A stretch of 64,000 nucleotides of DNA. It comes from a virus. The notes beneath the pieces are model-generated. The model worked only from the letters and a program-made list of their open reading frames with translations, had not been told where the DNA came from and did no database searches. Shown in pieces: positions 1 to 64,000 of this stretch; the first letter of the stretch is position 1; each line of letters starts with the position of its first letter. The position numbers were made by a program, and so were the translations under genes. The DNA is taken from positions 41,231 to 105,230 of IMG/VR virus record IMGVR_UViG_3300025150_000006. The stretch is one strand, 5' to 3'.

Positions 1-1163
1 CGGTCGGTCATGTCGAAGACCCAACTCCAGTCAGGCAGCCGCTGGTCCGCACCCATCTCCTCCCAGGTGACCTGGAAGTTGGTGATGATCGAGAAGTCCG
101 GGTCTTGCAGAGCAAGGTCAACCTGCTCTCGCAAGTCCTCCGTCTGCTCAGCGTTCATGTCCTCGGCGTAGATCAACCGGTAGGGCGTCATGTGCCGGGA
201 AGCGATCGAAGTCAGTGATTGTCGGACCTTGTCGCGGAACACCAGTGTTCGGAGGCACCGTTCGAGGATGCTCTTGCCCCGTGGCTCGTACTGGGACTTC
301 TTCCGGGCCATGTTGTAGTAGAAGGAACCGGCCTCGGGGTCCGTGTTGAGAGGGACGTTCATCCCCTCTGAGATAGCGGCCACCACATCTTGTGGCATCG
401 AGTTCACGATGCGGATGGCGTTGGGGTCACCGGACTGGGCTCGATTGAAGATAGCCTTCGTCTTCGAGTCCGGGATCAGCTCGACCAGCTTCTCCTCGGT
501 GAAGGGGAAGCTCTCGATGTGAATCTGCTCCGGGGGCAGGGTCCGCACCGCAGACCAACCCTTGTAGTTCTTCTTGAGCCAAGCGACGGCCCGCTCCTTG
601 GCGTCCTCCCGAACGACCTTCCTCTCAACGACCTCGCCCTCCTTGGTGATCTCCCGAACGACCTCGTACTCGACCGTGTCGGGCATGTCGTCGGAGGTGT
701 CCTCACAGAAGATATGGGCCTCACCAAGCAGGTTCCACTCGTGACTGATCTCCATCAGCCGGTGAAGGAGACCCACCCGCTTCGCCCAGTTCTCACAGAA
801 CCGGAGAGCCGCAGCCGCCAACTTCTCGTTCTTCGCTGCGGGTTTACGAAGCCGTACCTTGGACAAGGGAAGCTCGTCGAGCAGGTCGATGGCCTGCCCC
901 ACGAAGGGGTCGTGGTCGTAGAAGAAGCGGAAATAGTTGCGCTTCTCGTCATCGGACTGGGGCAGCTCCAGGAAGTCCGTGGACAGCTCGGGGGAGTAGA
1001 AGTTGCCTCCGGCACCCATGGAGGTGTTGCCACCTCCGCCTGCCAGGGAAGCCGCCCGCATCGAAGAAGTGAGGATCTTGGTGGGCTTTCCCACGGTCAC
1101 ACCCGCACGCTCCGCAATCTTGCGGACCACAATGGTGCTGTCAGGGTCATTCGTCCTAGCCAT
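1..1163 (-). CDS. Portal protein (3' end runs off the window)
   Basis: Not in the ORF track. Manual translation from ATG at 1163 gives MARTNDPD...GNFYSPELSTDFLELPQSDDEKRNYFRFFYDHDPFVGQAIDLLDELPLSKV, which resembles large-phage portal N-termini. It lies three genes downstream of TerL and its start overlaps the stop of 1156..1710. Confidence 0.72.
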   Translation of the reverse strand, partial: MARTNDPDSTIVVRKIAERAGVTVGKPTKILTSSMRAASLAGGGGNTSMGAGGNFYSPELSTDFLELPQSDDEKRNYFRFFYDHDPFVGQAIDLLDELPLSKVRLRKPAAKNEKLAAAALRFCENWAKRVGLLHRLMEISHEWNLLGEAHIFCEDTSDDMPDTVEYEVVREITKEGEVVERKVVREDAKERAVAWLKKNYKGWSAVRTLPPEQIHIESFPFTEEKLVELIPDSKTKAIFNRAQSGDPNAIRIVNSMPQDVVAAISEGMNVPLNTDPEAGSFYYNMARKKSQYEPRGKSILERCLRTLVFRDKVRQSLTSIASRHMTPYRLIYAEDMNAEQTEDLREQVDLALQDPDFSIITNFQVTWEEMGADQRLPDWSWVFDMTD

Positions 1164-1710
1164 TCACCACCCCACCCACTAGACGCCTGAAGATGGCAAG
1201 GACGTAGCCGTCGTTGCCCTCCTCGCCTTGCTGGCGAGCAATCTCCAAGGCTCGTTGCCACAACACGCCCTGAGTCGGCAGAGCTTCAGAATCCAGCTCG
1301 GGCTCTTCCTCCACAGATTCTGGCTCTTCCTCGGGGACTACGTCCTTCCCCTCCAAGAATCCAAGCACCCGGCGAAGACGGTCCTGATACTCTTGCCCAC
1401 GACGAGAGGGCCTGGAAACTCCAGCGGAACGTTCTCTCCCCTCTAGCCAAGAACACAGGGCTCGGGCCTCCTGCTTGATGTCCACCTCCTCCGAGGTGCC
1501 TTCCAGGTGCCCTATGGCCCCAATCAGGCGCTCCGCCTTGGCCAGCCGAGCCAACTTATCCCGATAGGGCGCATCCTCAGAAGCCTGGGACCGGGATGCC
1601 TGAGCACACACTGCCAACGCTGCACGGACGGCCTGGTGGGCACGAGCCAGGTGCGTGTGCAGCTCACGGTCAGCAGATGACCGGGAAAGTGTGGCGCGAA
1701 GACGACCCAT
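1156..1710 (-). CDS. Hypothetical protein (184 aa)
   Basis: Tightly coupled between 1711..1965 and the portal; helical with an acidic linker. Confidence 0.7.
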   Translation of the reverse strand: MGRLRATLSRSSADRELHTHLARAHQAVRAALAVCAQASRSQASEDAPYRDKLARLAKAERLIGAIGHLEGTSEEVDIKQEARALCSWLEGRERSAGVSRPSRRGQEYQDRLRRVLGFLEGKDVVPEEEPESVEEEPELDSEALPTQGVLWQRALEIARQQGEEGNDGYVLAIFRRLVGGVVNG

Positions 1711-1965
1711 CTAGTCCCATTTCTCCTTCTTGGTCAGGTAGCCCTGCTTGAAAGCGACCTTGAGCACGGTCTTGAGCAGGTTGATGTCTTCCGCAGACCC
1801 GTCGAAAACCGACTTCCACGAACCACCAGCCTGAGAGAATACCCGTGAAACACGATCGAACTCACTGGGAACCGGTGTGATTTTGCCGTTGAGGACCAGA
1901 CTGGTCATCTTGAGCAAGAACCGATGGTCCGCACGAAGGGGCCACTGTGGGGTCAAACTTGCCAT
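1711..1965 (-). CDS. Hypothetical protein (84 aa)
   Basis: ATG 3 nt after the TerL stop; abuts the next gene. Confidence 0.7.
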   Translation of the reverse strand: MASLTPQWPLRADHRFLLKMTSLVLNGKITPVPSEFDRVSRVFSQAGGSWKSVFDGSAEDINLLKTVLKVAFKQGYLTKKEKWD

Positions 1966-1968
1966 GAA

Positions 1969-4900
1969 TCATCGGCCTCCCCGACCACGAGACGTATTCC
2001 GACTGAGGGCCGAGCGCTGCCGATCTGGGCTAGAACCACCCAGCCGAGTCCGAGCTGATGCCTTGCGCATCATCTTCGCCAGGTCCGTCGGGGTGGGGAT
2101 GTTCCCACGGTGCCCCGGTCGGGTGTCTGTACCTGCAATATACTTTCGCTTACCGATGTGCTGGGTAGCCTCCCAGACCATTCGGACGAGGGCGTCTGAG
2201 TAGTCATCGTACTTGCCAGGTGCATTGGGGGCCTCGACCGTGATGATGTACTTCGAGTGCATCTCCGCCTGAAGTTCCATCATCTCCGCGATGTACTCTG
2301 CGTGCCACTCCCCACCCTCGGTCTCGACCTCGGGAGCGTCGAACAACAGCACCTTGCCCTCGTACATGAGGGTTTTGAAGTTGGCGAAGACCTGACTGGT
2401 GAGCTGCTTCGTGAAGAACACCGACTCACACTGGATCAAACCCTTGTTGTGCAGAGCCGTCTCGAACGGGATACCGGCCCACTGATCAAACAAGCCCTTC
2501 TCGATATAGAACTTCCTCGACAACCCGTGGATCCACGCCGTGATGTCGTCGAACGACAAACGGGTCAGGTTCTTGTAGTTTCCTTCGCCCGCTCGGATGC
2601 GCTCAATGTGGTCGAGCACGATGTTGCTCTGGTAGTCGATATGGCCAATGGCAACCGCGCAGTAGTCACCATCCACCAGACCCGCCGAGATGTCGATGCC
2701 CATGAAGTGGGGGGCTCGGGCCGGAGCCTTGAGTGCAGGGCTGTGACTGTCATCCACACAACGCAACAGAGCATTTGGCTCCAGCCAGCCCTTGGTACGG
2801 TTGGTGAAATCAGCCCCGAACTCGGTGAAGAAGCTGTCCTGGTCCGTCTCATACTCTTCTGCGAGGAACGAAGCCTCCACCGTTGGGTTGACTTCCCAGG
2901 TCGGTGCCTGGATACAGAGCATGTTCTGGGAAGCCAGGCCACCCATGAACCCCTGACGGTACTTCCGATAGAAGAACCCTTGCTTGCCCAGGGGGCTGGA
3001 GATGGACAGGATGCGGCCTTCGACCTTGCCTACTGCTCGACGACGGTTGTTCGGGTCCTTGGGGGAGAAAGCGGCCAGCGAGGGCTTGACAGCTCGGTAG
3101 ATCTTGAGGGCGTCCGACTGCCCTGCATCGTTGAAGTGGGCAAGCTCGTCGAGGATGATGACGATGTTACCAGCACCACGGAGACCCTTGGCGACACAGC
3201 TCTTGAAACTGACCTTGATGGTGGCCTTGGCCGTGGGGTCGTCGGAGTACCGACCGAATCGCTGAATGTCCTCTGGCGACTGGAACTTCGCGTAGGACAT
3301 CGTGTTGTTGGCGGTGTAGGGCTTGTAGAAAGCACAGTTACCTGTGACAATGTTCCCCTCCAGGGTGAACGTCCCATGCCCCTCCACCGTGGCACAAAAC
3401 ACCTCCTCCACCCGATCAGTCGCCTCAACCGACCGGACAGTCCAATACTTGTGGCGCTGCGCCTTCCCACCCCCTGCGGAGAGGAAGTTCTCCCGGTGCT
3501 GCAGAATCACGAAAAAGGACTCATCCAGATGGCTCCGCTGGAGTGCAAGAGAAAACATCGTATGAGGCTGGCCCGTGAGGTTGGACACCCTATCTTCGCG
3601 GCGGATGGTGAACGTCCCAATCCCCAACACGGCGCACACGTCTCGGACAAACAGGAGGTTGGCCTCAACCGCACTGCTAATAATGACCTGACCACCCTTG
3701 GAGCAGGACCCGTCTGCGGCGAAGTAGCCCATCAGCCACCCCAACAGGTAGCTGTGGTTCTCCTCGATGGAGGGCAGTTCCCGGAAGAAGTTTGGCAAGG
3801 CTCCGAAGCGGGTGGCGTTGATGCCAGGCTGGTCCGTCGAGGGGCAAAGAGCAAAGTACGGCTGAAGGTGGGAGTCCTTCTCCCCCACCAAGTTCACCGA
3901 CGTGGCGTGACGCTGACCCTTTGAGGTGCTGCCGTCTCCAAAGGTAAACCCATGGGCGACACCGAAGGGTGAACCCGTCACCTTGTTCTTGTAGCTCCGG
4001 CCGTACACCTGCTGAAGCCGGTGCTTGCCGGGCCGCAATTCCGTGGTCTTGAACTCCCTGTAGCCCTTGCCTCGGTGTGGCTTCCGCTGGTCCAACGTGA
4101 GCCAACGGTGATCCCCCGTGCAGTGAATGACCTTCTCGACTCCTTGCCGGGAAAGCACCAACCTGTAGAGGCGCTGCCTGCCGAAGGACCGCACCGGTGC
4201 TGCTACCCAGGCCCCCTTCCCCGTCAGTACCGTGGGGGTCGTACCCGCCAACTCACCAATGGGTTTGATGCCATCAGCGGTAATCACCTCGGTGTCCCGA
4301 GCGAAACAGTTCGAGAAGTGACCGCTGGCCTCGTTGTACAACAGCCCGGCCTGATCCTTGTCCGTTGCGACCGAGATGAGCTGGATCACGTTCGTCTTGG
4401 GGATGCCGTAATAGAGCTGCGGGTTGTCCTTCAAGATGAGCTTGTAGACCTCGTAGGCCATCACGCAGGCACAGATGAACGTATTGTGGCTAGTCATTCC
4501 ATTGGCGACGAATGACTCCCCGTCGGGCACGTTCAGGTCAAACACCGGATTGACCCCTTCCTTGATGTCCTTCACGGGATCGAAGAAGTAGTCCAGATCC
4601 AACAGGTGCTCAAAGTGAGCGATGACCTCAGGGTCGGCCCCGAGCCCCCGAGCCACTGGCAGCACTTGCTCCAACCGGGGGTAGGTCATCTCGTCCAGGG
4701 CTGCCGGCTTGATCGTGTTGCCCAGTACCTCCCGTAGGGCCGACCGACTCCATGCTTTTTTCTGACCCGGACGGGGATGCACAACGGGCACAGACTCTAA
4801 GAGACGCCGTGCCCAATCCCTCTGATGGGGGATTGACTCGGCATCCCCCCCTTCCTTCCCAGCGGCCTCCAAGGACTGGAGCAGGGGGTCCATTTTCTTC

Positions 4901-6315
4901 CTAGAATCAAACCCCACCCGCTCTGCGAAGCCCCTCCTGTGCCGAAGTCCACGGATGGTCAGAATCCAATAGACATTGCCCTTGATGGTTTTGGGCTTGA
5001 TCCGGCTAACGATGCCCAGATTGAGCAACAGCGTCTGAACTTCCCGAGCAAGACGCCCACTGGCAGTGCTGTAGGATACGATCTTGCCTCCAGACTCGAC
5101 CCCGCCATCCGTCTCAAACAACCCACGCAAAAATGCCTGTACCACGGGACGAGGCGACTGAAGGATGGACCAGGGCACCATCTTGGCATCCCGGTCCGTT
5201 CCCAACCTGAACCCCAAGTCGTGAAGGAACGCCCGCATCCCCACGCTGCCAAACTTGATGGCCCCGGTGTTTTCCGTGCGCTTGTCCATCACCACGGAGT
5301 AACCGCCCAACAAGCCGGTGTAGAGGGCTTTCAGGGTGTCCCACGTCTCGTCATGCTCGACGGTGACCTCGACTCGGCCCTTGTAGTTCCACAGACCATC
5401 CCCCACAAGGTAGCCCAGAAAGCGTCCCCAGTCCTCCGTCAACTTGTCTGGGAACTTCAACTCCCGGTAGCCCGCGGCATTGTGGAAAGGAGTGCAGTCA
5501 ACGTACTCCGACGCCCACAGGTCAGTGTTCCGGTGGATGCACACCACGTCCCCGACTGCCAAATCCGCCAGATAACGCCAAGCCACCACACCTTGCTCAG
5601 TGAGCACCTTGATCCGGTGGTTGTCCGTCCCCCCTAGATGATAGCCACACCGGGTCGTCAGAGTTCGAGTTGCCTTCACCCCACCGTTGTAGAAATAGGC
5701 CGACCGGGACTTTTGAGCCCCCTCCTGAGCCACCCCCACTTCAAGGACTTGAACTTCAGGACCATCTGGGTCGCCCATTTCCTCGATGCGTCGGATGCCC
5801 CCATCCGTCAACACGAGACTGTCCCCGAGAATGCACTTGCCTGAACGACGACCGATGGAAAGCACCAGCTCTCGGCGCTCCTCCCCCGCGATGACCTCAC
5901 TGATGTTGCTGCGACCCTCATTGAACAGGAACCGGAGATACTCAGCCTCCGTCATGTACCGAGGGTTCTCTCGCCGCCAGTCTGTGATCTTGACCCGGAA
6001 CTTGTAGTACCCGGTCTCATCCTCCATCCCAGCCCCTTCAGCGACCACCTCTGCCTCGGAACCACCTTCATCAGGGAGGAAAGCCTGCTCCTTGTAGGCC
6101 GGATGATCTGTGGGGATGGGCTTGTTGAGGTCGAACCCATAGGGGTTGTCGTCGAGAGGGATGCCGTAATGGGCCTTCAAAATCACCCGCTGTACCGGGT
6201 ACAACGGAATGTTGAGTCCCCAGGTGGACTCGACAAACGTGATGATGTCAACCGCCCGATAACCAGACTGCTGTTGCCTGCCGGCTTCGAGGGCGATGTC
6301 CGCCAGGCGACTCAT
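1969..6315 (-). CDS. terL: Terminase large subunit with two inteins
   Basis: Adenine-binding LYPVQ, Walker A GRRSGK|T (split by intein 1), Walker B IIILDE, ISSP coupling motif, nuclease motifs FMGID and DDYSDAL; near the portal. Confidence 0.92.
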   Translation of the reverse strand: MSRLADIALEAGRQQQSGYRAVDIITFVESTWGLNIPLYPVQRVILKAHYGIPLDDNPYGFDLNKPIPTDHPAYKEQAFLPDEGGSEAEVVAEGAGMEDETGYYKFRVKITDWRRENPRYMTEAEYLRFLFNEGRSNISEVIAGEERRELVLSIGRRSGKCILGDSLVLTDGGIRRIEEMGDPDGPEVQVLEVGVAQEGAQKSRSAYFYNGGVKATRTLTTRCGYHLGGTDNHRIKVLTEQGVVAWRYLADLAVGDVVCIHRNTDLWASEYVDCTPFHNAAGYRELKFPDKLTEDWGRFLGYLVGDGLWNYKGRVEVTVEHDETWDTLKALYTGLLGGYSVVMDKRTENTGAIKFGSVGMRAFLHDLGFRLGTDRDAKMVPWSILQSPRPVVQAFLRGLFETDGGVESGGKIVSYSTASGRLAREVQTLLLNLGIVSRIKPKTIKGNVYWILTIRGLRHRRGFAERVGFDSRKKMDPLLQSLEAAGKEGGDAESIPHQRDWARRLLESVPVVHPRPGQKKAWSRSALREVLGNTIKPAALDEMTYPRLEQVLPVARGLGADPEVIAHFEHLLDLDYFFDPVKDIKEGVNPVFDLNVPDGESFVANGMTSHNTFICACVMAYEVYKLILKDNPQLYYGIPKTNVIQLISVATDKDQAGLLYNEASGHFSNCFARDTEVITADGIKPIGELAGTTPTVLTGKGAWVAAPVRSFGRQRLYRLVLSRQGVEKVIHCTGDHRWLTLDQRKPHRGKGYREFKTTELRPGKHRLQQVYGRSYKNKVTGSPFGVAHGFTFGDGSTSKGQRHATSVNLVGEKDSHLQPYFALCPSTDQPGINATRFGALPNFFRELPSIEENHSYLLGWLMGYFAADGSCSKGGQVIISSAVEANLLFVRDVCAVLGIGTFTIRREDRVSNLTGQPHTMFSLALQRSHLDESFFVILQHRENFLSAGGGKAQRHKYWTVRSVEATDRVEEVFCATVEGHGTFTLEGNIVTGNCAFYKPYTANNTMSYAKFQSPEDIQRFGRYSDDPTAKATIKVSFKSCVAKGLRGAGNIVIILDELAHFNDAGQSDALKIYRAVKPSLAAFSPKDPNNRRRAVGKVEGRILSISSPLGKQGFFYRKYRQGFMGGLASQNMLCIQAPTWEVNPTVEASFLAEEYETDQDSFFTEFGADFTNRTKGWLEPNALLRCVDDSHSPALKAPARAPHFMGIDISAGLVDGDYCAVAIGHIDYQSNIVLDHIERIRAGEGNYKNLTRLSFDDITAWIHGLSRKFYIEKGLFDQWAGIPFETALHNKGLIQCESVFFTKQLTSQVFANFKTLMYEGKVLLFDAPEVETEGGEWHAEYIAEMMELQAEMHSKYIITVEAPNAPGKYDDYSDALVRMVWEATQHIGKRKYIAGTDTRPGHRGNIPTPTDLAKMMRKASARTRLGGSSPDRQRSALSRNTSRGRGGR
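3337..4308 (-). mobile_element. Intein TerL-2 (324 aa, LAGLIDADG; Cys1 plus WCT signature)
   Basis: Begins CFARDTEV; block B TGDHRW; block F VFCATV; ends NIVTGN followed by Cys; endonuclease motifs HGFTFGDG and LMGYFAADG. Confidence 0.9.
4483..5835 (-). mobile_element. Intein TerL-1 (451 aa, class 1, LAGLIDADG homing endonuclease)
   Basis: Begins CILGDS directly after Walker A GK and ends FVANGMTSHN followed by Thr; LAGLIDADG motifs FLGYLVGDG and FLRGLFETDG. Confidence 0.93.
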
Positions 6316-6328
6316 TAGGTGGACCCTC

Positions 6329-7009
6329 CTAGATCGACTTCTTCATCCGCGTCTTCGCTTCGTCCTTCCAGTCATCATCCACCATGTTGGAGAACCGGCT
6401 GAAGACCGTCTCGATCTGCTCGGGTCGGAGGTGGGCGAAGTTCATCGCCTCACGGAAAGTGTCCATGATCTGTCGGAACAGCACCGCAAATGCTGGGGAC
6501 TCCATGTCGATATTCCGCGTGGTGAGCTGGTCCATACGCTTGAGCCACGTCTCTGCCGTGGCTCGAAGGGCCTGCACACGCTTCGAGGACAATCCTGATG
6601 TGTCCTTTCCCTCGCGAGCAGCCTCCAGGCGCTCGAACTTGAGGCTGGCAGCTTCCTCGCCGAGGCCCATGATGATGGCCTGGAGCAAGTCCGCCGATTC
6701 AGGATTACGCCGCATCTGCTCAAGGATGTCGTCGGCGTTCATCACCGCATCCTTGCGCTTGAGGACCTCCGCCACAGTGGCGTTGGCAGGACCAACATCC
6801 ACGACGTTCTTACGGCCTGGCTTCCCCTTCATAACGATGGGGTCGCCGAGCTTGTTCGTCTGAACTACGTCCGTGTCGGCAAGATCCGACACAGCCTTGT
6901 ACTTCTGCTCACCCTTGGCCGTCAGCACCCGCACACGAGTTGCACTTGGGGGAATCTTGGCCAGGAGGTCAGCTCGGAGCTGCTTATCCTGGGCACTCTT
7001 ACGGGGCAT
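6329..7009 (-). CDS. Hypothetical protein; positional candidate for terminase small subunit
   Basis: 226 aa basic/helical ORF immediately upstream of terL. The TerS function is inferred from position only. Confidence 0.6.
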   Translation of the reverse strand: MPRKSAQDKQLRADLLAKIPPSATRVRVLTAKGEQKYKAVSDLADTDVVQTNKLGDPIVMKGKPGRKNVVDVGPANATVAEVLKRKDAVMNADDILEQMRRNPESADLLQAIIMGLGEEAASLKFERLEAAREGKDTSGLSSKRVQALRATAETWLKRMDQLTTRNIDMESPAFAVLFRQIMDTFREAMNFAHLRPEQIETVFSRFSNMVDDDWKDEAKTRMKKSI

Positions 7010-7020
7010 GAGCGGGCCTC

Positions 7021-7563
7021 CTATGTGAACTCAGGCGGATAGGGTGACGGGTCGCCCTGGTCCATGAACCCTGGCTTGACCGTCGCCGCCAACACGAAAG
7101 CACTCGCGGCACCCCACTCTACCACCTCCATGCGATGCTCATCACCGTGGGCTACAGTCGTAGAGATCGTCACAGTGTCGATGCCATCCGAGACGGCCGT
7201 GAACCCAGGCAGAGCCAAGATAGCAGCCGCGAGGTTGGCGGCCAGAGCGATGTCGTTGGCCCCCACAGCGAAATCCACTCCGGGACGAAGCTCGAACGCG
7301 CCTACCCGGATGAGATGCTCGCCAGGCACACAGTTGGCCTGCACAACAGCAACATCAGCCGTGGCGGCTACGACCCCTCCTGGAGCCCTCACCCGAGCAA
7401 TCAGACCGTGACCCAAGCCACGCTTGACCCAGGAGAATGTCTCCGTCTGCCGAATAGGGGCAGGCTGCCCGAGGGCCTTGACCGTCTGGCTCGGATCCGT
7501 CCCAAACGGATGCACAGGGACATGAATCGTGAACGCCGGGCCACTGCGGAACTTGTCTGCCAT
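7021..7563 (-). CDS. Putative virion structural protein
   Basis: Ala/Val/Thr-rich, contains DFAVGANDIALAANLAAAI; lies in the structural gene run. Confidence 0.6.
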   Translation of the reverse strand: MADKFRSGPAFTIHVPVHPFGTDPSQTVKALGQPAPIRQTETFSWVKRGLGHGLIARVRAPGGVVAATADVAVVQANCVPGEHLIRVGAFELRPGVDFAVGANDIALAANLAAAILALPGFTAVSDGIDTVTISTTVAHGDEHRMEVVEWGAASAFVLAATVKPGFMDQGDPSPYPPEFT

Positions 7564-7572
7564 CGGATCCCC

Positions 7573-9834
7573 CTAGAAGTTCCAGCCATCACCGAACAGT
7601 ACGTCCCCGATGTTTTCCGTGACCGAGGGGTCATCCAACTCGACGTTCATCGAGTCACCGAGGTTGAACTCTCCGGGGTTGAACAGTGACGCCGTGATCT
7701 CGTGATCTGAAGCGTTGGCCACCTGGAGCATCTTCCGCTTGAAATCCGCCGCATCCTTCGGGATCTGGTGGAGAAGCTCCTTGCCGTACTTCGTGCAGAC
7801 ACCATTGGCGTTGGCCAACGTGCACCCAGCACATCGGTCCATCGCCTTGACGAACCGAATCTGGTTTGCCCGGTGCAACGACGCGGACTTCTCGCAACCC
7901 GTGGACCCCGTCTTCGACGCATAGGCCTCGGCGTCAACGTAGAGGTGACCCGAAAGCCCCTCGTGCTCGTCACGAAGCATCGCGATGAGACCCTCACCCG
8001 CTGCCCGCAGGGGGCTAGCAAACCGGATGGTCATCAGAGCCGTGAGGTCATCCCCCGCCATCCCCTCGGACATCTTCTGGCGGACCCAGCGGGCCATGCT
8101 CTGGAACTCGGCGACCCGGATTCCACTGGCAGCCGATGCCTGACGCATCGCCTCCTGATCGGCTGCCAGCTTCTTAGGCCTGGGACCCTGCTGGAGAGCC
8201 CGCTTGATGACGGGGCCACCGTACTCCTGAGCTGCCGCCGACCGCTTCATCGCGACCTTGCGAGTGCCCGAGGAGTTGGCGTAGGCCGTGGCCAGCTTGA
8301 GCATCTCCTCAGGAGTGCCCTGCTCTAGGGCCAGACGTGCCTCCTTCTCAGAAAGCTGCCCGGCATCTAGCATCGCTACAACGTGGGCACGAGCCTTGTT
8401 ACCCTGAACCCTGGACAGCTCCGCCTGAGCGAACGCGGTCCACACTTTTCGAACGGCCTGCCGATGAGCGGTGACTCGGGTGCCATCCCCATCGTACTGG
8501 GCCACCTTGGGCATCTGGTTCGCCCGAGCCAGAGATTCGGCAGCCTTGCGGATGGCCTCCGGGCTCGCCTTGGAGTGGCTGAGCTTGAGCACGTCAGCCT
8601 GGGAGATGAGCCCAGCCGCTCCTGCCTTCTGTACGGTCACCAGGGCCGCCTTACGGGCCCTGGCCTGGTCATCCCTGGCAACGACCTGCCGAACTTGGCG
8701 GGGGGCCTCAGCAGCCATCCTCCTGGCCTCTGAGAGGGTCACCCGGTCAGCCGGGCGGACATCCACCGGCTTCACCGAAGCAGTGTGCCCCACCTCACGA
8801 GGTCCAGTCAGGAACGCGAGCTGGAGGGTCTTCTTCGGGTCGCCACCGACGCTGGCCACCTTGTAGCCAGCCGCTGTCAAGTTCGCCGTGTAGATCTTGA
8901 GGGCCTTCTTCCAGGGCACCTCGGAGACCATCTCCATCCCGAGCTTGGCAGCAACCGCCGGATCCTCGGTGAGTACATAGCGAGCGGTACGAGCGACCTT
9001 CCGAAGCTCCTTGGCCCACTTGCCATTCCGCAGACCTGGAAAGGCACTGGCCCGAACAAACACGTTGCCCGCGACTCCGTGATCCGCTGCGATGATGCCT
9101 ACTGCCTTGGATGCCATCTTCTTGTCGAGGTTGGCGTGCAGGTAGTTGGCGATCTCCCCCATCGTCCGACCATAGTGGGACATCCGCACGGCCTTCTTGA
9201 GATGCCAGGAGGCATCCCCAGCATTCTTCCCTACACCAGGCGTCGCGGGACGACCGGACTCGATGGAGTCCTCGTAGTTCGCGATCTCCTTGTCCCGGTT
9301 CGGGACGAGAGCGAGACCATCCGTTCTCCGGTTCACACCCCAGGCCTCCTCCAGCTCGATGGAGGAGTTCAACGGGGGCTTGTCCGGGCGCAACTCCTTG
9401 GGGAGTCGGGCAGGGTCCTGCTCTTGAGTGGGGTCGAGCCAGCTCAGGTCCGCCAGACTGGCAGCGTGCTGCTCAGCAGCAGTCATGTGCAGGCCACCCT
9501 CGTTGGGGGACAGCATATCCCCCAGGTCGAAAACACCCTCGTCCTCGTCTACGAAGGACAGATCCCCAAAGTCATCGGCCTCCTTGGAGTCACCCTCGCC
9601 GCTCATGAGCCCATCGGGAAGAGCGGACATCCCCTTGGTCTGAGCAGGGGTGATGGGGCCTGACATACCACCCAGGTCCCCGTGGTTCCGAAGTCCCTCA
9701 CCCAAGGTCTGGTCGTGATGGAAACCATCAAGGCCATAGTTGGACCCTTCAGTCCAGGTGAAGTCATCCGACGGAAGGTCTGACCCCGCCATGAACGCAT
9801 CCTCCCAAGACGCCTGCTTCTTCTTGGTGCTCAT
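7573..9834 (-). CDS. Large hypothetical head-associated protein (753 aa) with C-terminal Cys cluster
   Basis: Acidic N-terminus, many [KR]xA[AGS] sites (KQAS, KNAG, KVAS, RMAA, KLAA, RQAS), and CEK...CAGC...C near the C-terminus. Confidence 0.75.
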   Translation of the reverse strand: MSTKKKQASWEDAFMAGSDLPSDDFTWTEGSNYGLDGFHHDQTLGEGLRNHGDLGGMSGPITPAQTKGMSALPDGLMSGEGDSKEADDFGDLSFVDEDEGVFDLGDMLSPNEGGLHMTAAEQHAASLADLSWLDPTQEQDPARLPKELRPDKPPLNSSIELEEAWGVNRRTDGLALVPNRDKEIANYEDSIESGRPATPGVGKNAGDASWHLKKAVRMSHYGRTMGEIANYLHANLDKKMASKAVGIIAADHGVAGNVFVRASAFPGLRNGKWAKELRKVARTARYVLTEDPAVAAKLGMEMVSEVPWKKALKIYTANLTAAGYKVASVGGDPKKTLQLAFLTGPREVGHTASVKPVDVRPADRVTLSEARRMAAEAPRQVRQVVARDDQARARKAALVTVQKAGAAGLISQADVLKLSHSKASPEAIRKAAESLARANQMPKVAQYDGDGTRVTAHRQAVRKVWTAFAQAELSRVQGNKARAHVVAMLDAGQLSEKEARLALEQGTPEEMLKLATAYANSSGTRKVAMKRSAAAQEYGGPVIKRALQQGPRPKKLAADQEAMRQASAASGIRVAEFQSMARWVRQKMSEGMAGDDLTALMTIRFASPLRAAGEGLIAMLRDEHEGLSGHLYVDAEAYASKTGSTGCEKSASLHRANQIRFVKAMDRCAGCTLANANGVCTKYGKELLHQIPKDAADFKRKMLQVANASDHEITASLFNPGEFNLGDSMNVELDDPSVTENIGDVLFGDGWNF

Positions 9835-10418
9835 GAAGGGCCTCCCTCGTCCATTTCAGCTTCTTCACCCTCGGCCCAATCCTCGGGGTCTTCCTTGATC
9901 TCATCCACGTCATCCATGATCTGCTGGACCTCTGAACGGGCGCGGGGGTCTCCACCGGAGTCGTTCACGTCGGGATGCCAGTGGATGGCCTTGATCTCAT
10001 CATCGAGTGTATCTGCAATGGAGGACAGAGCCTCATCACAGTTCGAGAGCTGCTTACGGATGTCCTTCACGGGCATCACATAGCCCTTGCCCCCGAGATT
10101 CCCATCAGGAGAGATCCTCTGACTCTTGATCTTCGTGAACGTCGTGCGGGCGGTCTGGATGTGACCAAGCGCCATCAGCACACTGCGGAGGGTCCGAGCA
10201 AGGGGCTCAAGATTCTTGCCGTCGAACTTGTAGTCGGGGTCGATGTTCCGCTCGGAAGAACCAGGTGGGTTCCAGCCCCACTCGTGGTGGTCCCCGCCCC
10301 GATCCTTAATGAACCGGACCTCGCCAGCCGTCTTCGACCGTGTCGGCCGCAAGGCCGCCCGCACGAAACGTGCAGTGACTCGCTCAACGGCTTGTTTCAT
10401 CTGGCGGTTATCGGACAC
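9831..10418 (-). CDS. Hypothetical virion-module protein with RVTARF motif
   Basis: GGAGG RBS and GTG start; N-terminal VERVTARFVRAA...KTAG. Confidence 0.8.
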   Translation of the reverse strand: MSDNRQMKQAVERVTARFVRAALRPTRSKTAGEVRFIKDRGGDHHEWGWNPPGSSERNIDPDYKFDGKNLEPLARTLRSVLMALGHIQTARTTFTKIKSQRISPDGNLGGKGYVMPVKDIRKQLSNCDEALSSIADTLDDEIKAIHWHPDVNDSGGDPRARSEVQQIMDDVDEIKEDPEDWAEGEEAEMDEGGPS

Positions 10419-10454
10419 GAGGGGTTCTCCTCCGGCTTCTACTGGTTCGCTGGT

Positions 10455-10466
10455 ATAGGCTCACTA
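10455..10466 (-). promoter_or_regulatory. Candidate late promoter TRNT-N4-CTAT
   Basis: TAGTgagcCTAT ~37 nt upstream of 10418; the same motif precedes five other genes. Confidence 0.5.
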
Positions 10467-11321
10467 GCGCCCAACCATTGAGGGCTCCAGGTTGAAGTCC
10501 TTCTTCATCAGGTCCCAGTTAACCGAGAACCAACGTCCGGTCCATTCGATGTACCGATGCTGGAGCAGGTACAACACACGAGCAGCGACCGCGATGGGCA
10601 GCAAGGTGAACGTCCCAAATCCGAAGATATTGAGCACCCCACCAAAGGCTGAACCCGGCAGAGAAGCCAGGAAATCAGGGAAAGACATAGCCCCCGTGAC
10701 GGCATCGGTGAGACCCTTGAAATCCCACTCGAACTCCGTGACGTTCATCCACACCCAGATGTAGATGCCCACCATCAACACCCCCATGATGTGAGGAGCG
10801 TGCTGACGTAGCATCTCACCGAAGGAACCCAAGTGGCTGATCCCGGCGTCCAGCACCTTCTTGAGCTTGGGGGACTTGGCCATCAGGCCACTGATCAGGT
10901 CATTGAACGACTTGAGTTTGCCCTTCTCCAGCGTGTAAATGCGCAGGGGCCACGAGTCGAACATCTTGTGGATGAGTCCTCGCAGAGCCTTCTTCGCCTT
11001 CGCGGCCAGGTCCTTGATCGCCCTCGGAATGTCCAGAAGGCTCTTGATGCCGATCAGGTGCTTGAACTTCTCCCAGAGTTGGGGTGCTTTCTTGAACACC
11101 TCTACGAGCTGCTTGAGCTTGCGAATGAGTCCACCGAAAGCCACCCGCCCCTGATACTGAGGCAAGTAGAAGTGCTCTGCAAAGGCAGCCACCACGTCAG
11201 GCGTCAATCCCGACGTGGCCAGGCGTGTGCTTGAGCCGGCACACGCGGCGGTGGCTGCCATACGGACCAGGTAGCGGTCCGCCAGCCGGTCAATTGCCTG
11301 GCGAGCCTGGCCCATCATCAC
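10464..11321 (-). CDS. Hypothetical membrane protein with RLADRY motif
   Basis: N-terminal IDRLADRYLVRMAA; hydrophobic segments IMGVLMVGIYIWVW and GVLNIFGFGTFTLLPIAVAA. Confidence 0.75.
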   Translation of the reverse strand: MMMGQARQAIDRLADRYLVRMAATAACAGSSTRLATSGLTPDVVAAFAEHFYLPQYQGRVAFGGLIRKLKQLVEVFKKAPQLWEKFKHLIGIKSLLDIPRAIKDLAAKAKKALRGLIHKMFDSWPLRIYTLEKGKLKSFNDLISGLMAKSPKLKKVLDAGISHLGSFGEMLRQHAPHIMGVLMVGIYIWVWMNVTEFEWDFKGLTDAVTGAMSFPDFLASLPGSAFGGVLNIFGFGTFTLLPIAVAARVLYLLQHRYIEWTGRWFSVNWDLMKKDFNLEPSMVGR

Positions 11322-11956
11322 ACCTTTAGAGGATTCCCGTCCTCGGTAAACAGTCGCTCGATGACGAACTCGCCACCCTCCTCACGGAACGCCCACAGAT
11401 CCTTGGTCGCCTTGTGCACCAGGTCATTCGAGCCAGTCTTGGACTGCTCGAACATCTCTGAGATGCTACTGAACTCGATGAAGCTCCTCCGTACCTGGTG
11501 AGCCTTCTTCGAGTTGCCAGCCACCCGGCGAAGGTGCTCAGGACTCACCGGCAAGAACTGCCCATCGTCCCAGGCCACCATCACCATCCCGTTATGCACC
11601 GTCACGTCATCACCGTTGGCGTGACGCACGGTGACGACCGTCCCCTTGTCCTCGGGGAGACTGGCGTAGGCCAGTACAGAACCCAAGTTATGGGCGAACG
11701 ACACACGAGTCCCTGCCGTCACAGGGAGCTGGAGAGCATCCGCTGCCCTGGACCGATCGGTCAATGCCCGGAGAGCACTCGTCGAGGAGCCCTCCAGAGT
11801 TCGACCCTGGAGGACGTGGTCGATCATCCCAGTGTCACCCCAGTGGATGTCATCCCCGACCTCGTCACGTCCGGGCAAGAAACTAGCCGTGGCAGCCTGC
11901 TTCTGAACCTTGGGAGGTGCCTGCTCTGCGTCACCAATGAAATCAGTCAGGTCCAT
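11318..11956 (-). CDS. Hypothetical protein (212 aa)
   Basis: GAGG RBS, overlapping coupling with the next gene, KQAA motif near the N-terminus. Confidence 0.75.
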   Translation of the reverse strand: MDLTDFIGDAEQAPPKVQKQAATASFLPGRDEVGDDIHWGDTGMIDHVLQGRTLEGSSTSALRALTDRSRAADALQLPVTAGTRVSFAHNLGSVLAYASLPEDKGTVVTVRHANGDDVTVHNGMVMVAWDDGQFLPVSPEHLRRVAGNSKKAHQVRRSFIEFSSISEMFEQSKTGSNDLVHKATKDLWAFREEGGEFVIERLFTEDGNPLKV

Positions 11957-11964
11957 GGGTCACC

Positions 11965-13224
11965 TCACGCGATCCGAGTTGCTTGCCACTCAACCGTCAT
12001 GGTCTGGTTGGTGGCAAAATTGATGGTGAACCCAGTGGCCAACTTGCCCGTGATCCACGGGGTTTCATCATTGGCAGGCTGCGAAGGAACTTCGAGATGC
12101 ACCTGGTAGACCGCATCCGACATGGGAACATCGAACGACACCGCTACCGTGGTGGCAGCCCCGAAGACCGCAGACCCGGTCTGGGTGGGGAGGTCCAACA
12201 CGGCACCGGCGGCAGGTGCCGTGATCGCTGCAATGGATGTGTTCCGGGCCGTGCAAGTCACGGTCTCGGTCACGAGCAACTCCGCCATCGAGCAGTTGTG
12301 GAACTGGAACGTCTGGTTACCCGACAAGGTCACGGCGGGGAGGACTGTGCCCTCAACGAACAAAGTTCCAGACCCGGCCAGATCCACTGCAAAAGGTGTA
12401 GCGAGACCAGTGTTCTCCGCGATCGCCCCGCAGTCGATGATCCGATAGGTGCCCTCCCCTGAAAAAGGAACGTCGTTGGCCGTGTCGAACCGAAGGTCAA
12501 TGGCCCCCACGCCCTGGACGTAGGACAAACGAAAAGTGCCCACTTCCTGGATGAGCAACAGACCCAGGTCTGCTGCTTCCCCCCACTGGCCCCCGGTGAC
12601 GATCAGGTTCTCGACCGCCGTCGCCCAGATGTTCCGGGTGCCACCAGCCGAGTCGGCACTCAGGTCACAGTCCTTGATCACGATGCCCGAGGACCCCACC
12701 GTCGAGGCTGCAGCACCAATCACTCGGATGCACGCCTTGTTGGTGTGGACGTTCGTGATGGTGAACCCCTGGATGAGGATCGAGAGAGGGATGGTCCCAA
12801 ACTGAGCCGAGATGATGACCGTGTGGTCAGCACCAGGGGCATCGGGAGTCGCTTCGAGAACGGACTCAATAGTGGGGTGGCCCAAGCCAACCAGGCGAAC
12901 GCCATCACGGACGATGTTGACCGTCTCGGTATAGACCCCTGGCAGCACCAGGATGAGGTAGGGATTCGCCGAGGAGGCCGATGTAGGCACCACGTCAAGG
13001 GCTGACTGGATGGTGGTGTACGCCGCCCCGGCTCCACTCTTGCCGACCACCAACACGTTGGTGATGGCGTTCAACCCAGCAAGCTGGGACAGAGTGAGGG
13101 GGCTTGTGATGATCGTGTCTTGGAACGCGAGCCCACCCGTGCCAGCGTCACGGCTGATACGTCGAGTCCCGGCGGAGCCGGGCTCAATGTCAATCTGGTC
13201 GATGAGGAATGGAGCTTGCGCCAT
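11965..13224 (-). CDS. Virion protein with pectin-lyase-like beta-helix and C-terminal beta-sandwich (tailspike/fibre-like)
   Basis: VVGKSGAGAAYTTIQSALD...ILVLPGVYTETV is the typical entry to a pectinesterase-type beta-helix; C-terminal VSFDVPMSDAVYQV...TGFTI domain. Confidence 0.7.
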   Translation of the reverse strand: MAQAPFLIDQIDIEPGSAGTRRISRDAGTGGLAFQDTIITSPLTLSQLAGLNAITNVLVVGKSGAGAAYTTIQSALDVVPTSASSANPYLILVLPGVYTETVNIVRDGVRLVGLGHPTIESVLEATPDAPGADHTVIISAQFGTIPLSILIQGFTITNVHTNKACIRVIGAAASTVGSSGIVIKDCDLSADSAGGTRNIWATAVENLIVTGGQWGEAADLGLLLIQEVGTFRLSYVQGVGAIDLRFDTANDVPFSGEGTYRIIDCGAIAENTGLATPFAVDLAGSGTLFVEGTVLPAVTLSGNQTFQFHNCSMAELLVTETVTCTARNTSIAAITAPAAGAVLDLPTQTGSAVFGAATTVAVSFDVPMSDAVYQVHLEVPSQPANDETPWITGKLATGFTINFATNQTMTVEWQATRIA

Positions 13225-13227
13225 CGG

Positions 13228-13833
13228 TTACCTCACCTGACCTTGATACTTGTGGAGCGTGGTCCGCACGTACTGCCGGATGTCCTTGGCCATCTGGGCG
13301 TAAGGGCCATTTCCCCCGCCATCAAACTCTGTCTCTTCCACCAGGTCGTCCAGGATCTGGGCGGCCTCCAACCCCTTGGAAGCATAACTCTCCAGAGCCT
13401 GCTTGAGCTTGGCCCTGTACTGTCCTGCCCCGGCGAGCCGAGTAGTGGCATACCTTCCCTTGCGAAGGACACCCTTGGCGGCAAGTTGACAGAACAGGCC
13501 AACCCGCATCCGGCGATTCATCAAAATCGGGCTCCCTGACCGACTCATCTTCAGGTAGGCATCCAACCCCTTCTCATCCGCTGTCACACCGCGAAGACGA
13601 CTGGCTTCCTCTCCGAGAAGGGCTGACATCGTATCACGGTCGTAGCCCATCTTGCGTGCTTCCTCACGGAAGACGTTGATGCCCCAGTCGGAGAGTTCCC
13701 CCTGGTTATACCGATCGGGATCACGACCGAAATCCGCCAACATCATCTTGGCGGTCCCAATCAACCCCAGGGGGGATGCGAGCACTCGAAGGGCTAGTTT
13801 GTCTATCCGTGCTTCGTTCATCTTGTTCCTCAC
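13228..13833 (-). CDS. Hypothetical protein (201 aa)
   Basis: Coupled to both neighbours; N-terminal IDKLALRVLAS variant motif. Confidence 0.7.
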   Translation of the reverse strand: MRNKMNEARIDKLALRVLASPLGLIGTAKMMLADFGRDPDRYNQGELSDWGINVFREEARKMGYDRDTMSALLGEEASRLRGVTADEKGLDAYLKMSRSGSPILMNRRMRVGLFCQLAAKGVLRKGRYATTRLAGAGQYRAKLKQALESYASKGLEAAQILDDLVEETEFDGGGNGPYAQMAKDIRQYVRTTLHKYQGQVR

Positions 13834-14519
13834 ACGAACACATCGTAGCCAACCAGCACAGGTGAGCCAGCCGCTGGAACGTGCCCCAACGTGATGGTGA
13901 ACCCCGTCTTGAGCTTGGTCACGGTCGGGACATAGGCGTCGAAGAACCCCTGAGGTGCCAACAGCACTCGGTAGTTCGTCGTGGACAGCGGAGTGGTGAA
14001 CACCACTGCCTTGGACCCAGCATCGGTGTCTGCGATGGACACCGTACCTGACAGGTCACTGGTGCCCGACGTCTTGACGAGCACCGAGTAGCCCACCGTC
14101 TTGGGAGCCGCCAGGGTGCCGTAGACCGTTGCAGCCTCAACCGTGAACCCAGTTGTGGTCCAGCCCGAAGTGATGAGCAACGTCGAGTCAGGGATGGTGA
14201 GCACCACCCGATAGTTCGTGTTGTTCAGCACCCCCGGCGGGATGACTACAGCCTGACTTGTCTGCCCCGTGAACACCACGTTACCCGACTCGACCTCTGT
14301 CTCCAGTTGAAGCAAGGTGACGAGTTCGGTGGCCGCCTTGATGTCGGCCATCACGGTCGCGGACATCGCGGTGTACGGGTCACAGATCCCGCCGGTCGGT
14401 GTGCGGATGTTCCGCACCGACACCACACCCTGTGCATCCACCACGACGTCGAAGTAGTAGGACTGCGACCCCGAGGTGGACTTGTAGGTGTGAACCGACT
14501 GTTGGCGGGTGAGGGCCAT
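13830..14519 (-). CDS. Virion structural protein with two tandem beta-sandwich repeats
   Basis: AVVIPPGVLNNTNYRVVL...TGFTV and AVVFTTPLSTTNYRVLL...TGFTI; Thr/Val-rich. Confidence 0.72.
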   Translation of the reverse strand: MALTRQQSVHTYKSTSGSQSYYFDVVVDAQGVVSVRNIRTPTGGICDPYTAMSATVMADIKAATELVTLLQLETEVESGNVVFTGQTSQAVVIPPGVLNNTNYRVVLTIPDSTLLITSGWTTTGFTVEAATVYGTLAAPKTVGYSVLVKTSGTSDLSGTVSIADTDAGSKAVVFTTPLSTTNYRVLLAPQGFFDAYVPTVTKLKTGFTITLGHVPAAGSPVLVGYDVFV

Positions 14520-14522
14520 CGA

Positions 14523-16493
14523 CTACAGCCCCAGGGCTGTGTTAATCGCCCTACGATCAAAAGAAGTCACCCCGGACTCGAACTGCATTACCCGGCCATC
14601 ATAGTAACCAAAGAGGATCTCCTTGCCTCGACTCTTCTTGGTCACATAGAGACGCCTGCCCTTCCATACCGAGGATGCCGTGAATCCAGCATCCTGAACA
14701 GCCTCCAGACCCTCCTGGAGAGAAAGAGAAGCAGCCGTCCGCTGAGCACGCAGCTCGGCGAGACGAGACGAAGTTGAAGCAATCCTCAGCTTCAGCACTG
14801 CCACGCCCATGCTGCCGTGAGCCAGTGAGACACCATAATCCCTCTTGAACAGGATCCACTTCGCCTGTCCCTGAAGGACCGGAGCACCATCCACGATGGG
14901 GAAGAGCTGCTTGCTGTACACGTTATACTTCTCGGAGTACGTCGTGCGTCCCACCATGAACTCTTGCTCACCTGCCTCATAGGTAGACTTGTAGGTGATG
15001 AACAGACGCTTGCCCTTGGTCAGGCCGTCGTACTGACTGTCCGACATGAGTGTGGCCAGATGAGCATTGTTCTCCTCAGGAGAAGCGAACAGCCTCATCT
15101 TCGGGACCTCAGAGCCCTGATAGGCCATGACGAAGTAGGCATTGTACTTGTAGGCGGACCACTTGCCCGTGTCAGAAGTGAGCTTGGCTACCACCCCATG
15201 GTAGTTGAACTTGGCAAGGGCCTGGATGAGCACCTTGCGAGTCTTCGCGGCCACTTCCTTGGCTTGATCGTTGGTGGCACCCGGAGACAGAAGACCTTCG
15301 ATGACGAAACCTTCTGCACGGTAAGGGACACCATCAGGTGTGATGGTGTTTTCCCTTTCATGTCCCCAGGCCTCAATCGGACCGGCACCAAGTCCTGACC
15401 TCTTCAGGGTGGCTGCCATCAACTTGTAGATGGCAGCCGCTGCCCCCGCAAAGTCCTTGTTTGCCGACCGACGCTTGGCCTCCCGGTCCATGATTGGGGC
15501 CAAGATCCTATGAGCTGCCTGTGCTTGTGCCTGTGCTGCTCGAATCACTTCCTGAGTCGTCCCCTCAGTTTCAACTGAGAGCCACTTGGACCCAGTGGTT
15601 GCCTTCAGGAACTCCTCACTCCACTTGGGCTGGAGATAGTAGCTGTAGCTGGCCTTGAGCGAATCCTGGGAGGGACCCCACTGATGGATCTCAATCTGGA
15701 TCTCGGTTGGCCCACCGCCGATGCTGGGGAGCGTTGGGACCTCAATCTCGGCCTTGCCTGAAAGCCCACCCGTATGATTGGGAGTCACCTTGAACTTGCT
15801 CACCCGACCACCGAGAGCTTTTGCAGCGGCGTCCGACCAGGCACGCAGTGCCGGAGTGACCTGGCTATCATCACCGGCGGTCTTGCCCTTGAACTGATCC
15901 ATCTCGGCCTGGACCTTGGCCATCCTGGCCAACAATGCTGTTCGGTTCACGGTTGCTTCCTTGTTCTTGTACTTCGAGCGGTCCACCCCTCCGGGCCAAC
16001 GCTGCTGAACATACTTCTTGTTGTACTCGCTCTTCTCATCCAGCTCACCAGCGAGCCTCTCATCACCACAGGCGCAGGTGGCGTGGCGCTGAAGGAGCGG
16101 GATGATGAACTGGCGGGACTCGGGAACCTCCGAGGCGACCCGTAGAAGGGCTTGCTTGATCGTGCCCGCTTGCTTGTGCTGTGCCCAAAACAAGTCGGAC
16201 TCTTCTTTTGCCTTCGCTATGACCGCTTGGGCCTTTTGAGCACCAAGCGGCGTGAGCTGCATGTTGAGGGGGTAGTCCATGTCGATGACCACCCCGCCCC
16301 TACCTGCATTGATATAGCCCTTCTTCAAGAGGGCTATTGCTAGACGCGGTGGGATCCCCGAATCCCGGATGGTCCATTCATTGTGGTCTCTCGGCGGGTC
16401 CACTTTGAACTTCTTGACGTCAGCCTTGTACAACCGAACAAGGGCTTCATCGATCGTTCGTACAGGACTGGCCGCTTGCTTGATCGTGCTCAT
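14523..16493 (-). CDS. Modular hypothetical protein (656 aa), candidate processed polyprotein
   Basis: Unrelated-looking blocks separated by KQAA, KQAG, RLAG, KTAG, RIAS, RTAA. Confidence 0.75.
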   Translation of the reverse strand: MSTIKQAASPVRTIDEALVRLYKADVKKFKVDPPRDHNEWTIRDSGIPPRLAIALLKKGYINAGRGGVVIDMDYPLNMQLTPLGAQKAQAVIAKAKEESDLFWAQHKQAGTIKQALLRVASEVPESRQFIIPLLQRHATCACGDERLAGELDEKSEYNKKYVQQRWPGGVDRSKYKNKEATVNRTALLARMAKVQAEMDQFKGKTAGDDSQVTPALRAWSDAAAKALGGRVSKFKVTPNHTGGLSGKAEIEVPTLPSIGGGPTEIQIEIHQWGPSQDSLKASYSYYLQPKWSEEFLKATTGSKWLSVETEGTTQEVIRAAQAQAQAAHRILAPIMDREAKRRSANKDFAGAAAAIYKLMAATLKRSGLGAGPIEAWGHERENTITPDGVPYRAEGFVIEGLLSPGATNDQAKEVAAKTRKVLIQALAKFNYHGVVAKLTSDTGKWSAYKYNAYFVMAYQGSEVPKMRLFASPEENNAHLATLMSDSQYDGLTKGKRLFITYKSTYEAGEQEFMVGRTTYSEKYNVYSKQLFPIVDGAPVLQGQAKWILFKRDYGVSLAHGSMGVAVLKLRIASTSSRLAELRAQRTAASLSLQEGLEAVQDAGFTASSVWKGRRLYVTKKSRGKEILFGYYDGRVMQFESGVTSFDRRAINTALGL

Positions 16494-16499
16494 TGGATC

Positions 16500-16808
16500 T
16501 CACCAGATTCCGGTCGTTTCGAAGCCACGCTTCTCAAACCACTGACCAAGGGCCATCAAGCCGTCGTGATCCTTGGACCACAGCTCCAGGCCATCAAAAC
16601 TGGAAGCGACACCGAGGTCCGCAACACGCGGAACACCCTTCATCGCGACCTTGCCGTCACGGAACGAGTAGAGCAGACTCGCCAAGTTACGGATTTCCTG
16701 TGCACCGTACAGCACACGAATCCGATACTCCGGGAACGAGACCTCACGGAGCCACCTTTCGGCGACCCGTTTCGTCATCAGCACCTGGTTTTTGGACTCA
16801 TTCTTCAT
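16500..16808 (-). CDS. Hypothetical protein with RVAERW motif
   Basis: 102 aa; MTKRVAERWL near the N-terminus. Confidence 0.75.
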   Translation of the reverse strand: MKNESKNQVLMTKRVAERWLREVSFPEYRIRVLYGAQEIRNLASLLYSFRDGKVAMKGVPRVADLGVASSFDGLELWSKDHDGLMALGQWFEKRGFETTGIW

Positions 16809-16844
16809 GGGCGAAGCACCCCTATGCTCTACCTGGTCGGCGGC

Positions 16845-16856
16845 ATAGGCGAACTA
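16845..16856 (-). promoter_or_regulatory. Candidate late promoter TRNT-N4-CTAT
   Basis: TAGTtcgcCTAT ~37 nt upstream of 16808. Confidence 0.5.
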
Positions 16857-16860
16857 ACGC

Positions 16861-17463
16861 CTAGTCGATGACGTGAGTCCAACGGCCATCCCATGCCGGA
16901 CGCTGAACCTCACGGAGGATGTTCAGGTTCTCGGCAATGGTATCGAACATCGCCGCCAGATCCGTCAGACCATTGTGGTCGCGCATCCTCTTAACCGCTC
17001 GAATGAACCGATGCCGCACTAGCCCCTGGGTGACACCAAGCCTCTTGGCGACCTCACTCTGACAGGTCGTCTCCCACATCAACACCATGATCTGGGCGTC
17101 GAGGGGGTCCGGCAAGAAACCGGTCATGGCTTCTTCAAGTTCGGGGCGGGTGATGCTGGGGAGCTGGAGGAGGAACTGGATGCGGGAGGTAGCACGTTTG
17201 AGACGGTAGCAGACCGTGGGTTGACTAACCCCGAAGATGATCGCGATGTCCGTCTGATTGATGTGCCGGAAGAAGTACAGGTCTACGAAGTCAGCTTCCC
17301 GAGGAGGAAGTTGATCGAGCATCCCCCGTACCCGGTCAATCTTGACCATGGACTCCTCAGATGGCTCGGTGAACACCGATTCCAGATGAGATATGGAGTC
17401 CTCGTTCGAGTACCGAGTCTCGATGTCCAGAGGGTCCGTCATGTGATGTCCTGACCAGCTCAT
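16861..17463 (-). CDS. Sigma-70 region-4-like protein with two tandem HTH domains
   Basis: LPPREADFVDLYFF...QTDIAIIFGVSQPTV and MVLMWETTCQSEVAKRLGVTQGLV. Confidence 0.8.
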   Translation of the reverse strand: MSWSGHHMTDPLDIETRYSNEDSISHLESVFTEPSEESMVKIDRVRGMLDQLPPREADFVDLYFFRHINQTDIAIIFGVSQPTVCYRLKRATSRIQFLLQLPSITRPELEEAMTGFLPDPLDAQIMVLMWETTCQSEVAKRLGVTQGLVRHRFIRAVKRMRDHNGLTDLAAMFDTIAENLNILREVQRPAWDGRWTHVID

Positions 17464-17541
17464 CGCAGTCCACGTTGCTCGCGACTCAGATCAAGAAGCA
17501 CCAAGACCACCCCCACTATACCAAAAACTATCGTTCGTCCA

Positions 17542-18090
17542 TCATCCTGCATCAACCTCCTCAAGAAACACCCTGGGGATTGTGGCAACAACATCCAAGG
17601 ATCTCAGGGTGATACGCACGAAACCGTTATCTTGGTCAAGACCTGCAATAAACCCCTCCAACCCCCTGTAGGGACCATCGAGGATACGCACCTGCGCCTT
17701 GAGTGGGATCTCAGCCGTGACCATCTCCCGCAGCTTGCGCTGCATGGCTCCCACCTGGGCATTTGAGATCACAGACAGGTAACGCAACTTGTGCTTTCCC
17801 TGCCTGGTACTCATCACCTGGCTGACATAGGGGGTCTTCTCCAGAGCGAAGTACGCCACCTCGTCAAGTCCAGACCCCACGAAAGCGTAGCCCTCCATCA
17901 GGTGGACGGGGGTCATCTTTCCGTCGCGTGTGAACAACGCGACGGGTACGAACACCGGATGATCGTCCCCCACATGAAGATCCCGACGAAGGGCTCTTTC
18001 GAGGACCCCCTCAACCGCCTGTAGTTCGCCTGCGTGGGTTAGCTCAAGAGCTACCCAGGTGTGTTCGTCACGGAGATCCCCCATCACCAC
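17542..18090 (-). CDS. NusG/RfaH-family transcription elongation factor
   Basis: NGN-like VFVP...LMEGYAFV and KOW motif VRILDGPYRGLEG. Confidence 0.82.
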   Translation of the reverse strand: MVMGDLRDEHTWVALELTHAGELQAVEGVLERALRRDLHVGDDHPVFVPVALFTRDGKMTPVHLMEGYAFVGSGLDEVAYFALEKTPYVSQVMSTRQGKHKLRYLSVISNAQVGAMQRKLREMVTAEIPLKAQVRILDGPYRGLEGFIAGLDQDNGFVRITLRSLDVVATIPRVFLEEVDAG

Positions 18091-19489
18091 TTTCCTGATC
18101 GAGGTCCAGGATGGTCTGGTGGAGCATCAGTGCGAAGTTCGCAGGTGTGATAACTGACGATGACTTGCTCCGGTTGCCAACCACGCTCAGATCCCGCTTG
18201 ATGGAGGCCGGTCCGCGCTCGGCGGCCACCCAGGCGGCGTCCTGGTCAGGAACCATACCAAGGTCCGGCGAACTTCCCTGCATGTCTGGAACCGAAAAAC
18301 GTGGTTCCTGTGGAACCGCACCCTGAACAGGGACTTGATCAAGGGTCTTCACTGGAAGTGCGGGTGTCGGCGCGGATACGGAAACACCCGTGGCCTGCAC
18401 TTGAAGCACCGCCACGGGATCACGAACAGAACCTCCAACGTGATGCAAATGGGCGAGGTCCATCAGCAACATCGCAGCGGTTGGCCTACCCGGCCGGGCA
18501 GCAAAACGTGAAGCAAACCCCAAGAGCTTGGACCCCAGTGATCCACCCAAGGCCACCAACCGTTCCTTGCCCCAATGGGCTGGGACAGATTCCCCAAGAG
18601 ATGCCTGAAAGGCCAACATCGACACTTCGGCCAACCTGTCATAACAGGTGGCCGGAGAAGCCCTCTCCATGATCCTCCGGGCCGCCTCAAATGCCGCAGG
18701 GAGGTTGGTCCCGATCGCGTCAAGGAGATCCAGATAGGCGGTGTTCAGATCCAGGTGAAGGTACTTCTCGACGTGCTCTCGGGTGACCCCTCCAAGCATA
18801 GAGACACCCTCGATAGCCTTGAGGGCATCGCGGATGTGGCACTCGGTGATCTCGGCCACCAGGGTGAGCATCTCGGGCTCGAAAGAGATGTTCTCCTGCT
18901 CGCAGATGTGCTGGAGCCGGTCTGCAATGAGCTGTGGCTGCATTGGTTGAATCACGAAGGCTGGGGCACAACGTGAAAGCACCGTGGCCCTCATCCGCTC
19001 GGGCTCGGTCGTGCAGAAGATGCAGGTGAGCTGCTTGTCCTCAGACCCCGGCATCGTGTCTTCAAGGGGCTTCAGCAGTGCATCCAGAGCATCCTTCGAT
19101 AGCTGGTGAGCCTCGTCAAAGAGATAGATCCGACGTTTACCTGAGAAGGTGCTGTACTGGATCTCCTCCTTGATCTTGTTCACGTCTCCCTTGCCCGAGT
19201 GGGTTGCCGCATCCACCTCCATGAAATCCAAGGAGGTGCCGTGCTCTAGCAACCCTTTGCATGAATGGCATTCATCACAGGGCTCCCCGTCCTGTGTGTT
19301 CTCACAGAGCAGAGCACGGGCCAAGATACGACCCAAGGTGGTCTTACCTCGGCCGCGTTCTCCGCAGAACAGGTAGGATTGCCGGAACCCCCGCCCCTGT
19401 ACAACGTACTGCTTCAGGATGGTGATGGTGGCGTCTTGCCCCAACACATCACTGTAGCGGTAGGGACGGTACTTGATGTCGAGACTCAC
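18068..19489 (-). CDS. dnaX: DNA polymerase III gamma/tau clamp-loader subunit
   Basis: KYRP..VLGQ, Walker A GERGRGKT, Zn module C..PCDECHSC, DEAH, ALLKPLE, SRC motif; GGAGG RBS. Confidence 0.93.
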   Translation of the reverse strand: MSLDIKYRPYRYSDVLGQDATITILKQYVVQGRGFRQSYLFCGERGRGKTTLGRILARALLCENTQDGEPCDECHSCKGLLEHGTSLDFMEVDAATHSGKGDVNKIKEEIQYSTFSGKRRIYLFDEAHQLSKDALDALLKPLEDTMPGSEDKQLTCIFCTTEPERMRATVLSRCAPAFVIQPMQPQLIADRLQHICEQENISFEPEMLTLVAEITECHIRDALKAIEGVSMLGGVTREHVEKYLHLDLNTAYLDLLDAIGTNLPAAFEAARRIMERASPATCYDRLAEVSMLAFQASLGESVPAHWGKERLVALGGSLGSKLLGFASRFAARPGRPTAAMLLMDLAHLHHVGGSVRDPVAVLQVQATGVSVSAPTPALPVKTLDQVPVQGAVPQEPRFSVPDMQGSSPDLGMVPDQDAAWVAAERGPASIKRDLSVVGNRSKSSSVITPANFALMLHQTILDLDQESGDGGSP

Positions 19490-19510
19490 AGCAGTCCTCC
19501 TCTACTCAGA

Positions 19511-20011
19511 TCAGGGCGTGTTCTTGCCCTTCTTCGCTGGGGCGGGGACAGCCTTCTCCCCAAAGAGAGACAGGATGATGTCCGCCTCCGGCGTGGAACC
19601 ACTGGTACGCCAGAACCCGTACTCCTCGACCTCCTCGCGGAAGAAGGACACGTCGGGCAGCTTGACGAAGAACCGCATCTTGTGAGTCTCGGGGTTCTCC
19701 TCGACACCACAGGCACAAAGGTGATGGAACAGCAGAGCTTCCCGCTCGCCATCACTCATCGTCTCCCACTGGTCGCCCGCGAGGGTGATGACGAACTTCC
19801 ACTCCTTCTCCCCGTCCACGACGGACAGCAGAGGGGTCGCCTTGGAGGTCTTGCCTGCGATGATCACGTCACCGCTCTTGCCCGCCTTCTCCTTGAAGAC
19901 GATGAGGATCTCTTCATCGACAAGGGCGAGCCCGGAGAGGACCGCGTTCTTGGCGATCAGGGCCTGCATGGTCTTGTAGACCTCGTCACCAGCTTTCCAC
20001 AGATCAGACAT
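19511..20011 (-). CDS. Putative phage metallopeptidase-like protein (degenerate HExxH)
   Basis: Start revised to MSDLWKA. FVITL...W..MSDGEREALLFHHLC...PDVSFFREEVEEYG matches the layout of the small phage metallopeptidase family. Confidence 0.65.
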   Translation of the reverse strand: MSDLWKAGDEVYKTMQALIAKNAVLSGLALVDEEILIVFKEKAGKSGDVIIAGKTSKATPLLSVVDGEKEWKFVITLAGDQWETMSDGEREALLFHHLCACGVEENPETHKMRFFVKLPDVSFFREEVEEYGFWRTSGSTPEADIILSLFGEKAVPAPAKKGKNTP

Positions 20012-20021
20012 CGTTGCTCTC

Positions 20022-20723
20022 CTATGGGAACGCCGCTCGCATCGCGGCAACGCCACCTTGGTTCCAGATCTCACCGGGGTCCTTACCCCGGTAGTTCACA
20101 GCTACTGCTCTCACCTTTACCCAATTGAGGTATTGCAGAGCCCCCCACCGCTTCCTTCCCTTCTCGTCGATGAATCCGTGGACCCCGTGCTGCCCCGCCT
20201 CATCATTGTCGTAGACCATCTTGACCCAACCCCGGCAGAACCGGCGGAGGAACTCTATGTGTTTGTCGGTGAGCTTGGCTCGCAGGCTTGCCAGCACCAC
20301 ATCCCCTGACGGAACTGCCCATTCCATCGCGAACAAATCGAACAGACCCTCCACGATCCACACATCGGCCCCCGCCCAGATGCGCTGCATAGTCTGAGGC
20401 GTCAAGCCAAACCACAACGGATGCCACCCCGCATCAGGCAGAAGGTAGCGGGTGACCATCTTCTCCGGTAGCTTCCGACCCTCGAACCCAAGCACCTTGC
20501 CCTTGGGGCTGAACAAGGGCCAGATGGCCCAGTCCCCAAGCAGCTCCCCCTTGGTCCCGTACCTCTCACAGAAATCCAGCTCCGGGCAGTCTTCGAGCAA
20601 GGGTTGCCAGGTCTTGATCCCGAACTGACATATGGACTCTTCCGAAGCCCCACGGCCCAGGAAATAGCCCTCGTGAGCTTCAGTCAGTGACAGGTTCGGG
20701 AGGTGATTCAGCAGCCAGCTCAT
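20022..20723 (-). CDS. DnaG-like primase catalytic core (Toprim)
   Basis: YFLGRG, WPLFSPKGKVLGFEGR, WIVEGLFD, YDND.AG, KDP. Confidence 0.82.
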   Translation of the reverse strand: MSWLLNHLPNLSLTEAHEGYFLGRGASEESICQFGIKTWQPLLEDCPELDFCERYGTKGELLGDWAIWPLFSPKGKVLGFEGRKLPEKMVTRYLLPDAGWHPLWFGLTPQTMQRIWAGADVWIVEGLFDLFAMEWAVPSGDVVLASLRAKLTDKHIEFLRRFCRGWVKMVYDNDEAGQHGVHGFIDEKGRKRWGALQYLNWVKVRAVAVNYRGKDPGEIWNQGGVAAMRAAFP

Positions 20724-21369
20724 TGCGGGCGGGTCCTTGGGAGATGGCCATGCCCCGTGCAGCGTTGTGAACCACCCCGGCGATCTTCTTTGCCGTCACC
20801 AGGCTGGCTACCCCCACGAATGCACGGTCCTTCGGGACTACGATGATCGTGCCATCCGGCACCCACGATGAGGGCCGGAACGGGAGACCGATCTCCTCGA
20901 TGAGCGGTCGAAGCTCCGGGGGCATCAGGTCCACCAGCTCTACTCGCTTGCCATCTTCCTCGACCCCCTCCCCATCGTCCTGATCATCGAGCATTGCTAC
21001 AGAACCCGTATGGCTTCGGGGGATGAGCAACTCCAATGCCCCCAACTCGTAGAACTCCAGATGGTCTACCGCCGCTCGGAGTCCTTCCATCGTCAACGGC
21101 TGAATGTTGCCCCACTCCTGTTGACGACCCATCGCGACCACGGCGTCCACGACCTCGGCGAAGAACTCACCCAGAGTCGTTTCCCGTACAGCGGCCTTCA
21201 CAACTGGCCCCGGGTGAGGCTGTGTGATCCACATCACGGATGAGGATGAAGACACCAGGTAGGGTGCCGTTTCCTCTGCCACCTGGAACTCCAGCATCAA
21301 CGGGACGACGTTCTTCCGTTGCATCGCCCGAGACTGGAGCCTTGTTACAACGAGCAGGTGACTCATCAC
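20680..21369 (-). CDS. Hypothetical protein
   Basis: Coupled ORF in the replication block. Confidence 0.65.
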   Translation of the reverse strand: MMSHLLVVTRLQSRAMQRKNVVPLMLEFQVAEETAPYLVSSSSSVMWITQPHPGPVVKAAVRETTLGEFFAEVVDAVVAMGRQQEWGNIQPLTMEGLRAAVDHLEFYELGALELLIPRSHTGSVAMLDDQDDGEGVEEDGKRVELVDLMPPELRPLIEEIGLPFRPSSWVPDGTIIVVPKDRAFVGVASLVTAKKIAGVVHNAARGMAISQGPARNELAAESPPEPVTD

Positions 21370-21863
21370 CTACCTCCTAGCTTCTTGACGAGACCTGACA
21401 ACCAGGTCACCGATTCAGGTTCCTCGTCATCATCACTCTCGCCCGCCTCCTGGATGGCTTCCTCGACCTCCCGAACGCTCGGGACCTCGTTGGGATCGTC
21501 GAGCACCCACATCAGAGCCGCGAGATCAGGGAACTCCGAAGCGATAAGGCCTCGATCACCGCTTTGGATGAGGGCGTGGAACTCTTCCTTCACCTCAGCC
21601 TTGGTCTTCAAGGGCTCCCAGAAGGGGCAGCTCCGAGCCATGTCCGAGCATCCTGGAATCCGGTCATCACAGGGGATGTGTCGTGGCTTCCCCTTCATCC
21701 CCATGAACCCACAAAGGTGCACCGAACTGGTGTCATCCAGCGGAAACTCCACGTTGTGGGTGCAGGTGTCAGGGCGTTGCTTGAACAAGTCGCGCAACCG
21801 CTTCTTGAGATGACGGAAGGTCACCTGCTTGACCTGATGTCGGATCTGACCTTGTGACCGCAT
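21366..21863 (-). CDS. Hypothetical Cys-rich protein
   Basis: CTHN..LCG..PCD..GC..SCP; GGAG RBS. Confidence 0.7.
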   Translation of the reverse strand: MRSQGQIRHQVKQVTFRHLKKRLRDLFKQRPDTCTHNVEFPLDDTSSVHLCGFMGMKGKPRHIPCDDRIPGCSDMARSCPFWEPLKTKAEVKEEFHALIQSGDRGLIASEFPDLAALMWVLDDPNEVPSVREVEEAIQEAGESDDDEEPESVTWLSGLVKKLGGR

Positions 21864-21898
21864 TCTATCTCCCCTGAAAGCCCCTCACCCTACCCGTC

Positions 21899-22441
21899 CT
21901 AGTCGTCCAGATAGTCCAGAACCGCCGCAACCTCTTCCGGCGTCACCTTGGCGACTCGCATCCCGATGAATGCCAGAACCTCCTGACATTCAGCATCTGT
22001 CAGGGGCTTGATGGCCTGGCGGAGTTCCTTCTTCGGGTCATCGACCTTTTTGGGGACCCGCCCTTGACTCTGAATCTCCAAACGTCGGGTCACCCACTGA
22101 CTCTGAGGAACCGAAGTCCAAACTACTGCCTTACATCCAGAACGAGTTACACGTTGTGTTCCTGAATCCGTGATTGCTCCCACCAACACTAAGTCTCGGC
22201 GACGGGCACTTGCTGTTTGATGACGAAGTCCAAGGGCCACCTCTATTTCATCATCAGTTGCCCCATTGGGATGCTGGTCTACAATGTACTGTAAAACCTT
22301 AGCCTTCAGAATGGATACATGCGGTTTAATGCTCTGAGCAGCCTGCTCCGAAGTGTTGGATCCTCGCACAAAAGGTGGACCTCCCTCGGCCGAGGGGGAG
22401 TCCAGCAGAAAACCCAGGTCATCTTCGTCATCCCAGCTCAT
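21899..22441 (-). CDS. Winged-HTH DNA-binding protein
   Basis: GATDDEIEVALGLRHQTASARRRDLV...TRSGCKAVVW. Confidence 0.7.
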   Translation of the reverse strand: MSWDDEDDLGFLLDSPSAEGGPPFVRGSNTSEQAAQSIKPHVSILKAKVLQYIVDQHPNGATDDEIEVALGLRHQTASARRRDLVLVGAITDSGTQRVTRSGCKAVVWTSVPQSQWVTRRLEIQSQGRVPKKVDDPKKELRQAIKPLTDAECQEVLAFIGMRVAKVTPEEVAAVLDYLDD

Positions 22442-23070
22442 CTCAACCTCTCGAACTTCGCCCCACTCTTGGTCCGCACAATCCGGTAGGCCCGGTTTGC
22501 AGCATCCACGAGGGCGGGGTTGTGGGTCACCAACAGGATGTCGATCTCCAGGCGCTCACAGATCAACTGGAGGAACTCGCCCATGTTCTGGACGTAGTTG
22601 CCGTCGAACGCCGGCAGGCTCTCGTCGAGAAGGAGCAGGGGCCGAAGCCCCCGCCTCTTCATCACGATGATGCGCAGCAACACCGACTGCACCGTGGCCA
22701 CAGCCCCACCAAAGGCATCATTGGTGACGCCTCGGATCACCGTACCGTCGGGCCTCTCATGAACCGTGAGCAAGTCCACACTGACCTTGCCACGCAGGAT
22801 GTTGACCTGGGACTCCACAGAGAGCTTCTGGTCGTGGAATACGGCCTGAAGCCCTTCGGTCATCAACCTCTCGACGACCTCAACCCCGGCCGAGACCTCT
22901 TTGTCGATAAGAGTCCGAAGAACCCCCTGGACGAGGGCTAGAAGCTCCCCCTCGTCCTCCAGGTCCCGGATGGATCGCTTCGTTTCCGTGACCTGCCGAA
23001 CCGTGGCATCCCGAGCACCCCGGAGTCGGTCGGCCAGAGAGCGGAGGGGGTCAATGTTGGGCAGTGCCAC
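22438..23070 (-). CDS. SbcC/Rad50 C-terminal half (ABC-ATPase lobe)
   Basis: Short coiled coil, signature-like AFGGA, Walker B LLLLDES, D-loop AFD, H-loop LVTHN; no Walker A. Confidence 0.85.
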   Translation of the reverse strand: MALPNIDPLRSLADRLRGARDATVRQVTETKRSIRDLEDEGELLALVQGVLRTLIDKEVSAGVEVVERLMTEGLQAVFHDQKLSVESQVNILRGKVSVDLLTVHERPDGTVIRGVTNDAFGGAVATVQSVLLRIIVMKRRGLRPLLLLDESLPAFDGNYVQNMGEFLQLICERLEIDILLVTHNPALVDAANRAYRIVRTKSGAKFERLR

Positions 23071-23077
23071 GGTGTCC

Positions 23078-24226
23078 TCAGTAGAGCCAGGAGAAGAGCG
23101 TCAGGTACTTGTCCCCCTCGTACTCCGAAGTGAACCGAACGTAGCCCCTGCTACTCACCAGACTGATGCCGATCGTGAACTCGGAATCCTTCCACGCCGA
23201 AAGCACCTTGGCCAGGTTCGTGTGATCCACACTGAACCCCCCATCGGGAAGATCCGATGCCTCGTCATCCGATTCCTTCGAGATGACCGCCAACGGCATG
23301 ACGGTCTGTTTCCCGGTTGCGGAGAGCATCGAGACCAGAAGGTCCCCATCGGCACCCATCTCCAGATGCAGCCTGTTGTCCTCCTTCGCGGCTCCTGACG
23401 TGAGGAGGCCGATGGCAGACACCAGGTCCTGCTTGAGAACCGTCCACCGGTGCTGATCCCCGTCATCCATCCCGATCTGGATGTTGGGCATCGACGCCTG
23501 GAAACGCATGGCCCCGAACACTGCCCCATCCCCTCGACGGAGAATGAGCATAGTGTCGTGCTCCAGCACCTCCACATCGAGACCCTCGCACATCCCGAGG
23601 AAGGTCATCAGACTGCTTGCATCCTTGCCGTGAACACGGAGCTTGGACTCATCCATCCCGGCGACTCGGATGAGCGAGATGGACCTCTTGTCCGTGGCGT
23701 AGACGATGCCCTCCCGAATCTCACAGGCACACAGCTCCGGCTGCTCGGAATCGTTTGCCGAAACGAAATGACGGGCGTAGCCCAGGGCTTGAGACAGGCG
23801 GTCGGCAGCCACCGTGGCTGCCACCGTGGCCGCCGCGAGGGGCTTGCTCCAGGTGTAACGAGCGTCCGGCTGAAGGCTCTGGAAGGTCTGAGTGAACCGA
23901 CCAACACGCAGCAGGGCTTCAGACTCATCGGCATTGAACCCAATGGTCAACGCCGCGTCAGGGATGTGGTGCAGTACCTTCTTGAGACGCCATCCTTCGA
24001 TGGTGAAGCTGTCCTTCGTGCCTGCTTCCTCAACCTGGGCCTTGACGGGGCAGGAAGAGAACAACCGATCCGACACCGTCTTGACCTCGACGCCGTACTT
24101 TCCGGCATCATCGGGTCCCGTCCGATGGAACACATAGTGCCCCGTCAGGTCAGCACCGGATCCCAGGCTGGGGTTCACAACTTGAAGCGCTGCCTCAAGA
24201 TCCTGCTTGGCGACCTTGAATCTCAT
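23078..24226 (-). CDS. DNA sliding clamp (DnaN/beta-like)
   Basis: Start revised to MRFKVAKQDLEAAL (GGAGG RBS); ~382 aa with three repeats; ATD motif (VYATDKR); FSVDHTNL near the C-terminus. Confidence 0.75.
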   Translation of the reverse strand: MRFKVAKQDLEAALQVVNPSLGSGADLTGHYVFHRTGPDDAGKYGVEVKTVSDRLFSSCPVKAQVEEAGTKDSFTIEGWRLKKVLHHIPDAALTIGFNADESEALLRVGRFTQTFQSLQPDARYTWSKPLAAATVAATVAADRLSQALGYARHFVSANDSEQPELCACEIREGIVYATDKRSISLIRVAGMDESKLRVHGKDASSLMTFLGMCEGLDVEVLEHDTMLILRRGDGAVFGAMRFQASMPNIQIGMDDGDQHRWTVLKQDLVSAIGLLTSGAAKEDNRLHLEMGADGDLLVSMLSATGKQTVMPLAVISKESDDEASDLPDGGFSVDHTNLAKVLSAWKDSEFTIGISLVSSRGYVRFTSEYEGDKYLTLFSWLY

Positions 24227-24501
24227 ACACGGTCCTCCTGCACAAAGGGGGCAAGTTTGCCCTCTGCGGTTGCGATGTCGTTCTCGAAAGCGGTCACGGC
24301 CTTGATGTACCGCTTTTCCAGTTGGGCAACAGCCGCGTCGAGCTTGTCCGGTGGGACACCTCGCTCGACGCACTCGGCTTCGATCCCCGTCACATCTTCC
24401 TGAGCCGCTGCCAGCCTCCCTTGAAGGCGCTGGACGGTCTTGTTGGCCTTGTCCCGACGAAGAAGAGCCGCATCGAGACGCTGATGGTTATGGTCACTCA
24501 T
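24223..24501 (-). CDS. Small coiled-coil protein
   Basis: Start revised to MSDHNHQ; heptad pattern; overlaps the start of the clamp gene. Confidence 0.7.
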   Translation of the reverse strand: MSDHNHQRLDAALLRRDKANKTVQRLQGRLAAAQEDVTGIEAECVERGVPPDKLDAAVAQLEKRYIKAVTAFENDIATAEGKLAPFVQEDRV

Positions 24502-24508
24502 GGTCCCT

Positions 24509-25564
24509 CTACTCCTCGGGAAGCACAACCGTGCCCCCTGGCCCCATCCCGAACTGCACGAACCCGGTCTGACCATCGAAGAAGCTCTCACTCGTCTTCT
24601 TGTTACGACGGTTCGCTGTCTTCTGGGCGATACGCTCAGGACACACCGTTTCGTAGTCGCAGAACTTGCACTGACTCGGCACAGGATTGGCCGGAAATTT
24701 CTCCCGGTTCATCCCCCGCATTGCATCGCGGGCACGGGTCGCAATCCCCTTGAGGTCATCCCGTGTGAAAGGAACCCAGTCCACCCCGGACTCGATCTCG
24801 TTCTCCCCCATAGGCATCCCTGTCTCATCCACCATCGGGATGGGTTCACCCTCAGTGTCCAACTTCTCCATCCCATAGGGGTAACGGAAGTAGACGAATC
24901 CTAGCCGGTCGGGCATCCGACGGTAGGCAAGGAAAAAGCAGAGGGCATACCACCGAAGCTGGTCCGGATCCGTGTAGGTCATGAAGTGTGGCTTCACACC
25001 CTTCCGCTTGGGAGCCTTGTACCTTCGGCTATTCTTGCCGTCGAGAATGGTGATCTGGTCCTTGCCGTCCACACTCCGCCGAAAGATCAAGTCGGCACGC
25101 CCACCGATGGGCGTCCACTTGTCCACATAACAAGTGAGGTCCACCTCGGAACGAGCATAGGGACCCAGCAACTTGTGGTGCTTCATCGTCTTGAGGTAGC
25201 CCCGGATCCCGGCCTCAATAGTGGCCCACATCTCATCACGAGGTGGGGCTAGCCGCCAGTCAATGTTCTTGGATAGGCACAAGCGACCAAAGTCCTTCTG
25301 AGCCTTGTCCAGCATCCGGTCCAGCAAACCCTCTGGGTGTTTCCACTCCTCATCGTTGTAGAGCCACTCCCAGAAGTTTGCCAGCACGATGCCCATGATC
25401 GCATGGTGTTCGGACTTCTCAACCGGTCTGGGCTTACGACGACCCGGGCCGCCACCACAGTCGATGTCACCCCACCCACGGCTCCACAGATAGGACTGCG
25501 GGCAGTTCTCGTAGGTGGTCATACTCGACCAGTACAATGTGAAACGTCTTGGGCTATGACTCAT
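24509..25564 (-). CDS. PD-(D/E)XK nuclease (RecB/AddB/Cas4-like, probable Fe-S)
   Basis: YENCP, GRADLI, ILDGKN, QLRWY, CKFCDYETVC. Confidence 0.85.
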   Translation of the reverse strand: MSHSPRRFTLYWSSMTTYENCPQSYLWSRGWGDIDCGGGPGRRKPRPVEKSEHHAIMGIVLANFWEWLYNDEEWKHPEGLLDRMLDKAQKDFGRLCLSKNIDWRLAPPRDEMWATIEAGIRGYLKTMKHHKLLGPYARSEVDLTCYVDKWTPIGGRADLIFRRSVDGKDQITILDGKNSRRYKAPKRKGVKPHFMTYTDPDQLRWYALCFFLAYRRMPDRLGFVYFRYPYGMEKLDTEGEPIPMVDETGMPMGENEIESGVDWVPFTRDDLKGIATRARDAMRGMNREKFPANPVPSQCKFCDYETVCPERIAQKTANRRNKKTSESFFDGQTGFVQFGMGPGGTVVLPEE

Positions 25565-25593
25565 CAGTTTCCCCGGCTTCGTCCTTTACCCTG

Positions 25594-26406
25594 TTACTCG
25601 TCACCAAGAGAAACAGAACCCCCCTGGGAAGCAGCCTCAAATGCCTTCTGCTCCTCGAAGGTCGTGAACATCAGGTGAAAGTCCATATCCGAGGGAACCT
25701 GGATAGGAAACTCCCCGATCTCAGAGAAAACCTCGAACTGAGCTGTGTCCACATGACCAAACCGAGTCTTCTGGTGGAACTCACATAGCAGCTCCACCCC
25801 ATTGTCCGCTCGGGGGACAGCCACGATGGGGGTCAGAACCAGGGTAATCAGGGTCAACCCCGACCTCATCGCTGCATCCATCAGGAGGAACTGACGGTCA
25901 CTGAATGCCTGGAACTGTCGTTGCAGCTCCATCGCACAGCGCATGTACTGCGTCAGGGAGTCTTCCTTGGAGTCGAACCCCGGATGGAACAGGTACATGG
26001 GGTTGGAAGGCATCGGGGTGCCAGGAGCCTCTCCAGGCATGTGCTCCTGTACGATGCGACTGACCACCACTCCCTCCTGTCGCTGATAGGCGACAGCACC
26101 TTCCCGGTCTCCACGCATCTTCCTGGCCTCAGCCTCCGCGAACAGAGCCTCCGGGTTGATGCCACCATCCTCTGAAGCCTCCACCTCAACATCATCATGT
26201 CCTGCCCAGGCCATAGCCTTCTTCACGCTTCGCTTGAGCGTGTCCTTGACCACGAGATGCTGAAGGTCAGGGTCGATGGGGCTACCCTCATCCATCTGGC
26301 GACGCAAACGGCGCAGTTGCTCCACATCGATGTGATCAACCAGAGCCTTCCGTTGAACGACGATGTGCCGATAGATGGGTCGCTGTTGCTCGGGGGAGTA
26401 ATCCAT
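25594..26406 (-). CDS. Hypothetical protein (270 aa)
   Basis: GGAGG RBS; fills the gap between sbcD and the nuclease. Confidence 0.7.
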   Translation of the reverse strand: MDYSPEQQRPIYRHIVVQRKALVDHIDVEQLRRLRRQMDEGSPIDPDLQHLVVKDTLKRSVKKAMAWAGHDDVEVEASEDGGINPEALFAEAEARKMRGDREGAVAYQRQEGVVVSRIVQEHMPGEAPGTPMPSNPMYLFHPGFDSKEDSLTQYMRCAMELQRQFQAFSDRQFLLMDAAMRSGLTLITLVLTPIVAVPRADNGVELLCEFHQKTRFGHVDTAQFEVFSEIGEFPIQVPSDMDFHLMFTTFEEQKAFEAASQGGSVSLGDE

Positions 26407-26438
26407 ACCAGTCCTCCTGTGAGAAGGACCCTACCCGC

Positions 26439-27428
26439 CTATGAGGCCCCTTCGGCTTCCAAGTACAGAATCAAGCGCTCCCGTACTGCATCAAACAGGT
26501 CCATCTCACGGACCTCCGTGATGAGAGGTTTCCCGCTGCCACCCACCAATGTGGCCTTCACCGAGTCCACGAAAGCGTCCACAGTCATCGTCCGAGCCTC
26601 TAACTTGGTACGGCCCTCGATGTCGAACACCTCAATCGCTGGTCGAACAGCCAACTCCCGTCGCTCCACCGTGACCCCATCCTCATCAAAACGAAGGATG
26701 GCAACCTCAGGGATGCGTTTCACGTCGTCCTCAGACAACGCTCCACGGGTCAAGCTCCCGATGTTGACGATGTGCTTGCCGTTACGCTCATAGACCCCCT
26801 GATTCTTGTGCCAGTGCCCGAAGCACCAGACGTCAGGATCCAGGTCGATGATGTCCTGGTACTTGACGATGTCCTCGCTCCCGAACATCTCCCCACCCGC
26901 CTGACTGGCCAGCAGGTGAGCCATCACGACCAGGTAGTCCTCACCACCCTTGGTGATGGTCGTGAGCCGGTTCATGTCGTAGACCTTGCCGTGGTAGGGC
27001 ACACCCACGACCCGGACTTTCAGATTCGAACGAAAACCCTGTTCAGGCATCGGCTGGAACGTGACACCCTTGTCCTCATCAACCAGATTGAACACACCCG
27101 TCGAGAGAAGCACGCCGAGAGGAGCCTCGTTGAGGAAGGCCCCATCCCCGTACTTCACGTCGTGGTTGCCATTCCGCAAGGAGTAGACCTTGCAGGGGTA
27201 CTTCGCGTGGACCTCGGCTACCCGCTGGATCAGCTCGTGTGTGGTGCGGCTCGGCGTCTTGATGTGAAAGAAGTCACCGCCGTCGAGGACGGCATCCGCG
27301 TCCACTTCACGGGCGATTTCACCCACCTGAGTGAGCTTGTCGAGAACCGTCTCAGCCCAGTCATCGGTCCTCGACTGCGGAGACTTGTCCGCCAGGTGAA
27401 CATCCGTTCGCCAGACTAGCGTGATCAT
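26439..27428 (-). CDS. SbcD/Mre11-like metallophosphoesterase nuclease
   Basis: TDVH, GGDFFH, GNHD, MAH, GHWH, GSL motifs; start revised to MITLVW. Confidence 0.9.
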   Translation of the reverse strand: MITLVWRTDVHLADKSPQSRTDDWAETVLDKLTQVGEIAREVDADAVLDGGDFFHIKTPSRTTHELIQRVAEVHAKYPCKVYSLRNGNHDVKYGDGAFLNEAPLGVLLSTGVFNLVDEDKGVTFQPMPEQGFRSNLKVRVVGVPYHGKVYDMNRLTTITKGGEDYLVVMAHLLASQAGGEMFGSEDIVKYQDIIDLDPDVWCFGHWHKNQGVYERNGKHIVNIGSLTRGALSEDDVKRIPEVAILRFDEDGVTVERRELAVRPAIEVFDIEGRTKLEARTMTVDAFVDSVKATLVGGSGKPLITEVREMDLFDAVRERLILYLEAEGAS

Positions 27429-29671
27429 GTCTCTCCCGCCTGCATATGGGTCCCGCATGTGGGACACTGACCCAGTTCAGTCAACAGGGACTCGGTGTCC
27501 ACTGTCGCCTGAGACAACTCGATCTCCGCCTGCTCAAGCTCCCCCTGCCGGTCTTCTACAGCCTGCTGAGCCTTGTGTAGACGGCTCTGGAGCCCGTTGA
27601 GTAGATCTAGGGCCGCAAGGATCTTCTTCGAGGGACCTTCATCCCAACCCATTTGGATCTCGTCCAGCCCCTCGAACTTGGTGACGACCGACTTGGCCGC
27701 AGCCATCCGGGATTGAAGGTTCTGGAGTATTCCCAGATCCGCCAACAACTTGGCGGCCTCCTCTGAATCGGGGAACTCGATACTGCCCACCGGAGCCAGC
27801 CGATCCACCACAGAGCTGGCTGTGGCCATACGGACTTGTAGCCCCTGCATGACACCCAACTCAGCCAGCAGTTTCTTGGCTTCCTCCGGGTCAGGCACCT
27901 CGATGGAACCAACTGGCTCCAGCCGAGCCACCTCAGTCTGGGCGACCGCCAACCGGTCCCGTAGGCCAGTCAACCGGAGCACTGCTCGACCTACAGTGAT
28001 GACCTGGTTACGTGTCTCATCGAGGCCCGCAACAGCCTCCAGGGCCTCGTCCAAGCCCTCGAAGGACTTGAGCCTGACCTCCTGCTTCGCAAGGTCGGTC
28101 TGTCGCACCTTGAGGGCCGCAGCCGCCTGCCTCTTGTCACTCTCGGAAGCCCGTAGCGCCCGGTTGAGTTGACCCACCCGCTCCACGTCAGCCACAGCCT
28201 CGGCCAGTGCCGAGCCAGGCTTGTCGAGCAGAAAGATCTGGCCGGTGAACTGCGGAGCCACCGTGGGCCAAACCTCTTGCCCTCCTGCCTGGATGGGCAC
28301 GACCCCGAATGCCGCCACCTCCTCTGGGACAGCGGCCCCTGGGTAGATGGGCTCTCCGTTGTTGATAATGTAGGTGGGGCGGTCTCTCTTGCCGGTCCCT
28401 TTCTCCCAACGGACCTTGCCGTCCTTGCCGAAGTCCACCTCGACTGAGCACTGCGTCTCACCCTCACGGATGAACGCAGTGCCCCCCAAGTTCTGGAATG
28501 CCCCTCGGACCGCTCTCTGCAATGCGGTGTTGTGCGTGACGATATGACCCTCAATCTGGAATAGATTGGACGGGTGCTCCACCGACAAACAAGTACAAGG
28601 GTGGACTCCTTCATCCTCAAAGCCCACCATCAAAGGCTGAACCCGACGAACAGAGGCACCCAACAACTTGGCTTTGCGAGCCAATCGGAACAAATGAACC
28701 CCAGGCAGCCTCAACGTGACCGTGTAGGACACCCTGCCCCGGAGAGAGACACCCTTATGGGTGTACCTATTGATTTTCTTTCGTCGGAGACGGGCAGCCC
28801 CCCCAAAAGACCAAACGATTTGCTGCACGTCCTGAGCTAACTGGCGGGAACTAGAGTAGAACTCAGCGGTGCCCGCTTGGTTGACGGAACCATCCGTATC
28901 CAACAACCCCTGCAACAAAGCCAACCGCTGTTCCGGTGCTGCCAACAAGTAAACGGGAGGCACCTGCTTTTGGTGAGACAGATTGCCTTCCAGACCCAGG
29001 TTACGAATAGCAGTCAGTACCGGGTTTCGGTGTCCCCGACCCGTTACTAGCCGGTAATCGTACTTGCCACACTTTGAGAGCCGGACATCTCCAGGCACCA
29101 AATCCCCAACAGCCACAAGCACTTCATCATCCTTAGATGACACCCGAGGTGTTCCCCGGAAAGACCCGTCTCCCAAAAGCACCCCCATCAAGTAAGGGTC
29201 CAGCGGAAGACGAGCCTCAAGGAAACCAGCGGGGCCTGCCGCCGGGATGGCTGGCCGATTGAAACGTGATGGGGTGTCCCCAACTCGGTCCCGGATTTGC
29301 TGAGTGGTTAGTACCTCCCAGCGTTGTGGGGCTCCTCCTTTTGGGAAACGTCGTGATCCGATACTCACCTGCCACTGATGACCCTGGTCAACCAGCACAC
29401 GACGACCATCATCGAACAACACCGAGCACACGGGCTTCTCACCTTGGGGGTACACCCCCAACACCCGAGTAGGGGTTCCGTCCCCGGCAAGAACAACCTG
29501 GCCCCTCTGGATAGCCTCCACCGGAACCCACCCTTGTGGCGTGGCCACAAGAGTTCCATGAACCAGTGCCTTACCGGAATTGTTGGTCCCAGTGATGACG
29601 GTGAAGTGGTCCACCACGACCTCAGCGGACGCAATGGACTGGAAGTTTTTGACGCGGATCGTGACAGGCAT
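27425..29671 (-). CDS. SbcC/Rad50 N-terminal half with intein, ending at zinc hook
   Basis: VKNFQS, Walker A GTNNSGK|T, Q-loop PQF, long coiled coil, terminal CPTC. Confidence 0.88.
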   Translation of the reverse strand: MPVTIRVKNFQSIASAEVVVDHFTVITGTNNSGKALVHGTLVATPQGWVPVEAIQRGQVVLAGDGTPTRVLGVYPQGEKPVCSVLFDDGRRVLVDQGHQWQVSIGSRRFPKGGAPQRWEVLTTQQIRDRVGDTPSRFNRPAIPAAGPAGFLEARLPLDPYLMGVLLGDGSFRGTPRVSSKDDEVLVAVGDLVPGDVRLSKCGKYDYRLVTGRGHRNPVLTAIRNLGLEGNLSHQKQVPPVYLLAAPEQRLALLQGLLDTDGSVNQAGTAEFYSSSRQLAQDVQQIVWSFGGAARLRRKKINRYTHKGVSLRGRVSYTVTLRLPGVHLFRLARKAKLLGASVRRVQPLMVGFEDEGVHPCTCLSVEHPSNLFQIEGHIVTHNTALQRAVRGAFQNLGGTAFIREGETQCSVEVDFGKDGKVRWEKGTGKRDRPTYIINNGEPIYPGAAVPEEVAAFGVVPIQAGGQEVWPTVAPQFTGQIFLLDKPGSALAEAVADVERVGQLNRALRASESDKRQAAAALKVRQTDLAKQEVRLKSFEGLDEALEAVAGLDETRNQVITVGRAVLRLTGLRDRLAVAQTEVARLEPVGSIEVPDPEEAKKLLAELGVMQGLQVRMATASSVVDRLAPVGSIEFPDSEEAAKLLADLGILQNLQSRMAAAKSVVTKFEGLDEIQMGWDEGPSKKILAALDLLNGLQSRLHKAQQAVEDRQGELEQAEIELSQATVDTESLLTELGQCPTCGTHMQAGET
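28529..29569 (-). mobile_element. Class 3 intein in SbcC (347 aa, Ala1, LAGLIDADG)
   Basis: Begins ALVHGT after GK; block B GHQW, block F CTCLSV, block G IVTHN followed by Thr; MGVLLGDG and LQGLLDTDG. Confidence 0.9.
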
Positions 29672-29685
29672 TCCCTATCCTACCC

Positions 29686-30924
29686 TCAGTCCTCAGTGAG
29701 GAACCCCAGGGAATCATCCACCGTGTCATCATCATCGGAGACCGAGACCAGAGACCCCTGACCACCAGACCGGATGGCTTGCATCACCTTCTCGGCCAGC
29801 TCCTCGTAGGCCCCAGGGACCGCCAGGACATCCGTCTTGAACGAGTCCGTACCCTGAGACTTGATGGTGCTGCCGTCGGTACGCTCGAAAGTCAGCCAGG
29901 AACCAGCCTTGTTCACGATGCCGTGAGCGGACCCGACGGCGATGAGGTCCCGCACGTTGTCGATGCCCTCACCGAACGTGATGTGGTACTCGGCCTCCCG
30001 CTGCTGGGAGTTGCTGACCTTGGACTTCTCGATTTTGGCCTTGATGACCGCACTGGTAGCCCGCTCGACCTGCTTGTGGGTCAGGGCATCGTAGTCCTTG
30101 GTCTTCAGGGATTTCACCCGTCGGAAGCTCATGCGGACGTTGCTGTAGAACTTCCACGCCTCGCCACCCTGGTGGGTGGAGTCAGGCCCGCCGTAGCCGG
30201 TTGTGTTGATCTTCTTGCGGAGCTGGCTGATCCCCATGACGTGGGACCCCGTGCTGCTGATCTCGCTTGCGAGCTGGGGGAGCACGTTGCTCCATTTCGC
30301 CGCCACAAGGCCCACACGACCCATGTCGCCCTTCTCCTCCAGGCTCTGGTCACGGATGGACTTGGGCACCCCGGCACCCACGGAGTCGAGGATGATGAGG
30401 TCCACGCCAGCCCGAGCACAGGCGAACAGCACCGAGAGCCCCGCCTCCAGAGTGTTAGGCTGGACGAGATAGAACTGATCGGGGTCATCCACAGGACAGC
30501 CGAGGTTCGCGGCGTAGTCAAGGGAGATAGCGTGCTCCCAGTCGATGAAACAGACCAAGCCACCGTTCGCACAGACCGCCGCCGCCGCTTCCAACGCCAC
30601 CGTGGTCTTGCCCGAGGACTCGTGACCGTAGATGTTGGAGATCATCCCCTTCGGCCACCCCGGGCAGGGCGGGACACCCTGCTTGTTGAGGGAGCCACCG
30701 ATGAGGTAGTCGAGCACGACGGAACCGCTGGTGATGTGGGGCCGGCTCTCGGAGAGCTGGTTGGAATCCACCGTCACCGTGGGGTCATCGTCCTTCAGGA
30801 CCTTCTTCACGACGCTTCGCACACTGGCAAGCATCGAGTTCGTCGGTCGTGCCGACTTCTTCTGGGTTCCCACCTTGGACTTCACCGCACTCTTCTTCAC
30901 GGTAGGGGCATTGTCATCAGCCAT
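29686..30924 (-). CDS. recA: RecA/UvsX recombinase
   Basis: TSGSVVLD, GHESSGKT, FIDWEH, ILDSV, SQLR, GGEAWKFY; start revised to MADDN. Confidence 0.93.
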   Translation of the reverse strand: MADDNAPTVKKSAVKSKVGTQKKSARPTNSMLASVRSVVKKVLKDDDPTVTVDSNQLSESRPHITSGSVVLDYLIGGSLNKQGVPPCPGWPKGMISNIYGHESSGKTTVALEAAAAVCANGGLVCFIDWEHAISLDYAANLGCPVDDPDQFYLVQPNTLEAGLSVLFACARAGVDLIILDSVGAGVPKSIRDQSLEEKGDMGRVGLVAAKWSNVLPQLASEISSTGSHVMGISQLRKKINTTGYGGPDSTHQGGEAWKFYSNVRMSFRRVKSLKTKDYDALTHKQVERATSAVIKAKIEKSKVSNSQQREAEYHITFGEGIDNVRDLIAVGSAHGIVNKAGSWLTFERTDGSTIKSQGTDSFKTDVLAVPGAYEELAEKVMQAIRSGGQGSLVSVSDDDDTVDDSLGFLTED

Positions 30925-31582
30925 CTTGTTCGTCCTCCGACCAGCGAAAGAACCTCTCATCCTCACGATAGAGGATGCCGGTCTTCTTGGTCTTGCCTGC
31001 GTGTTTGCCACGCAAAGGGGTGTGGATGCTCTTGAAGTGCTTTCTCTCAATGGGGGTCAGGTCTGCCTCCTCGACTACCCCATCCAGGAGTTGCCAGAAC
31101 CGAGCCGCAGAGCGAGCGACCCAGAAGGCATCCGCCTCGTTGTGATTCCAGACACCTTTCCCGCCCGAAGCATCGCGAGCCGCCTCGACCATGTCAGGCT
31201 TGTTCATGGTCCAGAGGTTCCCCCCGATCTTGGGTCGGGCTAGGAACTCACGGGCATGTGCCTTGATCTGCGGAGGTGAGAAGAACACCAGGTCCACCTT
31301 GCACTCCCGCAGGGCCTCGCAGGTATACAAGAACAGCCCGTACATCCCCTCTGACCAGAGGTCATTGAAGATCGGATACTCCTGACCAATTCTCGTGACC
31401 CCGAGCTTCTTCACGAGAGCCTTCACGTTGGCCCTCATCTCGATGTAGCGGTCCACGAACAACTGCTTCGATGAGGTCTGGAACCTGCCCCGTTCAGGGC
31501 AGATCGCGGCTCCATCGGCCTCAGTGTCATAGACCGCCCAACCGAAGTTGGTCAGGGACGGGTCAAGCCCAAGTACACGCAT
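30917..31582 (-). CDS. RuvC-like Holliday junction resolvase
   Basis: MRVLGLDPSLTNFGW, GQE, PPQIK, HNEADA. Confidence 0.85.
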   Translation of the reverse strand: MRVLGLDPSLTNFGWAVYDTEADGAAICPERGRFQTSSKQLFVDRYIEMRANVKALVKKLGVTRIGQEYPIFNDLWSEGMYGLFLYTCEALRECKVDLVFFSPPQIKAHAREFLARPKIGGNLWTMNKPDMVEAARDASGGKGVWNHNEADAFWVARSAARFWQLLDGVVEEADLTPIERKHFKSIHTPLRGKHAGKTKKTGILYREDERFFRWSEDEQDG

Positions 31583-31603
31583 ACTGATGGCCCTCGTCTG
31601 ACA

Positions 31604-31650
31604 GAAAAAGAACGCCCGCCGGTCGCGGGGGAGCACAACCGGCGGGCGTT
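31604..31650 (-). terminator. Rho-independent terminator after the SSB-like gene
   Basis: 13-bp perfect inverted repeat AACGCCCGCCGGT (31611-31623) / ACCGGCGGGCGTT (31638-31650), followed on the minus strand by CTTTTTC. Confidence 0.85.
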
Positions 31651-31671
31651 CCTCAGTCCAACCCGACCAGA

Positions 31672-32421
31672 TCAGTCTGCGTCGAGAAGGTCATCGAGAG
31701 CGTCGTCGATCTCCTCGGTGGCCACCGCGTCACGGATCGGCCCACCACCGGTCCCGGTCCCGATGCTCCCGCCGGCGGCGTTCCCGGAGGCGAGGAGCTT
31801 CTCGCGGATCTGGTCGAGGGTCATCACCCGGCCGACCTCATCGTTGATGCCCGGAAGCATCTGCTGACCCGCCGTGATGATCTGCTTGACCAGGGGGCTT
31901 TCCGGCCCCTTCTCCATCAGCTTGTGCAGGATGGACTCCTGGCAGGGCGAGAAGCTCATCTTCTGGAAGCCCTCGTCCGTGCACTTGATCTTGAGATCGT
32001 GGGTGCCCAGGTGCCACTCGGAGTGGATCGGCTTGATCTCCTCGTACTTCTCGGGGTCGAACACCCAGTACATCACCTCGAAGGTGCCGTTCTGAATGCC
32101 CTCCATGTCCAGCTTGCCGCTGGACAGCATCGGCCACTTCACGATCAGGGTGTTGATGCGGGTCTTGGCCGCCTCACCCGCGAGGGCGGTGTACTCCGGC
32201 CCCTGGTTGATGAAGTAGCCCACGCCCTTCATGTAGTGACGGGGGGCACCCGTGAACCCCGGGGTTGATGCCTTGAGATCGGGCTTGCCCTCGGCCAGAC
32301 CCGGCCACCAGAGGAACGAGATCCGAGCGATCTCGCCCTTGCTCATCTTGAGCCGCTTGTTCTTGCTCCCGACACCACCATCGTTGTTGCCGAAGCCGAA
32401 CTGCTGAAATCCACCACTCAT
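31672..32421 (-). CDS. Putative single-stranded DNA-binding protein
   Basis: Aromatic-rich core, Gly linker, acidic tail EEIDDALDDLLDAD, AGGAG RBS, own terminator, next to recA and ruvC. Confidence 0.6.
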   Translation of the reverse strand: MSGGFQQFGFGNNDGGVGSKNKRLKMSKGEIARISFLWWPGLAEGKPDLKASTPGFTGAPRHYMKGVGYFINQGPEYTALAGEAAKTRINTLIVKWPMLSSGKLDMEGIQNGTFEVMYWVFDPEKYEEIKPIHSEWHLGTHDLKIKCTDEGFQKMSFSPCQESILHKLMEKGPESPLVKQIITAGQQMLPGINDEVGRVMTLDQIREKLLASGNAAGGSIGTGTGGGPIRDAVATEEIDDALDDLLDAD

Positions 32422-32526
32422 GTGACTTCTCCTAAGCGAGCCGGGTTTTCCGTTGTCCTAAGTGCTTGGACGGTGACCCGCATTATGGTTGTTCTACTCT
32501 CTACCCAAGAGACCGGACCCCCCCCA

Positions 32527-33648
32527 TTACACCGAAAAGTTCGAGAGAATGGAGTCGATGTCCAGGTCCCCATCTGCTTCCTCAACCTCGCGGCGTGACA
32601 GAGGCTTTACAGGCTTCTCAGCCGCGACGACAAACTCCGAGAGGAACTGATCCACCTCGGACTTCTGTGATGTGGCGGGCAGTACCTCTGCCGCCGACGG
32701 TTCTACCTCGCCGGGTTCCGAAACCAACTGGGTCTCGGGAGGTGCCACGGAACCCACCCCACCGTGACCATTCCGACAAGTCATCCCGCTTGTGGTTCTC
32801 ATCTGGGGCTCACCGCACACCTCGCAGTGTGGCTCGAACCCGAACTCCTCAACCAGGTCTGCCGCTGGGATGATGGCGACCTTCTCAGGAACCACCGGAA
32901 GGGGTTCCTCGACATCCTCTTCCTCATGTTCCTCGACGACCGGAGCAACATCCTTTTCCTCGAAATCCTCCATGGAAGTTGCCAGGGCAGCAACTTCCTC
33001 ATCCTCCGTATCCGTGTCATCAATCTCAGCCGGAAGATGGGTCTCAGCATCCGAGATGGCCCGGACACTCTGGAGGAGGTCATCCACATCTTCCACGTCA
33101 GAACCATCGGCGAAACCCTGACCTGGTTCCAGCTCGGTGCCCCGAGGTGACTTGCTGCCCCAACGAGCACCAAGCGTCATCTCCTCCCCGCACAACCGGA
33201 TCTGATCCCGAAGACGACCCTGCACATCCCGCAAATCAGACCGCTTGGCCTTGATCACGGAAAGGACAGCGTCCAGGTCTGCGACTGCGTGTTTGGCATT
33301 GTGAAACGCCTTCACTTCCTCTTGGAGTTTCCCAAAAGCCAAGGCTTCCCGCTCGGAGACAGCTCGACCCGAACGTACCTCAGGGTCGTTCGCGAGCAAG
33401 TTCTTCTTCTCCAGATCCAGCATCAACTCCGCTTGGCGAAAAGCCCGGTTGTACTGAGCGAGCTGCTGCGAGACAGCCAAGTACAGACGCTCGCACCGTG
33501 TCGTCATCTTGCGGGCCAGAGAGATTTTGCCGTTCAGTCTCTTCGGCCCATAGACCAAGGGGTCATCATCGAGCTGGACCTCCAACGTGGCCAGCTCGGC
33601 AAAGATGTCGTCCGCGTACTGCGGGTCCAGAGGCTGCACGGTACTCAT
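32527..33648 (-). CDS. UvsY-like coiled-coil protein with acidic, Zn-ribbon-containing C-terminus
   Basis: N-terminal helical region (NLLANDPEV...IKAKRSDL) reminiscent of UvsY; CEVC...CRNGH. The function call is tentative. Confidence 0.5.
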   Translation of the reverse strand: MSTVQPLDPQYADDIFAELATLEVQLDDDPLVYGPKRLNGKISLARKMTTRCERLYLAVSQQLAQYNRAFRQAELMLDLEKKNLLANDPEVRSGRAVSEREALAFGKLQEEVKAFHNAKHAVADLDAVLSVIKAKRSDLRDVQGRLRDQIRLCGEEMTLGARWGSKSPRGTELEPGQGFADGSDVEDVDDLLQSVRAISDAETHLPAEIDDTDTEDEEVAALATSMEDFEEKDVAPVVEEHEEEDVEEPLPVVPEKVAIIPAADLVEEFGFEPHCEVCGEPQMRTTSGMTCRNGHGGVGSVAPPETQLVSEPGEVEPSAAEVLPATSQKSEVDQFLSEFVVAAEKPVKPLSRREVEEADGDLDIDSILSNFSV

Positions 33649-34085
33649 TCGTCACCATTGTCCACGGTCTTGGATGCCTTCCCAGCGACCGCTCCAGCGA
33701 TCAACTTACCGTAGTTGCGCTTGATCGCCTGGGTGGCCACCTGATGGTCCCGCTCACTGATGGCCCCACCACCGAGAGTGTGCCCGAGGGCCTGGATGTC
33801 CACCTGCATCCCGAGGATGAACCCCGCGATCTTCGCCTGCTTCAGGGTCATGTCTCGTTGCACGATGGCGTCATGCTGTTCCCCAGGAGCCATGGCGTCG
33901 ATGAGGTCCGCCCCCATCCCGCCGGCATCCTCTTGTGTCGTGTCCCAGGCACCCGAGAAGCCCACGAAGAAATCACCGTTCTTCGTCTTGACAGCTCGGG
34001 TCGCGACCACCTTACTGATACGGAGGCCGTCCTTGACCAGTGTGATCTCAGCCCTTTGCTCTTCAGTCAGATCGCTGATGTCCAT
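33645..34085 (-). CDS. Hypothetical protein (146 aa)
   Basis: GGAGG RBS; overlapping coupling. Confidence 0.75.
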   Translation of the reverse strand: MDISDLTEEQRAEITLVKDGLRISKVVATRAVKTKNGDFFVGFSGAWDTTQEDAGGMGADLIDAMAPGEQHDAIVQRDMTLKQAKIAGFILGMQVDIQALGHTLGGGAISERDHQVATQAIKRNYGKLIAGAVAGKASKTVDNGDE

Positions 34086-34150
34086 TTGTCCAGCCTCCAG
34101 TGGCGGTTGTGTCCTTGCGGCGCATCTCCTCTACTCGGTGGCCCCCGGAA

Positions 34151-36502
34151 CTAGCCCCCCTTCAACCGATCCAGCAACATCGTAGATCGGTCATCCTCTT
34201 TGGAGTTGTGCACGGACTTGACCAAAGCGTCGTGCTGGCCAACCAGCACGACCTGCTTCTTCGCCCGAGTGATGGCCGTGTAAATCAGGTTTCTCTGGAG
34301 CTGGTGATAGAAGCCCGTCACCAACGGCATCACGATGCGGTCGTACTCCAACCCCTGAGCCTTGTGGACCGTACAAGCGTAGGCGAGCACCAACAGCTTG
34401 GGGACGTCCTTGAAAGGCAGGGTGATCAGCAGAGGAGGTTCACCGAAGACCTTGATCTCCAGTTCCTTCTTCGCCCGGTCCACCTTGTTCACCTTGCCAA
34501 CGTCACCGTTGTAGATCCCGTAGTTGTAGTCGTTCTTGATGACCATGATGCGGTCACCCGTGCGGACGGTCTCCTTGCCGAACTTCATCTCATCCAACCC
34601 CGGTGCGGCCGGATTGATGAGATCCCGCAAACGCTGATTTAGGTTGGTCACACCAACCGTGCCCCGATGCTTTGGGGAGAGAATCTGGAAGTTCAACCGA
34701 CCCTCAAAGAACTTCTCCGCGATCTGCAGGATCGCGTCGAGGACCTCTTCCTCAGATTTCAACTGAATCAGGCGGAAGTCCTTGCTCGTCTCGGGCACCT
34801 CACCGTTCACCATCGAATGAGCGGCGAACACGATCCCGCTCGTGTCATCCTGCCGGAAGATCTGAGTCAGCTTGATGGCTGGGAACATCCCCGAGTGAAT
34901 GAGATCCCGCAACACGTTGCCGGGACCCACACTGGGGAGCTGGGCATAGTCACCCACGAACACCAACCGAGCATCGGGCTTTGTGCAGTCGAGCAATCGG
35001 AATAGAAGATGCTGATCCACCATCGAGGCCTCGTCGATGATGATCACGTCTGCCGGGTGGGGATTGTCCTGACTGTATCCCCAACCCTCACCGTTCACCC
35101 CGCCAATCACCGCTTTCTTGGATCCACCCTGTACACCCGCATAGGTGCGGTTCCGATGGTCATCATCAGTGATCCCTTTCGCCGAGAACGCCCGGTGAAT
35201 GGTGCTCGCCACAGCTCCGGTGCGGGCTGAAAGGTTCTTGGCCGCAATACCCGTCGGGGCACAGAGCAAGAACGGAACCTCAGCATCTTGCAGAATGCGA
35301 ACGGCAGCGCGAAGGCTGGTGGTCTTGCCCGTGCCTGGTAGACCTGCCAGGACTGACACCGGAGCCGTCAATGCGTTGAAGATCCCCTCTTTCTGAGGAT
35401 CCGACAAAATCAGGTGAGCCTGGCTTCCCCATTCGTCGATGGCGACTTCCACGACTCGTTCAAGCCGACCCTTCTTCCTGCCAGACTTGGCCTCAGCTTC
35501 GGTCCTCGGACCAACACACCCAAGGGCCTTGAGGTACTTGTCGGTGCGCTCCTCGCCGGGAGCCAGCCGTGCTGCGGTCTCACGCTGAACCAGCAGATCT
35601 GCGGACTCCTTCTCCATTGTGTACGACCAAGGCTCATAGACCGCCGTGACCCCAGGACGAGTCTTCTTGTCGATGACCAGGAGACCATCCTTGTGTAACC
35701 CAGCCAGCGCCTGTGCGACCACCTTCTTGTCGATGTTGGGAACCATCACGTTGACCGAATGGAACACCGACCCCGTCTGCAAGAACATATGGCCGAAGCC
35801 ACGACCGATCTTGCAAGCGTAGAGCACCGCTGCACGGGCCTGGGCTGTGGGGTTCACCAGACCGAGCTTCCGAGCAGCCTCGTCAGCGTGCCTGAACTCG
35901 ATGCCATCCACCTCAACCAGTCGCCAAGGGTCCTTCGAAAGGACCTGCTCAGCCTGGTCACCAAAGTGCTTCCAGATGTTGCTCACCAACCCCGAAGGCA
36001 ACCCCAGCTCGGAAATGAACTCCAGCCCCTTGAAATACGCCCGCACAGACTCCCAACGGGAAGCAACGTGCATCGCCGAGAACTTCGCCAGCCCTGGCAC
36101 CTCGGTGAGCTTCTCAGCATCTTCGAGGGCCGCCAGCAACTGGTCATCCTTGAAATGCTGCCGGATGGACAACATCACGCCAGCACCCACCCCATTGGCT
36201 ACCAGCATTCGAGCTGCGGTCTCTGGATCCCAGCCATCCTTCAGCACGGGAGCCCGACTGATGTCGAGCTGCTTGCCGTACATGGCGTGATGGCTCCACT
36301 TGGCCTCAAACCCGAACCACGCACCAACAGCAATCTGAATGCCAGGAATGGCTCCCTTGACCGTAACAGGCTCTGACAGCTTGTTCCTGATCAGGCTCGC
36401 TGCGTCCTTCTCCTCATCAAGAATCATCCGCACGATATAGAAAGCACTCTCCGGGTTCGCAAACACCACAGACTGCACTCGACCTGAGAAGTAGTTGCTC
36501 AC
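34151..36502 (-). CDS. RecD2-like SF1B helicase
   Basis: N-terminal OB/HhH-like region, GLPGTGKT, APTG, TIHR, IIDEASM, GDYAQLPSV, IFRQ, TVHKAQG, YTAITRAK. Confidence 0.93.
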   Translation of the reverse strand: MSNYFSGRVQSVVFANPESAFYIVRMILDEEKDAASLIRNKLSEPVTVKGAIPGIQIAVGAWFGFEAKWSHHAMYGKQLDISRAPVLKDGWDPETAARMLVANGVGAGVMLSIRQHFKDDQLLAALEDAEKLTEVPGLAKFSAMHVASRWESVRAYFKGLEFISELGLPSGLVSNIWKHFGDQAEQVLSKDPWRLVEVDGIEFRHADEAARKLGLVNPTAQARAAVLYACKIGRGFGHMFLQTGSVFHSVNVMVPNIDKKVVAQALAGLHKDGLLVIDKKTRPGVTAVYEPWSYTMEKESADLLVQRETAARLAPGEERTDKYLKALGCVGPRTEAEAKSGRKKGRLERVVEVAIDEWGSQAHLILSDPQKEGIFNALTAPVSVLAGLPGTGKTTSLRAAVRILQDAEVPFLLCAPTGIAAKNLSARTGAVASTIHRAFSAKGITDDDHRNRTYAGVQGGSKKAVIGGVNGEGWGYSQDNPHPADVIIIDEASMVDQHLLFRLLDCTKPDARLVFVGDYAQLPSVGPGNVLRDLIHSGMFPAIKLTQIFRQDDTSGIVFAAHSMVNGEVPETSKDFRLIQLKSEEEVLDAILQIAEKFFEGRLNFQILSPKHRGTVGVTNLNQRLRDLINPAAPGLDEMKFGKETVRTGDRIMVIKNDYNYGIYNGDVGKVNKVDRAKKELEIKVFGEPPLLITLPFKDVPKLLVLAYACTVHKAQGLEYDRIVMPLVTGFYHQLQRNLIYTAITRAKKQVVLVGQHDALVKSVHNSKEDDRSTMLLDRLKGG

Positions 36503-37029
36503 GGAGTGTTTTCCTTACGAAGACGCCCTAGCATCACTTCCAGTTCCTCGGCACTGACTCCCGAGGAGGCCAGTGCTGCCATCATTGCTTCCGGGTTCAT
36601 GCTGGCCAACGATTCCCTCATCTTCTCGACATCGAACACCGTTGCAGCACCGACCCGGCCAAAATGACCTATCATCCCCCCCAACGGAATGAGGACCCAG
36701 GTCGTGTCGAACAGTTCGATCCGCCAGGGATCGTTCCGCAGAACTCCTTCCTTCGAGAAGGACAGGAGTCGGTCAGGATAGAGGTCATGTCCCACAGGAC
36801 ATCCCACCCCAGCCGGGTAACGACAACTGCCTGCCCCGGGTTTCCCCAGATCGATTCCGTGCGGAGGGAGATGGTGCAGTGCAATCTGAACGCGCTGATC
36901 AACCACAGGTTCCATCAACGCATCCCAGGCCACATGCTCGCCATTTTCCTGCTCGATGTAGCGGGACCCTTCCTTCTCGTAGAACAGGCCCTCGATGAGG
37001 ATGGCATGGAACTGGCTCATAGGTAACAC
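36499..37029 (-). CDS. Hypothetical protein
   Basis: AGGAG RBS; overlaps the start of recD2. Confidence 0.7.
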   Translation of the reverse strand: MLPMSQFHAILIEGLFYEKEGSRYIEQENGEHVAWDALMEPVVDQRVQIALHHLPPHGIDLGKPGAGSCRYPAGVGCPVGHDLYPDRLLSFSKEGVLRNDPWRIELFDTTWVLIPLGGMIGHFGRVGAATVFDVEKMRESLASMNPEAMMAALASSGVSAEELEVMLGRLRKENTP

Positions 37030-37078
37030 CTCTCCTTCTGACAGGTATTACCCGTGAGCCGGCCCCAGTGAACCCCTC

Positions 37079-40000
37079 TCAGGCGGAGGCCAAGTCCTTG
37101 AACGCCCGGATCTCACAAGCATCGGTCGTGCAGAACTTGTCCTCGACCTCTCCCTTGGAGTCGCCGAGGTTCATCGGCGTGATGCGAGCTACCATCGCAT
37201 CGAACTCCTCCTCGGTGATCTGGATGTACGGGGCCTGGACGTACCCGTGGTCATCCCCGAGGGGAAGGAACGAGATGCTCTTGAGCCTATCCTCGAACAC
37301 TTCTAGCACCGTGGGGATCTCGGCCGCTTCTTCCGGCTTGAAGGTCACCGTGACGGAGACCTGGTTGTCCGCCCAGTAGCGTTGGAGGTCCGCCGCGAGA
37401 GCCACCTGCTCCCAGATACTCACATCCCGCTTGCCCTTCGTGCAGTTGTCCGTCTTCACCGGGAACGAGATGACATAGGTGGCATCCGCGTAGGCGTCCT
37501 TCTCCACCGGATGCCCCGCTGCTCTTGCTGCCTCCAGCAACGGGCTGTGCTCCTGCACACGGATGTTGCGGATGTAGAAGGGGCTGTGCGGCGGGTGGAT
37601 GCCCGGGGTCGCTCCACAGAGCAGACTCACCGTGCCCGAAGGCTTCACGCTCGTCGTCTTGATGCTCAGCGGGCAGCCCAACCACTCCGAGTAGACCGTG
37701 TCCAGCTCACCGATGTAGTTGTAACCCTGGTCGCACCAGTTGAGGAACTCGCGGCGACCGAACTTCTCGATGGCCTGCCGGATCCCCGACATCGAGGCCC
37801 CGATCCGCCGGTTGCGGTTCATCACCGCGTTCGTCCGGGGGTCGTGCGTCGGCATCAGGGTCACGGTCTTGGCATAGAGGTACGCGAACTTGAGGGTCCG
37901 CTGGAAATCCTCGTAGCTCTCGTGATGGGCCGGATAGGTCTCGACCAGACAGCACAGCTCGTAGCTCTCCAAGGTCTGCTCCGAGCATGGGTTCGCCCCC
38001 ATCGCCCGCTTGTCCTTGTTGTTGGCGGGATCCACCATCCGGCCGAACTTGCGAGCGTTGTCGAGCCACAGCAGACCAGGCTCACCGTTCTTCGCGATGG
38101 ACCGACCCACCTCAGTGTAGTCCATCCCGACCTTGGCGAAGATGCTGTTGTTGCTCGCCCAACGGTGTGACCGCAACGGGTGCTGGTCGATCTGCCCCAG
38201 CAAGGCCGTGATCTCCTGGAGGAGTGCCATAGCCTCCTCCTGAGACAGATCTGATGGATCCCTTGCCTGTAGGCCTGCCAACTGAGCGGTCAGGGCACGC
38301 AGCCCCGTATCATCCTTGAGGGTACGGAACTCCAAGTCGTCAGCGTGGCCGAACATGATCTCGGCTGACCGGCGGACTCCGCCAGCCACGACACAGGCCC
38401 CGACCATGTTGAAGATGTCGGTGATGCAACCACTGGTGATCTTGTAGGCCAGTCCCTCACCCTGCACCATGGTGTGCAGCTTGAGGAGCTTGCCTTTGCG
38501 GCTCAACTCCTCCTCGAACTGCACCTCGACACCCTCGGGCATCAGAGTCCGCAGGATGTTCTTGACCAGCTTCGCCAGAGGACCTGGACCTGAGGCGGTG
38601 CCACCGAAACCACGAATACGGCGTCCCTTGGACCGCACCTTCGAGAAGTCGATGGTCGTGGGGAACGCACCTTTGCCCGCAAAGGAGTTGATGACCGTCT
38701 TGGCCAGACCCACCCACCCCTCTCGGTCATCAGAGACGACATGCGGAGTGGAGATCAGCTTGGGCATCTGCACCTTGAGCTTGCCCGCTCCTCGGGTGTC
38801 TCCCCCGACGCCGACGCCCAACATGCTCATGTCCATCAGGAACGTGAACGGACCAGCGAAGTCCTCGTCGATATGCTCTGAGCTGACGAAGGCGCAGTTG
38901 GACGTGAGCACAAACCCGTCAATGACGAACTGCTCATAGTCAGGCACCACCGCGCAAAGCACCCGTTGGTCCCCGGCATCTTCGATGTGAAGGACCTTGG
39001 CATACTTTCGCTTGGGCTCCTGACCCCGGTTCATCCACCGTCCCTGATGATCTTCCCTGAGGAAGAATCCTTCCCAGAGGTCATGTGTGTGTGGGGTCAT
39101 CGTCCACAATTCACGTTCGTCCGAGTAGTTGGACGAGGTGGAACTCAGCCGAATCTCGCCCACCCGCACCCCAACTGCTTGGAACAGGCGTCGCACCTCT
39201 TCCAGCTCCGACCGTCGAGCCGAGGAGAGGGAACAGGACCCATTCTCCAACACGCAACCATCCGCTGCGAAGTATCCTGCCAGGAACCCGTAGATGTACG
39301 AGATGTCATCCAACGATGATGGAATCTGAGACCAGACACGAGGACAGTTGCGGACCACCCATTCATCGTTCCGACGATGAGTGACCTGCACAGCCATCGA
39401 CCCGAACAAGTCGCACAGCACAGGCACCGAGGGACCAAACTGATGAAGTTCACCATTGGAACGGGTGCCATCCCCGAAGAACATACCGTGCTGCGCCCCA
39501 AACCGACTCACGGGTGCCACCTTAGCCGGCAGTACCACAGGTAACTGGTCCCCCTTCCGAAGATCCAGGGTCGTGACACGCGCCCACTCCTGCTTAGTGG
39601 ACGCCCTACGGAACCAACGGTGGTTCTCGCTTGTCGTGATCTCGGTCATGAACCCCGAGTTGTCTTGAAGAACCAGACGCTTGCAAGGCTGAACTTCAAG
39701 GTGTGACACCGACGCATTGACCCAGGTTGCGCTGCTAGCCGTCGAACTGTGATCCCGTCCATAGAGCTTGATGGACGACAGAAGGGTCACGTCGGTTCTC
39801 TCTGCCAGAGAACCAAGAGGCACCCACCCATGCTCCCGGGTGAGGACGGGAGTGTCCTCATGCAAAGGATTGTTCAGGCAGGCTCCGCCCTTCTTCCACA
39901 CGAAGTCCGTACCCATCTGGGCAAGACCTCGACCCGGCGGGGTGAACTTGAAATCCCACATCCGCTGGAACATCTCCTGGGCGGACTTCTGAGCCTTGGG

Positions 40001-41116
40001 CTCGTTCCACGGAAGGCTCAGCCTTCGGCAGTGCTGCTTCTGGATGTTGTAGACCCCCTCGACGACACGTTGGCACGTCTGCCAGAATTCCTCGGTCGGG
40101 TGACCACAGGTGTCGGGGTCATCACACTCACAGGTAGGTCGGGCGTATGTGTTATGACTGGCGAACCCTCCCGTGAAATGCGTTGCCGTATTCGTGCTCA
40201 GTACAGCGATGTCTCGCTCTCCGGCATCGAAGATCCTGACGACCTGAACATAGTCATCCCCAGCACACCGGAAAGCACCACCGCCGTTGTCCATGGCTGC
40301 TACGAACTTTTGAAGCAGCCGGGGAGGCTGGAGCTTCCCCAACAACGAAAAGAGGGTCTTCCGACCGTAGAGGCTCAGCACGAACATCGACTTTTGACCA
40401 ATGTTCGTGGCTTTTGAGGTCTTCGTGAAAGAGACCCCCATATCACTCAGGTATTGCTCGACCCGAGCAAGCATCGCATTATCTGTCTGGGTAAACGAAA
40501 GACCGTTTCGCCGATCTAGGCAACCCTCCCCGTCGAAAGCCGCCGAAAGGAACCCGTCTGCATAGGACGACCCCGTCTTCCACATCGGGCCAAACGGTCG
40601 TGCCAACCAGAGAGGGCCACCCTTCGACGTACTGGCGAGGTCTTTCGTCTCTCGCCAGTAGAGACGGTTGTTGTCCCCGTTCATCTTCACGAGCCACGCA
40701 TGATCAGGGGTGGCGTACAGCACCGTGCCGTCCGACAACTCGATCCCCATCGTGTGGGCTTTCTCAACCCGGTTGTGCGTGACATGCCCGAGCCGGTAGT
40801 GCCGCTTCCCGTGGCGAGAAGGGGCTTCTTCATCAAAAGCGACGATACCCTGTCCGACGGCGAGGTCACCTGCTGGTCGCCACTGGAGGTCGTCACAGAG
40901 AACAGGTGTGGCCACGTCCACACACCGTTTATATGTAAAATATCCAACCGGACCCCAGTTCGGCTGCCGACCCCCAAAATCCAACAGGAACGTTGGGGAC
41001 AGGGAGAACTGCCGAACCTTCCGGTCCGGTTCCGGGGAAGTGAAACGGTCGATGTTCATGCTGTTGTCCCACTCAGATCCGCTCGGATGCAACGCTCCGA
41101 GAGGTTTTGATTCCAA
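37079..41116 (-). CDS. nrdJ: Class II (B12-dependent, monomeric RTPR-type) ribonucleotide reductase with two inteins; start may be ATG at 41059
   Basis: KR|TYAR, PPGRGL, LNN|C, RRSAEI, RWASNNS, GEPG, NPCSEQ..CCLVE, VKPSGTVS, C-terminal CTTDAC. Confidence 0.93.
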   Translation of the reverse strand: MESKPLGALHPSGSEWDNSMNIDRFTSPEPDRKVRQFSLSPTFLLDFGGRQPNWGPVGYFTYKRCVDVATPVLCDDLQWRPAGDLAVGQGIVAFDEEAPSRHGKRHYRLGHVTHNRVEKAHTMGIELSDGTVLYATPDHAWLVKMNGDNNRLYWRETKDLASTSKGGPLWLARPFGPMWKTGSSYADGFLSAAFDGEGCLDRRNGLSFTQTDNAMLARVEQYLSDMGVSFTKTSKATNIGQKSMFVLSLYGRKTLFSLLGKLQPPRLLQKFVAAMDNGGGAFRCAGDDYVQVVRIFDAGERDIAVLSTNTATHFTGGFASHNTYARPTCECDDPDTCGHPTEEFWQTCQRVVEGVYNIQKQHCRRLSLPWNEPKAQKSAQEMFQRMWDFKFTPPGRGLAQMGTDFVWKKGGACLNNPLHEDTPVLTREHGWVPLGSLAERTDVTLLSSIKLYGRDHSSTASSATWVNASVSHLEVQPCKRLVLQDNSGFMTEITTSENHRWFRRASTKQEWARVTTLDLRKGDQLPVVLPAKVAPVSRFGAQHGMFFGDGTRSNGELHQFGPSVPVLCDLFGSMAVQVTHRRNDEWVVRNCPRVWSQIPSSLDDISYIYGFLAGYFAADGCVLENGSCSLSSARRSELEEVRRLFQAVGVRVGEIRLSSTSSNYSDERELWTMTPHTHDLWEGFFLREDHQGRWMNRGQEPKRKYAKVLHIEDAGDQRVLCAVVPDYEQFVIDGFVLTSNCAFVSSEHIDEDFAGPFTFLMDMSMLGVGVGGDTRGAGKLKVQMPKLISTPHVVSDDREGWVGLAKTVINSFAGKGAFPTTIDFSKVRSKGRRIRGFGGTASGPGPLAKLVKNILRTLMPEGVEVQFEEELSRKGKLLKLHTMVQGEGLAYKITSGCITDIFNMVGACVVAGGVRRSAEIMFGHADDLEFRTLKDDTGLRALTAQLAGLQARDPSDLSQEEAMALLQEITALLGQIDQHPLRSHRWASNNSIFAKVGMDYTEVGRSIAKNGEPGLLWLDNARKFGRMVDPANNKDKRAMGANPCSEQTLESYELCCLVETYPAHHESYEDFQRTLKFAYLYAKTVTLMPTHDPRTNAVMNRNRRIGASMSGIRQAIEKFGRREFLNWCDQGYNYIGELDTVYSEWLGCPLSIKTTSVKPSGTVSLLCGATPGIHPPHSPFYIRNIRVQEHSPLLEAARAAGHPVEKDAYADATYVISFPVKTDNCTKGKRDVSIWEQVALAADLQRYWADNQVSVTVTFKPEEAAEIPTVLEVFEDRLKSISFLPLGDDHGYVQAPYIQITEEEFDAMVARITPMNLGDSKGEVEDKFCTTDACEIRAFKDLASA
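38897..39868 (-). mobile_element. Class 3 intein NrdJ-2 (324 aa, Pro1)
   Basis: Begins PLHEDTPV; block B ENHRW, block F VLCAVV, ends VLTSN followed by Cys; HGMFFGDG and LAGYFAADG. Confidence 0.9.
40151..40924 (-). mobile_element. Intein NrdJ-1 (258 aa, single LAGLIDADG motif)
   Basis: Begins CVDVATPV, block B TPDHAW, ends GFASHN followed by Thr; FLSAAFDGEG. Confidence 0.9.
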
Positions 41117-41188
41117 GAGACAGACCTGCCCCCTTTCTCCCGCCCTATCAACTCCCTACCGAAAAACCTGACCCCCCGAACTTCGGGG

Positions 41189-42157
41189 TCAGCAGGACGA
41201 TAGGAGGCGAGATGTAAGGACGACCCAGGGGTTGATGGCACCGTTGAACACGGCTCTCTCTGCGGCTGCGAGGTCTGCGACGAGTTGAACCGTACCCGCC
41301 TTCCCCCAGCGTCGAGCAGGAGGAAGAATTTTCGTCTCAAAATACCAAGGATGCAGACCCAACTCCTGAGCGGCGGCCTTAGGTGGCAGAGCATCAAGAT
41401 GAGCGGCCTGCATCCACTTGAGCACGATGGCCCCAAGAAAACGGCTGATCCGCATGGTGGGATCTGTCTTCGTGGTCTCATGAACCTTGCTCAATGCCTT
41501 GGACAGACGCTTTCGGTTGCGTAACGCCAGGGCATCCGCAATGGGGCCTACAGAGGCTTCGGCAATCGGGGCCATGCCACCCCTGACCTCAGCCTTGTCG
41601 ATGGCTTCTAACCCCCGAGCATCTGCCAGTAGCGCCATCTTTTGTAGCTCAAAGGCAAGCATCCCAAGGTCCGAGCCAACTCGCTCCACCAGGGCCTCCG
41701 CTAGGGATGGTCGCATGGTCTTGCGATAGGACAGGGCCTCCGCCAACACGAACTCAACCGCAACCTCGGGAGCCTTCCACTCGGTGGGCTTCGTGAACGT
41801 CTTGTGGACGTCACCAAGTCCCTTGAGGAACTTCCCGAACTTCGTCCGACCATCAGGCTCACCATCGAGATGCAACAGCAACGTGGTTGTGTAGTCCTTG
41901 GATGCCTGATGTTGGCCAACCAGATCCAGGTCGATCTTCTCAGGAGTGTGAACCACCGCCAGCACCTTGCCCGGAACGAACAACCCCGGTGCCAGGACAT
42001 CCCGCACAGCACTTGGGTCGGAACCATCCACGTTCTCGATGGACCAACCCTCAGCACGCTGGACCGAGACCATGTTCTGCACGAAGCGTCGGCGAAGCAG
42101 GACTTCACCCCCGCTCACAACCACCAGGGGTGGAAACACGTCCTTTTTCTTGGCCAT
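41189..42157 (-). CDS. DNA polymerase III delta (HolA)-like clamp-loader subunit
   Basis: LVVVSGGEVLL, GLF...VLAVV, LVERVGSDLGMLAFELQKM, LGLHPW; start revised to MAKKK. Confidence 0.75.
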   Translation of the reverse strand: MAKKKDVFPPLVVVSGGEVLLRRRFVQNMVSVQRAEGWSIENVDGSDPSAVRDVLAPGLFVPGKVLAVVHTPEKIDLDLVGQHQASKDYTTTLLLHLDGEPDGRTKFGKFLKGLGDVHKTFTKPTEWKAPEVAVEFVLAEALSYRKTMRPSLAEALVERVGSDLGMLAFELQKMALLADARGLEAIDKAEVRGGMAPIAEASVGPIADALALRNRKRLSKALSKVHETTKTDPTMRISRFLGAIVLKWMQAAHLDALPPKAAAQELGLHPWYFETKILPPARRWGKAGTVQLVADLAAAERAVFNGAINPWVVLTSRLLSSC

Positions 42158-42675
42158 CAGCGTCTTCTTGGCTCCAACAACTCGAAAATGATCTCTCCGT
42201 CGGGGGCCATCTTCAAGTTCACCCTGAAAGGCATCTGTCCCAGTTGCTGGGCAACCTCGCCCAACACCTTCTCCACACTGAGACGGGCCTGGTGCAAAAT
42301 CCCAGCATCCCGCTTCTGACCGATGAACGGGACCAAACACTCAACCACCTTGTCCCCCATCGTCTGCCGCAACCACTGCCGACTCAGACTCCGAATCTTC
42401 GCAGACATCACGGCCGGAGGTTGCCGAGGGATCTCAGGCAACAACAGCCCCGGAGACAACAGATTGTCCAGACTCACGGCCTCCTGAGCGGACAGGACCT
42501 TGTCTACCGCACGATCAAAACGCTTGGTCAGATCCTTCTCGGACAAATCCACCAGGTGGGCCGCCCAGTGATCTTGGTCATAGCCAGGCGGGCGGGGCTC
42601 CATCCGGGACAAAGTCATCGCCATCTCAGCGTGATGCTTGATCCGGCTGTCCAGTTCATTGGAACTGATCGTCAT
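42157..42675 (-). CDS. Hypothetical protein
   Basis: Start revised to MTISS; overlapping couplings on both sides. Confidence 0.65.
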   Translation of the reverse strand: MTISSNELDSRIKHHAEMAMTLSRMEPRPPGYDQDHWAAHLVDLSEKDLTKRFDRAVDKVLSAQEAVSLDNLLSPGLLLPEIPRQPPAVMSAKIRSLSRQWLRQTMGDKVVECLVPFIGQKRDAGILHQARLSVEKVLGEVAQQLGQMPFRVNLKMAPDGEIIFELLEPRRR

Positions 42676-43307
42676 CCGTTGTAGTCCGGCAAGAAGGCCA
42701 AAATGACCTCGATAGGGGTTGGGTTCCGCCAACGAGCTACAGCCCTTACCCGCTCCCACAGCGGGAGAACCTTCGGGTCGTCAAGCATCGCTGTCATCGC
42801 CTCTACGACCTCAGCAAGCAGCTCATACTCACGAGCAGGGGCCTTCTTGTTGGCCTTCACCTTGGCGACGATGGTCGGCACATCAGCCCCATGCCCGCCA
42901 AGGGCTGCATAGAGCAGCTCACGAGCAGCAGCCTCCACCTCCTCATCCACGGGCTCGAACCCCGTAGGTGGGCACCAGACAGGAAGGCAGCGGGACTGGA
43001 TGGTCGTCTGCACGCCACCCAGATCATTGGCCCACAGCATCGGGTGAACGTACTTGTGGAACTGCTCGATGCCCTTGAGCAAGGCGTCAGCCGACTTTGG
43101 CAACGCCAAGTCCATCGGACCAGCCAACACAGTCCCGAGGTCGCTTCCGAGAGGGGCGACTTGAAGCAGGGAGATGTACTCACGAGCCTCATCCACCTTC
43201 AGCCCGGCATCCCCGAAGGGTTCGTGCAGAAAACGACCTCGACGGGAACACTCAGCAAGAGCGGTCTGTCGAGCACCAGGTCCATGGAACAACAAGCAGG
43301 AACTCAT
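42672..43307 (-). CDS. DNA polymerase III delta-prime (HolB)-like subunit
   Basis: LLFHGPG, LKVDEAR, ADALLKGIE, TIQSRC; degenerate Walker motifs as expected for delta-prime. Confidence 0.72.
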   Translation of the reverse strand: MSSCLLFHGPGARQTALAECSRRGRFLHEPFGDAGLKVDEAREYISLLQVAPLGSDLGTVLAGPMDLALPKSADALLKGIEQFHKYVHPMLWANDLGGVQTTIQSRCLPVWCPPTGFEPVDEEVEAAARELLYAALGGHGADVPTIVAKVKANKKAPAREYELLAEVVEAMTAMLDDPKVLPLWERVRAVARWRNPTPIEVILAFLPDYNG

Positions 43308-43339
43308 ACCTGGTTTACTCAGCCTGGAGGGATCGGAAC

Positions 43340-43537
43340 CTACGTCGTGATCGAGAACACACCGTTGCATTTCACACAACGGTAGCGAACGGTCTTCCCG
43401 CCCCCCTGTACGAAGGAACGGCTGAAGATCATGGTCGCGTAGGCCTCGTTGCCTTCACAGGCTTCCGAAGCTCGACACTTCATCCAGATGATCTTCTTCA
43501 CAGGGATCACAGGCTTGTTCTGGGGAGCGTTGGCCAT
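43340..43537 (-). CDS. Small zinc-ribbon protein
   Basis: CRASEAC...YRCVKC; GAGG RBS. Confidence 0.7.
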   Translation of the reverse strand: MANAPQNKPVIPVKKIIWMKCRASEACEGNEAYATMIFSRSFVQGGGKTVRYRCVKCNGVFSITT

Positions 43538-43540
43538 CGG

Positions 43541-44044
43541 TCACCTCACATCGAACTGTTCGTATTCCAGCTCCACCGTACCCAATCGCAACACAGGGGC
43601 ACCTGGAACAGGAGGGTCAACTATCACAGGTTCCGAAGAGAGGTTCGAGCTTGGCACGAACCCCAGAGCCTCTAGCCTCTGTAGCAACTCCATTCGGATC
43701 GTATCCAGTAGAGCTGTCAGGTCCGCAGTCAGGTTCACCTGGTTCATCAAATTTCTCAGGGAACTGCTCTGCTCCGAGAACAACTTCACCAGAGCCGAAC
43801 CCTCTGCAAACAGGGGGACGATCACCCGCTGCCAGAGATCCCAGTGCACCTCGAACGGGAACAGCCCACCGAACTCGGTATCCAAGGTCATCGAGGTAGG
43901 AGGGATCAGCGCAACATGCACCCTGTAGCTCGGGTGAGATTTGGTCGTCGTTGGGAACGACGGAGCTGCTCTACCCAGGTTGATGTAGAGGACCCCTACA
44001 GCCAAGCGAGTCAGGTCGAACTGGTACGGGCTCAGGTTGGCCAT
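43541..44044 (-). CDS. Hypothetical protein
   Basis: Start revised to MANLSPY with an AGGAGG RBS. Confidence 0.7.
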   Translation of the reverse strand: MANLSPYQFDLTRLAVGVLYINLGRAAPSFPTTTKSHPSYRVHVALIPPTSMTLDTEFGGLFPFEVHWDLWQRVIVPLFAEGSALVKLFSEQSSSLRNLMNQVNLTADLTALLDTIRMELLQRLEALGFVPSSNLSSEPVIVDPPVPGAPVLRLGTVELEYEQFDVR

Positions 44045-44076
44045 CTCTTCAGCCTCCTTCTGATCAGCCCACCCCC

Positions 44077-44088
44077 ATAGCCGTATCA
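44077..44088 (-). promoter_or_regulatory. Candidate late promoter TRNT-N4-CTAT
   Basis: TGATacggCTAT ~33 nt upstream of 44044. Confidence 0.45.
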
Positions 44089-44097
44089 CCACAGGCC

Positions 44098-44405
44098 GAG
44101 AATCTGCTGGAATTCTCGCTAACAGATTCTCGGGCTACTAGAACCCCACTGAGAGAATCTCAGGCCCCGAGAATGTGGTCACGAGAATCTGAGAATGTCA
44201 CCAGCCTGATTCTCCACATTCTCTACATTCTCCAGGGGCGGCTAGAATCAGTTTCTCGCAGACTCCAATTCTCTCGGGCAGGGTCTAGTGTGATTCTCGG
44301 GACTCAGGACTCTAGTTTGAGAAACTCTGCCATCAAGAATCGGATTCTCGGCGTGGGGAGTTCTTGCACCAGAGGTACTGTGAGAATCGAGGGAATCAGT
44401 TTCTC
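44098..44405. repeat. Array of GAGAAT/ATTCTC hexamers in both orientations; candidate replication origin or protein-binding array
   Basis: 14 exact and about 6 one-mismatch copies counted by eye in ~310 bp of non-coding DNA. Confidence 0.8.
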
Positions 44406-44955
44406 ATCGTGCTTTAGACATAGCAGTAGCAGGGGAACTATCACTCGTATCAGCCTAGCGGCTGCTACTTCGTGGTTCACTACCTACTGAAAGGGCACGA
44501 TGATGATTCTTAATCAGGTCGTCCTTCGGACTCCCTTAACTCCTACTACTAAGGCTAAGGCTCTAGTAAGAGGGGAGTAGTTCCGAAGGCGATGGGGCTA
44601 CCGCTACCAGCAAACGAACCCCGTCTGCTGACGGCACCCTTCGGCCCTCTCTCCGATCTCAGAGAGAGGTTCGCCAAAGTGGATTTCCGCTACCGAGGCC
44701 TCGGGGTCGAGGTGCAGGCAACGGGGTCTTCGATCTGAAAGATCAACGGACGTGTGGGCAGCTTCCACGTAGCTCAACGGCGTCTGCCTCGGGTCACCCC
44801 GATGTCCGACCGACCAACCCCCACGAGCCTTGTGGGAAGGTTGGAACCCGGAGTTGGCCGATTTCATTGACCAAACGGGCTGGCGGACACTCACCCCCTA
44901 TTCGGGGGGTCAAGTCCGTCAAGCAGTAGATGACAGTACGTCCCGACTGTCAAGA

Positions 44956-46275
44956 TCAGGAGAACATCCCTGATGGGAGCTTCATCCCAAGGCTGTTGGC
45001 GACCTTGAAGATGTTGTTGCGGATGAGGCTGGGGTCCCAGGTTGCTCCCCGGTCAGCGAGCCCTGCAAGGCGGCTCAGGGCCGACTCCGTCGGGGAGTCC
45101 GGGTCCAGCCGCTTGATCAGCTCCAGTTGGACATCCCGAAGGAGGTCCATCGACTGTCGGTCTCCTGCCTGCTTCAATACTCGGGTGATGTCGAGGAGCT
45201 TCTTGCGGTCAGCAACGGAGAACACGAACTGCTGACCATAGCTCCCGTAGCCGGCCTGCTTGCGACGGCTGGCCAGCCTACGGGTGGCCTGACCGTAGGC
45301 CTCGTTGAGGGCACGGTCGTGCTTGACGAACTTGGCGACCTCGGGGAAGAACACGGTCTTGACCCATCGGACCGAACCGCCTGAGCCACTGCCACCCAAC
45401 TCCTTGGAGAGGGCCGAGATGGAGTTGACGGACTTGCCTGCGACCAGGTGGTCAATCAAGGCTGTGGCGAGTTCTTGGTCCTTAGCGATGTTCCGCATCG
45501 CCTGTTCGAGCTTCCTCCCGACGGGGGTGTGCTCCCTGAGCTGCGTGGAGAGAAAGTCCCAGAACGTGACCGAGTTCAACGCCTGTGTGGGCATCAGATC
45601 GAACGTGGAATCACCCTCGGGGCTCTCGGTAGGGGCTCGACGCTGTGTCTTGTCGGCCTCCTTGAACTCATCCCTCACCTTGAGGGCAAAAGTTCTACCG
45701 ATGTTGCCAGCCATCGACAGAGGGGTCTCCTTACCGGACAAGATGCTCTTGCCCCAGGTCCGGGCCATCTTCACTCCGATGTGGATGAACATCGGGCCAG
45801 TGCTCGCTGGTTGCCCACTCTTGGTGAGCCCCATGATCCCGTTCTGCATGATGTCATCGGTCGATGAGAACGTCCCTTCGGAGTTACTCATCTTCTTGAA
45901 CATGGCGTGAACCATGCCATAGACCTTACCGATAAGGCCCGTGTAGCCAGGGGAGTACCAGGAAGGGTCCATGTCGGTCCCTGCAAAGACCTGAGCGGCC
46001 TCTGCCAGCCCACGCTTCCCCTTCTTCCACCAAGTCCCTGCATTGGGACCGATGCGAGCCAACCCTGACATGGCTTCCAAGAGCTGAAGACGAGCAATGA
46101 TGTCGTACTCGACCGACTCGATGTTGCCCACGAGATACCGGGCGGCCAGACGACAGTTCTTGCCCTTTGCAGTGCCAGCGTGCTGATGGGCATCCCGTAG
46201 CAACTGGGTGACGAGGGGCAGCCGGACGTTCATTCCAGCCCTGCGGATCGTGTTGGCGGTGATGTTGCGGCTCAT
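44956..46275 (-). CDS. Hypothetical protein with RLAARY motif and possible sigma-like core
   Basis: Start revised to MSRNITA (AGGAG RBS). DDIMQNGIMGL resembles sigma region 2.2; KQAG precedes a separate C-terminal module. Confidence 0.7.
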   Translation of the reverse strand: MSRNITANTIRRAGMNVRLPLVTQLLRDAHQHAGTAKGKNCRLAARYLVGNIESVEYDIIARLQLLEAMSGLARIGPNAGTWWKKGKRGLAEAAQVFAGTDMDPSWYSPGYTGLIGKVYGMVHAMFKKMSNSEGTFSSTDDIMQNGIMGLTKSGQPASTGPMFIHIGVKMARTWGKSILSGKETPLSMAGNIGRTFALKVRDEFKEADKTQRRAPTESPEGDSTFDLMPTQALNSVTFWDFLSTQLREHTPVGRKLEQAMRNIAKDQELATALIDHLVAGKSVNSISALSKELGGSGSGGSVRWVKTVFFPEVAKFVKHDRALNEAYGQATRRLASRRKQAGYGSYGQQFVFSVADRKKLLDITRVLKQAGDRQSMDLLRDVQLELIKRLDPDSPTESALSRLAGLADRGATWDPSLIRNNIFKVANSLGMKLPSGMFS

Positions 46276-46319
46276 GGGTCTCCTCACGCGGCTTGCTACC
46301 GTCTTGCTAATCCTCGTGT

Positions 46320-46331
46320 ATAGGGCAAGTA
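46320..46331 (-). promoter_or_regulatory. Candidate late promoter TRNT-N4-CTAT
   Basis: TACTtgccCTAT ~45 nt upstream of 46275. Confidence 0.45.
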
Positions 46332-46537
46332 CCACAGAGGCGACTAGACCGGACTGGCTACCACAAGGGGTGGTAGCCGCCATTTCAGCCCGAAAAATCG
46401 GGATTTGGGGTTGCTACCGACCACCACAGTGATAGGCTCTCCTGCAAGCACACGTCCTCGACCGCTGCGTCATGAACCTGTCGTGTAGCTTGCAGACCCG
46501 TAACGACCCGTGACTCGGGATCGTTCAGGAGGAAGCC

Positions 46538-47530
46538 TTGGACACGCGCACCGTTGTGCTCTCTGTTCCCGTGGCCGTCATCGAGCGCATCTGTCTACAG
46601 ACAGAAGTTCTGCTCCGACATGCACTGTCCCTGGGTGGACAGGCCACGATGACCGATTTCTTCCAAGCCCTGAGTAGGGCAACACCGACCGAGTTGCGGT
46701 CGTTCGGTGGTCGGCCAGGGCTCCGGCACCTTGTCAGCCGGATCCTCGTCGCAAAGGGCCTTCTCCGGGCCAACCTGCGGACGATGAAGTGGTTGCTCAC
46801 CCCGAAGGGTCGAGCACTGGTGACCCCAACCAAGCGTCGTACCTCCAGGTCAAAGACTTCCAGTGGGAACGCGACCTCCAAGTGGTTGGACAAGCACCTC
46901 AAACCCGCGAAGGGCGAGACGGAGAGTGAACTCTACAGCAAGTTGAAAAGTGCATTGAGCTGGAAGCTCCCTGTGTCGGCCAGCTCGGGCATGATCGAAG
47001 ACCATGTCCAGAACTTCCTGCTTCGGGCCATCCGGCGTGATTCCTTCGCCCACCTTCTGGAGGATGGGAAGGACCTCCCCTACGCCAAGGTCTGTGCCTA
47101 CTGCGTGAACTCTGGTCGAACTGATGCTCGTGACATGAGCACGGAGCCGGTCTGCCGGGAGTTGTACGGGGCCAGGACTGAGAAAGAACGTAAGGAATAC
47201 CGACCCTACAATGGAGTCGTCCAGGGCGAGAGAGTCCTGGACTCTGATGGGAACTTCATTTCCCCTGAGAACGTCACAGTGATCGACGAGACGGCCTCTG
47301 ATTTCGAGACCATCTGGTCTCAGATCGAGAACGTGGTACACGACCACAAGCCCAATGCCTGGGAGCGCTACTCTGGTATCCTTGCGATGCGGGCCTATGG
47401 CCTCAACCCCAGTGAGATCGCACAGGCCGAGGGTGTGAGCCGCAACCGTGCCGCCTCAATGCTAGCAGAAGCTCGACGGTGTGTTCGCAGCAGTTACGCT
47501 GCGGGTCATCTGGAAGGATACCTGGCCTAG
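46538..47530 (+). CDS. Sigma-70/ECF-like factor with N-terminal winged-helix
   Basis: AGGAGG RBS; WLLTPKG wing; region-2-like IEDHVQNFLL; region 4 GLNPSEIAQAEGVSRNRAASMLAEARR. Confidence 0.72.
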   Translation: MDTRTVVLSVPVAVIERICLQTEVLLRHALSLGGQATMTDFFQALSRATPTELRSFGGRPGLRHLVSRILVAKGLLRANLRTMKWLLTPKGRALVTPTKRRTSRSKTSSGNATSKWLDKHLKPAKGETESELYSKLKSALSWKLPVSASSGMIEDHVQNFLLRAIRRDSFAHLLEDGKDLPYAKVCAYCVNSGRTDARDMSTEPVCRELYGARTEKERKEYRPYNGVVQGERVLDSDGNFISPENVTVIDETASDFETIWSQIENVVHDHKPNAWERYSGILAMRAYGLNPSEIAQAEGVSRNRAASMLAEARRCVRSSYAAGHLEGYLA

Positions 47531-47952
47531 TCGAACTCTGCTTCCAGTTCGAAATCGTCGAACTCGTCAGACCCAGGTTGAGTCTTTTGAAGACTCGCCG
47601 CCTCTGACTCCGACATCGTCGGACCTTTGCGAGCGACGGGATCTGTCTGAGCCATGTTCAGCAGATCCCAAGCCCCACCACCCGGTACTTTTGTCCCGGT
47701 TGCCCGAAGTTGCCGAACGAACAGGAGCATGATTCGCTCGACGTGCTGCATCGTCAAGCCTTCTGCTACCAAGCGTCGTCCAAAGCCTTGGGTGTTGGCT
47801 GCTACGGTCTGGCTGAACAGGTCCTTCCCTGTCAACCCGCTGATGTAGTCCTCCCATTCAGGGAGATTTTGTGGACCATTCATCTCACCCACCGATGGGA
47901 CTGTATGTCCCTGTACTCCTACTACGGAGTAGGGTAGATAGTTGAGCCCCAC
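47527..47952 (-). CDS. Hypothetical protein
   Basis: Follows the SNF2 gene after 3 nt; convergent with the sigma gene. Confidence 0.65.
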   Translation of the reverse strand: MGLNYLPYSVVGVQGHTVPSVGEMNGPQNLPEWEDYISGLTGKDLFSQTVAANTQGFGRRLVAEGLTMQHVERIMLLFVRQLRATGTKVPGGGAWDLLNMAQTDPVARKGPTMSESEAASLQKTQPGSDEFDDFELEAEFD

Positions 47953-47955
47953 CCA

Positions 47956-50900
47956 TCAAACTCTTCCCAGCATTGGAGAAGTCATCAGCTCGGTGACCTT
48001 GTGGTTGAGGTTCCAGTTGGAAGCATCTCGCTTCTTGACCCCTTCCCACTCGGCTCCCAAAGCGATGATCTGGGCGTCCTTGATGATGCGGTCAAAAATA
48101 GCCCCATCCATCTCCTGGAAAGAACGACGGATCTGGTCCAGGGTGATGTCGTTCTCGTTGCGAGGAACACCCCCATCGTCACCTGCGTAGGTGAGATCCA
48201 GGTTGACCTCATCGACCACCTGCTCCTGGCCCTGCCTCCAGGCCCGAGCCGTTCGTTGCTTCATCGACTCACTGTTCCAGGAGTCCCGGTCGAGGTGGAT
48301 GACCGTATTGAAGCTCTGGAGGTTGTGCCCGTACATATAGGTCTTGCCGAGCAGCGTGGCTGTCGCGATAGACGGGTCGGGGTTGACGATCTCCTTGAGC
48401 ACAAACTGTTGCCAGTCGTCGGCCAAATACGTCTGATGAACTCCCTGCTTGCCAGGGAGTGCCGGATGCTTCTTGTACGCCTTCTTCACGAAGGGGAGCT
48501 GCAACACCGAGACCCCACCGGTCTCAGCCAAGATGGCCTTGCGCTTCTCGGGGTCCTTGACCAACTTGTTGAGGAGGTTGAGGTCCAGTGGATAGACGAG
48601 CTTGGTCAGTTCCGCCCCACCCCGGAAGAAGTGGATGGCATCGTTCAAAGCGACGACGTGTGTTCCGGCCAGGGTACTGGCCAAATGCTGGCCAGCCTCC
48701 ATGCACATTTCACGGTCGTCGGAGAACAGCAGTGCTCGGGAGCCTTGTGCTCGCTCCAACTTGGCAGCGATGGTCTCCTCAGCGGCAGCGATCTTTGGGT
48801 TGCCGATGCTGTTGGCCATCCCCTCCAGGTCGGCTGGGGTGTAACTCGTCTGCCATTTCTTGAGCACCGCGAGGAAGTTCTTGGGCAGGGGGCGAGGATC
48901 CCCATTGGCATCTACGAAGTCAGGCAGGTATCCCTTCTCAATGGCGAAGGCCACATCCCGCAGAGCCTTTGCCGGTCGGTTCGCCATCTCCGTGAGGAGT
49001 TTGATGATGGGAGCCAGGGCTCGGCTGAACACCTTCTCGGCCTGGCGGTCACCGTAGGCGTCGGTCTTCTTACGCTCACGGAACTTCCGAGCGGCTCCTT
49101 CCATGACCGTAGCAAAACCCGAGGTGACATCACGGTAGATGGCTTCCACCTGAGGAGGCATCTCCACTGGGGTGTCCGTGACCGTAGGCTTGGGGAGCTT
49201 GTACTCTTTCACGTCGGTCTTGTCGGCGTGAAAGATGTTGCGCTTCACCCAGGTGTGCAGGTCCCGTTGAACCAACGGATCCTGCTTGATACCGACGATG
49301 CGACCACCCACGACCTCACAGAATCTCTCCTTGAATCGCCGCATCTCCTTGCGGTTGTCCTTGGCCTCGATGCTTTGACCGAACAGAGGGGTGTTGTTCG
49401 TGATGGCGGCCAGAACGTAGGCCTCCATCGGGTTCCGCTCCATCGGGGAAGCAGTGAGGCAGATTTTGCGAGGATGGTGGAGCTTGAGTGCTGCCTGTGA
49501 TGCCCCATTCGAGGGGTTCTTCATCGCCTGCGCCTCGTCGAAGAAGATGCCGGCGTACAGGGCAGGATCCCAAGCCTTCTTGCTTGTGTAGGCCATGGCG
49601 GCCTTGGTGCGCCCGGCCTGCTTGCCACGAGCCATGCGGCCCTTCCAGAACGGGATAGACCGAAGGGCTCGGGGGACATTTCCAGACTTCGAGGCTCCAC
49701 TGAACTGGTGATAGGAGAGCACGTCCACCCGGTCGAGCATGACCTTGGGATCGGACAGCATTGCTCGCAGCTCCTTCTTGATGTTGCCCCGCAGACTGGT
49801 AGGGCACACGAAAAGGAACCGGCCGTTCGTCTGGACCTCGACTCCATCGGGTCGAGTGTATGTCGCATCGGTTTCAGCCAGGCCATCACGGACGAGCTTG
49901 AGCATCATCCCGATCGAGGTAGCCGTGTTGTGGTTCAGCACCCCATTGCCGACAAAGCAGTGGGAGGGGTCGTCCACTTCGATGTCTACCACTACGGCAT
50001 CCGACTCCTTCAGAACCTCAATGGGGTCATAGAAGAAGTGGCGGTCCACCACAGTGGCAATAGCTTTGAAGCTCGGATGCTCGTGGCAGCCCGCATCGAC
50101 CGCCAGCGAGAGCATCCCCCGCAGGAACGAATACGTCGGATTCCGGCGACCGAGCCGGATGTGGTTCACGGTGTTGTCGAAACTGGCCGACCCCATCTTG
50201 CGGCGGAATGCGGAGACGTTCATGCCAACAGCGGACAGCATGGCGTCGAACAACCCACCCACCGCAGGGGCCAGATGAGGCACTACGTCGAGGTTGCTGT
50301 TGCGGGTAGCAGGCACGTCCTTCGAAGCTGCTATCTTGCGGTCTGATACGAAACCGATGACCTGTTGATAGGTCACGGCATCTTGGCCACAGATAGTCAC
50401 CCGCCAGTAGGTGTGGTCGTAGCCCTTGACCCTCTTCGGGTTCCGGGAGCAGACGATGCCGAATCGGAGCAAGAGAACCTGCACCTCACGCCCAAGTTGC
50501 TCGGACGCCGTGCTGAACTCTATGTGGCTTTGACCCTCGCCCTGAACGTGTCCTTCAGCGTCCACCAGCCCACGAATGAATTGTCGTACCGTCTCCCTGG
50601 AGGAGCGCAGGATGATCCCGGGGACTGTTTTGTCCTTGGCGAGCCCCATCCCCACGCCCATACGGGTCAGATAGTCCCGCAGGAAGACACTCGGAATGCG
50701 GATGTCCTTCTCTGGACGGGCAGTCCAGCCCATGAGACGTTGAAGCAAATCTTCGATGTCGGCTCGGACTTCGGGGTTCTTTTCTGGGCACTGGCTGATG
50801 GTGAAAGTCGCTCGGTTGTTGGTCCAGCCCTCACCCACGATGTAGCCCAGCAACCGCCCCAACTCAGGGGTCATCCGGTCAGGGACTGGGAACACCTGTA

Positions 50901-53031
50901 AATTTCCATTGGTGAAGGTCACGTCAGGGTTCTTGCTGGGCTGCTGAAACTCTGCCCTCAACGGGAGTGACAGCAGCGGGTCTTCAGCGGGGAAGGGGGC
51001 GTCCTTGCGCTCGATGCACAGATAGTCGCCTGCTTCCAGATTTGGGGTTTGCACCCATGCTTCCTGACCATCTGGGGTCCGAACCAGCAAAGGGTGGATG
51101 AGTGACCCCTCGACCTCGTAGCCCCTGTGGGTGCGGACCTGGATGGTTTGCCTCGGACCGCCATAGTAGAAGTTCTTGACTGGTAGGGCCTTGCCATCAA
51201 CCAACACCGACCAGCCTTCAACCGGGACGGTCGTGTCAGGTTCAGTGACCCCCGGATTCATGGCTCCAATGGGGATCACACCCTTATTTGTGGTGATGAG
51301 GGTGCTCTCCACCACGCACTTCCCGACACCAGTTTCTAGGGCACAGACGCCCGAGTTGCCGTTGGAGTCCATCCAGGCAATGGATTCCCGCTGCTTCTCA
51401 CGGAGGTCAAAAGCGTTCCAGTTTCCATCCTTGTCGAACGAGCCCTTCACGAACTGGAACTGCTCACCCTCCTCGTTCTCCGATGACAGAGCCTCGGGGG
51501 CGTAGGCATCCAGGTTCTTGGTGGCGGCTTCTGCCCGAGCCAACTCCTTGTAATAGGTCTTGACCTCGCCCAGGGCGGCAGGGGAGAGCGACATCCCCTG
51601 CAAGGTCTCCATCACGATGCCGAAGTCCTTGGGGTCAAAATAGAAGCCCGCCGCTCGGCTCCCCGCCACTGCCTCGTAGCTGACCGAGGGGATACACCCC
51701 TTCTGTGTACCTGTGTTGCAGGACAGTTCCTTGAGAGCGTTGCGGAGCACGGCATTCTGCCGGGTGCCATCAATCTTGAGGTAGAGCTTCTTCGTCTTGA
51801 TGGTGAGGGGTTTGCCTTGGAACCGTCGTTGGGTCACAACCTCAGCAACAGTGACATAGGGCTCACGCTCGGAAGGGTCGATGACCTTCGGGACACTGGA
51901 CTCACGACCCTTCTTCACGTCGTAGGTGTAGATCGTGCCCTCGATGAGGCGACCCTCGGAGTTGATCAGGTCATCGAGAAACACGCCTTTGTAGCGACCC
52001 TCAGCGACGACCTTGTACTCCTCCACACGGGTCTCACCGGTCTCCTGACTGTTGATGAACCGGGTCACCCGCTTCGTTGGGAAGAGACGGGTCAACTTGC
52101 CCTGCTTGGCCTTGTCGTCGGTGATAGCATCCCACTCCAGGTCCCCGGACAGCCCAGCCAGATCACTGTCGGAGAGCAGTCGCAGTTCCTCGGGAGGAAC
52201 TACCGTCCGGTGAGGAACTCGGGATAGCAGGGCCATGGCATCGGACTTCGTCCGCACCTTCGCGAAGAAATCCTCTTTCGGGAGAACTTCCCCATCCCGG
52301 TCGTGGACCATCTCTTCGCCCGTGGCGGGGTCTACGGACAGGACAACCGGGCGCCCTGCGAGGAAACCTTTCTTGACCTCTTTACCGGACTCTACGATTT
52401 GGGTTTCGAGGTTGGCATCGATCTCTGCCATCGTCTGCCCGAGCTTCTCCATCAGGGCGTAACTCTCAGGATCCTCATCCTTGAGCAGCTCGAACTTCTC
52501 TTGCCGGGGAGACATTTTGCGGAAAGTGGCCCATCGTTCCCGACCCATCTGGCGAGTGGGCTTGAAAAAGACCCCCTTGTCACGGGCAATCTGAATCAGG
52601 AGAGGGACCATTGTGGCGTTGAACTCGCCCCAGTAGAGGGGCATCATCCGACCTTGCAGAAGACGGAGGATGGTCCGGTCAATGTTCGGACGAGTCAAAG
52701 CGATGGCATTGACGGCAGCGGGGCTCAAAGGAGCCCCGTCCACCGGGCTGGTGATCTGAGCAATCCGGTCGGCTGCCCGCTTGTAGATGGTCTTCAGGTC
52801 CTTCGGGACTGGTGCCCCAAGGCTGATCTTCCGCATCTGGATGTAGAACTCGAAGATGGCAATCCCACGAAGAGTGAAAGCCTTACGGAGCCTCATCCAG
52901 ATCGACGGAGGGATGAGCCCATCAGCTTCGCCAAGATCCTTGGCGAGTTGCTTAGGGTCCACCCCTTGGAGTTCCTGCGTGACATCCTCGGCCAGACGCA
53001 GGAACCCGGTCTCTTCCAGCCCAACGCTCAT
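47956..53031 (-). CDS. SNF2-family helicase/ATPase with long N-terminal extension and intein
   Basis: LREKQ, ETGVGK|T, FVCP, FFDEAQ, LTASPMERN, GHNLQ, WN...QRTARAWRQGQ. Confidence 0.9.
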   Translation of the reverse strand: MSVGLEETGFLRLAEDVTQELQGVDPKQLAKDLGEADGLIPPSIWMRLRKAFTLRGIAIFEFYIQMRKISLGAPVPKDLKTIYKRAADRIAQITSPVDGAPLSPAAVNAIALTRPNIDRTILRLLQGRMMPLYWGEFNATMVPLLIQIARDKGVFFKPTRQMGRERWATFRKMSPRQEKFELLKDEDPESYALMEKLGQTMAEIDANLETQIVESGKEVKKGFLAGRPVVLSVDPATGEEMVHDRDGEVLPKEDFFAKVRTKSDAMALLSRVPHRTVVPPEELRLLSDSDLAGLSGDLEWDAITDDKAKQGKLTRLFPTKRVTRFINSQETGETRVEEYKVVAEGRYKGVFLDDLINSEGRLIEGTIYTYDVKKGRESSVPKVIDPSEREPYVTVAEVVTQRRFQGKPLTIKTKKLYLKIDGTRQNAVLRNALKELSCNTGTQKGCIPSVSYEAVAGSRAAGFYFDPKDFGIVMETLQGMSLSPAALGEVKTYYKELARAEAATKNLDAYAPEALSSENEEGEQFQFVKGSFDKDGNWNAFDLREKQRESIAWMDSNGNSGVCALETGVGKCVVESTLITTNKGVIPIGAMNPGVTEPDTTVPVEGWSVLVDGKALPVKNFYYGGPRQTIQVRTHRGYEVEGSLIHPLLVRTPDGQEAWVQTPNLEAGDYLCIERKDAPFPAEDPLLSLPLRAEFQQPSKNPDVTFTNGNLQVFPVPDRMTPELGRLLGYIVGEGWTNNRATFTISQCPEKNPEVRADIEDLLQRLMGWTARPEKDIRIPSVFLRDYLTRMGVGMGLAKDKTVPGIILRSSRETVRQFIRGLVDAEGHVQGEGQSHIEFSTASEQLGREVQVLLLRFGIVCSRNPKRVKGYDHTYWRVTICGQDAVTYQQVIGFVSDRKIAASKDVPATRNSNLDVVPHLAPAVGGLFDAMLSAVGMNVSAFRRKMGSASFDNTVNHIRLGRRNPTYSFLRGMLSLAVDAGCHEHPSFKAIATVVDRHFFYDPIEVLKESDAVVVDIEVDDPSHCFVGNGVLNHNTATSIGMMLKLVRDGLAETDATYTRPDGVEVQTNGRFLFVCPTSLRGNIKKELRAMLSDPKVMLDRVDVLSYHQFSGASKSGNVPRALRSIPFWKGRMARGKQAGRTKAAMAYTSKKAWDPALYAGIFFDEAQAMKNPSNGASQAALKLHHPRKICLTASPMERNPMEAYVLAAITNNTPLFGQSIEAKDNRKEMRRFKERFCEVVGGRIVGIKQDPLVQRDLHTWVKRNIFHADKTDVKEYKLPKPTVTDTPVEMPPQVEAIYRDVTSGFATVMEGAARKFRERKKTDAYGDRQAEKVFSRALAPIIKLLTEMANRPAKALRDVAFAIEKGYLPDFVDANGDPRPLPKNFLAVLKKWQTSYTPADLEGMANSIGNPKIAAAEETIAAKLERAQGSRALLFSDDREMCMEAGQHLASTLAGTHVVALNDAIHFFRGGAELTKLVYPLDLNLLNKLVKDPEKRKAILAETGGVSVLQLPFVKKAYKKHPALPGKQGVHQTYLADDWQQFVLKEIVNPDPSIATATLLGKTYMYGHNLQSFNTVIHLDRDSWNSESMKQRTARAWRQGQEQVVDEVNLDLTYAGDDGGVPRNENDITLDQIRRSFQEMDGAIFDRIIKDAQIIALGAEWEGVKKRDASNWNLNHKVTELMTSPMLGRV
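49927..51318 (-). mobile_element. Intein in SNF2 Walker A (464 aa, class 1, LAGLIDADG)
   Basis: Begins CVVEST, ends NGVLNHN followed by Thr; LLGYIVGEG and FIRGLVDAEG. Confidence 0.93.
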
Positions 53032-53040
53032 CGTCTGCCC

Positions 53041-55791
53041 CTAGTCTTCGTCCCACTCAAGCCAGGCGTTCACGGTGCGGGGCACTGGCTCTGAGGCCAT
53101 CTTGGACCCGGCCTCCGGGTAGGATGCCGACAGGATGCGGCTGTACTTGCAGTCCGCCGTCTTGCCGTGAGTCTCGAAGTAGTTGGTGATGTGCTGGTGC
53201 TGAGCAGCTCGACGACGGTGCAGACCCGAGGCCAAACGTCCTGCCTCGGCCCGCATCTCGGAGCAGGCGGACAACCCGAGGGAAGCGACCTTGTCGGTGA
53301 ACCCGTAGAGGCCGTAGCTGCGAGCGGTCTTGTTGGTCTTCTCGTCGTCCTTGTCCTCACCAACGACCGGAACACCCGAGACGGCCTGGACACCGCGCTG
53401 AGCCCGCAGCTCTTCGAGGCGAGCCGTCCGCTTCATCTCGGCGGCCACCTTCGGTCCGATCTCTCCGAGTGCGGACACGAGAATGTGAGCCGGCAGGGAG
53501 TCGGCACGCTTGGCGTGGGTGCTCAGGAACTCCGCGACCTTCGCGTTCTTGGCGTAAACCGAACGAGCGATGGTGGCGGCGGCCTTTTGAGCCTTGCGGA
53601 TGCAAGAATCGCAGTCAGCCTGGACCCGCTTGGTGTGGCCGTACAGGCCACTGCCTGCCTCCTTGTCCTGGGCAGCGAGCTTGAATCCCTTGTCCTTCAT
53701 GTAGGGCTTGGCCAGGCGGTAAGCTGCGGGAGAGGTGAGATGGCTTGCTCTCGTTCCCACATCAGCCAGGGTCTCCGCGAGAGGTAGTGGGACATTGTAG
53801 AGGTCTACCACCCGGGCCTGATCTCGGAGGTCATCCTCGATGAGCTTGCGGTCTCCAGAGGACCAGTAGGACCAGATGTAGGCATCCCGTGCATTGTCCG
53901 TGGCACCAAACAGAGTGTTGTTGTTGATCACCAGGGCGTACATGGGGACGGATTCAACCGGCTTGGCGGCCCGCTTGGTCTGGTTGCCCGAGCCATCAGG
54001 GGTCTCTGACCCTTCGCCCAGGGAGTCGTCCTCAGGGTCATCGGTGAGGTGGCCCGAGTCCCAGCCGTCGGGAACACGAGAACCTTCCTCGAAGGAAGCG
54101 GCAGCGGTTTTCTCGTTGCCCTTGTCCTTCTTGCCATCCGCGTGCTCCTTGGTGATGTTCACCTTGCGGATCTTGGCGAGCAGTTCTAGGCCAGGAGCGA
54201 ACGAGAGCTTGCGGCCCTGGTAGCCGAGATCCCAGGCGGCCATCTCCAGAGCACCATCCAGGTCGGATGCCTCGGTCAACTCACCACGGGTCCAGTCCCA
54301 GAAGGCTTTGAGGGCCTTGCCGTTCTTGGTGTTGGGGTCCTCCGAATCCGGGACCTTGGCCTGCCACTTCTTGAGATCCGCCTTGGCAGCGGTCTTGAAC
54401 TTGTCCTTGTTCTTGAGGTTCTCCAGACGCCACTTCTTGGCGTCCTCCTCGCTCATGTTCTCGGTGGGGTCCGCCTTCTCGCCTTCCTCGAACTTGGCGA
54501 GTTGCTCATCCCCACCAGCGAACCGAACCGGCCGTCCACGGGCATCCTCAAGATGGATGCTCTCGATAGAGGGATCACTTTCGAGTCCTCGGAGGGTGCG
54601 CTTCAAGTGAGACAGGGACGAGTCATCCGCATTGATGGTGTAGACCACATAGTCCCGGTACTTCTTCTCGGTCTTCAGGCTGTAACCGTTGAGGATGCTC
54701 TTGATGATGGGCAACGCAGAAGGATTCTCGAACCGGACCGTGATCTCATACCCGGAGTCGAAGTCACCAGCGGACTTGGCCAGGTTGAGGAGAGTCCGTG
54801 CCTGGTCGGAGGCCATACGGAGATACCAGCCCGTCTGCTGCTCGAACAGCTTGGCGAGTTGGTCCCACATCACGCCACGGAACTTCTTGACGAGCTTCTT
54901 TCCCTTCACGGAGACGTTGTAGAACTCCAGGTCGTACTCATCGGCCGGGGTGAGGTGAACCTCGAAGTAGTTGCCCTTCGAGGGCTGCTTGTTGGGCCAC
55001 TTGACCCCCACGCCGTCCTTGAGCCAGATGATCTGCTTGGCTCCGATCATTCGCATCGCCCGCATACCGCCCATCTGCTCGATGATCGTCTTGCCGATCA
55101 TCTCGTTGGCGGCCACGTCAATAGCGGCCGAGCGAGCGTGCATCTCCAGAGCGGCCAGGTCTCGGTCGAGAGCAACTTCGGGAATGGACCCAGCCGTCAT
55201 CTCCATATCGAGCGAGGCCAGTTCGTCGAATGCACTCATCTTGCTCTCCTGGGCCTCGTTGGTGGAGGCTGAGCGGTACTTCTTCGCTTGCTGAACGATG
55301 TCCCATGCTTCTCGATCATTGCGAGCGTTCTCTACCGCTTCCATCATCTCGTCCCGTTCCATCCGGGTAATGGCCTTGCGACGGAAATCACTCTCGATGT
55401 CCTGGATGACGTAGGGGAAGCGGTAAGATTTTGCGTACCGGCTACCCATCATGTCCTCATCTTCAGCCTCGGATTGGAACTTCCTCCACGCCGCTTTGGC
55501 CTTCTCCCCCACCATCATTGTCTTGGTGCGGGGCCAGTAGAGGACTTCCTGCCCCTTGCGAACCGGAGTACCATCATCAGCGACCCCAGGGTACTTCGCC
55601 TTCAGCCAGTAGGGATCACCCTTGTAGCTGGTGTACCCTGCCTGCTTGAACTTGTCCCCGTGCTCCTCGTTCATCGCCTTCCACTTGGCGGCGTCCTCGG
55701 GGCTCATGTTCTTGGTGGGATCAGCCGGCTTCCCCTCGGGGAACCGAGCCAACCGCTCCAGGGTGTTCAAGTCGTCGTTCAGTGTACTCAT
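53041..55791 (-). CDS. Modular 916-aa protein with internal repeats, candidate processed polyprotein
   Basis: GGAGG RBS; more than 12 [KR]xA sites; duplicated 36-aa EG..ADPT.NMS.EDA.KW module; duplicated GLYG module. Confidence 0.85.
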   Translation of the reverse strand: MSTLNDDLNTLERLARFPEGKPADPTKNMSPEDAAKWKAMNEEHGDKFKQAGYTSYKGDPYWLKAKYPGVADDGTPVRKGQEVLYWPRTKTMMVGEKAKAAWRKFQSEAEDEDMMGSRYAKSYRFPYVIQDIESDFRRKAITRMERDEMMEAVENARNDREAWDIVQQAKKYRSASTNEAQESKMSAFDELASLDMEMTAGSIPEVALDRDLAALEMHARSAAIDVAANEMIGKTIIEQMGGMRAMRMIGAKQIIWLKDGVGVKWPNKQPSKGNYFEVHLTPADEYDLEFYNVSVKGKKLVKKFRGVMWDQLAKLFEQQTGWYLRMASDQARTLLNLAKSAGDFDSGYEITVRFENPSALPIIKSILNGYSLKTEKKYRDYVVYTINADDSSLSHLKRTLRGLESDPSIESIHLEDARGRPVRFAGGDEQLAKFEEGEKADPTENMSEEDAKKWRLENLKNKDKFKTAAKADLKKWQAKVPDSEDPNTKNGKALKAFWDWTRGELTEASDLDGALEMAAWDLGYQGRKLSFAPGLELLAKIRKVNITKEHADGKKDKGNEKTAAASFEEGSRVPDGWDSGHLTDDPEDDSLGEGSETPDGSGNQTKRAAKPVESVPMYALVINNNTLFGATDNARDAYIWSYWSSGDRKLIEDDLRDQARVVDLYNVPLPLAETLADVGTRASHLTSPAAYRLAKPYMKDKGFKLAAQDKEAGSGLYGHTKRVQADCDSCIRKAQKAAATIARSVYAKNAKVAEFLSTHAKRADSLPAHILVSALGEIGPKVAAEMKRTARLEELRAQRGVQAVSGVPVVGEDKDDEKTNKTARSYGLYGFTDKVASLGLSACSEMRAEAGRLASGLHRRRAAQHQHITNYFETHGKTADCKYSRILSASYPEAGSKMASEPVPRTVNAWLEWDED
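54388..55746 (-). repeat. Two dispersed 108-nt/36-aa intragenic repeat units (55639-55746 and 54388-54495)
   Basis: RFPEGKPADPTKNMSPEDAAKWKAMNEEHGDKFKQA versus KFEEGEKADPTENMSEEDAKKWRLENLKNKDKFKTA. Confidence 0.9.
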
Positions 55792-55833
55792 CGGATGCCT
55801 CCACTCATCGTGGGGTATTGGCTAGTCACCGCG

Positions 55834-58800
55834 TCAGGACAGGTAGGCAACTGCTTCGAACTTGCCAGGAGACAACTCGGTGAACTGGAGGTACAGCGTC
55901 GAGTTCCCGATGGACATCGGGGAGAACGGGTCCTCATCGTTCGAGAACGCCAGATGAACCACGATGGTCCCCGAGGGACGAGCCTGGAACAGGTGGCTGC
56001 TCACGATGTCATCCAGCTCGATGCCATAGTTGCCAATCACGTCGATAGCCTTGCTGTAGGCGTGTTCGGGCTTGCGGAAACGGCCATTGCCATCGAGTCC
56101 CGCACGTACCAACTCCCGGTTGGCTTCGGTGCGGGTCTTCCGGTCGATCTTGCCCACCATGGCGGCCATACGAGTCGTCTTCGCTCGCATCTTGTCCCCG
56201 TCTTTCTGAAGAAGGGACAAGTACCCAGGGGTGTACCCGACATCCCACATCCCGTCCTGGCTTGGACGGAAGTAGAAGTCATAGTTGCTGTTGCCATCGA
56301 ACTCGGGATTAGCATCTGATTCCGGATGAATCAGAGTGAACCCACCTCGTGGGGAACCCTTGAGGATACTGCCTCGGTACATCTTCTGGATGTTGTCGGC
56401 GAAGGCCTGGTTCACCTTGAGAAACCGGCCCTTGAGAATCATCTCAGGGACTGAGGCTGTGTGGGCCGGGGCCGTCTCGTTGTTGAGCTGAGGGTTCCCA
56501 TCACGAGGAGGATGCCCCTGCTCGACCCGGTAGCGGTCTTGCAACCGCTTCATCACGTCGGTCCCACCCGAGAGAGCCTGATGCTCCCCGTGGTCTACCT
56601 TGACGTCGTAGATGGGTTTGCCGTCCGGGTTGCCCGAGTAGGCCCCTCGGCGCCTCGTGGGCTTGCGAGGCGGCTTCCGCCGTCCGGACTTGTCTACCGA
56701 GAAAGCACCTGTGTTGGAAAGGTTCCGCCGCTGGTACTCGTGGGCCTCCTTCTCGGAACTGAAGGGGCCATAGTAGGTGGTCTCGCCCTCGTCGTCGCTG
56801 TACCCGTCGTCCTCGTCCTCGTTCTCGTTCTCAGCGTAAAGGGTGTACTCCAGATACCACTGGCCGTCCGACGCCAGGAAATACTCTTCCTCGCCACTGA
56901 CACTCGCTGTGTGCTTGTAGGCCCCGAACTTCCCCTTGCCGGCCAAGTCGATGAGATCCACCCGAGCCCGCTGGGAACCCTTGAACTGCTTGGCGAAGTG
57001 AGCGCTGGCAGCCTGGTCTCCCGAGAGGATCGCCCTCAGGTAACCTCGATAGTGCAGGTCATCCTGAGTCATGCCCTTGTTCTCGTCGAGGAGCTTCTGG
57101 GCAGCCCGGTGCCACTCGATCACCGCGATCCTGGTGTGGATAGCCATGCGGAGGAACCCATGGGCCAGTCGTGTGACGGCTTCACGCTCCTGGTTCTTGT
57201 GCTTGGGCCGTCGGGCATGACCACGGGCATAGTCTTCCTTGTTCCGGTGACGTCCTTGACCACCACCACCCTGTTCGGCCCTGGCTCGGCTGAACGGATC
57301 ACGCACTGCGTGCTCCTTCTCCGAAGGCTTGGTGCCCTTGCCCTTGGCGAACTTCCCACGCAGGACGTTCTTGTCCAGGTCGTCTACGAGGAGGAAGTAA
57401 CGGTGGTCCTGGTCAAGAATAACAGGGAAACCCCGCTTCCGAAGGCTTGCCACCATCTCCGTGAGGCGTGCTGCGTGAGCCCTCCGGTCTCGGTTGTCCC
57501 GGAGGCCAACCCAGATGCTCATGCGTCCTCGGTACTCCTGGTGATAGTCGGTGACGATGTCCTTGTTCTGGGGGAACTCGGACTTTAGCCAAGTCAGAGC
57601 CACACGGGCGTGAGCCACTCGCCAAGGGATTGGGATGGTCCCATCGATGTTGGCAGCCGGGGTGGCCCATCCGAAGGGGGAGGGACGAACCCGGTCCCAC
57701 TTGGAGGACTTGGTTGCGGTCTTGAGCAGCACAGCATCTACTCCTGCCAGAGCCTTCATCAGGACGTCGATTGAGGGGACCAGTTCCTTGGCCAGGATCC
57801 ACGACCCCGCCACATTCTGGATGAGCCGCTTGTCCCAGCCAGCACGCTCAAGGAGGCGCATTGCACTCTGGGCACAGTGTGGGCCAGCATTCACGACCAC
57901 ATCACCACTACGAAGTCGCTTGACCGACACGCACATATCGTCGGTCCCCGAAGCCATACGAAAATGGTCAGCCTCAGACTTCATCCGGTTCTGATAGAGT
58001 TTGTTCCGAATCGCTTTGAGGTCATCGTCTGAGGGCTTGGAACCCTTCTCATAGGTCCCTATCGCTCGGTGAATGAGTGCTTGGTCTGCTCCGGTGACTT
58101 TGGTTGCCAGATCCTTCAGGATGCGTAGTTTCTCTGCAATGGCAGAATCCACCACGACCTTAACAGCGGGTGGCTTCTTGACCCGTGGAGCCTTGGGGGG
58201 TCGATCCAGCGCCTCCCACTCTCTGAGCAGGCGACGCTGAGAGGGGGCCGCTCGTTCCAGTTGCCGGCGTTCCCATTGAGAAGCCTGCCGATCCACACCT
58301 GCGGTCTTGACCGAAGCTGTCTTCGTCGGAGCGACCTGAGCACCCTCCGGGGTGACCTCACGTTCGATGGCGCAGGCGGGGCGACGGACCAGGTAGTCGG
58401 GGAACTTCTCGAACCACTTGTGGTAGAAGTCATCCTCCGACACGACCCTGACGGTCTCTTTCGGGTTGGGGATGTTTGGGTCAGCCACATAGACGTTCAG
58501 GTCATCGTCCACGTCGAACACGACGCTGGCGTGCGACCAGTCTCGACCCTCAGGGTTCCATGCGATCATCACCGGGACACCTCGGTCGGTCCACGCCTTG
58601 AGCTGCTCAACCGTGGCTGGCATCGTCAGAGTGGCTCGGCAGCCATAGTGCTGTGCCGTTGCTAGAGCCTGCTCCCAGGCGGCTCCTTTCATTGGCCGAG
58701 CACCCATGACGTTGTTCACTTCGTCCTCGGTGACGTCATGGTCGAGGGCTCGGAGACACATTGCCAGGCTCGAAGCCATACAACTGTACTGAGTACGTTG

Positions 58801-58842
58801 CCGGACGGGCTCTACGTTGGCCTTGGCTGTCTTGGTGGTCAT
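55834..58842 (-). CDS. Modular ~1000-aa protein with N-terminal C39-like cysteine peptidase domain
   Basis: VRQRTQYSC (Q, C), GVPVMIAW, SHASVV (H), YVADP (D); start revised to MTTKTA (GGAG RBS). Confidence 0.82.
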   Translation of the reverse strand: MTTKTAKANVEPVRQRTQYSCMASSLAMCLRALDHDVTEDEVNNVMGARPMKGAAWEQALATAQHYGCRATLTMPATVEQLKAWTDRGVPVMIAWNPEGRDWSHASVVFDVDDDLNVYVADPNIPNPKETVRVVSEDDFYHKWFEKFPDYLVRRPACAIEREVTPEGAQVAPTKTASVKTAGVDRQASQWERRQLERAAPSQRRLLREWEALDRPPKAPRVKKPPAVKVVVDSAIAEKLRILKDLATKVTGADQALIHRAIGTYEKGSKPSDDDLKAIRNKLYQNRMKSEADHFRMASGTDDMCVSVKRLRSGDVVVNAGPHCAQSAMRLLERAGWDKRLIQNVAGSWILAKELVPSIDVLMKALAGVDAVLLKTATKSSKWDRVRPSPFGWATPAANIDGTIPIPWRVAHARVALTWLKSEFPQNKDIVTDYHQEYRGRMSIWVGLRDNRDRRAHAARLTEMVASLRKRGFPVILDQDHRYFLLVDDLDKNVLRGKFAKGKGTKPSEKEHAVRDPFSRARAEQGGGGQGRHRNKEDYARGHARRPKHKNQEREAVTRLAHGFLRMAIHTRIAVIEWHRAAQKLLDENKGMTQDDLHYRGYLRAILSGDQAASAHFAKQFKGSQRARVDLIDLAGKGKFGAYKHTASVSGEEEYFLASDGQWYLEYTLYAENENEDEDDGYSDDEGETTYYGPFSSEKEAHEYQRRNLSNTGAFSVDKSGRRKPPRKPTRRRGAYSGNPDGKPIYDVKVDHGEHQALSGGTDVMKRLQDRYRVEQGHPPRDGNPQLNNETAPAHTASVPEMILKGRFLKVNQAFADNIQKMYRGSILKGSPRGGFTLIHPESDANPEFDGNSNYDFYFRPSQDGMWDVGYTPGYLSLLQKDGDKMRAKTTRMAAMVGKIDRKTRTEANRELVRAGLDGNGRFRKPEHAYSKAIDVIGNYGIELDDIVSSHLFQARPSGTIVVHLAFSNDEDPFSPMSIGNSTLYLQFTELSPGKFEAVAYLS

Positions 58843-58861
58843 CGGGTGCTCCGAAGGAACA

Positions 58862-60250
58862 TCAGTAAGACTCTTCATAGTCTTGTGGTTCCGCATCAAA
58901 TGAAATGTTGGCATCCACCCAGATTAGCAGTCCCTTGGAACTGGGCTTGAATTCGACCTTCACCGGTTTGAACTGGTTGACGGTGTAAACCACACTCCAA
59001 CCCTGTTCGTTGCCCTCTTGAGCCACTTCTGACAACTCATTCTCTAGGTTATCGAGCAATGCTCGGACCTCACCAGGATTCTTGGTGGCTTTCCACACCA
59101 TGCCACGGATCAGCATCCCCAATCTGTTCACTGCGGCCTTGTTGCCGAGCAAGTCCGTTGTTGCTTGCAAAAAACCCTTTGGATCTCGAATGTGCTCACG
59201 GAAGAAACTCACCAATGCCCTTGGCAGCAAACGGAGGTTGAGTTCATAGCCGATCTTGGCCTGGAAACTATCGGTCACTTCCACGGACTGGGACTTCGTA
59301 CTGGGACCTCTGTCATAGGTCTCTGTCCACTCTGCCCAGGTGACCTTCGGAGTCATGTAATCCAGCAGTTCTGCGTAGTCCCAGAAACCCCAGAGTTCCT
59401 CATTGGCTGCATCCACAGATGCAGCCCTGATGAATCGGTCCCAGTTCTTCACATAGGGCCGATGCCCTGCCAAAAGTTGAGCCAGGATGGTTTGAATCCC
59501 CCCCGCCGACTTTTGGGTGGCTTGGATGTACCTGTGGGCAACCCGTGTGATACTGTTGGCCCAGCGACTTCCGTAGTCGTCATCGGGAGGTGGGGTGATA
59601 CCCCCTGACCCCATCAGGGCCTCACCATCGATCCACACCAGGAGTCCGGTCGGAGTAGCCTTGGACATCCCACGGGCTGGGATGACTTTGCTGATGTTGT
59701 AGGTTACCTGCCACGGCTTTGATGCCGTCTCGGCCTCTTTGACAATGTCATCATAGGCGTAGGCGACCGAATCATAGGTGTTCGACTTGATGTAGGCCGG
59801 CAGCACCGTCCGCAGCATCTTGCCGAAGAGAGCCACAGTCCCGGAGTCCTCGAACATCCGCTGGGTCGCTGTGAAGAACCCCCGCAGGTCCTTGACGTGG
59901 GCACGGTAGATTGCCGTGAACTGCCGTGGGAAAGTTCGCATACTCAGGTCCGCTTGAAGGCGGAGAGACACTGAGGTCGCGACCTCAGCGTAACCTTCCT
60001 CATACTCCGGGGGAGAGTTGCGACCACCATAGGTCTGCTTGCCTTCCCACCCCTTCTCTGTCGTGTCCTTAACCTGCAACTTGGAGGCAACCAAGTCCAC
60101 GTTCCAGGTGGAAGGCCAGGTTAAAATGTCGGAAGCCAGGACGTGGATGAATCGGATGTAGTCCTTCACGAACTGCTGATGACCAGCGAACACCTGGACA
60201 AGAACCGCTCGGAGATTGGCGGCCTGCTTCTGCTGGGACATTTTGTACAT
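58862..60250 (-). CDS. Hypothetical protein made of two tandem homologous ~200-aa domains
   Basis: LVQVFAGHQQFVKDYIRFI versus LAQLLAGHRPYVKNWDRFI; TPTGLLVWID versus SSKGLLIWVD; GGAGG RBS before ATG at 60250. Confidence 0.82.
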   Translation of the reverse strand: MYKMSQQKQAANLRAVLVQVFAGHQQFVKDYIRFIHVLASDILTWPSTWNVDLVASKLQVKDTTEKGWEGKQTYGGRNSPPEYEEGYAEVATSVSLRLQADLSMRTFPRQFTAIYRAHVKDLRGFFTATQRMFEDSGTVALFGKMLRTVLPAYIKSNTYDSVAYAYDDIVKEAETASKPWQVTYNISKVIPARGMSKATPTGLLVWIDGEALMGSGGITPPPDDDYGSRWANSITRVAHRYIQATQKSAGGIQTILAQLLAGHRPYVKNWDRFIRAASVDAANEELWGFWDYAELLDYMTPKVTWAEWTETYDRGPSTKSQSVEVTDSFQAKIGYELNLRLLPRALVSFFREHIRDPKGFLQATTDLLGNKAAVNRLGMLIRGMVWKATKNPGEVRALLDNLENELSEVAQEGNEQGWSVVYTVNQFKPVKVEFKPSSKGLLIWVDANISFDAEPQDYEESY

Positions 60251-60298
60251 GAGGGTCCTCCATGTGAACGCCACTCGTTCGTCTACTGAATGGTTCTC

Positions 60299-60310
60299 AT
60301 AGGAGGATCA
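60299..60310 (-). promoter_or_regulatory. Candidate late promoter TRNT-N4-CTAT
   Basis: TGATcctcCTAT ~49 nt upstream of 60250. Confidence 0.5.
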
Positions 60311-60371
60311 ACGCCGCTGTTCGGTCGGTAGGATGTATAGCGCTTAGCGCTATTTCCGATGAGGGAAACCG

Positions 60372-60635
60372 ATGACTTACGACCAGTTGATCGCCGATGT
60401 GGCCAAACGAACGGGCCTACATACGGAGGTCGTCCGCCGGGTGCTGTTCCACCTGCCGGATTCTCTCATCCAGATGGATGTGGGCGACGTGGTGCGAACA
60501 CCACTCGGGGTGTTCAGGATGACCCAGACCGAGCAACGGAAGATCCTGCTTCCTGACCAGGAAAGCATTGCCAACGTGCCATCAAAGACCACGGTGAAGT
60601 TGCGGTCCGGCTCACGCCTCAAGCTCGAAGACTAG
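60372..60635 (+). CDS. HU/IHF-like DNA-binding protein
   Basis: MTYDQLIADVAKRTGL...LGVF...R...VP.K..VKL; 87 aa. Confidence 0.85.
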   Translation: MTYDQLIADVAKRTGLHTEVVRRVLFHLPDSLIQMDVGDVVRTPLGVFRMTQTEQRKILLPDQESIANVPSKTTVKLRSGSRLKLED

Positions 60636-60904
60636 GCAGCCCCTGGCGGACCGAAAATCACTGGCTGAGACAATATCTCGTCAGCCGCCTCTAGGCCCAC
60701 ATCCAGACCGAGACTGGTCCCATCCAACAACCCGTCTCCGTACCCCGATCGCCTCCCCATCTCCATCCCGAGTTCCAGTGCGGCACGGGGGTCGAGGGGG
60801 ATGACAAGGGACAGAGGCACCGTGGCTTTCCGCCCGATGACCTCGAAGAACCGCCGTTTCACGGTCTCTTTGTAGTTGGCGAGAATCTGGGCTGAGCTAC
60901 GCAT
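60632..60904 (-). CDS. Hypothetical protein
   Basis: GGAGG upstream; GxxxG repeats. Confidence 0.6.
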   Translation of the reverse strand: MRSSAQILANYKETVKRRFFEVIGRKATVPLSLVIPLDPRAALELGMEMGRRSGYGDGLLDGTSLGLDVGLEAADEILSQPVIFGPPGAA

Positions 60905-60954
60905 CTTCTAGGTCCTCCACATCACCTACCCCTGACTGAGGTAGACGAAGCCCC

Positions 60955-61368
60955 CTAATTCTGGTCGGCCATCATCGCGAGCACTTCTGCCACGGCACCC
61001 GGAGTCATCTTCTCCAGTGCCCGAGTGATGACGTGTGTGGCATAGCCCTGAAGTTCCGTCTCCACCCGGACCTTCTCCTCAGCGGAAGCCTCCTTGTAGC
61101 GGGCGAGGAACCCCTTCTCCTTGGTCTCCGCGATGAGAGCACACATGAATGTCTCGCGCCGGATAGCCTCGGTCAGCAGGGCATGGGCAACCTGTGGTGC
61201 TCCTCCCTGTCGAAGACCCTGGGCAACGCTCATGTCAGCGGGGGTGGCGAAGTCGTGGTCGGACCAGACGTTGCCATGCTCGTCCTGGCAGACGTTCACC
61301 TGCAACCGGAAGGCCGAGTAGGTGGGATGGGTGCCAGGCACCCATGGCTTCTCAGGGGATCTGCTCAT
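60955..61368 (-). CDS. Hypothetical protein
   Basis: Start revised to MSRSPEK. Confidence 0.65.
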   Translation of the reverse strand: MSRSPEKPWVPGTHPTYSAFRLQVNVCQDEHGNVWSDHDFATPADMSVAQGLRQGGAPQVAHALLTEAIRRETFMCALIAETKEKGFLARYKEASAEEKVRVETELQGYATHVITRALEKMTPGAVAEVLAMMADQN

Positions 61369-61507
61369 TTGCTTGTTCCTGCATCGCATGGCCGAGCCTC
61401 GTACAGGCCCGGCCAACCAGCCAGAAGGGCAGGTAGATGAGCAGACCCACCAGAACGGAGGATCCGATCACCATCATCCCGCCTACAATGAGTGCTACTG
61501 CTTCCAT
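61352..61507 (-). CDS. Small membrane protein (51 aa)
   Basis: Manual translation MEAVALIVGGMMVIGSSVLVGLLIYLPFWLVGRAC...; fills the gap after groEL. Confidence 0.55.
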   Translation of the reverse strand: MEAVALIVGGMMVIGSSVLVGLLIYLPFWLVGRACTRLGHAMQEQANEQIP

Positions 61508-61522
61508 ACCCCTACTACGGAG

Positions 61523-63158
61523 CTACCGGCGAGTTTGAGCCTTCGGCAGCTCTGAAACAGAAGCCTCTGAGGTGATCAGAGCCGAAGCCGAAGAGGCTGC
61601 TGACTCAATGACCGTGACCACCACTCGGACAGGGTCAATGACGGTGCCGTCTTCCTCGAAGTCCCTGACCTCATTCTTGATGGCATCCCAGCCCACCCAG
61701 GAGTCATCGGAAGGGCGGTCTTCCAACATCTTCTCGACCCGGTACTGCCCATTGAACCCTGCGTTGGTGGCAAGGGTCGCCAAGGGAGCGAGTAGGGCCT
61801 GCTCCATCACCTTCCATCCCGCCTCAATGGCAGGGTCCTGCCCCGGTGGGCACTGACCCAGGATCATCTGGTAGGCTGCGAGGTAGGCCGTCCCACCACC
61901 GGGGACAATACCCTCCTCCAGAGCCGCCTGCACCGCACCCAGGGCGTCCTCGACCCGAGCCCGCTTCTCTTTCAGCTCGATCTCGGTGAACGCCCCGATC
62001 TGCATGATGCACAGACCACCTTCCAACACCGCCATCCGCTCGTTGAGCCTGTCGGTGTCGAACTGGCTGGTCGTGTGCTGGTACTGCGCCTTGATGGACG
62101 CAATGCGGTCCTGGATGACCTCACTGGCCTCATCATAGGCCACGAGGGTGGTTTTCTTCGCCTCGGTTCGGACAGTCCGCAGCCCGCCGAACCACTCTCG
62201 ATTCCAGGTCTTCCAGTTCATCGCCTGAGCGGGATCTACCAGATCAGCCCCCGCGAGGGCAGCGATGTCGCCGAGGTAGTCCTTCTTGCGGTCGAAGTTG
62301 CCGGGAGCAACGATAGCGGTGAACTCGAAGTTGTTGGTCGTGGAGGAGTCGTTCATCACCATCGTCTTGAGAGCTTCCCCGCTGATGTTCTCGCAGAACA
62401 GCACGAGGGGACGGCCTCCGAAGGTCGTGGCCTCTTCACAGAGGTCGAGCACATCCTCAACCGTGGTCAGTGAGGCAGCGATGACTGCAACGAGGGGGCC
62501 ATCGAACACCCGCTCGTTCTGGTTCTTCAGGAAGTGCATCGACGCCACTCCCCGGTCGATCTCCATCCCCTCCTTGAACAGGAGGACCGTCTCGACCCCG
62601 TTACCATCCTCGATGCTGACCGTGCCATTCTTGCCCACCGCCATCACTGCCTCGGCCAGGTTGGCTGCAACCTCGGCGTCTCCGTTCGAGGCGATCAAAG
62701 CGACCTTCTCCAGTTGGGCCTGGGTCTCGATGGGCAGGCTCAGTCGAGTGTGGATGGCTTCCACCGCAGCCTGTGCGGCCAACTGGATGCCCCTGGCCAT
62801 CAGGACCGGGTTGTGGCCACCCTCGACGAGCTTGATGGCCTCGGTGAGGATGGCCACAGAGACACACGCTGCCGTGGTGGTCCCGTCTCCGGCCATGTCG
62901 TTGACCCGGATACAGGCCTCCCCGGATACAGGCCTCCTTGAGTGCCTGACAGGCCATGTTCTCGACGGCATCAGAGAGGTGGATCTCTCGGGCAACGGTC
63001 ACACCGTCCTTGGTCACGAGGAGCCCCGCGGCTCGGTCCAGGACGACGTTGCGACCTTGTGGCCCATAGGTGACGCAGACGGTCTTGGAGAACGTCTGTG
63101 CACCCTTGAGCAGGCGTTGGCGGTTGTCAGCTCCGAAGAGGATCAGGCGGGGGTTCAT
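61523..63158 (-). pseudogene. groEL: GroEL-like chaperonin, frameshifted by a 16-bp tandem duplication (possibly an assembly artefact)
   Basis: TYGPQGRNV and TKDGVTVA lie in one frame; AGDGTTT, EGM.IDRG and GIVPGGG lie in another. CCCGGATACAGGCCTC is duplicated at 62905-62936, and removing one copy restores 539 aa. Confidence 0.85.
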
Positions 63159-63207
63159 GCAGGCAGCTCCTTGTCGCTGCCTATGCTACCCACCGAACCC
63201 CGGAGTG

Positions 63208-64000
63208 CTACCCCCAGATCGCCTTGAACGGGATCGCGTGCTCATCGGGGAGCACCCCGGCCGCCTGGAGCTTGAGGGCTTCACAGAAGTGCTCCTCGTA
63301 GGAGGTCGCAGCGTAGGCGGTGGGGAAATTGCGGCTGCGCTTGAGTTGTTCCCGCAGGATGGTGAACGCCTTGTACCGAGGGATTTGGTACATCGTAGGC
63401 TTCCCCCGTGACTTGCCCTCAAAGTAGAGGTTCGCCCCGTCGTCCTTCACCACGATAGGGTCGCCCTTAACGCCAGGCACCTTCGTCCCCGGAAACGGCT
63501 CGCCGACCGTGGGGATGTGGATCTCGTCACGCGGCACCTCATTGTTCTCGACCGCACGGTGATGCTCGACCCAAGCCTTCTTCTGGGCAGTTCCCGCGAA
63601 CTTCGCCCAATAGCGGTGGCCCAACTCATGAACGATCGACCGTGCCTCCTCCATCCCGGTTTTCGTGCGGAGGTACAGGCTGTCGTCGCCGGGGTGATAC
63701 CAGGCCGCGTGGTGGGCCTGGGTGATGCGGTTGACAACGTGGATGTCGCCGTAGAGGACGCGGGAGAACCCTGGCACCGGGTTCTTGCGGGCCATTTTCT
63801 CGGCTGCTGCTACCGTCTTCTTGAGGCCCTCTAACTCCGCCCCAGCCGCCCCTATGGTGTTGTGGACACGGAATGAACCCACGCTGAACAGCTCGTCGCC
63901 GCCCTCGGTCTTCTCAGGCCACTTGTTCGCTGCGGCAATGATGAGCAGGAGCCGCTTCTGATTCTTGTCCCACCAGTTGAACGCATCCTTTGGCATCCTC
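63208..64000 (-). CDS. Zincin-like metallopeptidase domain protein (probably 5'-truncated by the window edge)
   Basis: IVHELGH plus downstream YAATSYEEHFCEA; the frame is open to the window end. Confidence 0.72.
   Translation of the reverse strand, partial: RMPKDAFNWWDKNQKRLLLIIAAANKWPEKTEGGDELFSVGSFRVHNTIGAAGAELEGLKKTVAAAEKMARKNPVPGFSRVLYGDIHVVNRITQAHHAAWYHPGDDSLYLRTKTGMEEARSIVHELGHRYWAKFAGTAQKKAWVEHHRAVENNEVPRDEIHIPTVGEPFPGTKVPGVKGDPIVVKDDGANLYFEGKSRGKPTMYQIPRYKAFTILREQLKRSRNFPTAYAATSYEEHFCEALKLQAAGVLPDEHAIPFKAIWG

Follow-up and report, generated by a model that had tools for sequence, protein, structure and literature searches.

Why should proteins that have nothing else in common carry the same short peptide? 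The question is raised by the 64,000-nucleotide stretch of DNA analysed here (the window), which belongs to a 105-kb contig that is a fragment of a phage-G-like huge phage; all features located below lie on the minus strand. An earlier note had seen the motif R-[VL]-[AT]-x-R-[YFW] on several proteins and read it as a capsid-targeting signal of the T4 kind, and a literature search for a description of the motif found none. The tag is real and is conserved as a peptide. Its best reading, which we hold to be probable with some reserve, is that of a portable docking helix that would load its carriers into the capsid and later be removed by the head protease.

A conserved peptide on otherwise unrelated proteins

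The five strict examples picked out previously were all found in their places on the minus strand. They are RVTARFV (10362..10382), aa 13–19 of a 195-aa protein (9831..10418); RLADRYL (11268..11288, 29.7 bits in a position matrix), aa 12–18 of a 285-aa protein (10464..11321); RVAERWL (16749..16769, 25.2 bits), aa 14–20 of a 102-aa protein (16500..16808); RLAARYL (46132..46152, 19.9 bits), near the N-terminus of a 439-aa protein (44956..46275); and RVAHRYI (59525..59545, with RVAHRY at 59528-59545; 27.6 bits) in a 470-aa tandem-domain protein (58862..60274). The carriers were rightly called unrelated: 10–15 proteins in the contig bear the tag and are without similarity outside it. Its core consensus is (R)-[VLI]-A-x-[RK]-[YWF]-[LVIM], with A, R or K frequently next. 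Orthologues of the 102-aa protein keep V/L/I-A-x-R-W-L and vary the first R (R, S, K, A). Two looser variants had also been proposed, and they fared differently. RLAHGFL (57151..57171, 10.2 bits), at aa 582 of a 1026-aa protein (55834..58914), is probably a real, degenerate tag, but KLALRVL (13780..13800), aa 12–18 of a 201-aa protein (13228-13833), scores 6.1 bits and is uncertain because 20 sites reach that level in the position matrix against 5 expected; no orthologue of this protein was found for checking it. The portal N-terminal sequence RKIAERA was ruled out as a tag at -17 bits.

The pattern R[VL][AT].R[YFW] matches five times in the window against 0.15 expected (the maximum in 2000 shuffles was 3) and eight times in the whole 105-kb contig against 0.23 expected. 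The position matrix gives at least 10 bits at 15 sites where 1.0 is expected, but its training set consisted of regex-selected tags and its five core columns are therefore fixed by construction. These counts bear on the possibility that chance or the composition of an Arg/Ala/Val-rich, high-GC proteome produced the motif as an artefact, or that it is the shadow of a DNA signal. It is true that the motif was defined after the data had been seen, and that R, A, V and L are frequent in proteins at 59% GC; nevertheless the motif stands at least 30-fold above composition-preserving shuffles. Since the definition was post hoc, replication in independent DNA carries more weight, and here about 60 matches were found against about 2.5 expected in 47 related IMG/VR loci, with replication extending to relatives at 42–48% GC. 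A complete 485-kb relative has 17 matches against 1.2 expected; matrix false positives recognised in that genome are the RNR motif IVASKYF and a PIN/PhoH protein. Across the clade there are 50 distinct strict instances. The tag is conserved at aligned positions of orthologues and its codons differ synonymously, so that it is the peptide and not a DNA element that is conserved, and a DNA-level signal behind the motif is ruled out. We accordingly give an artefact practically no credence. Cultured relatives show no enrichment of the tag (Tunturi_5 has 0 matches and Bacillus phage G has 1), which makes it specific to a sub-clade.

A portable helix and its candidate cleavage sites

The suggestion that the tag is helix-like is borne out by the AlphaFold model of the 195-aa protein, which places it in a confidently predicted helix (residues 3–23, pLDDT 83–87) followed by a flexible linker (residues 27–36, below 50). 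The conserved length amounts to only about two helical turns, and the periodicity fits a helix. In this protein the N-terminal tag is followed by a disordered linker with K-T-A-G (aa 29–32, 10323..10334), a candidate protease site between tag and core, and then by a helical bundle and an acidic tail. An invariant EVRFIKDRGGD after K-T-A-G is predicted by the model to be disordered. Foldseek found nothing in the PDB to match the model beyond generic helical bundles.

The 195-aa protein is the founding member of a family with 476 homologues, and of the best 120 of these, 39 carry the tag solely at the N-terminus, 23 solely at the C-terminus and 39 at both, with 18 lacking it. The two ends mirror each other, in the order tag, K-T-A-G, core, K-[TM]-A-[SG], tag. 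That a single orthologous family may be tagged at the N-end, the C-end or both strongly supports the idea of a portable element, whereas the accompanying expectation that it would usually lie near the N-terminus holds for just 24 of 102 clade tags, with 62 (61%) internal and 16 C-terminal. Carriers tagged at both ends, together with tandem doubled tags (loci L025, L040 and L044) and polyproteins with three to five tags, could also be taken to mean that the helices bind one another, multivalent carriers cross-linking into an internal protein body that needs no separate receptor. We think this improbable: about two conserved turns offer neither heptad continuation nor coiled-coil length, and the net positive charge of the helix disfavours pairing. 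Such self-association would in any case still be capsid loading in another form, and no real rival to it.

The tag had further been described as often standing just before a [KR]xA site. In the 195-aa family this is well founded, as K-[TM]-A-[SG] is conserved between tag and core on both sides; over all tags, [KR]xA[SG] lies within 20 residues of only about one third. Its density within that distance is 3–6 times background. The linker of the 285-aa protein, a low-complexity segment between the N-terminal tag and a core with two hydrophobic, membrane-helix-like segments, has a conserved [KR]-x-A-[ST] (RLAT here, RMAS or KRAS in orthologues), and the 102-aa family has no [KR]xA[SG] near its tag. 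The 439-aa protein contains 5 [KR]xA[SG] sites against 1.0 expected; its start at 46275 has a GAGGAG ribosome-binding site and puts RLAARY at aa 42, and a start at 46383 would give 475 aa. The 470-aa protein is indeed a tandem duplication (the halves align at E=1e-23) with the tag in the joint, in the order domain 1, tag, QKSAGG, domain 2, and both domain copies start with Q-K-x-A. In the 1026-aa protein an N-terminal C39-like peptidase domain (aa 33–167) is followed by the triple site TKTASVKTAGVDRQAS, and its relatives have the same domain, then a site and a tag. Nine [KR]xA[SG] sites occur both in a 916-aa protein (53041..55791; 2.2 expected), which also has a tag-like RLAKPYM of 11.8 bits, and in a 753-aa protein (7573..9834; 2.0 expected) whose gene adjoins that of the 195-aa protein in this contig and in the 485-kb relative.

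Similar sequences recur among the head proteins. The catalytic domain of the putative head protease lies between an R-x-A and a K-A-A-S that are invariant in 9/9 orthologues, portal N-termini keep [KR]-x-A directly ahead of the conserved core, and an acidic scaffold-like protein is enriched in the site (4–8 in most relatives) where the capsid protein has 0. A K-L-A-A-S near the N-terminus of the capsid protein, conserved into Tunturi_5 and partly into phage G, was ruled out as a cut site: it is part of the N-arm, and the capsid protein lacks a propeptide. Enrichment of the site over whole proteomes is uneven, with z of about 6 here, 9 in G002, 2.2 in W01, 1.1 in Tunturi_5 and 0.5 in G001. The candidate sites of the 195-aa family, those around the protease domain and those of the acidic protein lend good circumstantial support to the proposal of removal in the manner of the T4 signal.

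The clustering of sites around tags might instead mean that the helix is an exosite recruiting the protease, or is itself a strong cleavage site: the tag starts with [KR]-x-A, R-V-A-S would fit [KR]-x-A-[SG], and 22 of 102 tags fit the site pattern. However, where the site has S or G, tags often have D, L, H, M, E or R after the alanine, some two thirds of tags, the whole 102-aa family included, are without a nearby site, and the periodicity is that of a helix whereas protease substrates bind extended. The mirrored layout, with the sites on the core side of each tag, fits the removal of a separate element. We therefore regard this explanation as quite unlikely.

The head gene block and the probable destination of the tagged proteins

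The late, or head, block is anchored by the intein-interrupted large terminase subunit (1969..6315), and the portal gene follows just past the left edge of the window. From there the order is portal, methylase, a tagged 2115-aa protein, proteins of 253 and 288 aa (the latter with a tag-like helix), protease, acidic EF-hand protein, a 212-aa protein and the capsid protein, an arrangement kept in 10 relatives and the 485-kb genome. The 2115-aa protein, which adjoins the portal, combines a PolyA_pol head domain (E=3e-13) with a Topo IB core (E=3e-25), and the versions in relatives add 2H/LigT modules. It thus has the trait of a polyvalent protein, in that it unites unrelated enzymatic domains in one polypeptide and its gene keeps company with those of the portal and head. 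Pfam detected no MuF domain in it, and its tags may substitute for a MuF anchor. The counterpart in Tunturi_5, in the same syntenic position, was annotated by its depositors as a DNA ejection protein.

In this giant protein the tag marks the module borders. In locus L025 the 2H module has a 212-aa gene to itself, tagged at the C-end, and in L026 it is fused; the topoisomerase module stands at the start of an N-terminally tagged gene in L014 and is internal in L008-L010. The tag thus stands at the border both in fused modules and in separate genes, a further argument for portability. Residues 728–737 of the 2115-aa protein, TRVAHRYIQA, are identical over all ten positions to the tag region of the 470-aa protein.

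The protease is assigned, from its sequence and its place between the portal and capsid genes, on three lines: a PHROG match (phrog_18299, E=3.8e-13), conserved synteny, and 46% identity to Tunturi_5 gp331, annotated as a head maturation protease. As for the catalytic Ser/His that a herpesvirus/HK97-type protease fold would have, residues H126, H131 and S182 of this putative head protease are invariant. PDB sequence and profile searches with it gave no match, and its AlphaFold model (pLDDT 41.7 from an alignment of 9 sequences) is too poor for use.

From these observations the following sequence of events can be proposed. A docking helix of some 10–15 residues, borne by unrelated accessory proteins as well as by every module of the giant protein, would bind a single receptor common to all of them within the prohead as it assembles, and the tagged enzymes would thereby be built in as cargo. 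The cargo would include topoisomerase IB, a CCA-type nucleotidyltransferase, 2H phosphoesterases, the C39-like peptidase and the membrane-helix protein. The head-maturation protease would then cut at the nearby [KR]-x-A-[S/G], separating the modules from one another and from their tags, as in the removal of the T4 signal, and the freed proteins would be ejected along with the DNA. A more specific version, which we advance as no better than a doubtful guess, makes the receptor a calmodulin-like EF-hand pair in the extremely acidic protein whose gene lies between those of the head protease and the capsid protein. On this version the tag would act as a calmodulin-type target, basic and amphipathic with an aromatic anchor, and cargo capture and release would be switchable by calcium and undone by [KR]-x-A cleavage. 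The EF-hand pair is recognised by Pfam (EF-hand_1, E=9e-9), and both loops are conserved in 10/10 orthologues amid hypervariable acidic sequence. The pair and the tag co-occur in the clade; Tunturi_5 and phage G have the capsid, portal and protease in common with it but not the tag, and the loops are missing from their syntenic acidic proteins.

The most likely destination of the tagged proteins is the capsid, judging from gene context (portal, tagged polyprotein, protease, acidic protein and capsid gene) and from the absence of the tag from replication proteins. The earlier remark on this absence holds up well, as 0/19 identifiable replication, packaging or shell proteins are tagged. A clamp-binding or chaperonin-substrate motif was dropped, as no replication protein is tagged. 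A docking tag could still serve some common partner other than the capsid, be it a cytoplasmic phage or host hub (for example a phage chaperonin), a replication- or defence-related compartment or a membrane, with the neighbourhood of head genes being incidental. Most tags of the 485-kb relative do fall outside its 40-kb head block, which holds only about 5–6 of the 17. Most carriers are without a recognisable function, Pfam and PHROG searches having given no match for the majority, and membranes or nucleic acid are conceivable ligands of a basic, amphipathic helix that has an aromatic residue. On the other hand, the most densely tagged protein is the one between portal and protease, and the K-x-A found beside tags is also found on either side of the head protease domain and in abundance in the acidic scaffold-like protein. 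The near-invariant Ala and Arg in orthologues favour a specific protein groove over generic binding to membranes or DNA. On balance we consider a non-capsid partner unlikely.

If capsid loading is correct, a tag of about ten residues would define the capsid-carried, host-delivered proteins of a large clade of uncultured huge phages, and the injected "first-strike" proteome could be read straight from sequence. So far this set would comprise topoisomerase IB, RNA-end-modifying enzymes, 2H phosphoesterases of the anti-CBASS type and peptidases. The tag would also explain how giant polyvalent proteins are packaged without a MuF anchor, and it would amount to a position-independent loading signal, effective at either end or internally, a freedom that the T4 signal, being strictly N-terminal, lacks.

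Comparison with known systems

In T4 the prohead protease gp21 cuts the capsid targeting sequence (CTS) off the internal proteins IPI-III and Alt that carry it (Mullaney and Black, 1996, as related in PMC5694885). The likeness lies in a short common peptide on unrelated accessory proteins encoded with head genes, in a protease motif between peptide and mature protein, and in the logic of loading and then cutting, which is here a proposal. There is no sequence resemblance. The T4 signal is strictly N-terminal whereas the present tag occurs at either end or internally, gp21 cuts after Glu at L/I-x-E sites (PMC5694885) rather than at the candidate [KR]-x-A-[S/G], and the giant polyproteins punctuated by the tag set the present system apart. 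Loading and cleavage have been proven in T4; here both are proposed.

Packaging is assumed for the polyvalent proteins that phages encode next to their portal genes (Iyer, Burroughs, Anand, de Souza and Aravind, 2017; PMC5512222). The giant multi-enzyme protein beside the portal, with its 2H phosphoesterase, nucleotidyltransferase and peptidases, resembles them, and packaging and injection are presumed for it as for them. That account (PMC5512222) describes no tag that recurs at the borders of modules, and the presence of the same tag on stand-alone genes is a further difference. The giant phages phiKZ and SPN3US load many proteins into the head that are trimmed by the prohead protease, and the propeptides of their ejection proteins are thought to target them (PMC5694885, PMC10052503). 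Those propeptides differ from the tag in being N-terminal and 20–160 residues long, with no common short motif reported; the cut site is A/S/G-x-E and the lineage is unrelated to this clade.

A single short helix on non-homologous proteins is also seen in the scaffold of the staphylococcal phage 80alpha and CpmB of SaPI1, whose common C-terminal helix docks inside an HK97-fold capsid protein. That case differs in involving two proteins only, the C-terminus only, and control of capsid size rather than enzyme loading. The peptides of encapsulins and bacterial microcompartments, which are not known to be removed by a protease, have other sequences and other shells, so that their likeness to the tag is one of mechanism by analogy only. 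The cargo-loading peptides of encapsulins and the encapsulation peptides of microcompartments, the latter amphipathic helices, are short and portable, sit at either terminus on a flexible linker and bring diverse enzymes into the interior of a shell, and the encapsulin shell has the HK97 fold in common with phage capsids.

A short motif shared by unrelated proteins

The window spans bases 41231–105230 of one virus contig of 105,230 bases. The contig is, to judge by its capsid protein and the completeness estimates, part of the genome of a huge phage resembling phage G, because the major capsid protein shares 83% identity with that of the uncultured 485-kb phage LR745208.1, 48% with Tunturiibacter phage Tunturi_5 (309 kb) and 40% with Bacillus phage G (498 kb), and equally large sister contigs have a CheckV-type completeness of 22–27%. 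The minus strand carries all real genes (codon-position GC ~0.61/0.43/0.74). Inteins with LAGLIDADG endonuclease domains interrupt four essential minus-strand genes in this one window (1969–6315, 27425–29671, 37079–41116 and 47956–53031), encoding the large terminase, an SbcC/Rad50-like ATPase, a class II ribonucleotide reductase and an SNF2 helicase.

The earlier note proposed that a short tag, R[VL][AT].R[YFW], targets otherwise unrelated proteins to the capsid, and every strict example it claimed is present where it was placed. The pattern occurs five times in the window and eight times in the whole contig, against 0.15 and 0.23 in shuffles. Two of the three strict copies outside the window lie between domains of a 2115-aa protein, one of them within a ten-residue stretch, TRVAHRYIQA, that also occurs in the 470-aa protein of the window, and the third is at the extreme C-terminal end of a 147-aa protein. 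A K-variant of the tag closes an 819-aa protein, whose orthologue has a 30-bit copy at its end. The pattern had been picked after viewing the data and was therefore tested on independent DNA, 47 IMG/VR loci retrieved via the portal (52–84% identity, GC 0.33–0.67). These hold ~60 strict matches against ~2.5 expected, again at N-termini, at C-termini and inside giant post-portal proteins. In the complete 485-kb genome, where 1.2 sites are expected, a position matrix, which carries over the core of the regular expression used to select its instances, gave 17; it gave none in Tunturi_5 and a single site, without enrichment, in phage G. Gene calls were ORF-based and made in this analysis, and those of the other genomes include shadow ORFs. 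No published description of this motif was found in the literature searched.

Among 50 distinct instances, the unconstrained positions favour a hydrophobic residue after the aromatic, followed by A/R/K, and S/A two to three residues ahead of the first R. The first Arg is variable among orthologues, and the hard core is therefore [VLI]-A-x-[RK]-[YWF]-[LVIM]; the codons of the tag differ synonymously. As predicted from these residues, the tag is a basic amphipathic helix, with hydrophobic or aromatic residues at i, i+1, i+4 and i+5 (V, A, aromatic, L), Arg at i-1 and i+3, and extra basic residues one turn after the core.

Carriers of the tag and proteins that lack it

The region at 9831–16808 lies just upstream of the terminase gene and downstream of a sigma-factor gene, and its gene order is found again in the 485-kb genome. 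Across related loci, modules are preceded or followed by the same tag whether fused or separate. In locus L025 a 2H/LigT module has a 212-aa gene to itself, with a C-terminal tag, and in L026 it belongs to a 707-aa protein. A topoisomerase module, N-terminally tagged, begins a 1592-aa gene in L014 but is internal to proteins of 2094–2806 aa in L008–L010. The tag directly precedes a nucleotidyltransferase module in L026, L027, L028 and L042. L017, L019 and the 485-kb genome have a [KR]-x-A-[SG] site and then a tag after a C39-like peptidase domain; in this window the triple site TKTASVKTAGVDRQAS comes after it. In the 470-aa protein, a genuine tandem duplication (E=1e-23), the tag lies where the two copies meet.

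The tagged 285-aa protein (10464–11321) has two long hydrophobic segments resembling membrane helices, as do ejection proteins that form a channel through the host envelope. A Cpn60/GroEL-type chaperonin gene (Pfam E=1e-41; 61523–62995) adjoins those of the tagged 470-aa and 1026-aa proteins. The helical 147-aa protein (contig 18844–19287, minus; piece L001) ends in a GGGG linker, the tag and LRGG, a ubiquitin-like C-terminal tetrapeptide; this likeness is probably chance, because the orthologue in the 485-kb genome runs on past that point. In the same relative, a doubly tagged 497-aa protein (L071:7195–8688, LR745208.1 347195–348688) contains a 2H/LigT phosphoesterase domain weakly matching the anti-CBASS protein Acb1, a hint that some tagged cargo may counter host cyclic-nucleotide defence. 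In every relative, the 288-aa protein directly upstream of the protease (contig 31774–32640, minus; L002:16774–17640) retains a tag-like helix (RVAQAYV, RVASAYI, RIADRWV) joined to a conserved ALYWAxKDR sequence and a zinc ribbon; here the tag looks to be part of a folded domain.

No site of at least 11 bits was found in the class II ribonucleotide reductase, RecD2-like helicase, RecA, SbcC/SbcD-like pair, PD-(D/E)XK nuclease, clamp, two clamp-loader proteins, primase, SNF2 helicase, sigma factor, Cpn60 chaperonin, metallopeptidase, terminase, methylase, portal, protease or capsid protein. So far as can be judged from sequence, equal frequency in non-virion proteins, which the earlier note set against its own proposal, was thus not seen; in number of proteins alone the contrast is modest, 0/19 in the untagged set versus ~10/63.

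The K-x-A element

The motif [KR]-x-A-[SG], a candidate cut site of the head protease, occurs 91–93 times in this proteome against 47–50 expected (z ~6). The excess centres on a few proteins, among them those of 916 aa (9 vs 2.2 expected), 753 aa (9 vs 2.0) and 537 aa (7 vs 1.3), with further concentrations in the 475-, 253-, 656- and 147-aa proteins. Across ten relatives, counterparts of the acidic 537-aa protein have two to eight sites each and the capsid and 212-aa proteins none. Nine protease orthologues share an invariant R-x-A at residues 25–27 and an invariant K-A-A-S directly after the conserved catalytic domain, followed by hypervariable sequence, a flanking pattern typical of self-processing enzymes. 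Portal N-termini retain [KR]-x-A ~15 residues ahead of the conserved core. Site density is raised 3–6-fold within 20 residues of a tag. The picture is uneven: only about one tag in three has a site close by, and Tunturi_5 and two further genomes compared, W01 and G001, show weak enrichment across the proteome.

A search with the 195-aa protein (9831–10418) gave 476 homologues at E<=1e-5. Of the 120 best, 39 carry the tag at the N-terminus alone, 23 at the C-terminus alone and 39 at both termini, and 18 lack it; the swap is directly visible among syntenic orthologues (core identity 46–77%). On the N-side the order is tag, 8–15 residues, [KR]-[TVM]-A-G, an invariant EVRFIKDRGGD and the helical core; on the C-side it is an acidic tail, K-[TMLQ]-A-[SG] (often doubled), 5–12 residues, tag and stop. 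A bipartite binding motif would keep a single order along the chain, whereas a mirror image about the core is expected if the K-x-A element separates tag from core; this evidence comes mostly from the 195-aa family. In an AlphaFold model (86 sequences), residues 3–23, including the tag, form a confident helix, K-T-A-G and the first invariant residues fall below pLDDT 50, and a helical bundle follows. The model predicts disorder (pLDDT <50) for the family's most invariant stretch (residues 31–47, AGEVRFIKDRGGD..W), which resembles a second peptide for binding or processing and not a component of the fold.

The head block and a proposed loading mechanism

In the direction of transcription, the head block comprises the intein-containing large terminase (1969–6315, minus), the portal just beyond the window's left edge, a DNA methylase, the 2115-aa protein (CCA/poly(A)-type nucleotidyltransferase head and topoisomerase IB core), the 253-aa and 288-aa proteins, the head-maturation protease (phrog_18299, E=4e-13), an extremely acidic 537-aa EF-hand protein (contig 28656–30269, minus; L002:13656–15269), the 212-aa protein and the capsid protein (phrog_2522, E=2e-48). 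The capsid protein (contig 26905–27831, compared with 40699–42393) shows far higher identity across the clade, 82–97%, than the portal (57–84%) or the protease (42–77%), as might be expected of a hub that contacts many partners.

The acidic protein (25% Asp+Glu) is a scaffold candidate. It has a duplicated N-terminal PGYGVEDQDHPAH motif, a conserved C-terminal ELSxLWASxPDVS and a calmodulin-like EF-hand pair kept in 10/10 orthologues amid hypervariable acidic sequence. The acidic proteins at the syntenic position in Tunturi_5 and phage G, where the tag is likewise lacking, have no such pair. The EF-hand pair is a candidate receptor for the tag, an assignment that we consider unlikely.

The best-supported reading is that the tag is a docking helix which would bring its cargo into the assembling prohead, with the head protease later cutting at K-x-A. 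The same logic of loading and then cutting applies to the capsid targeting sequence of T4 (PMC5694885). Polyvalent proteins are already believed to be packaged (PMC5512222), and the proposed reading would extend the T4 logic to them.
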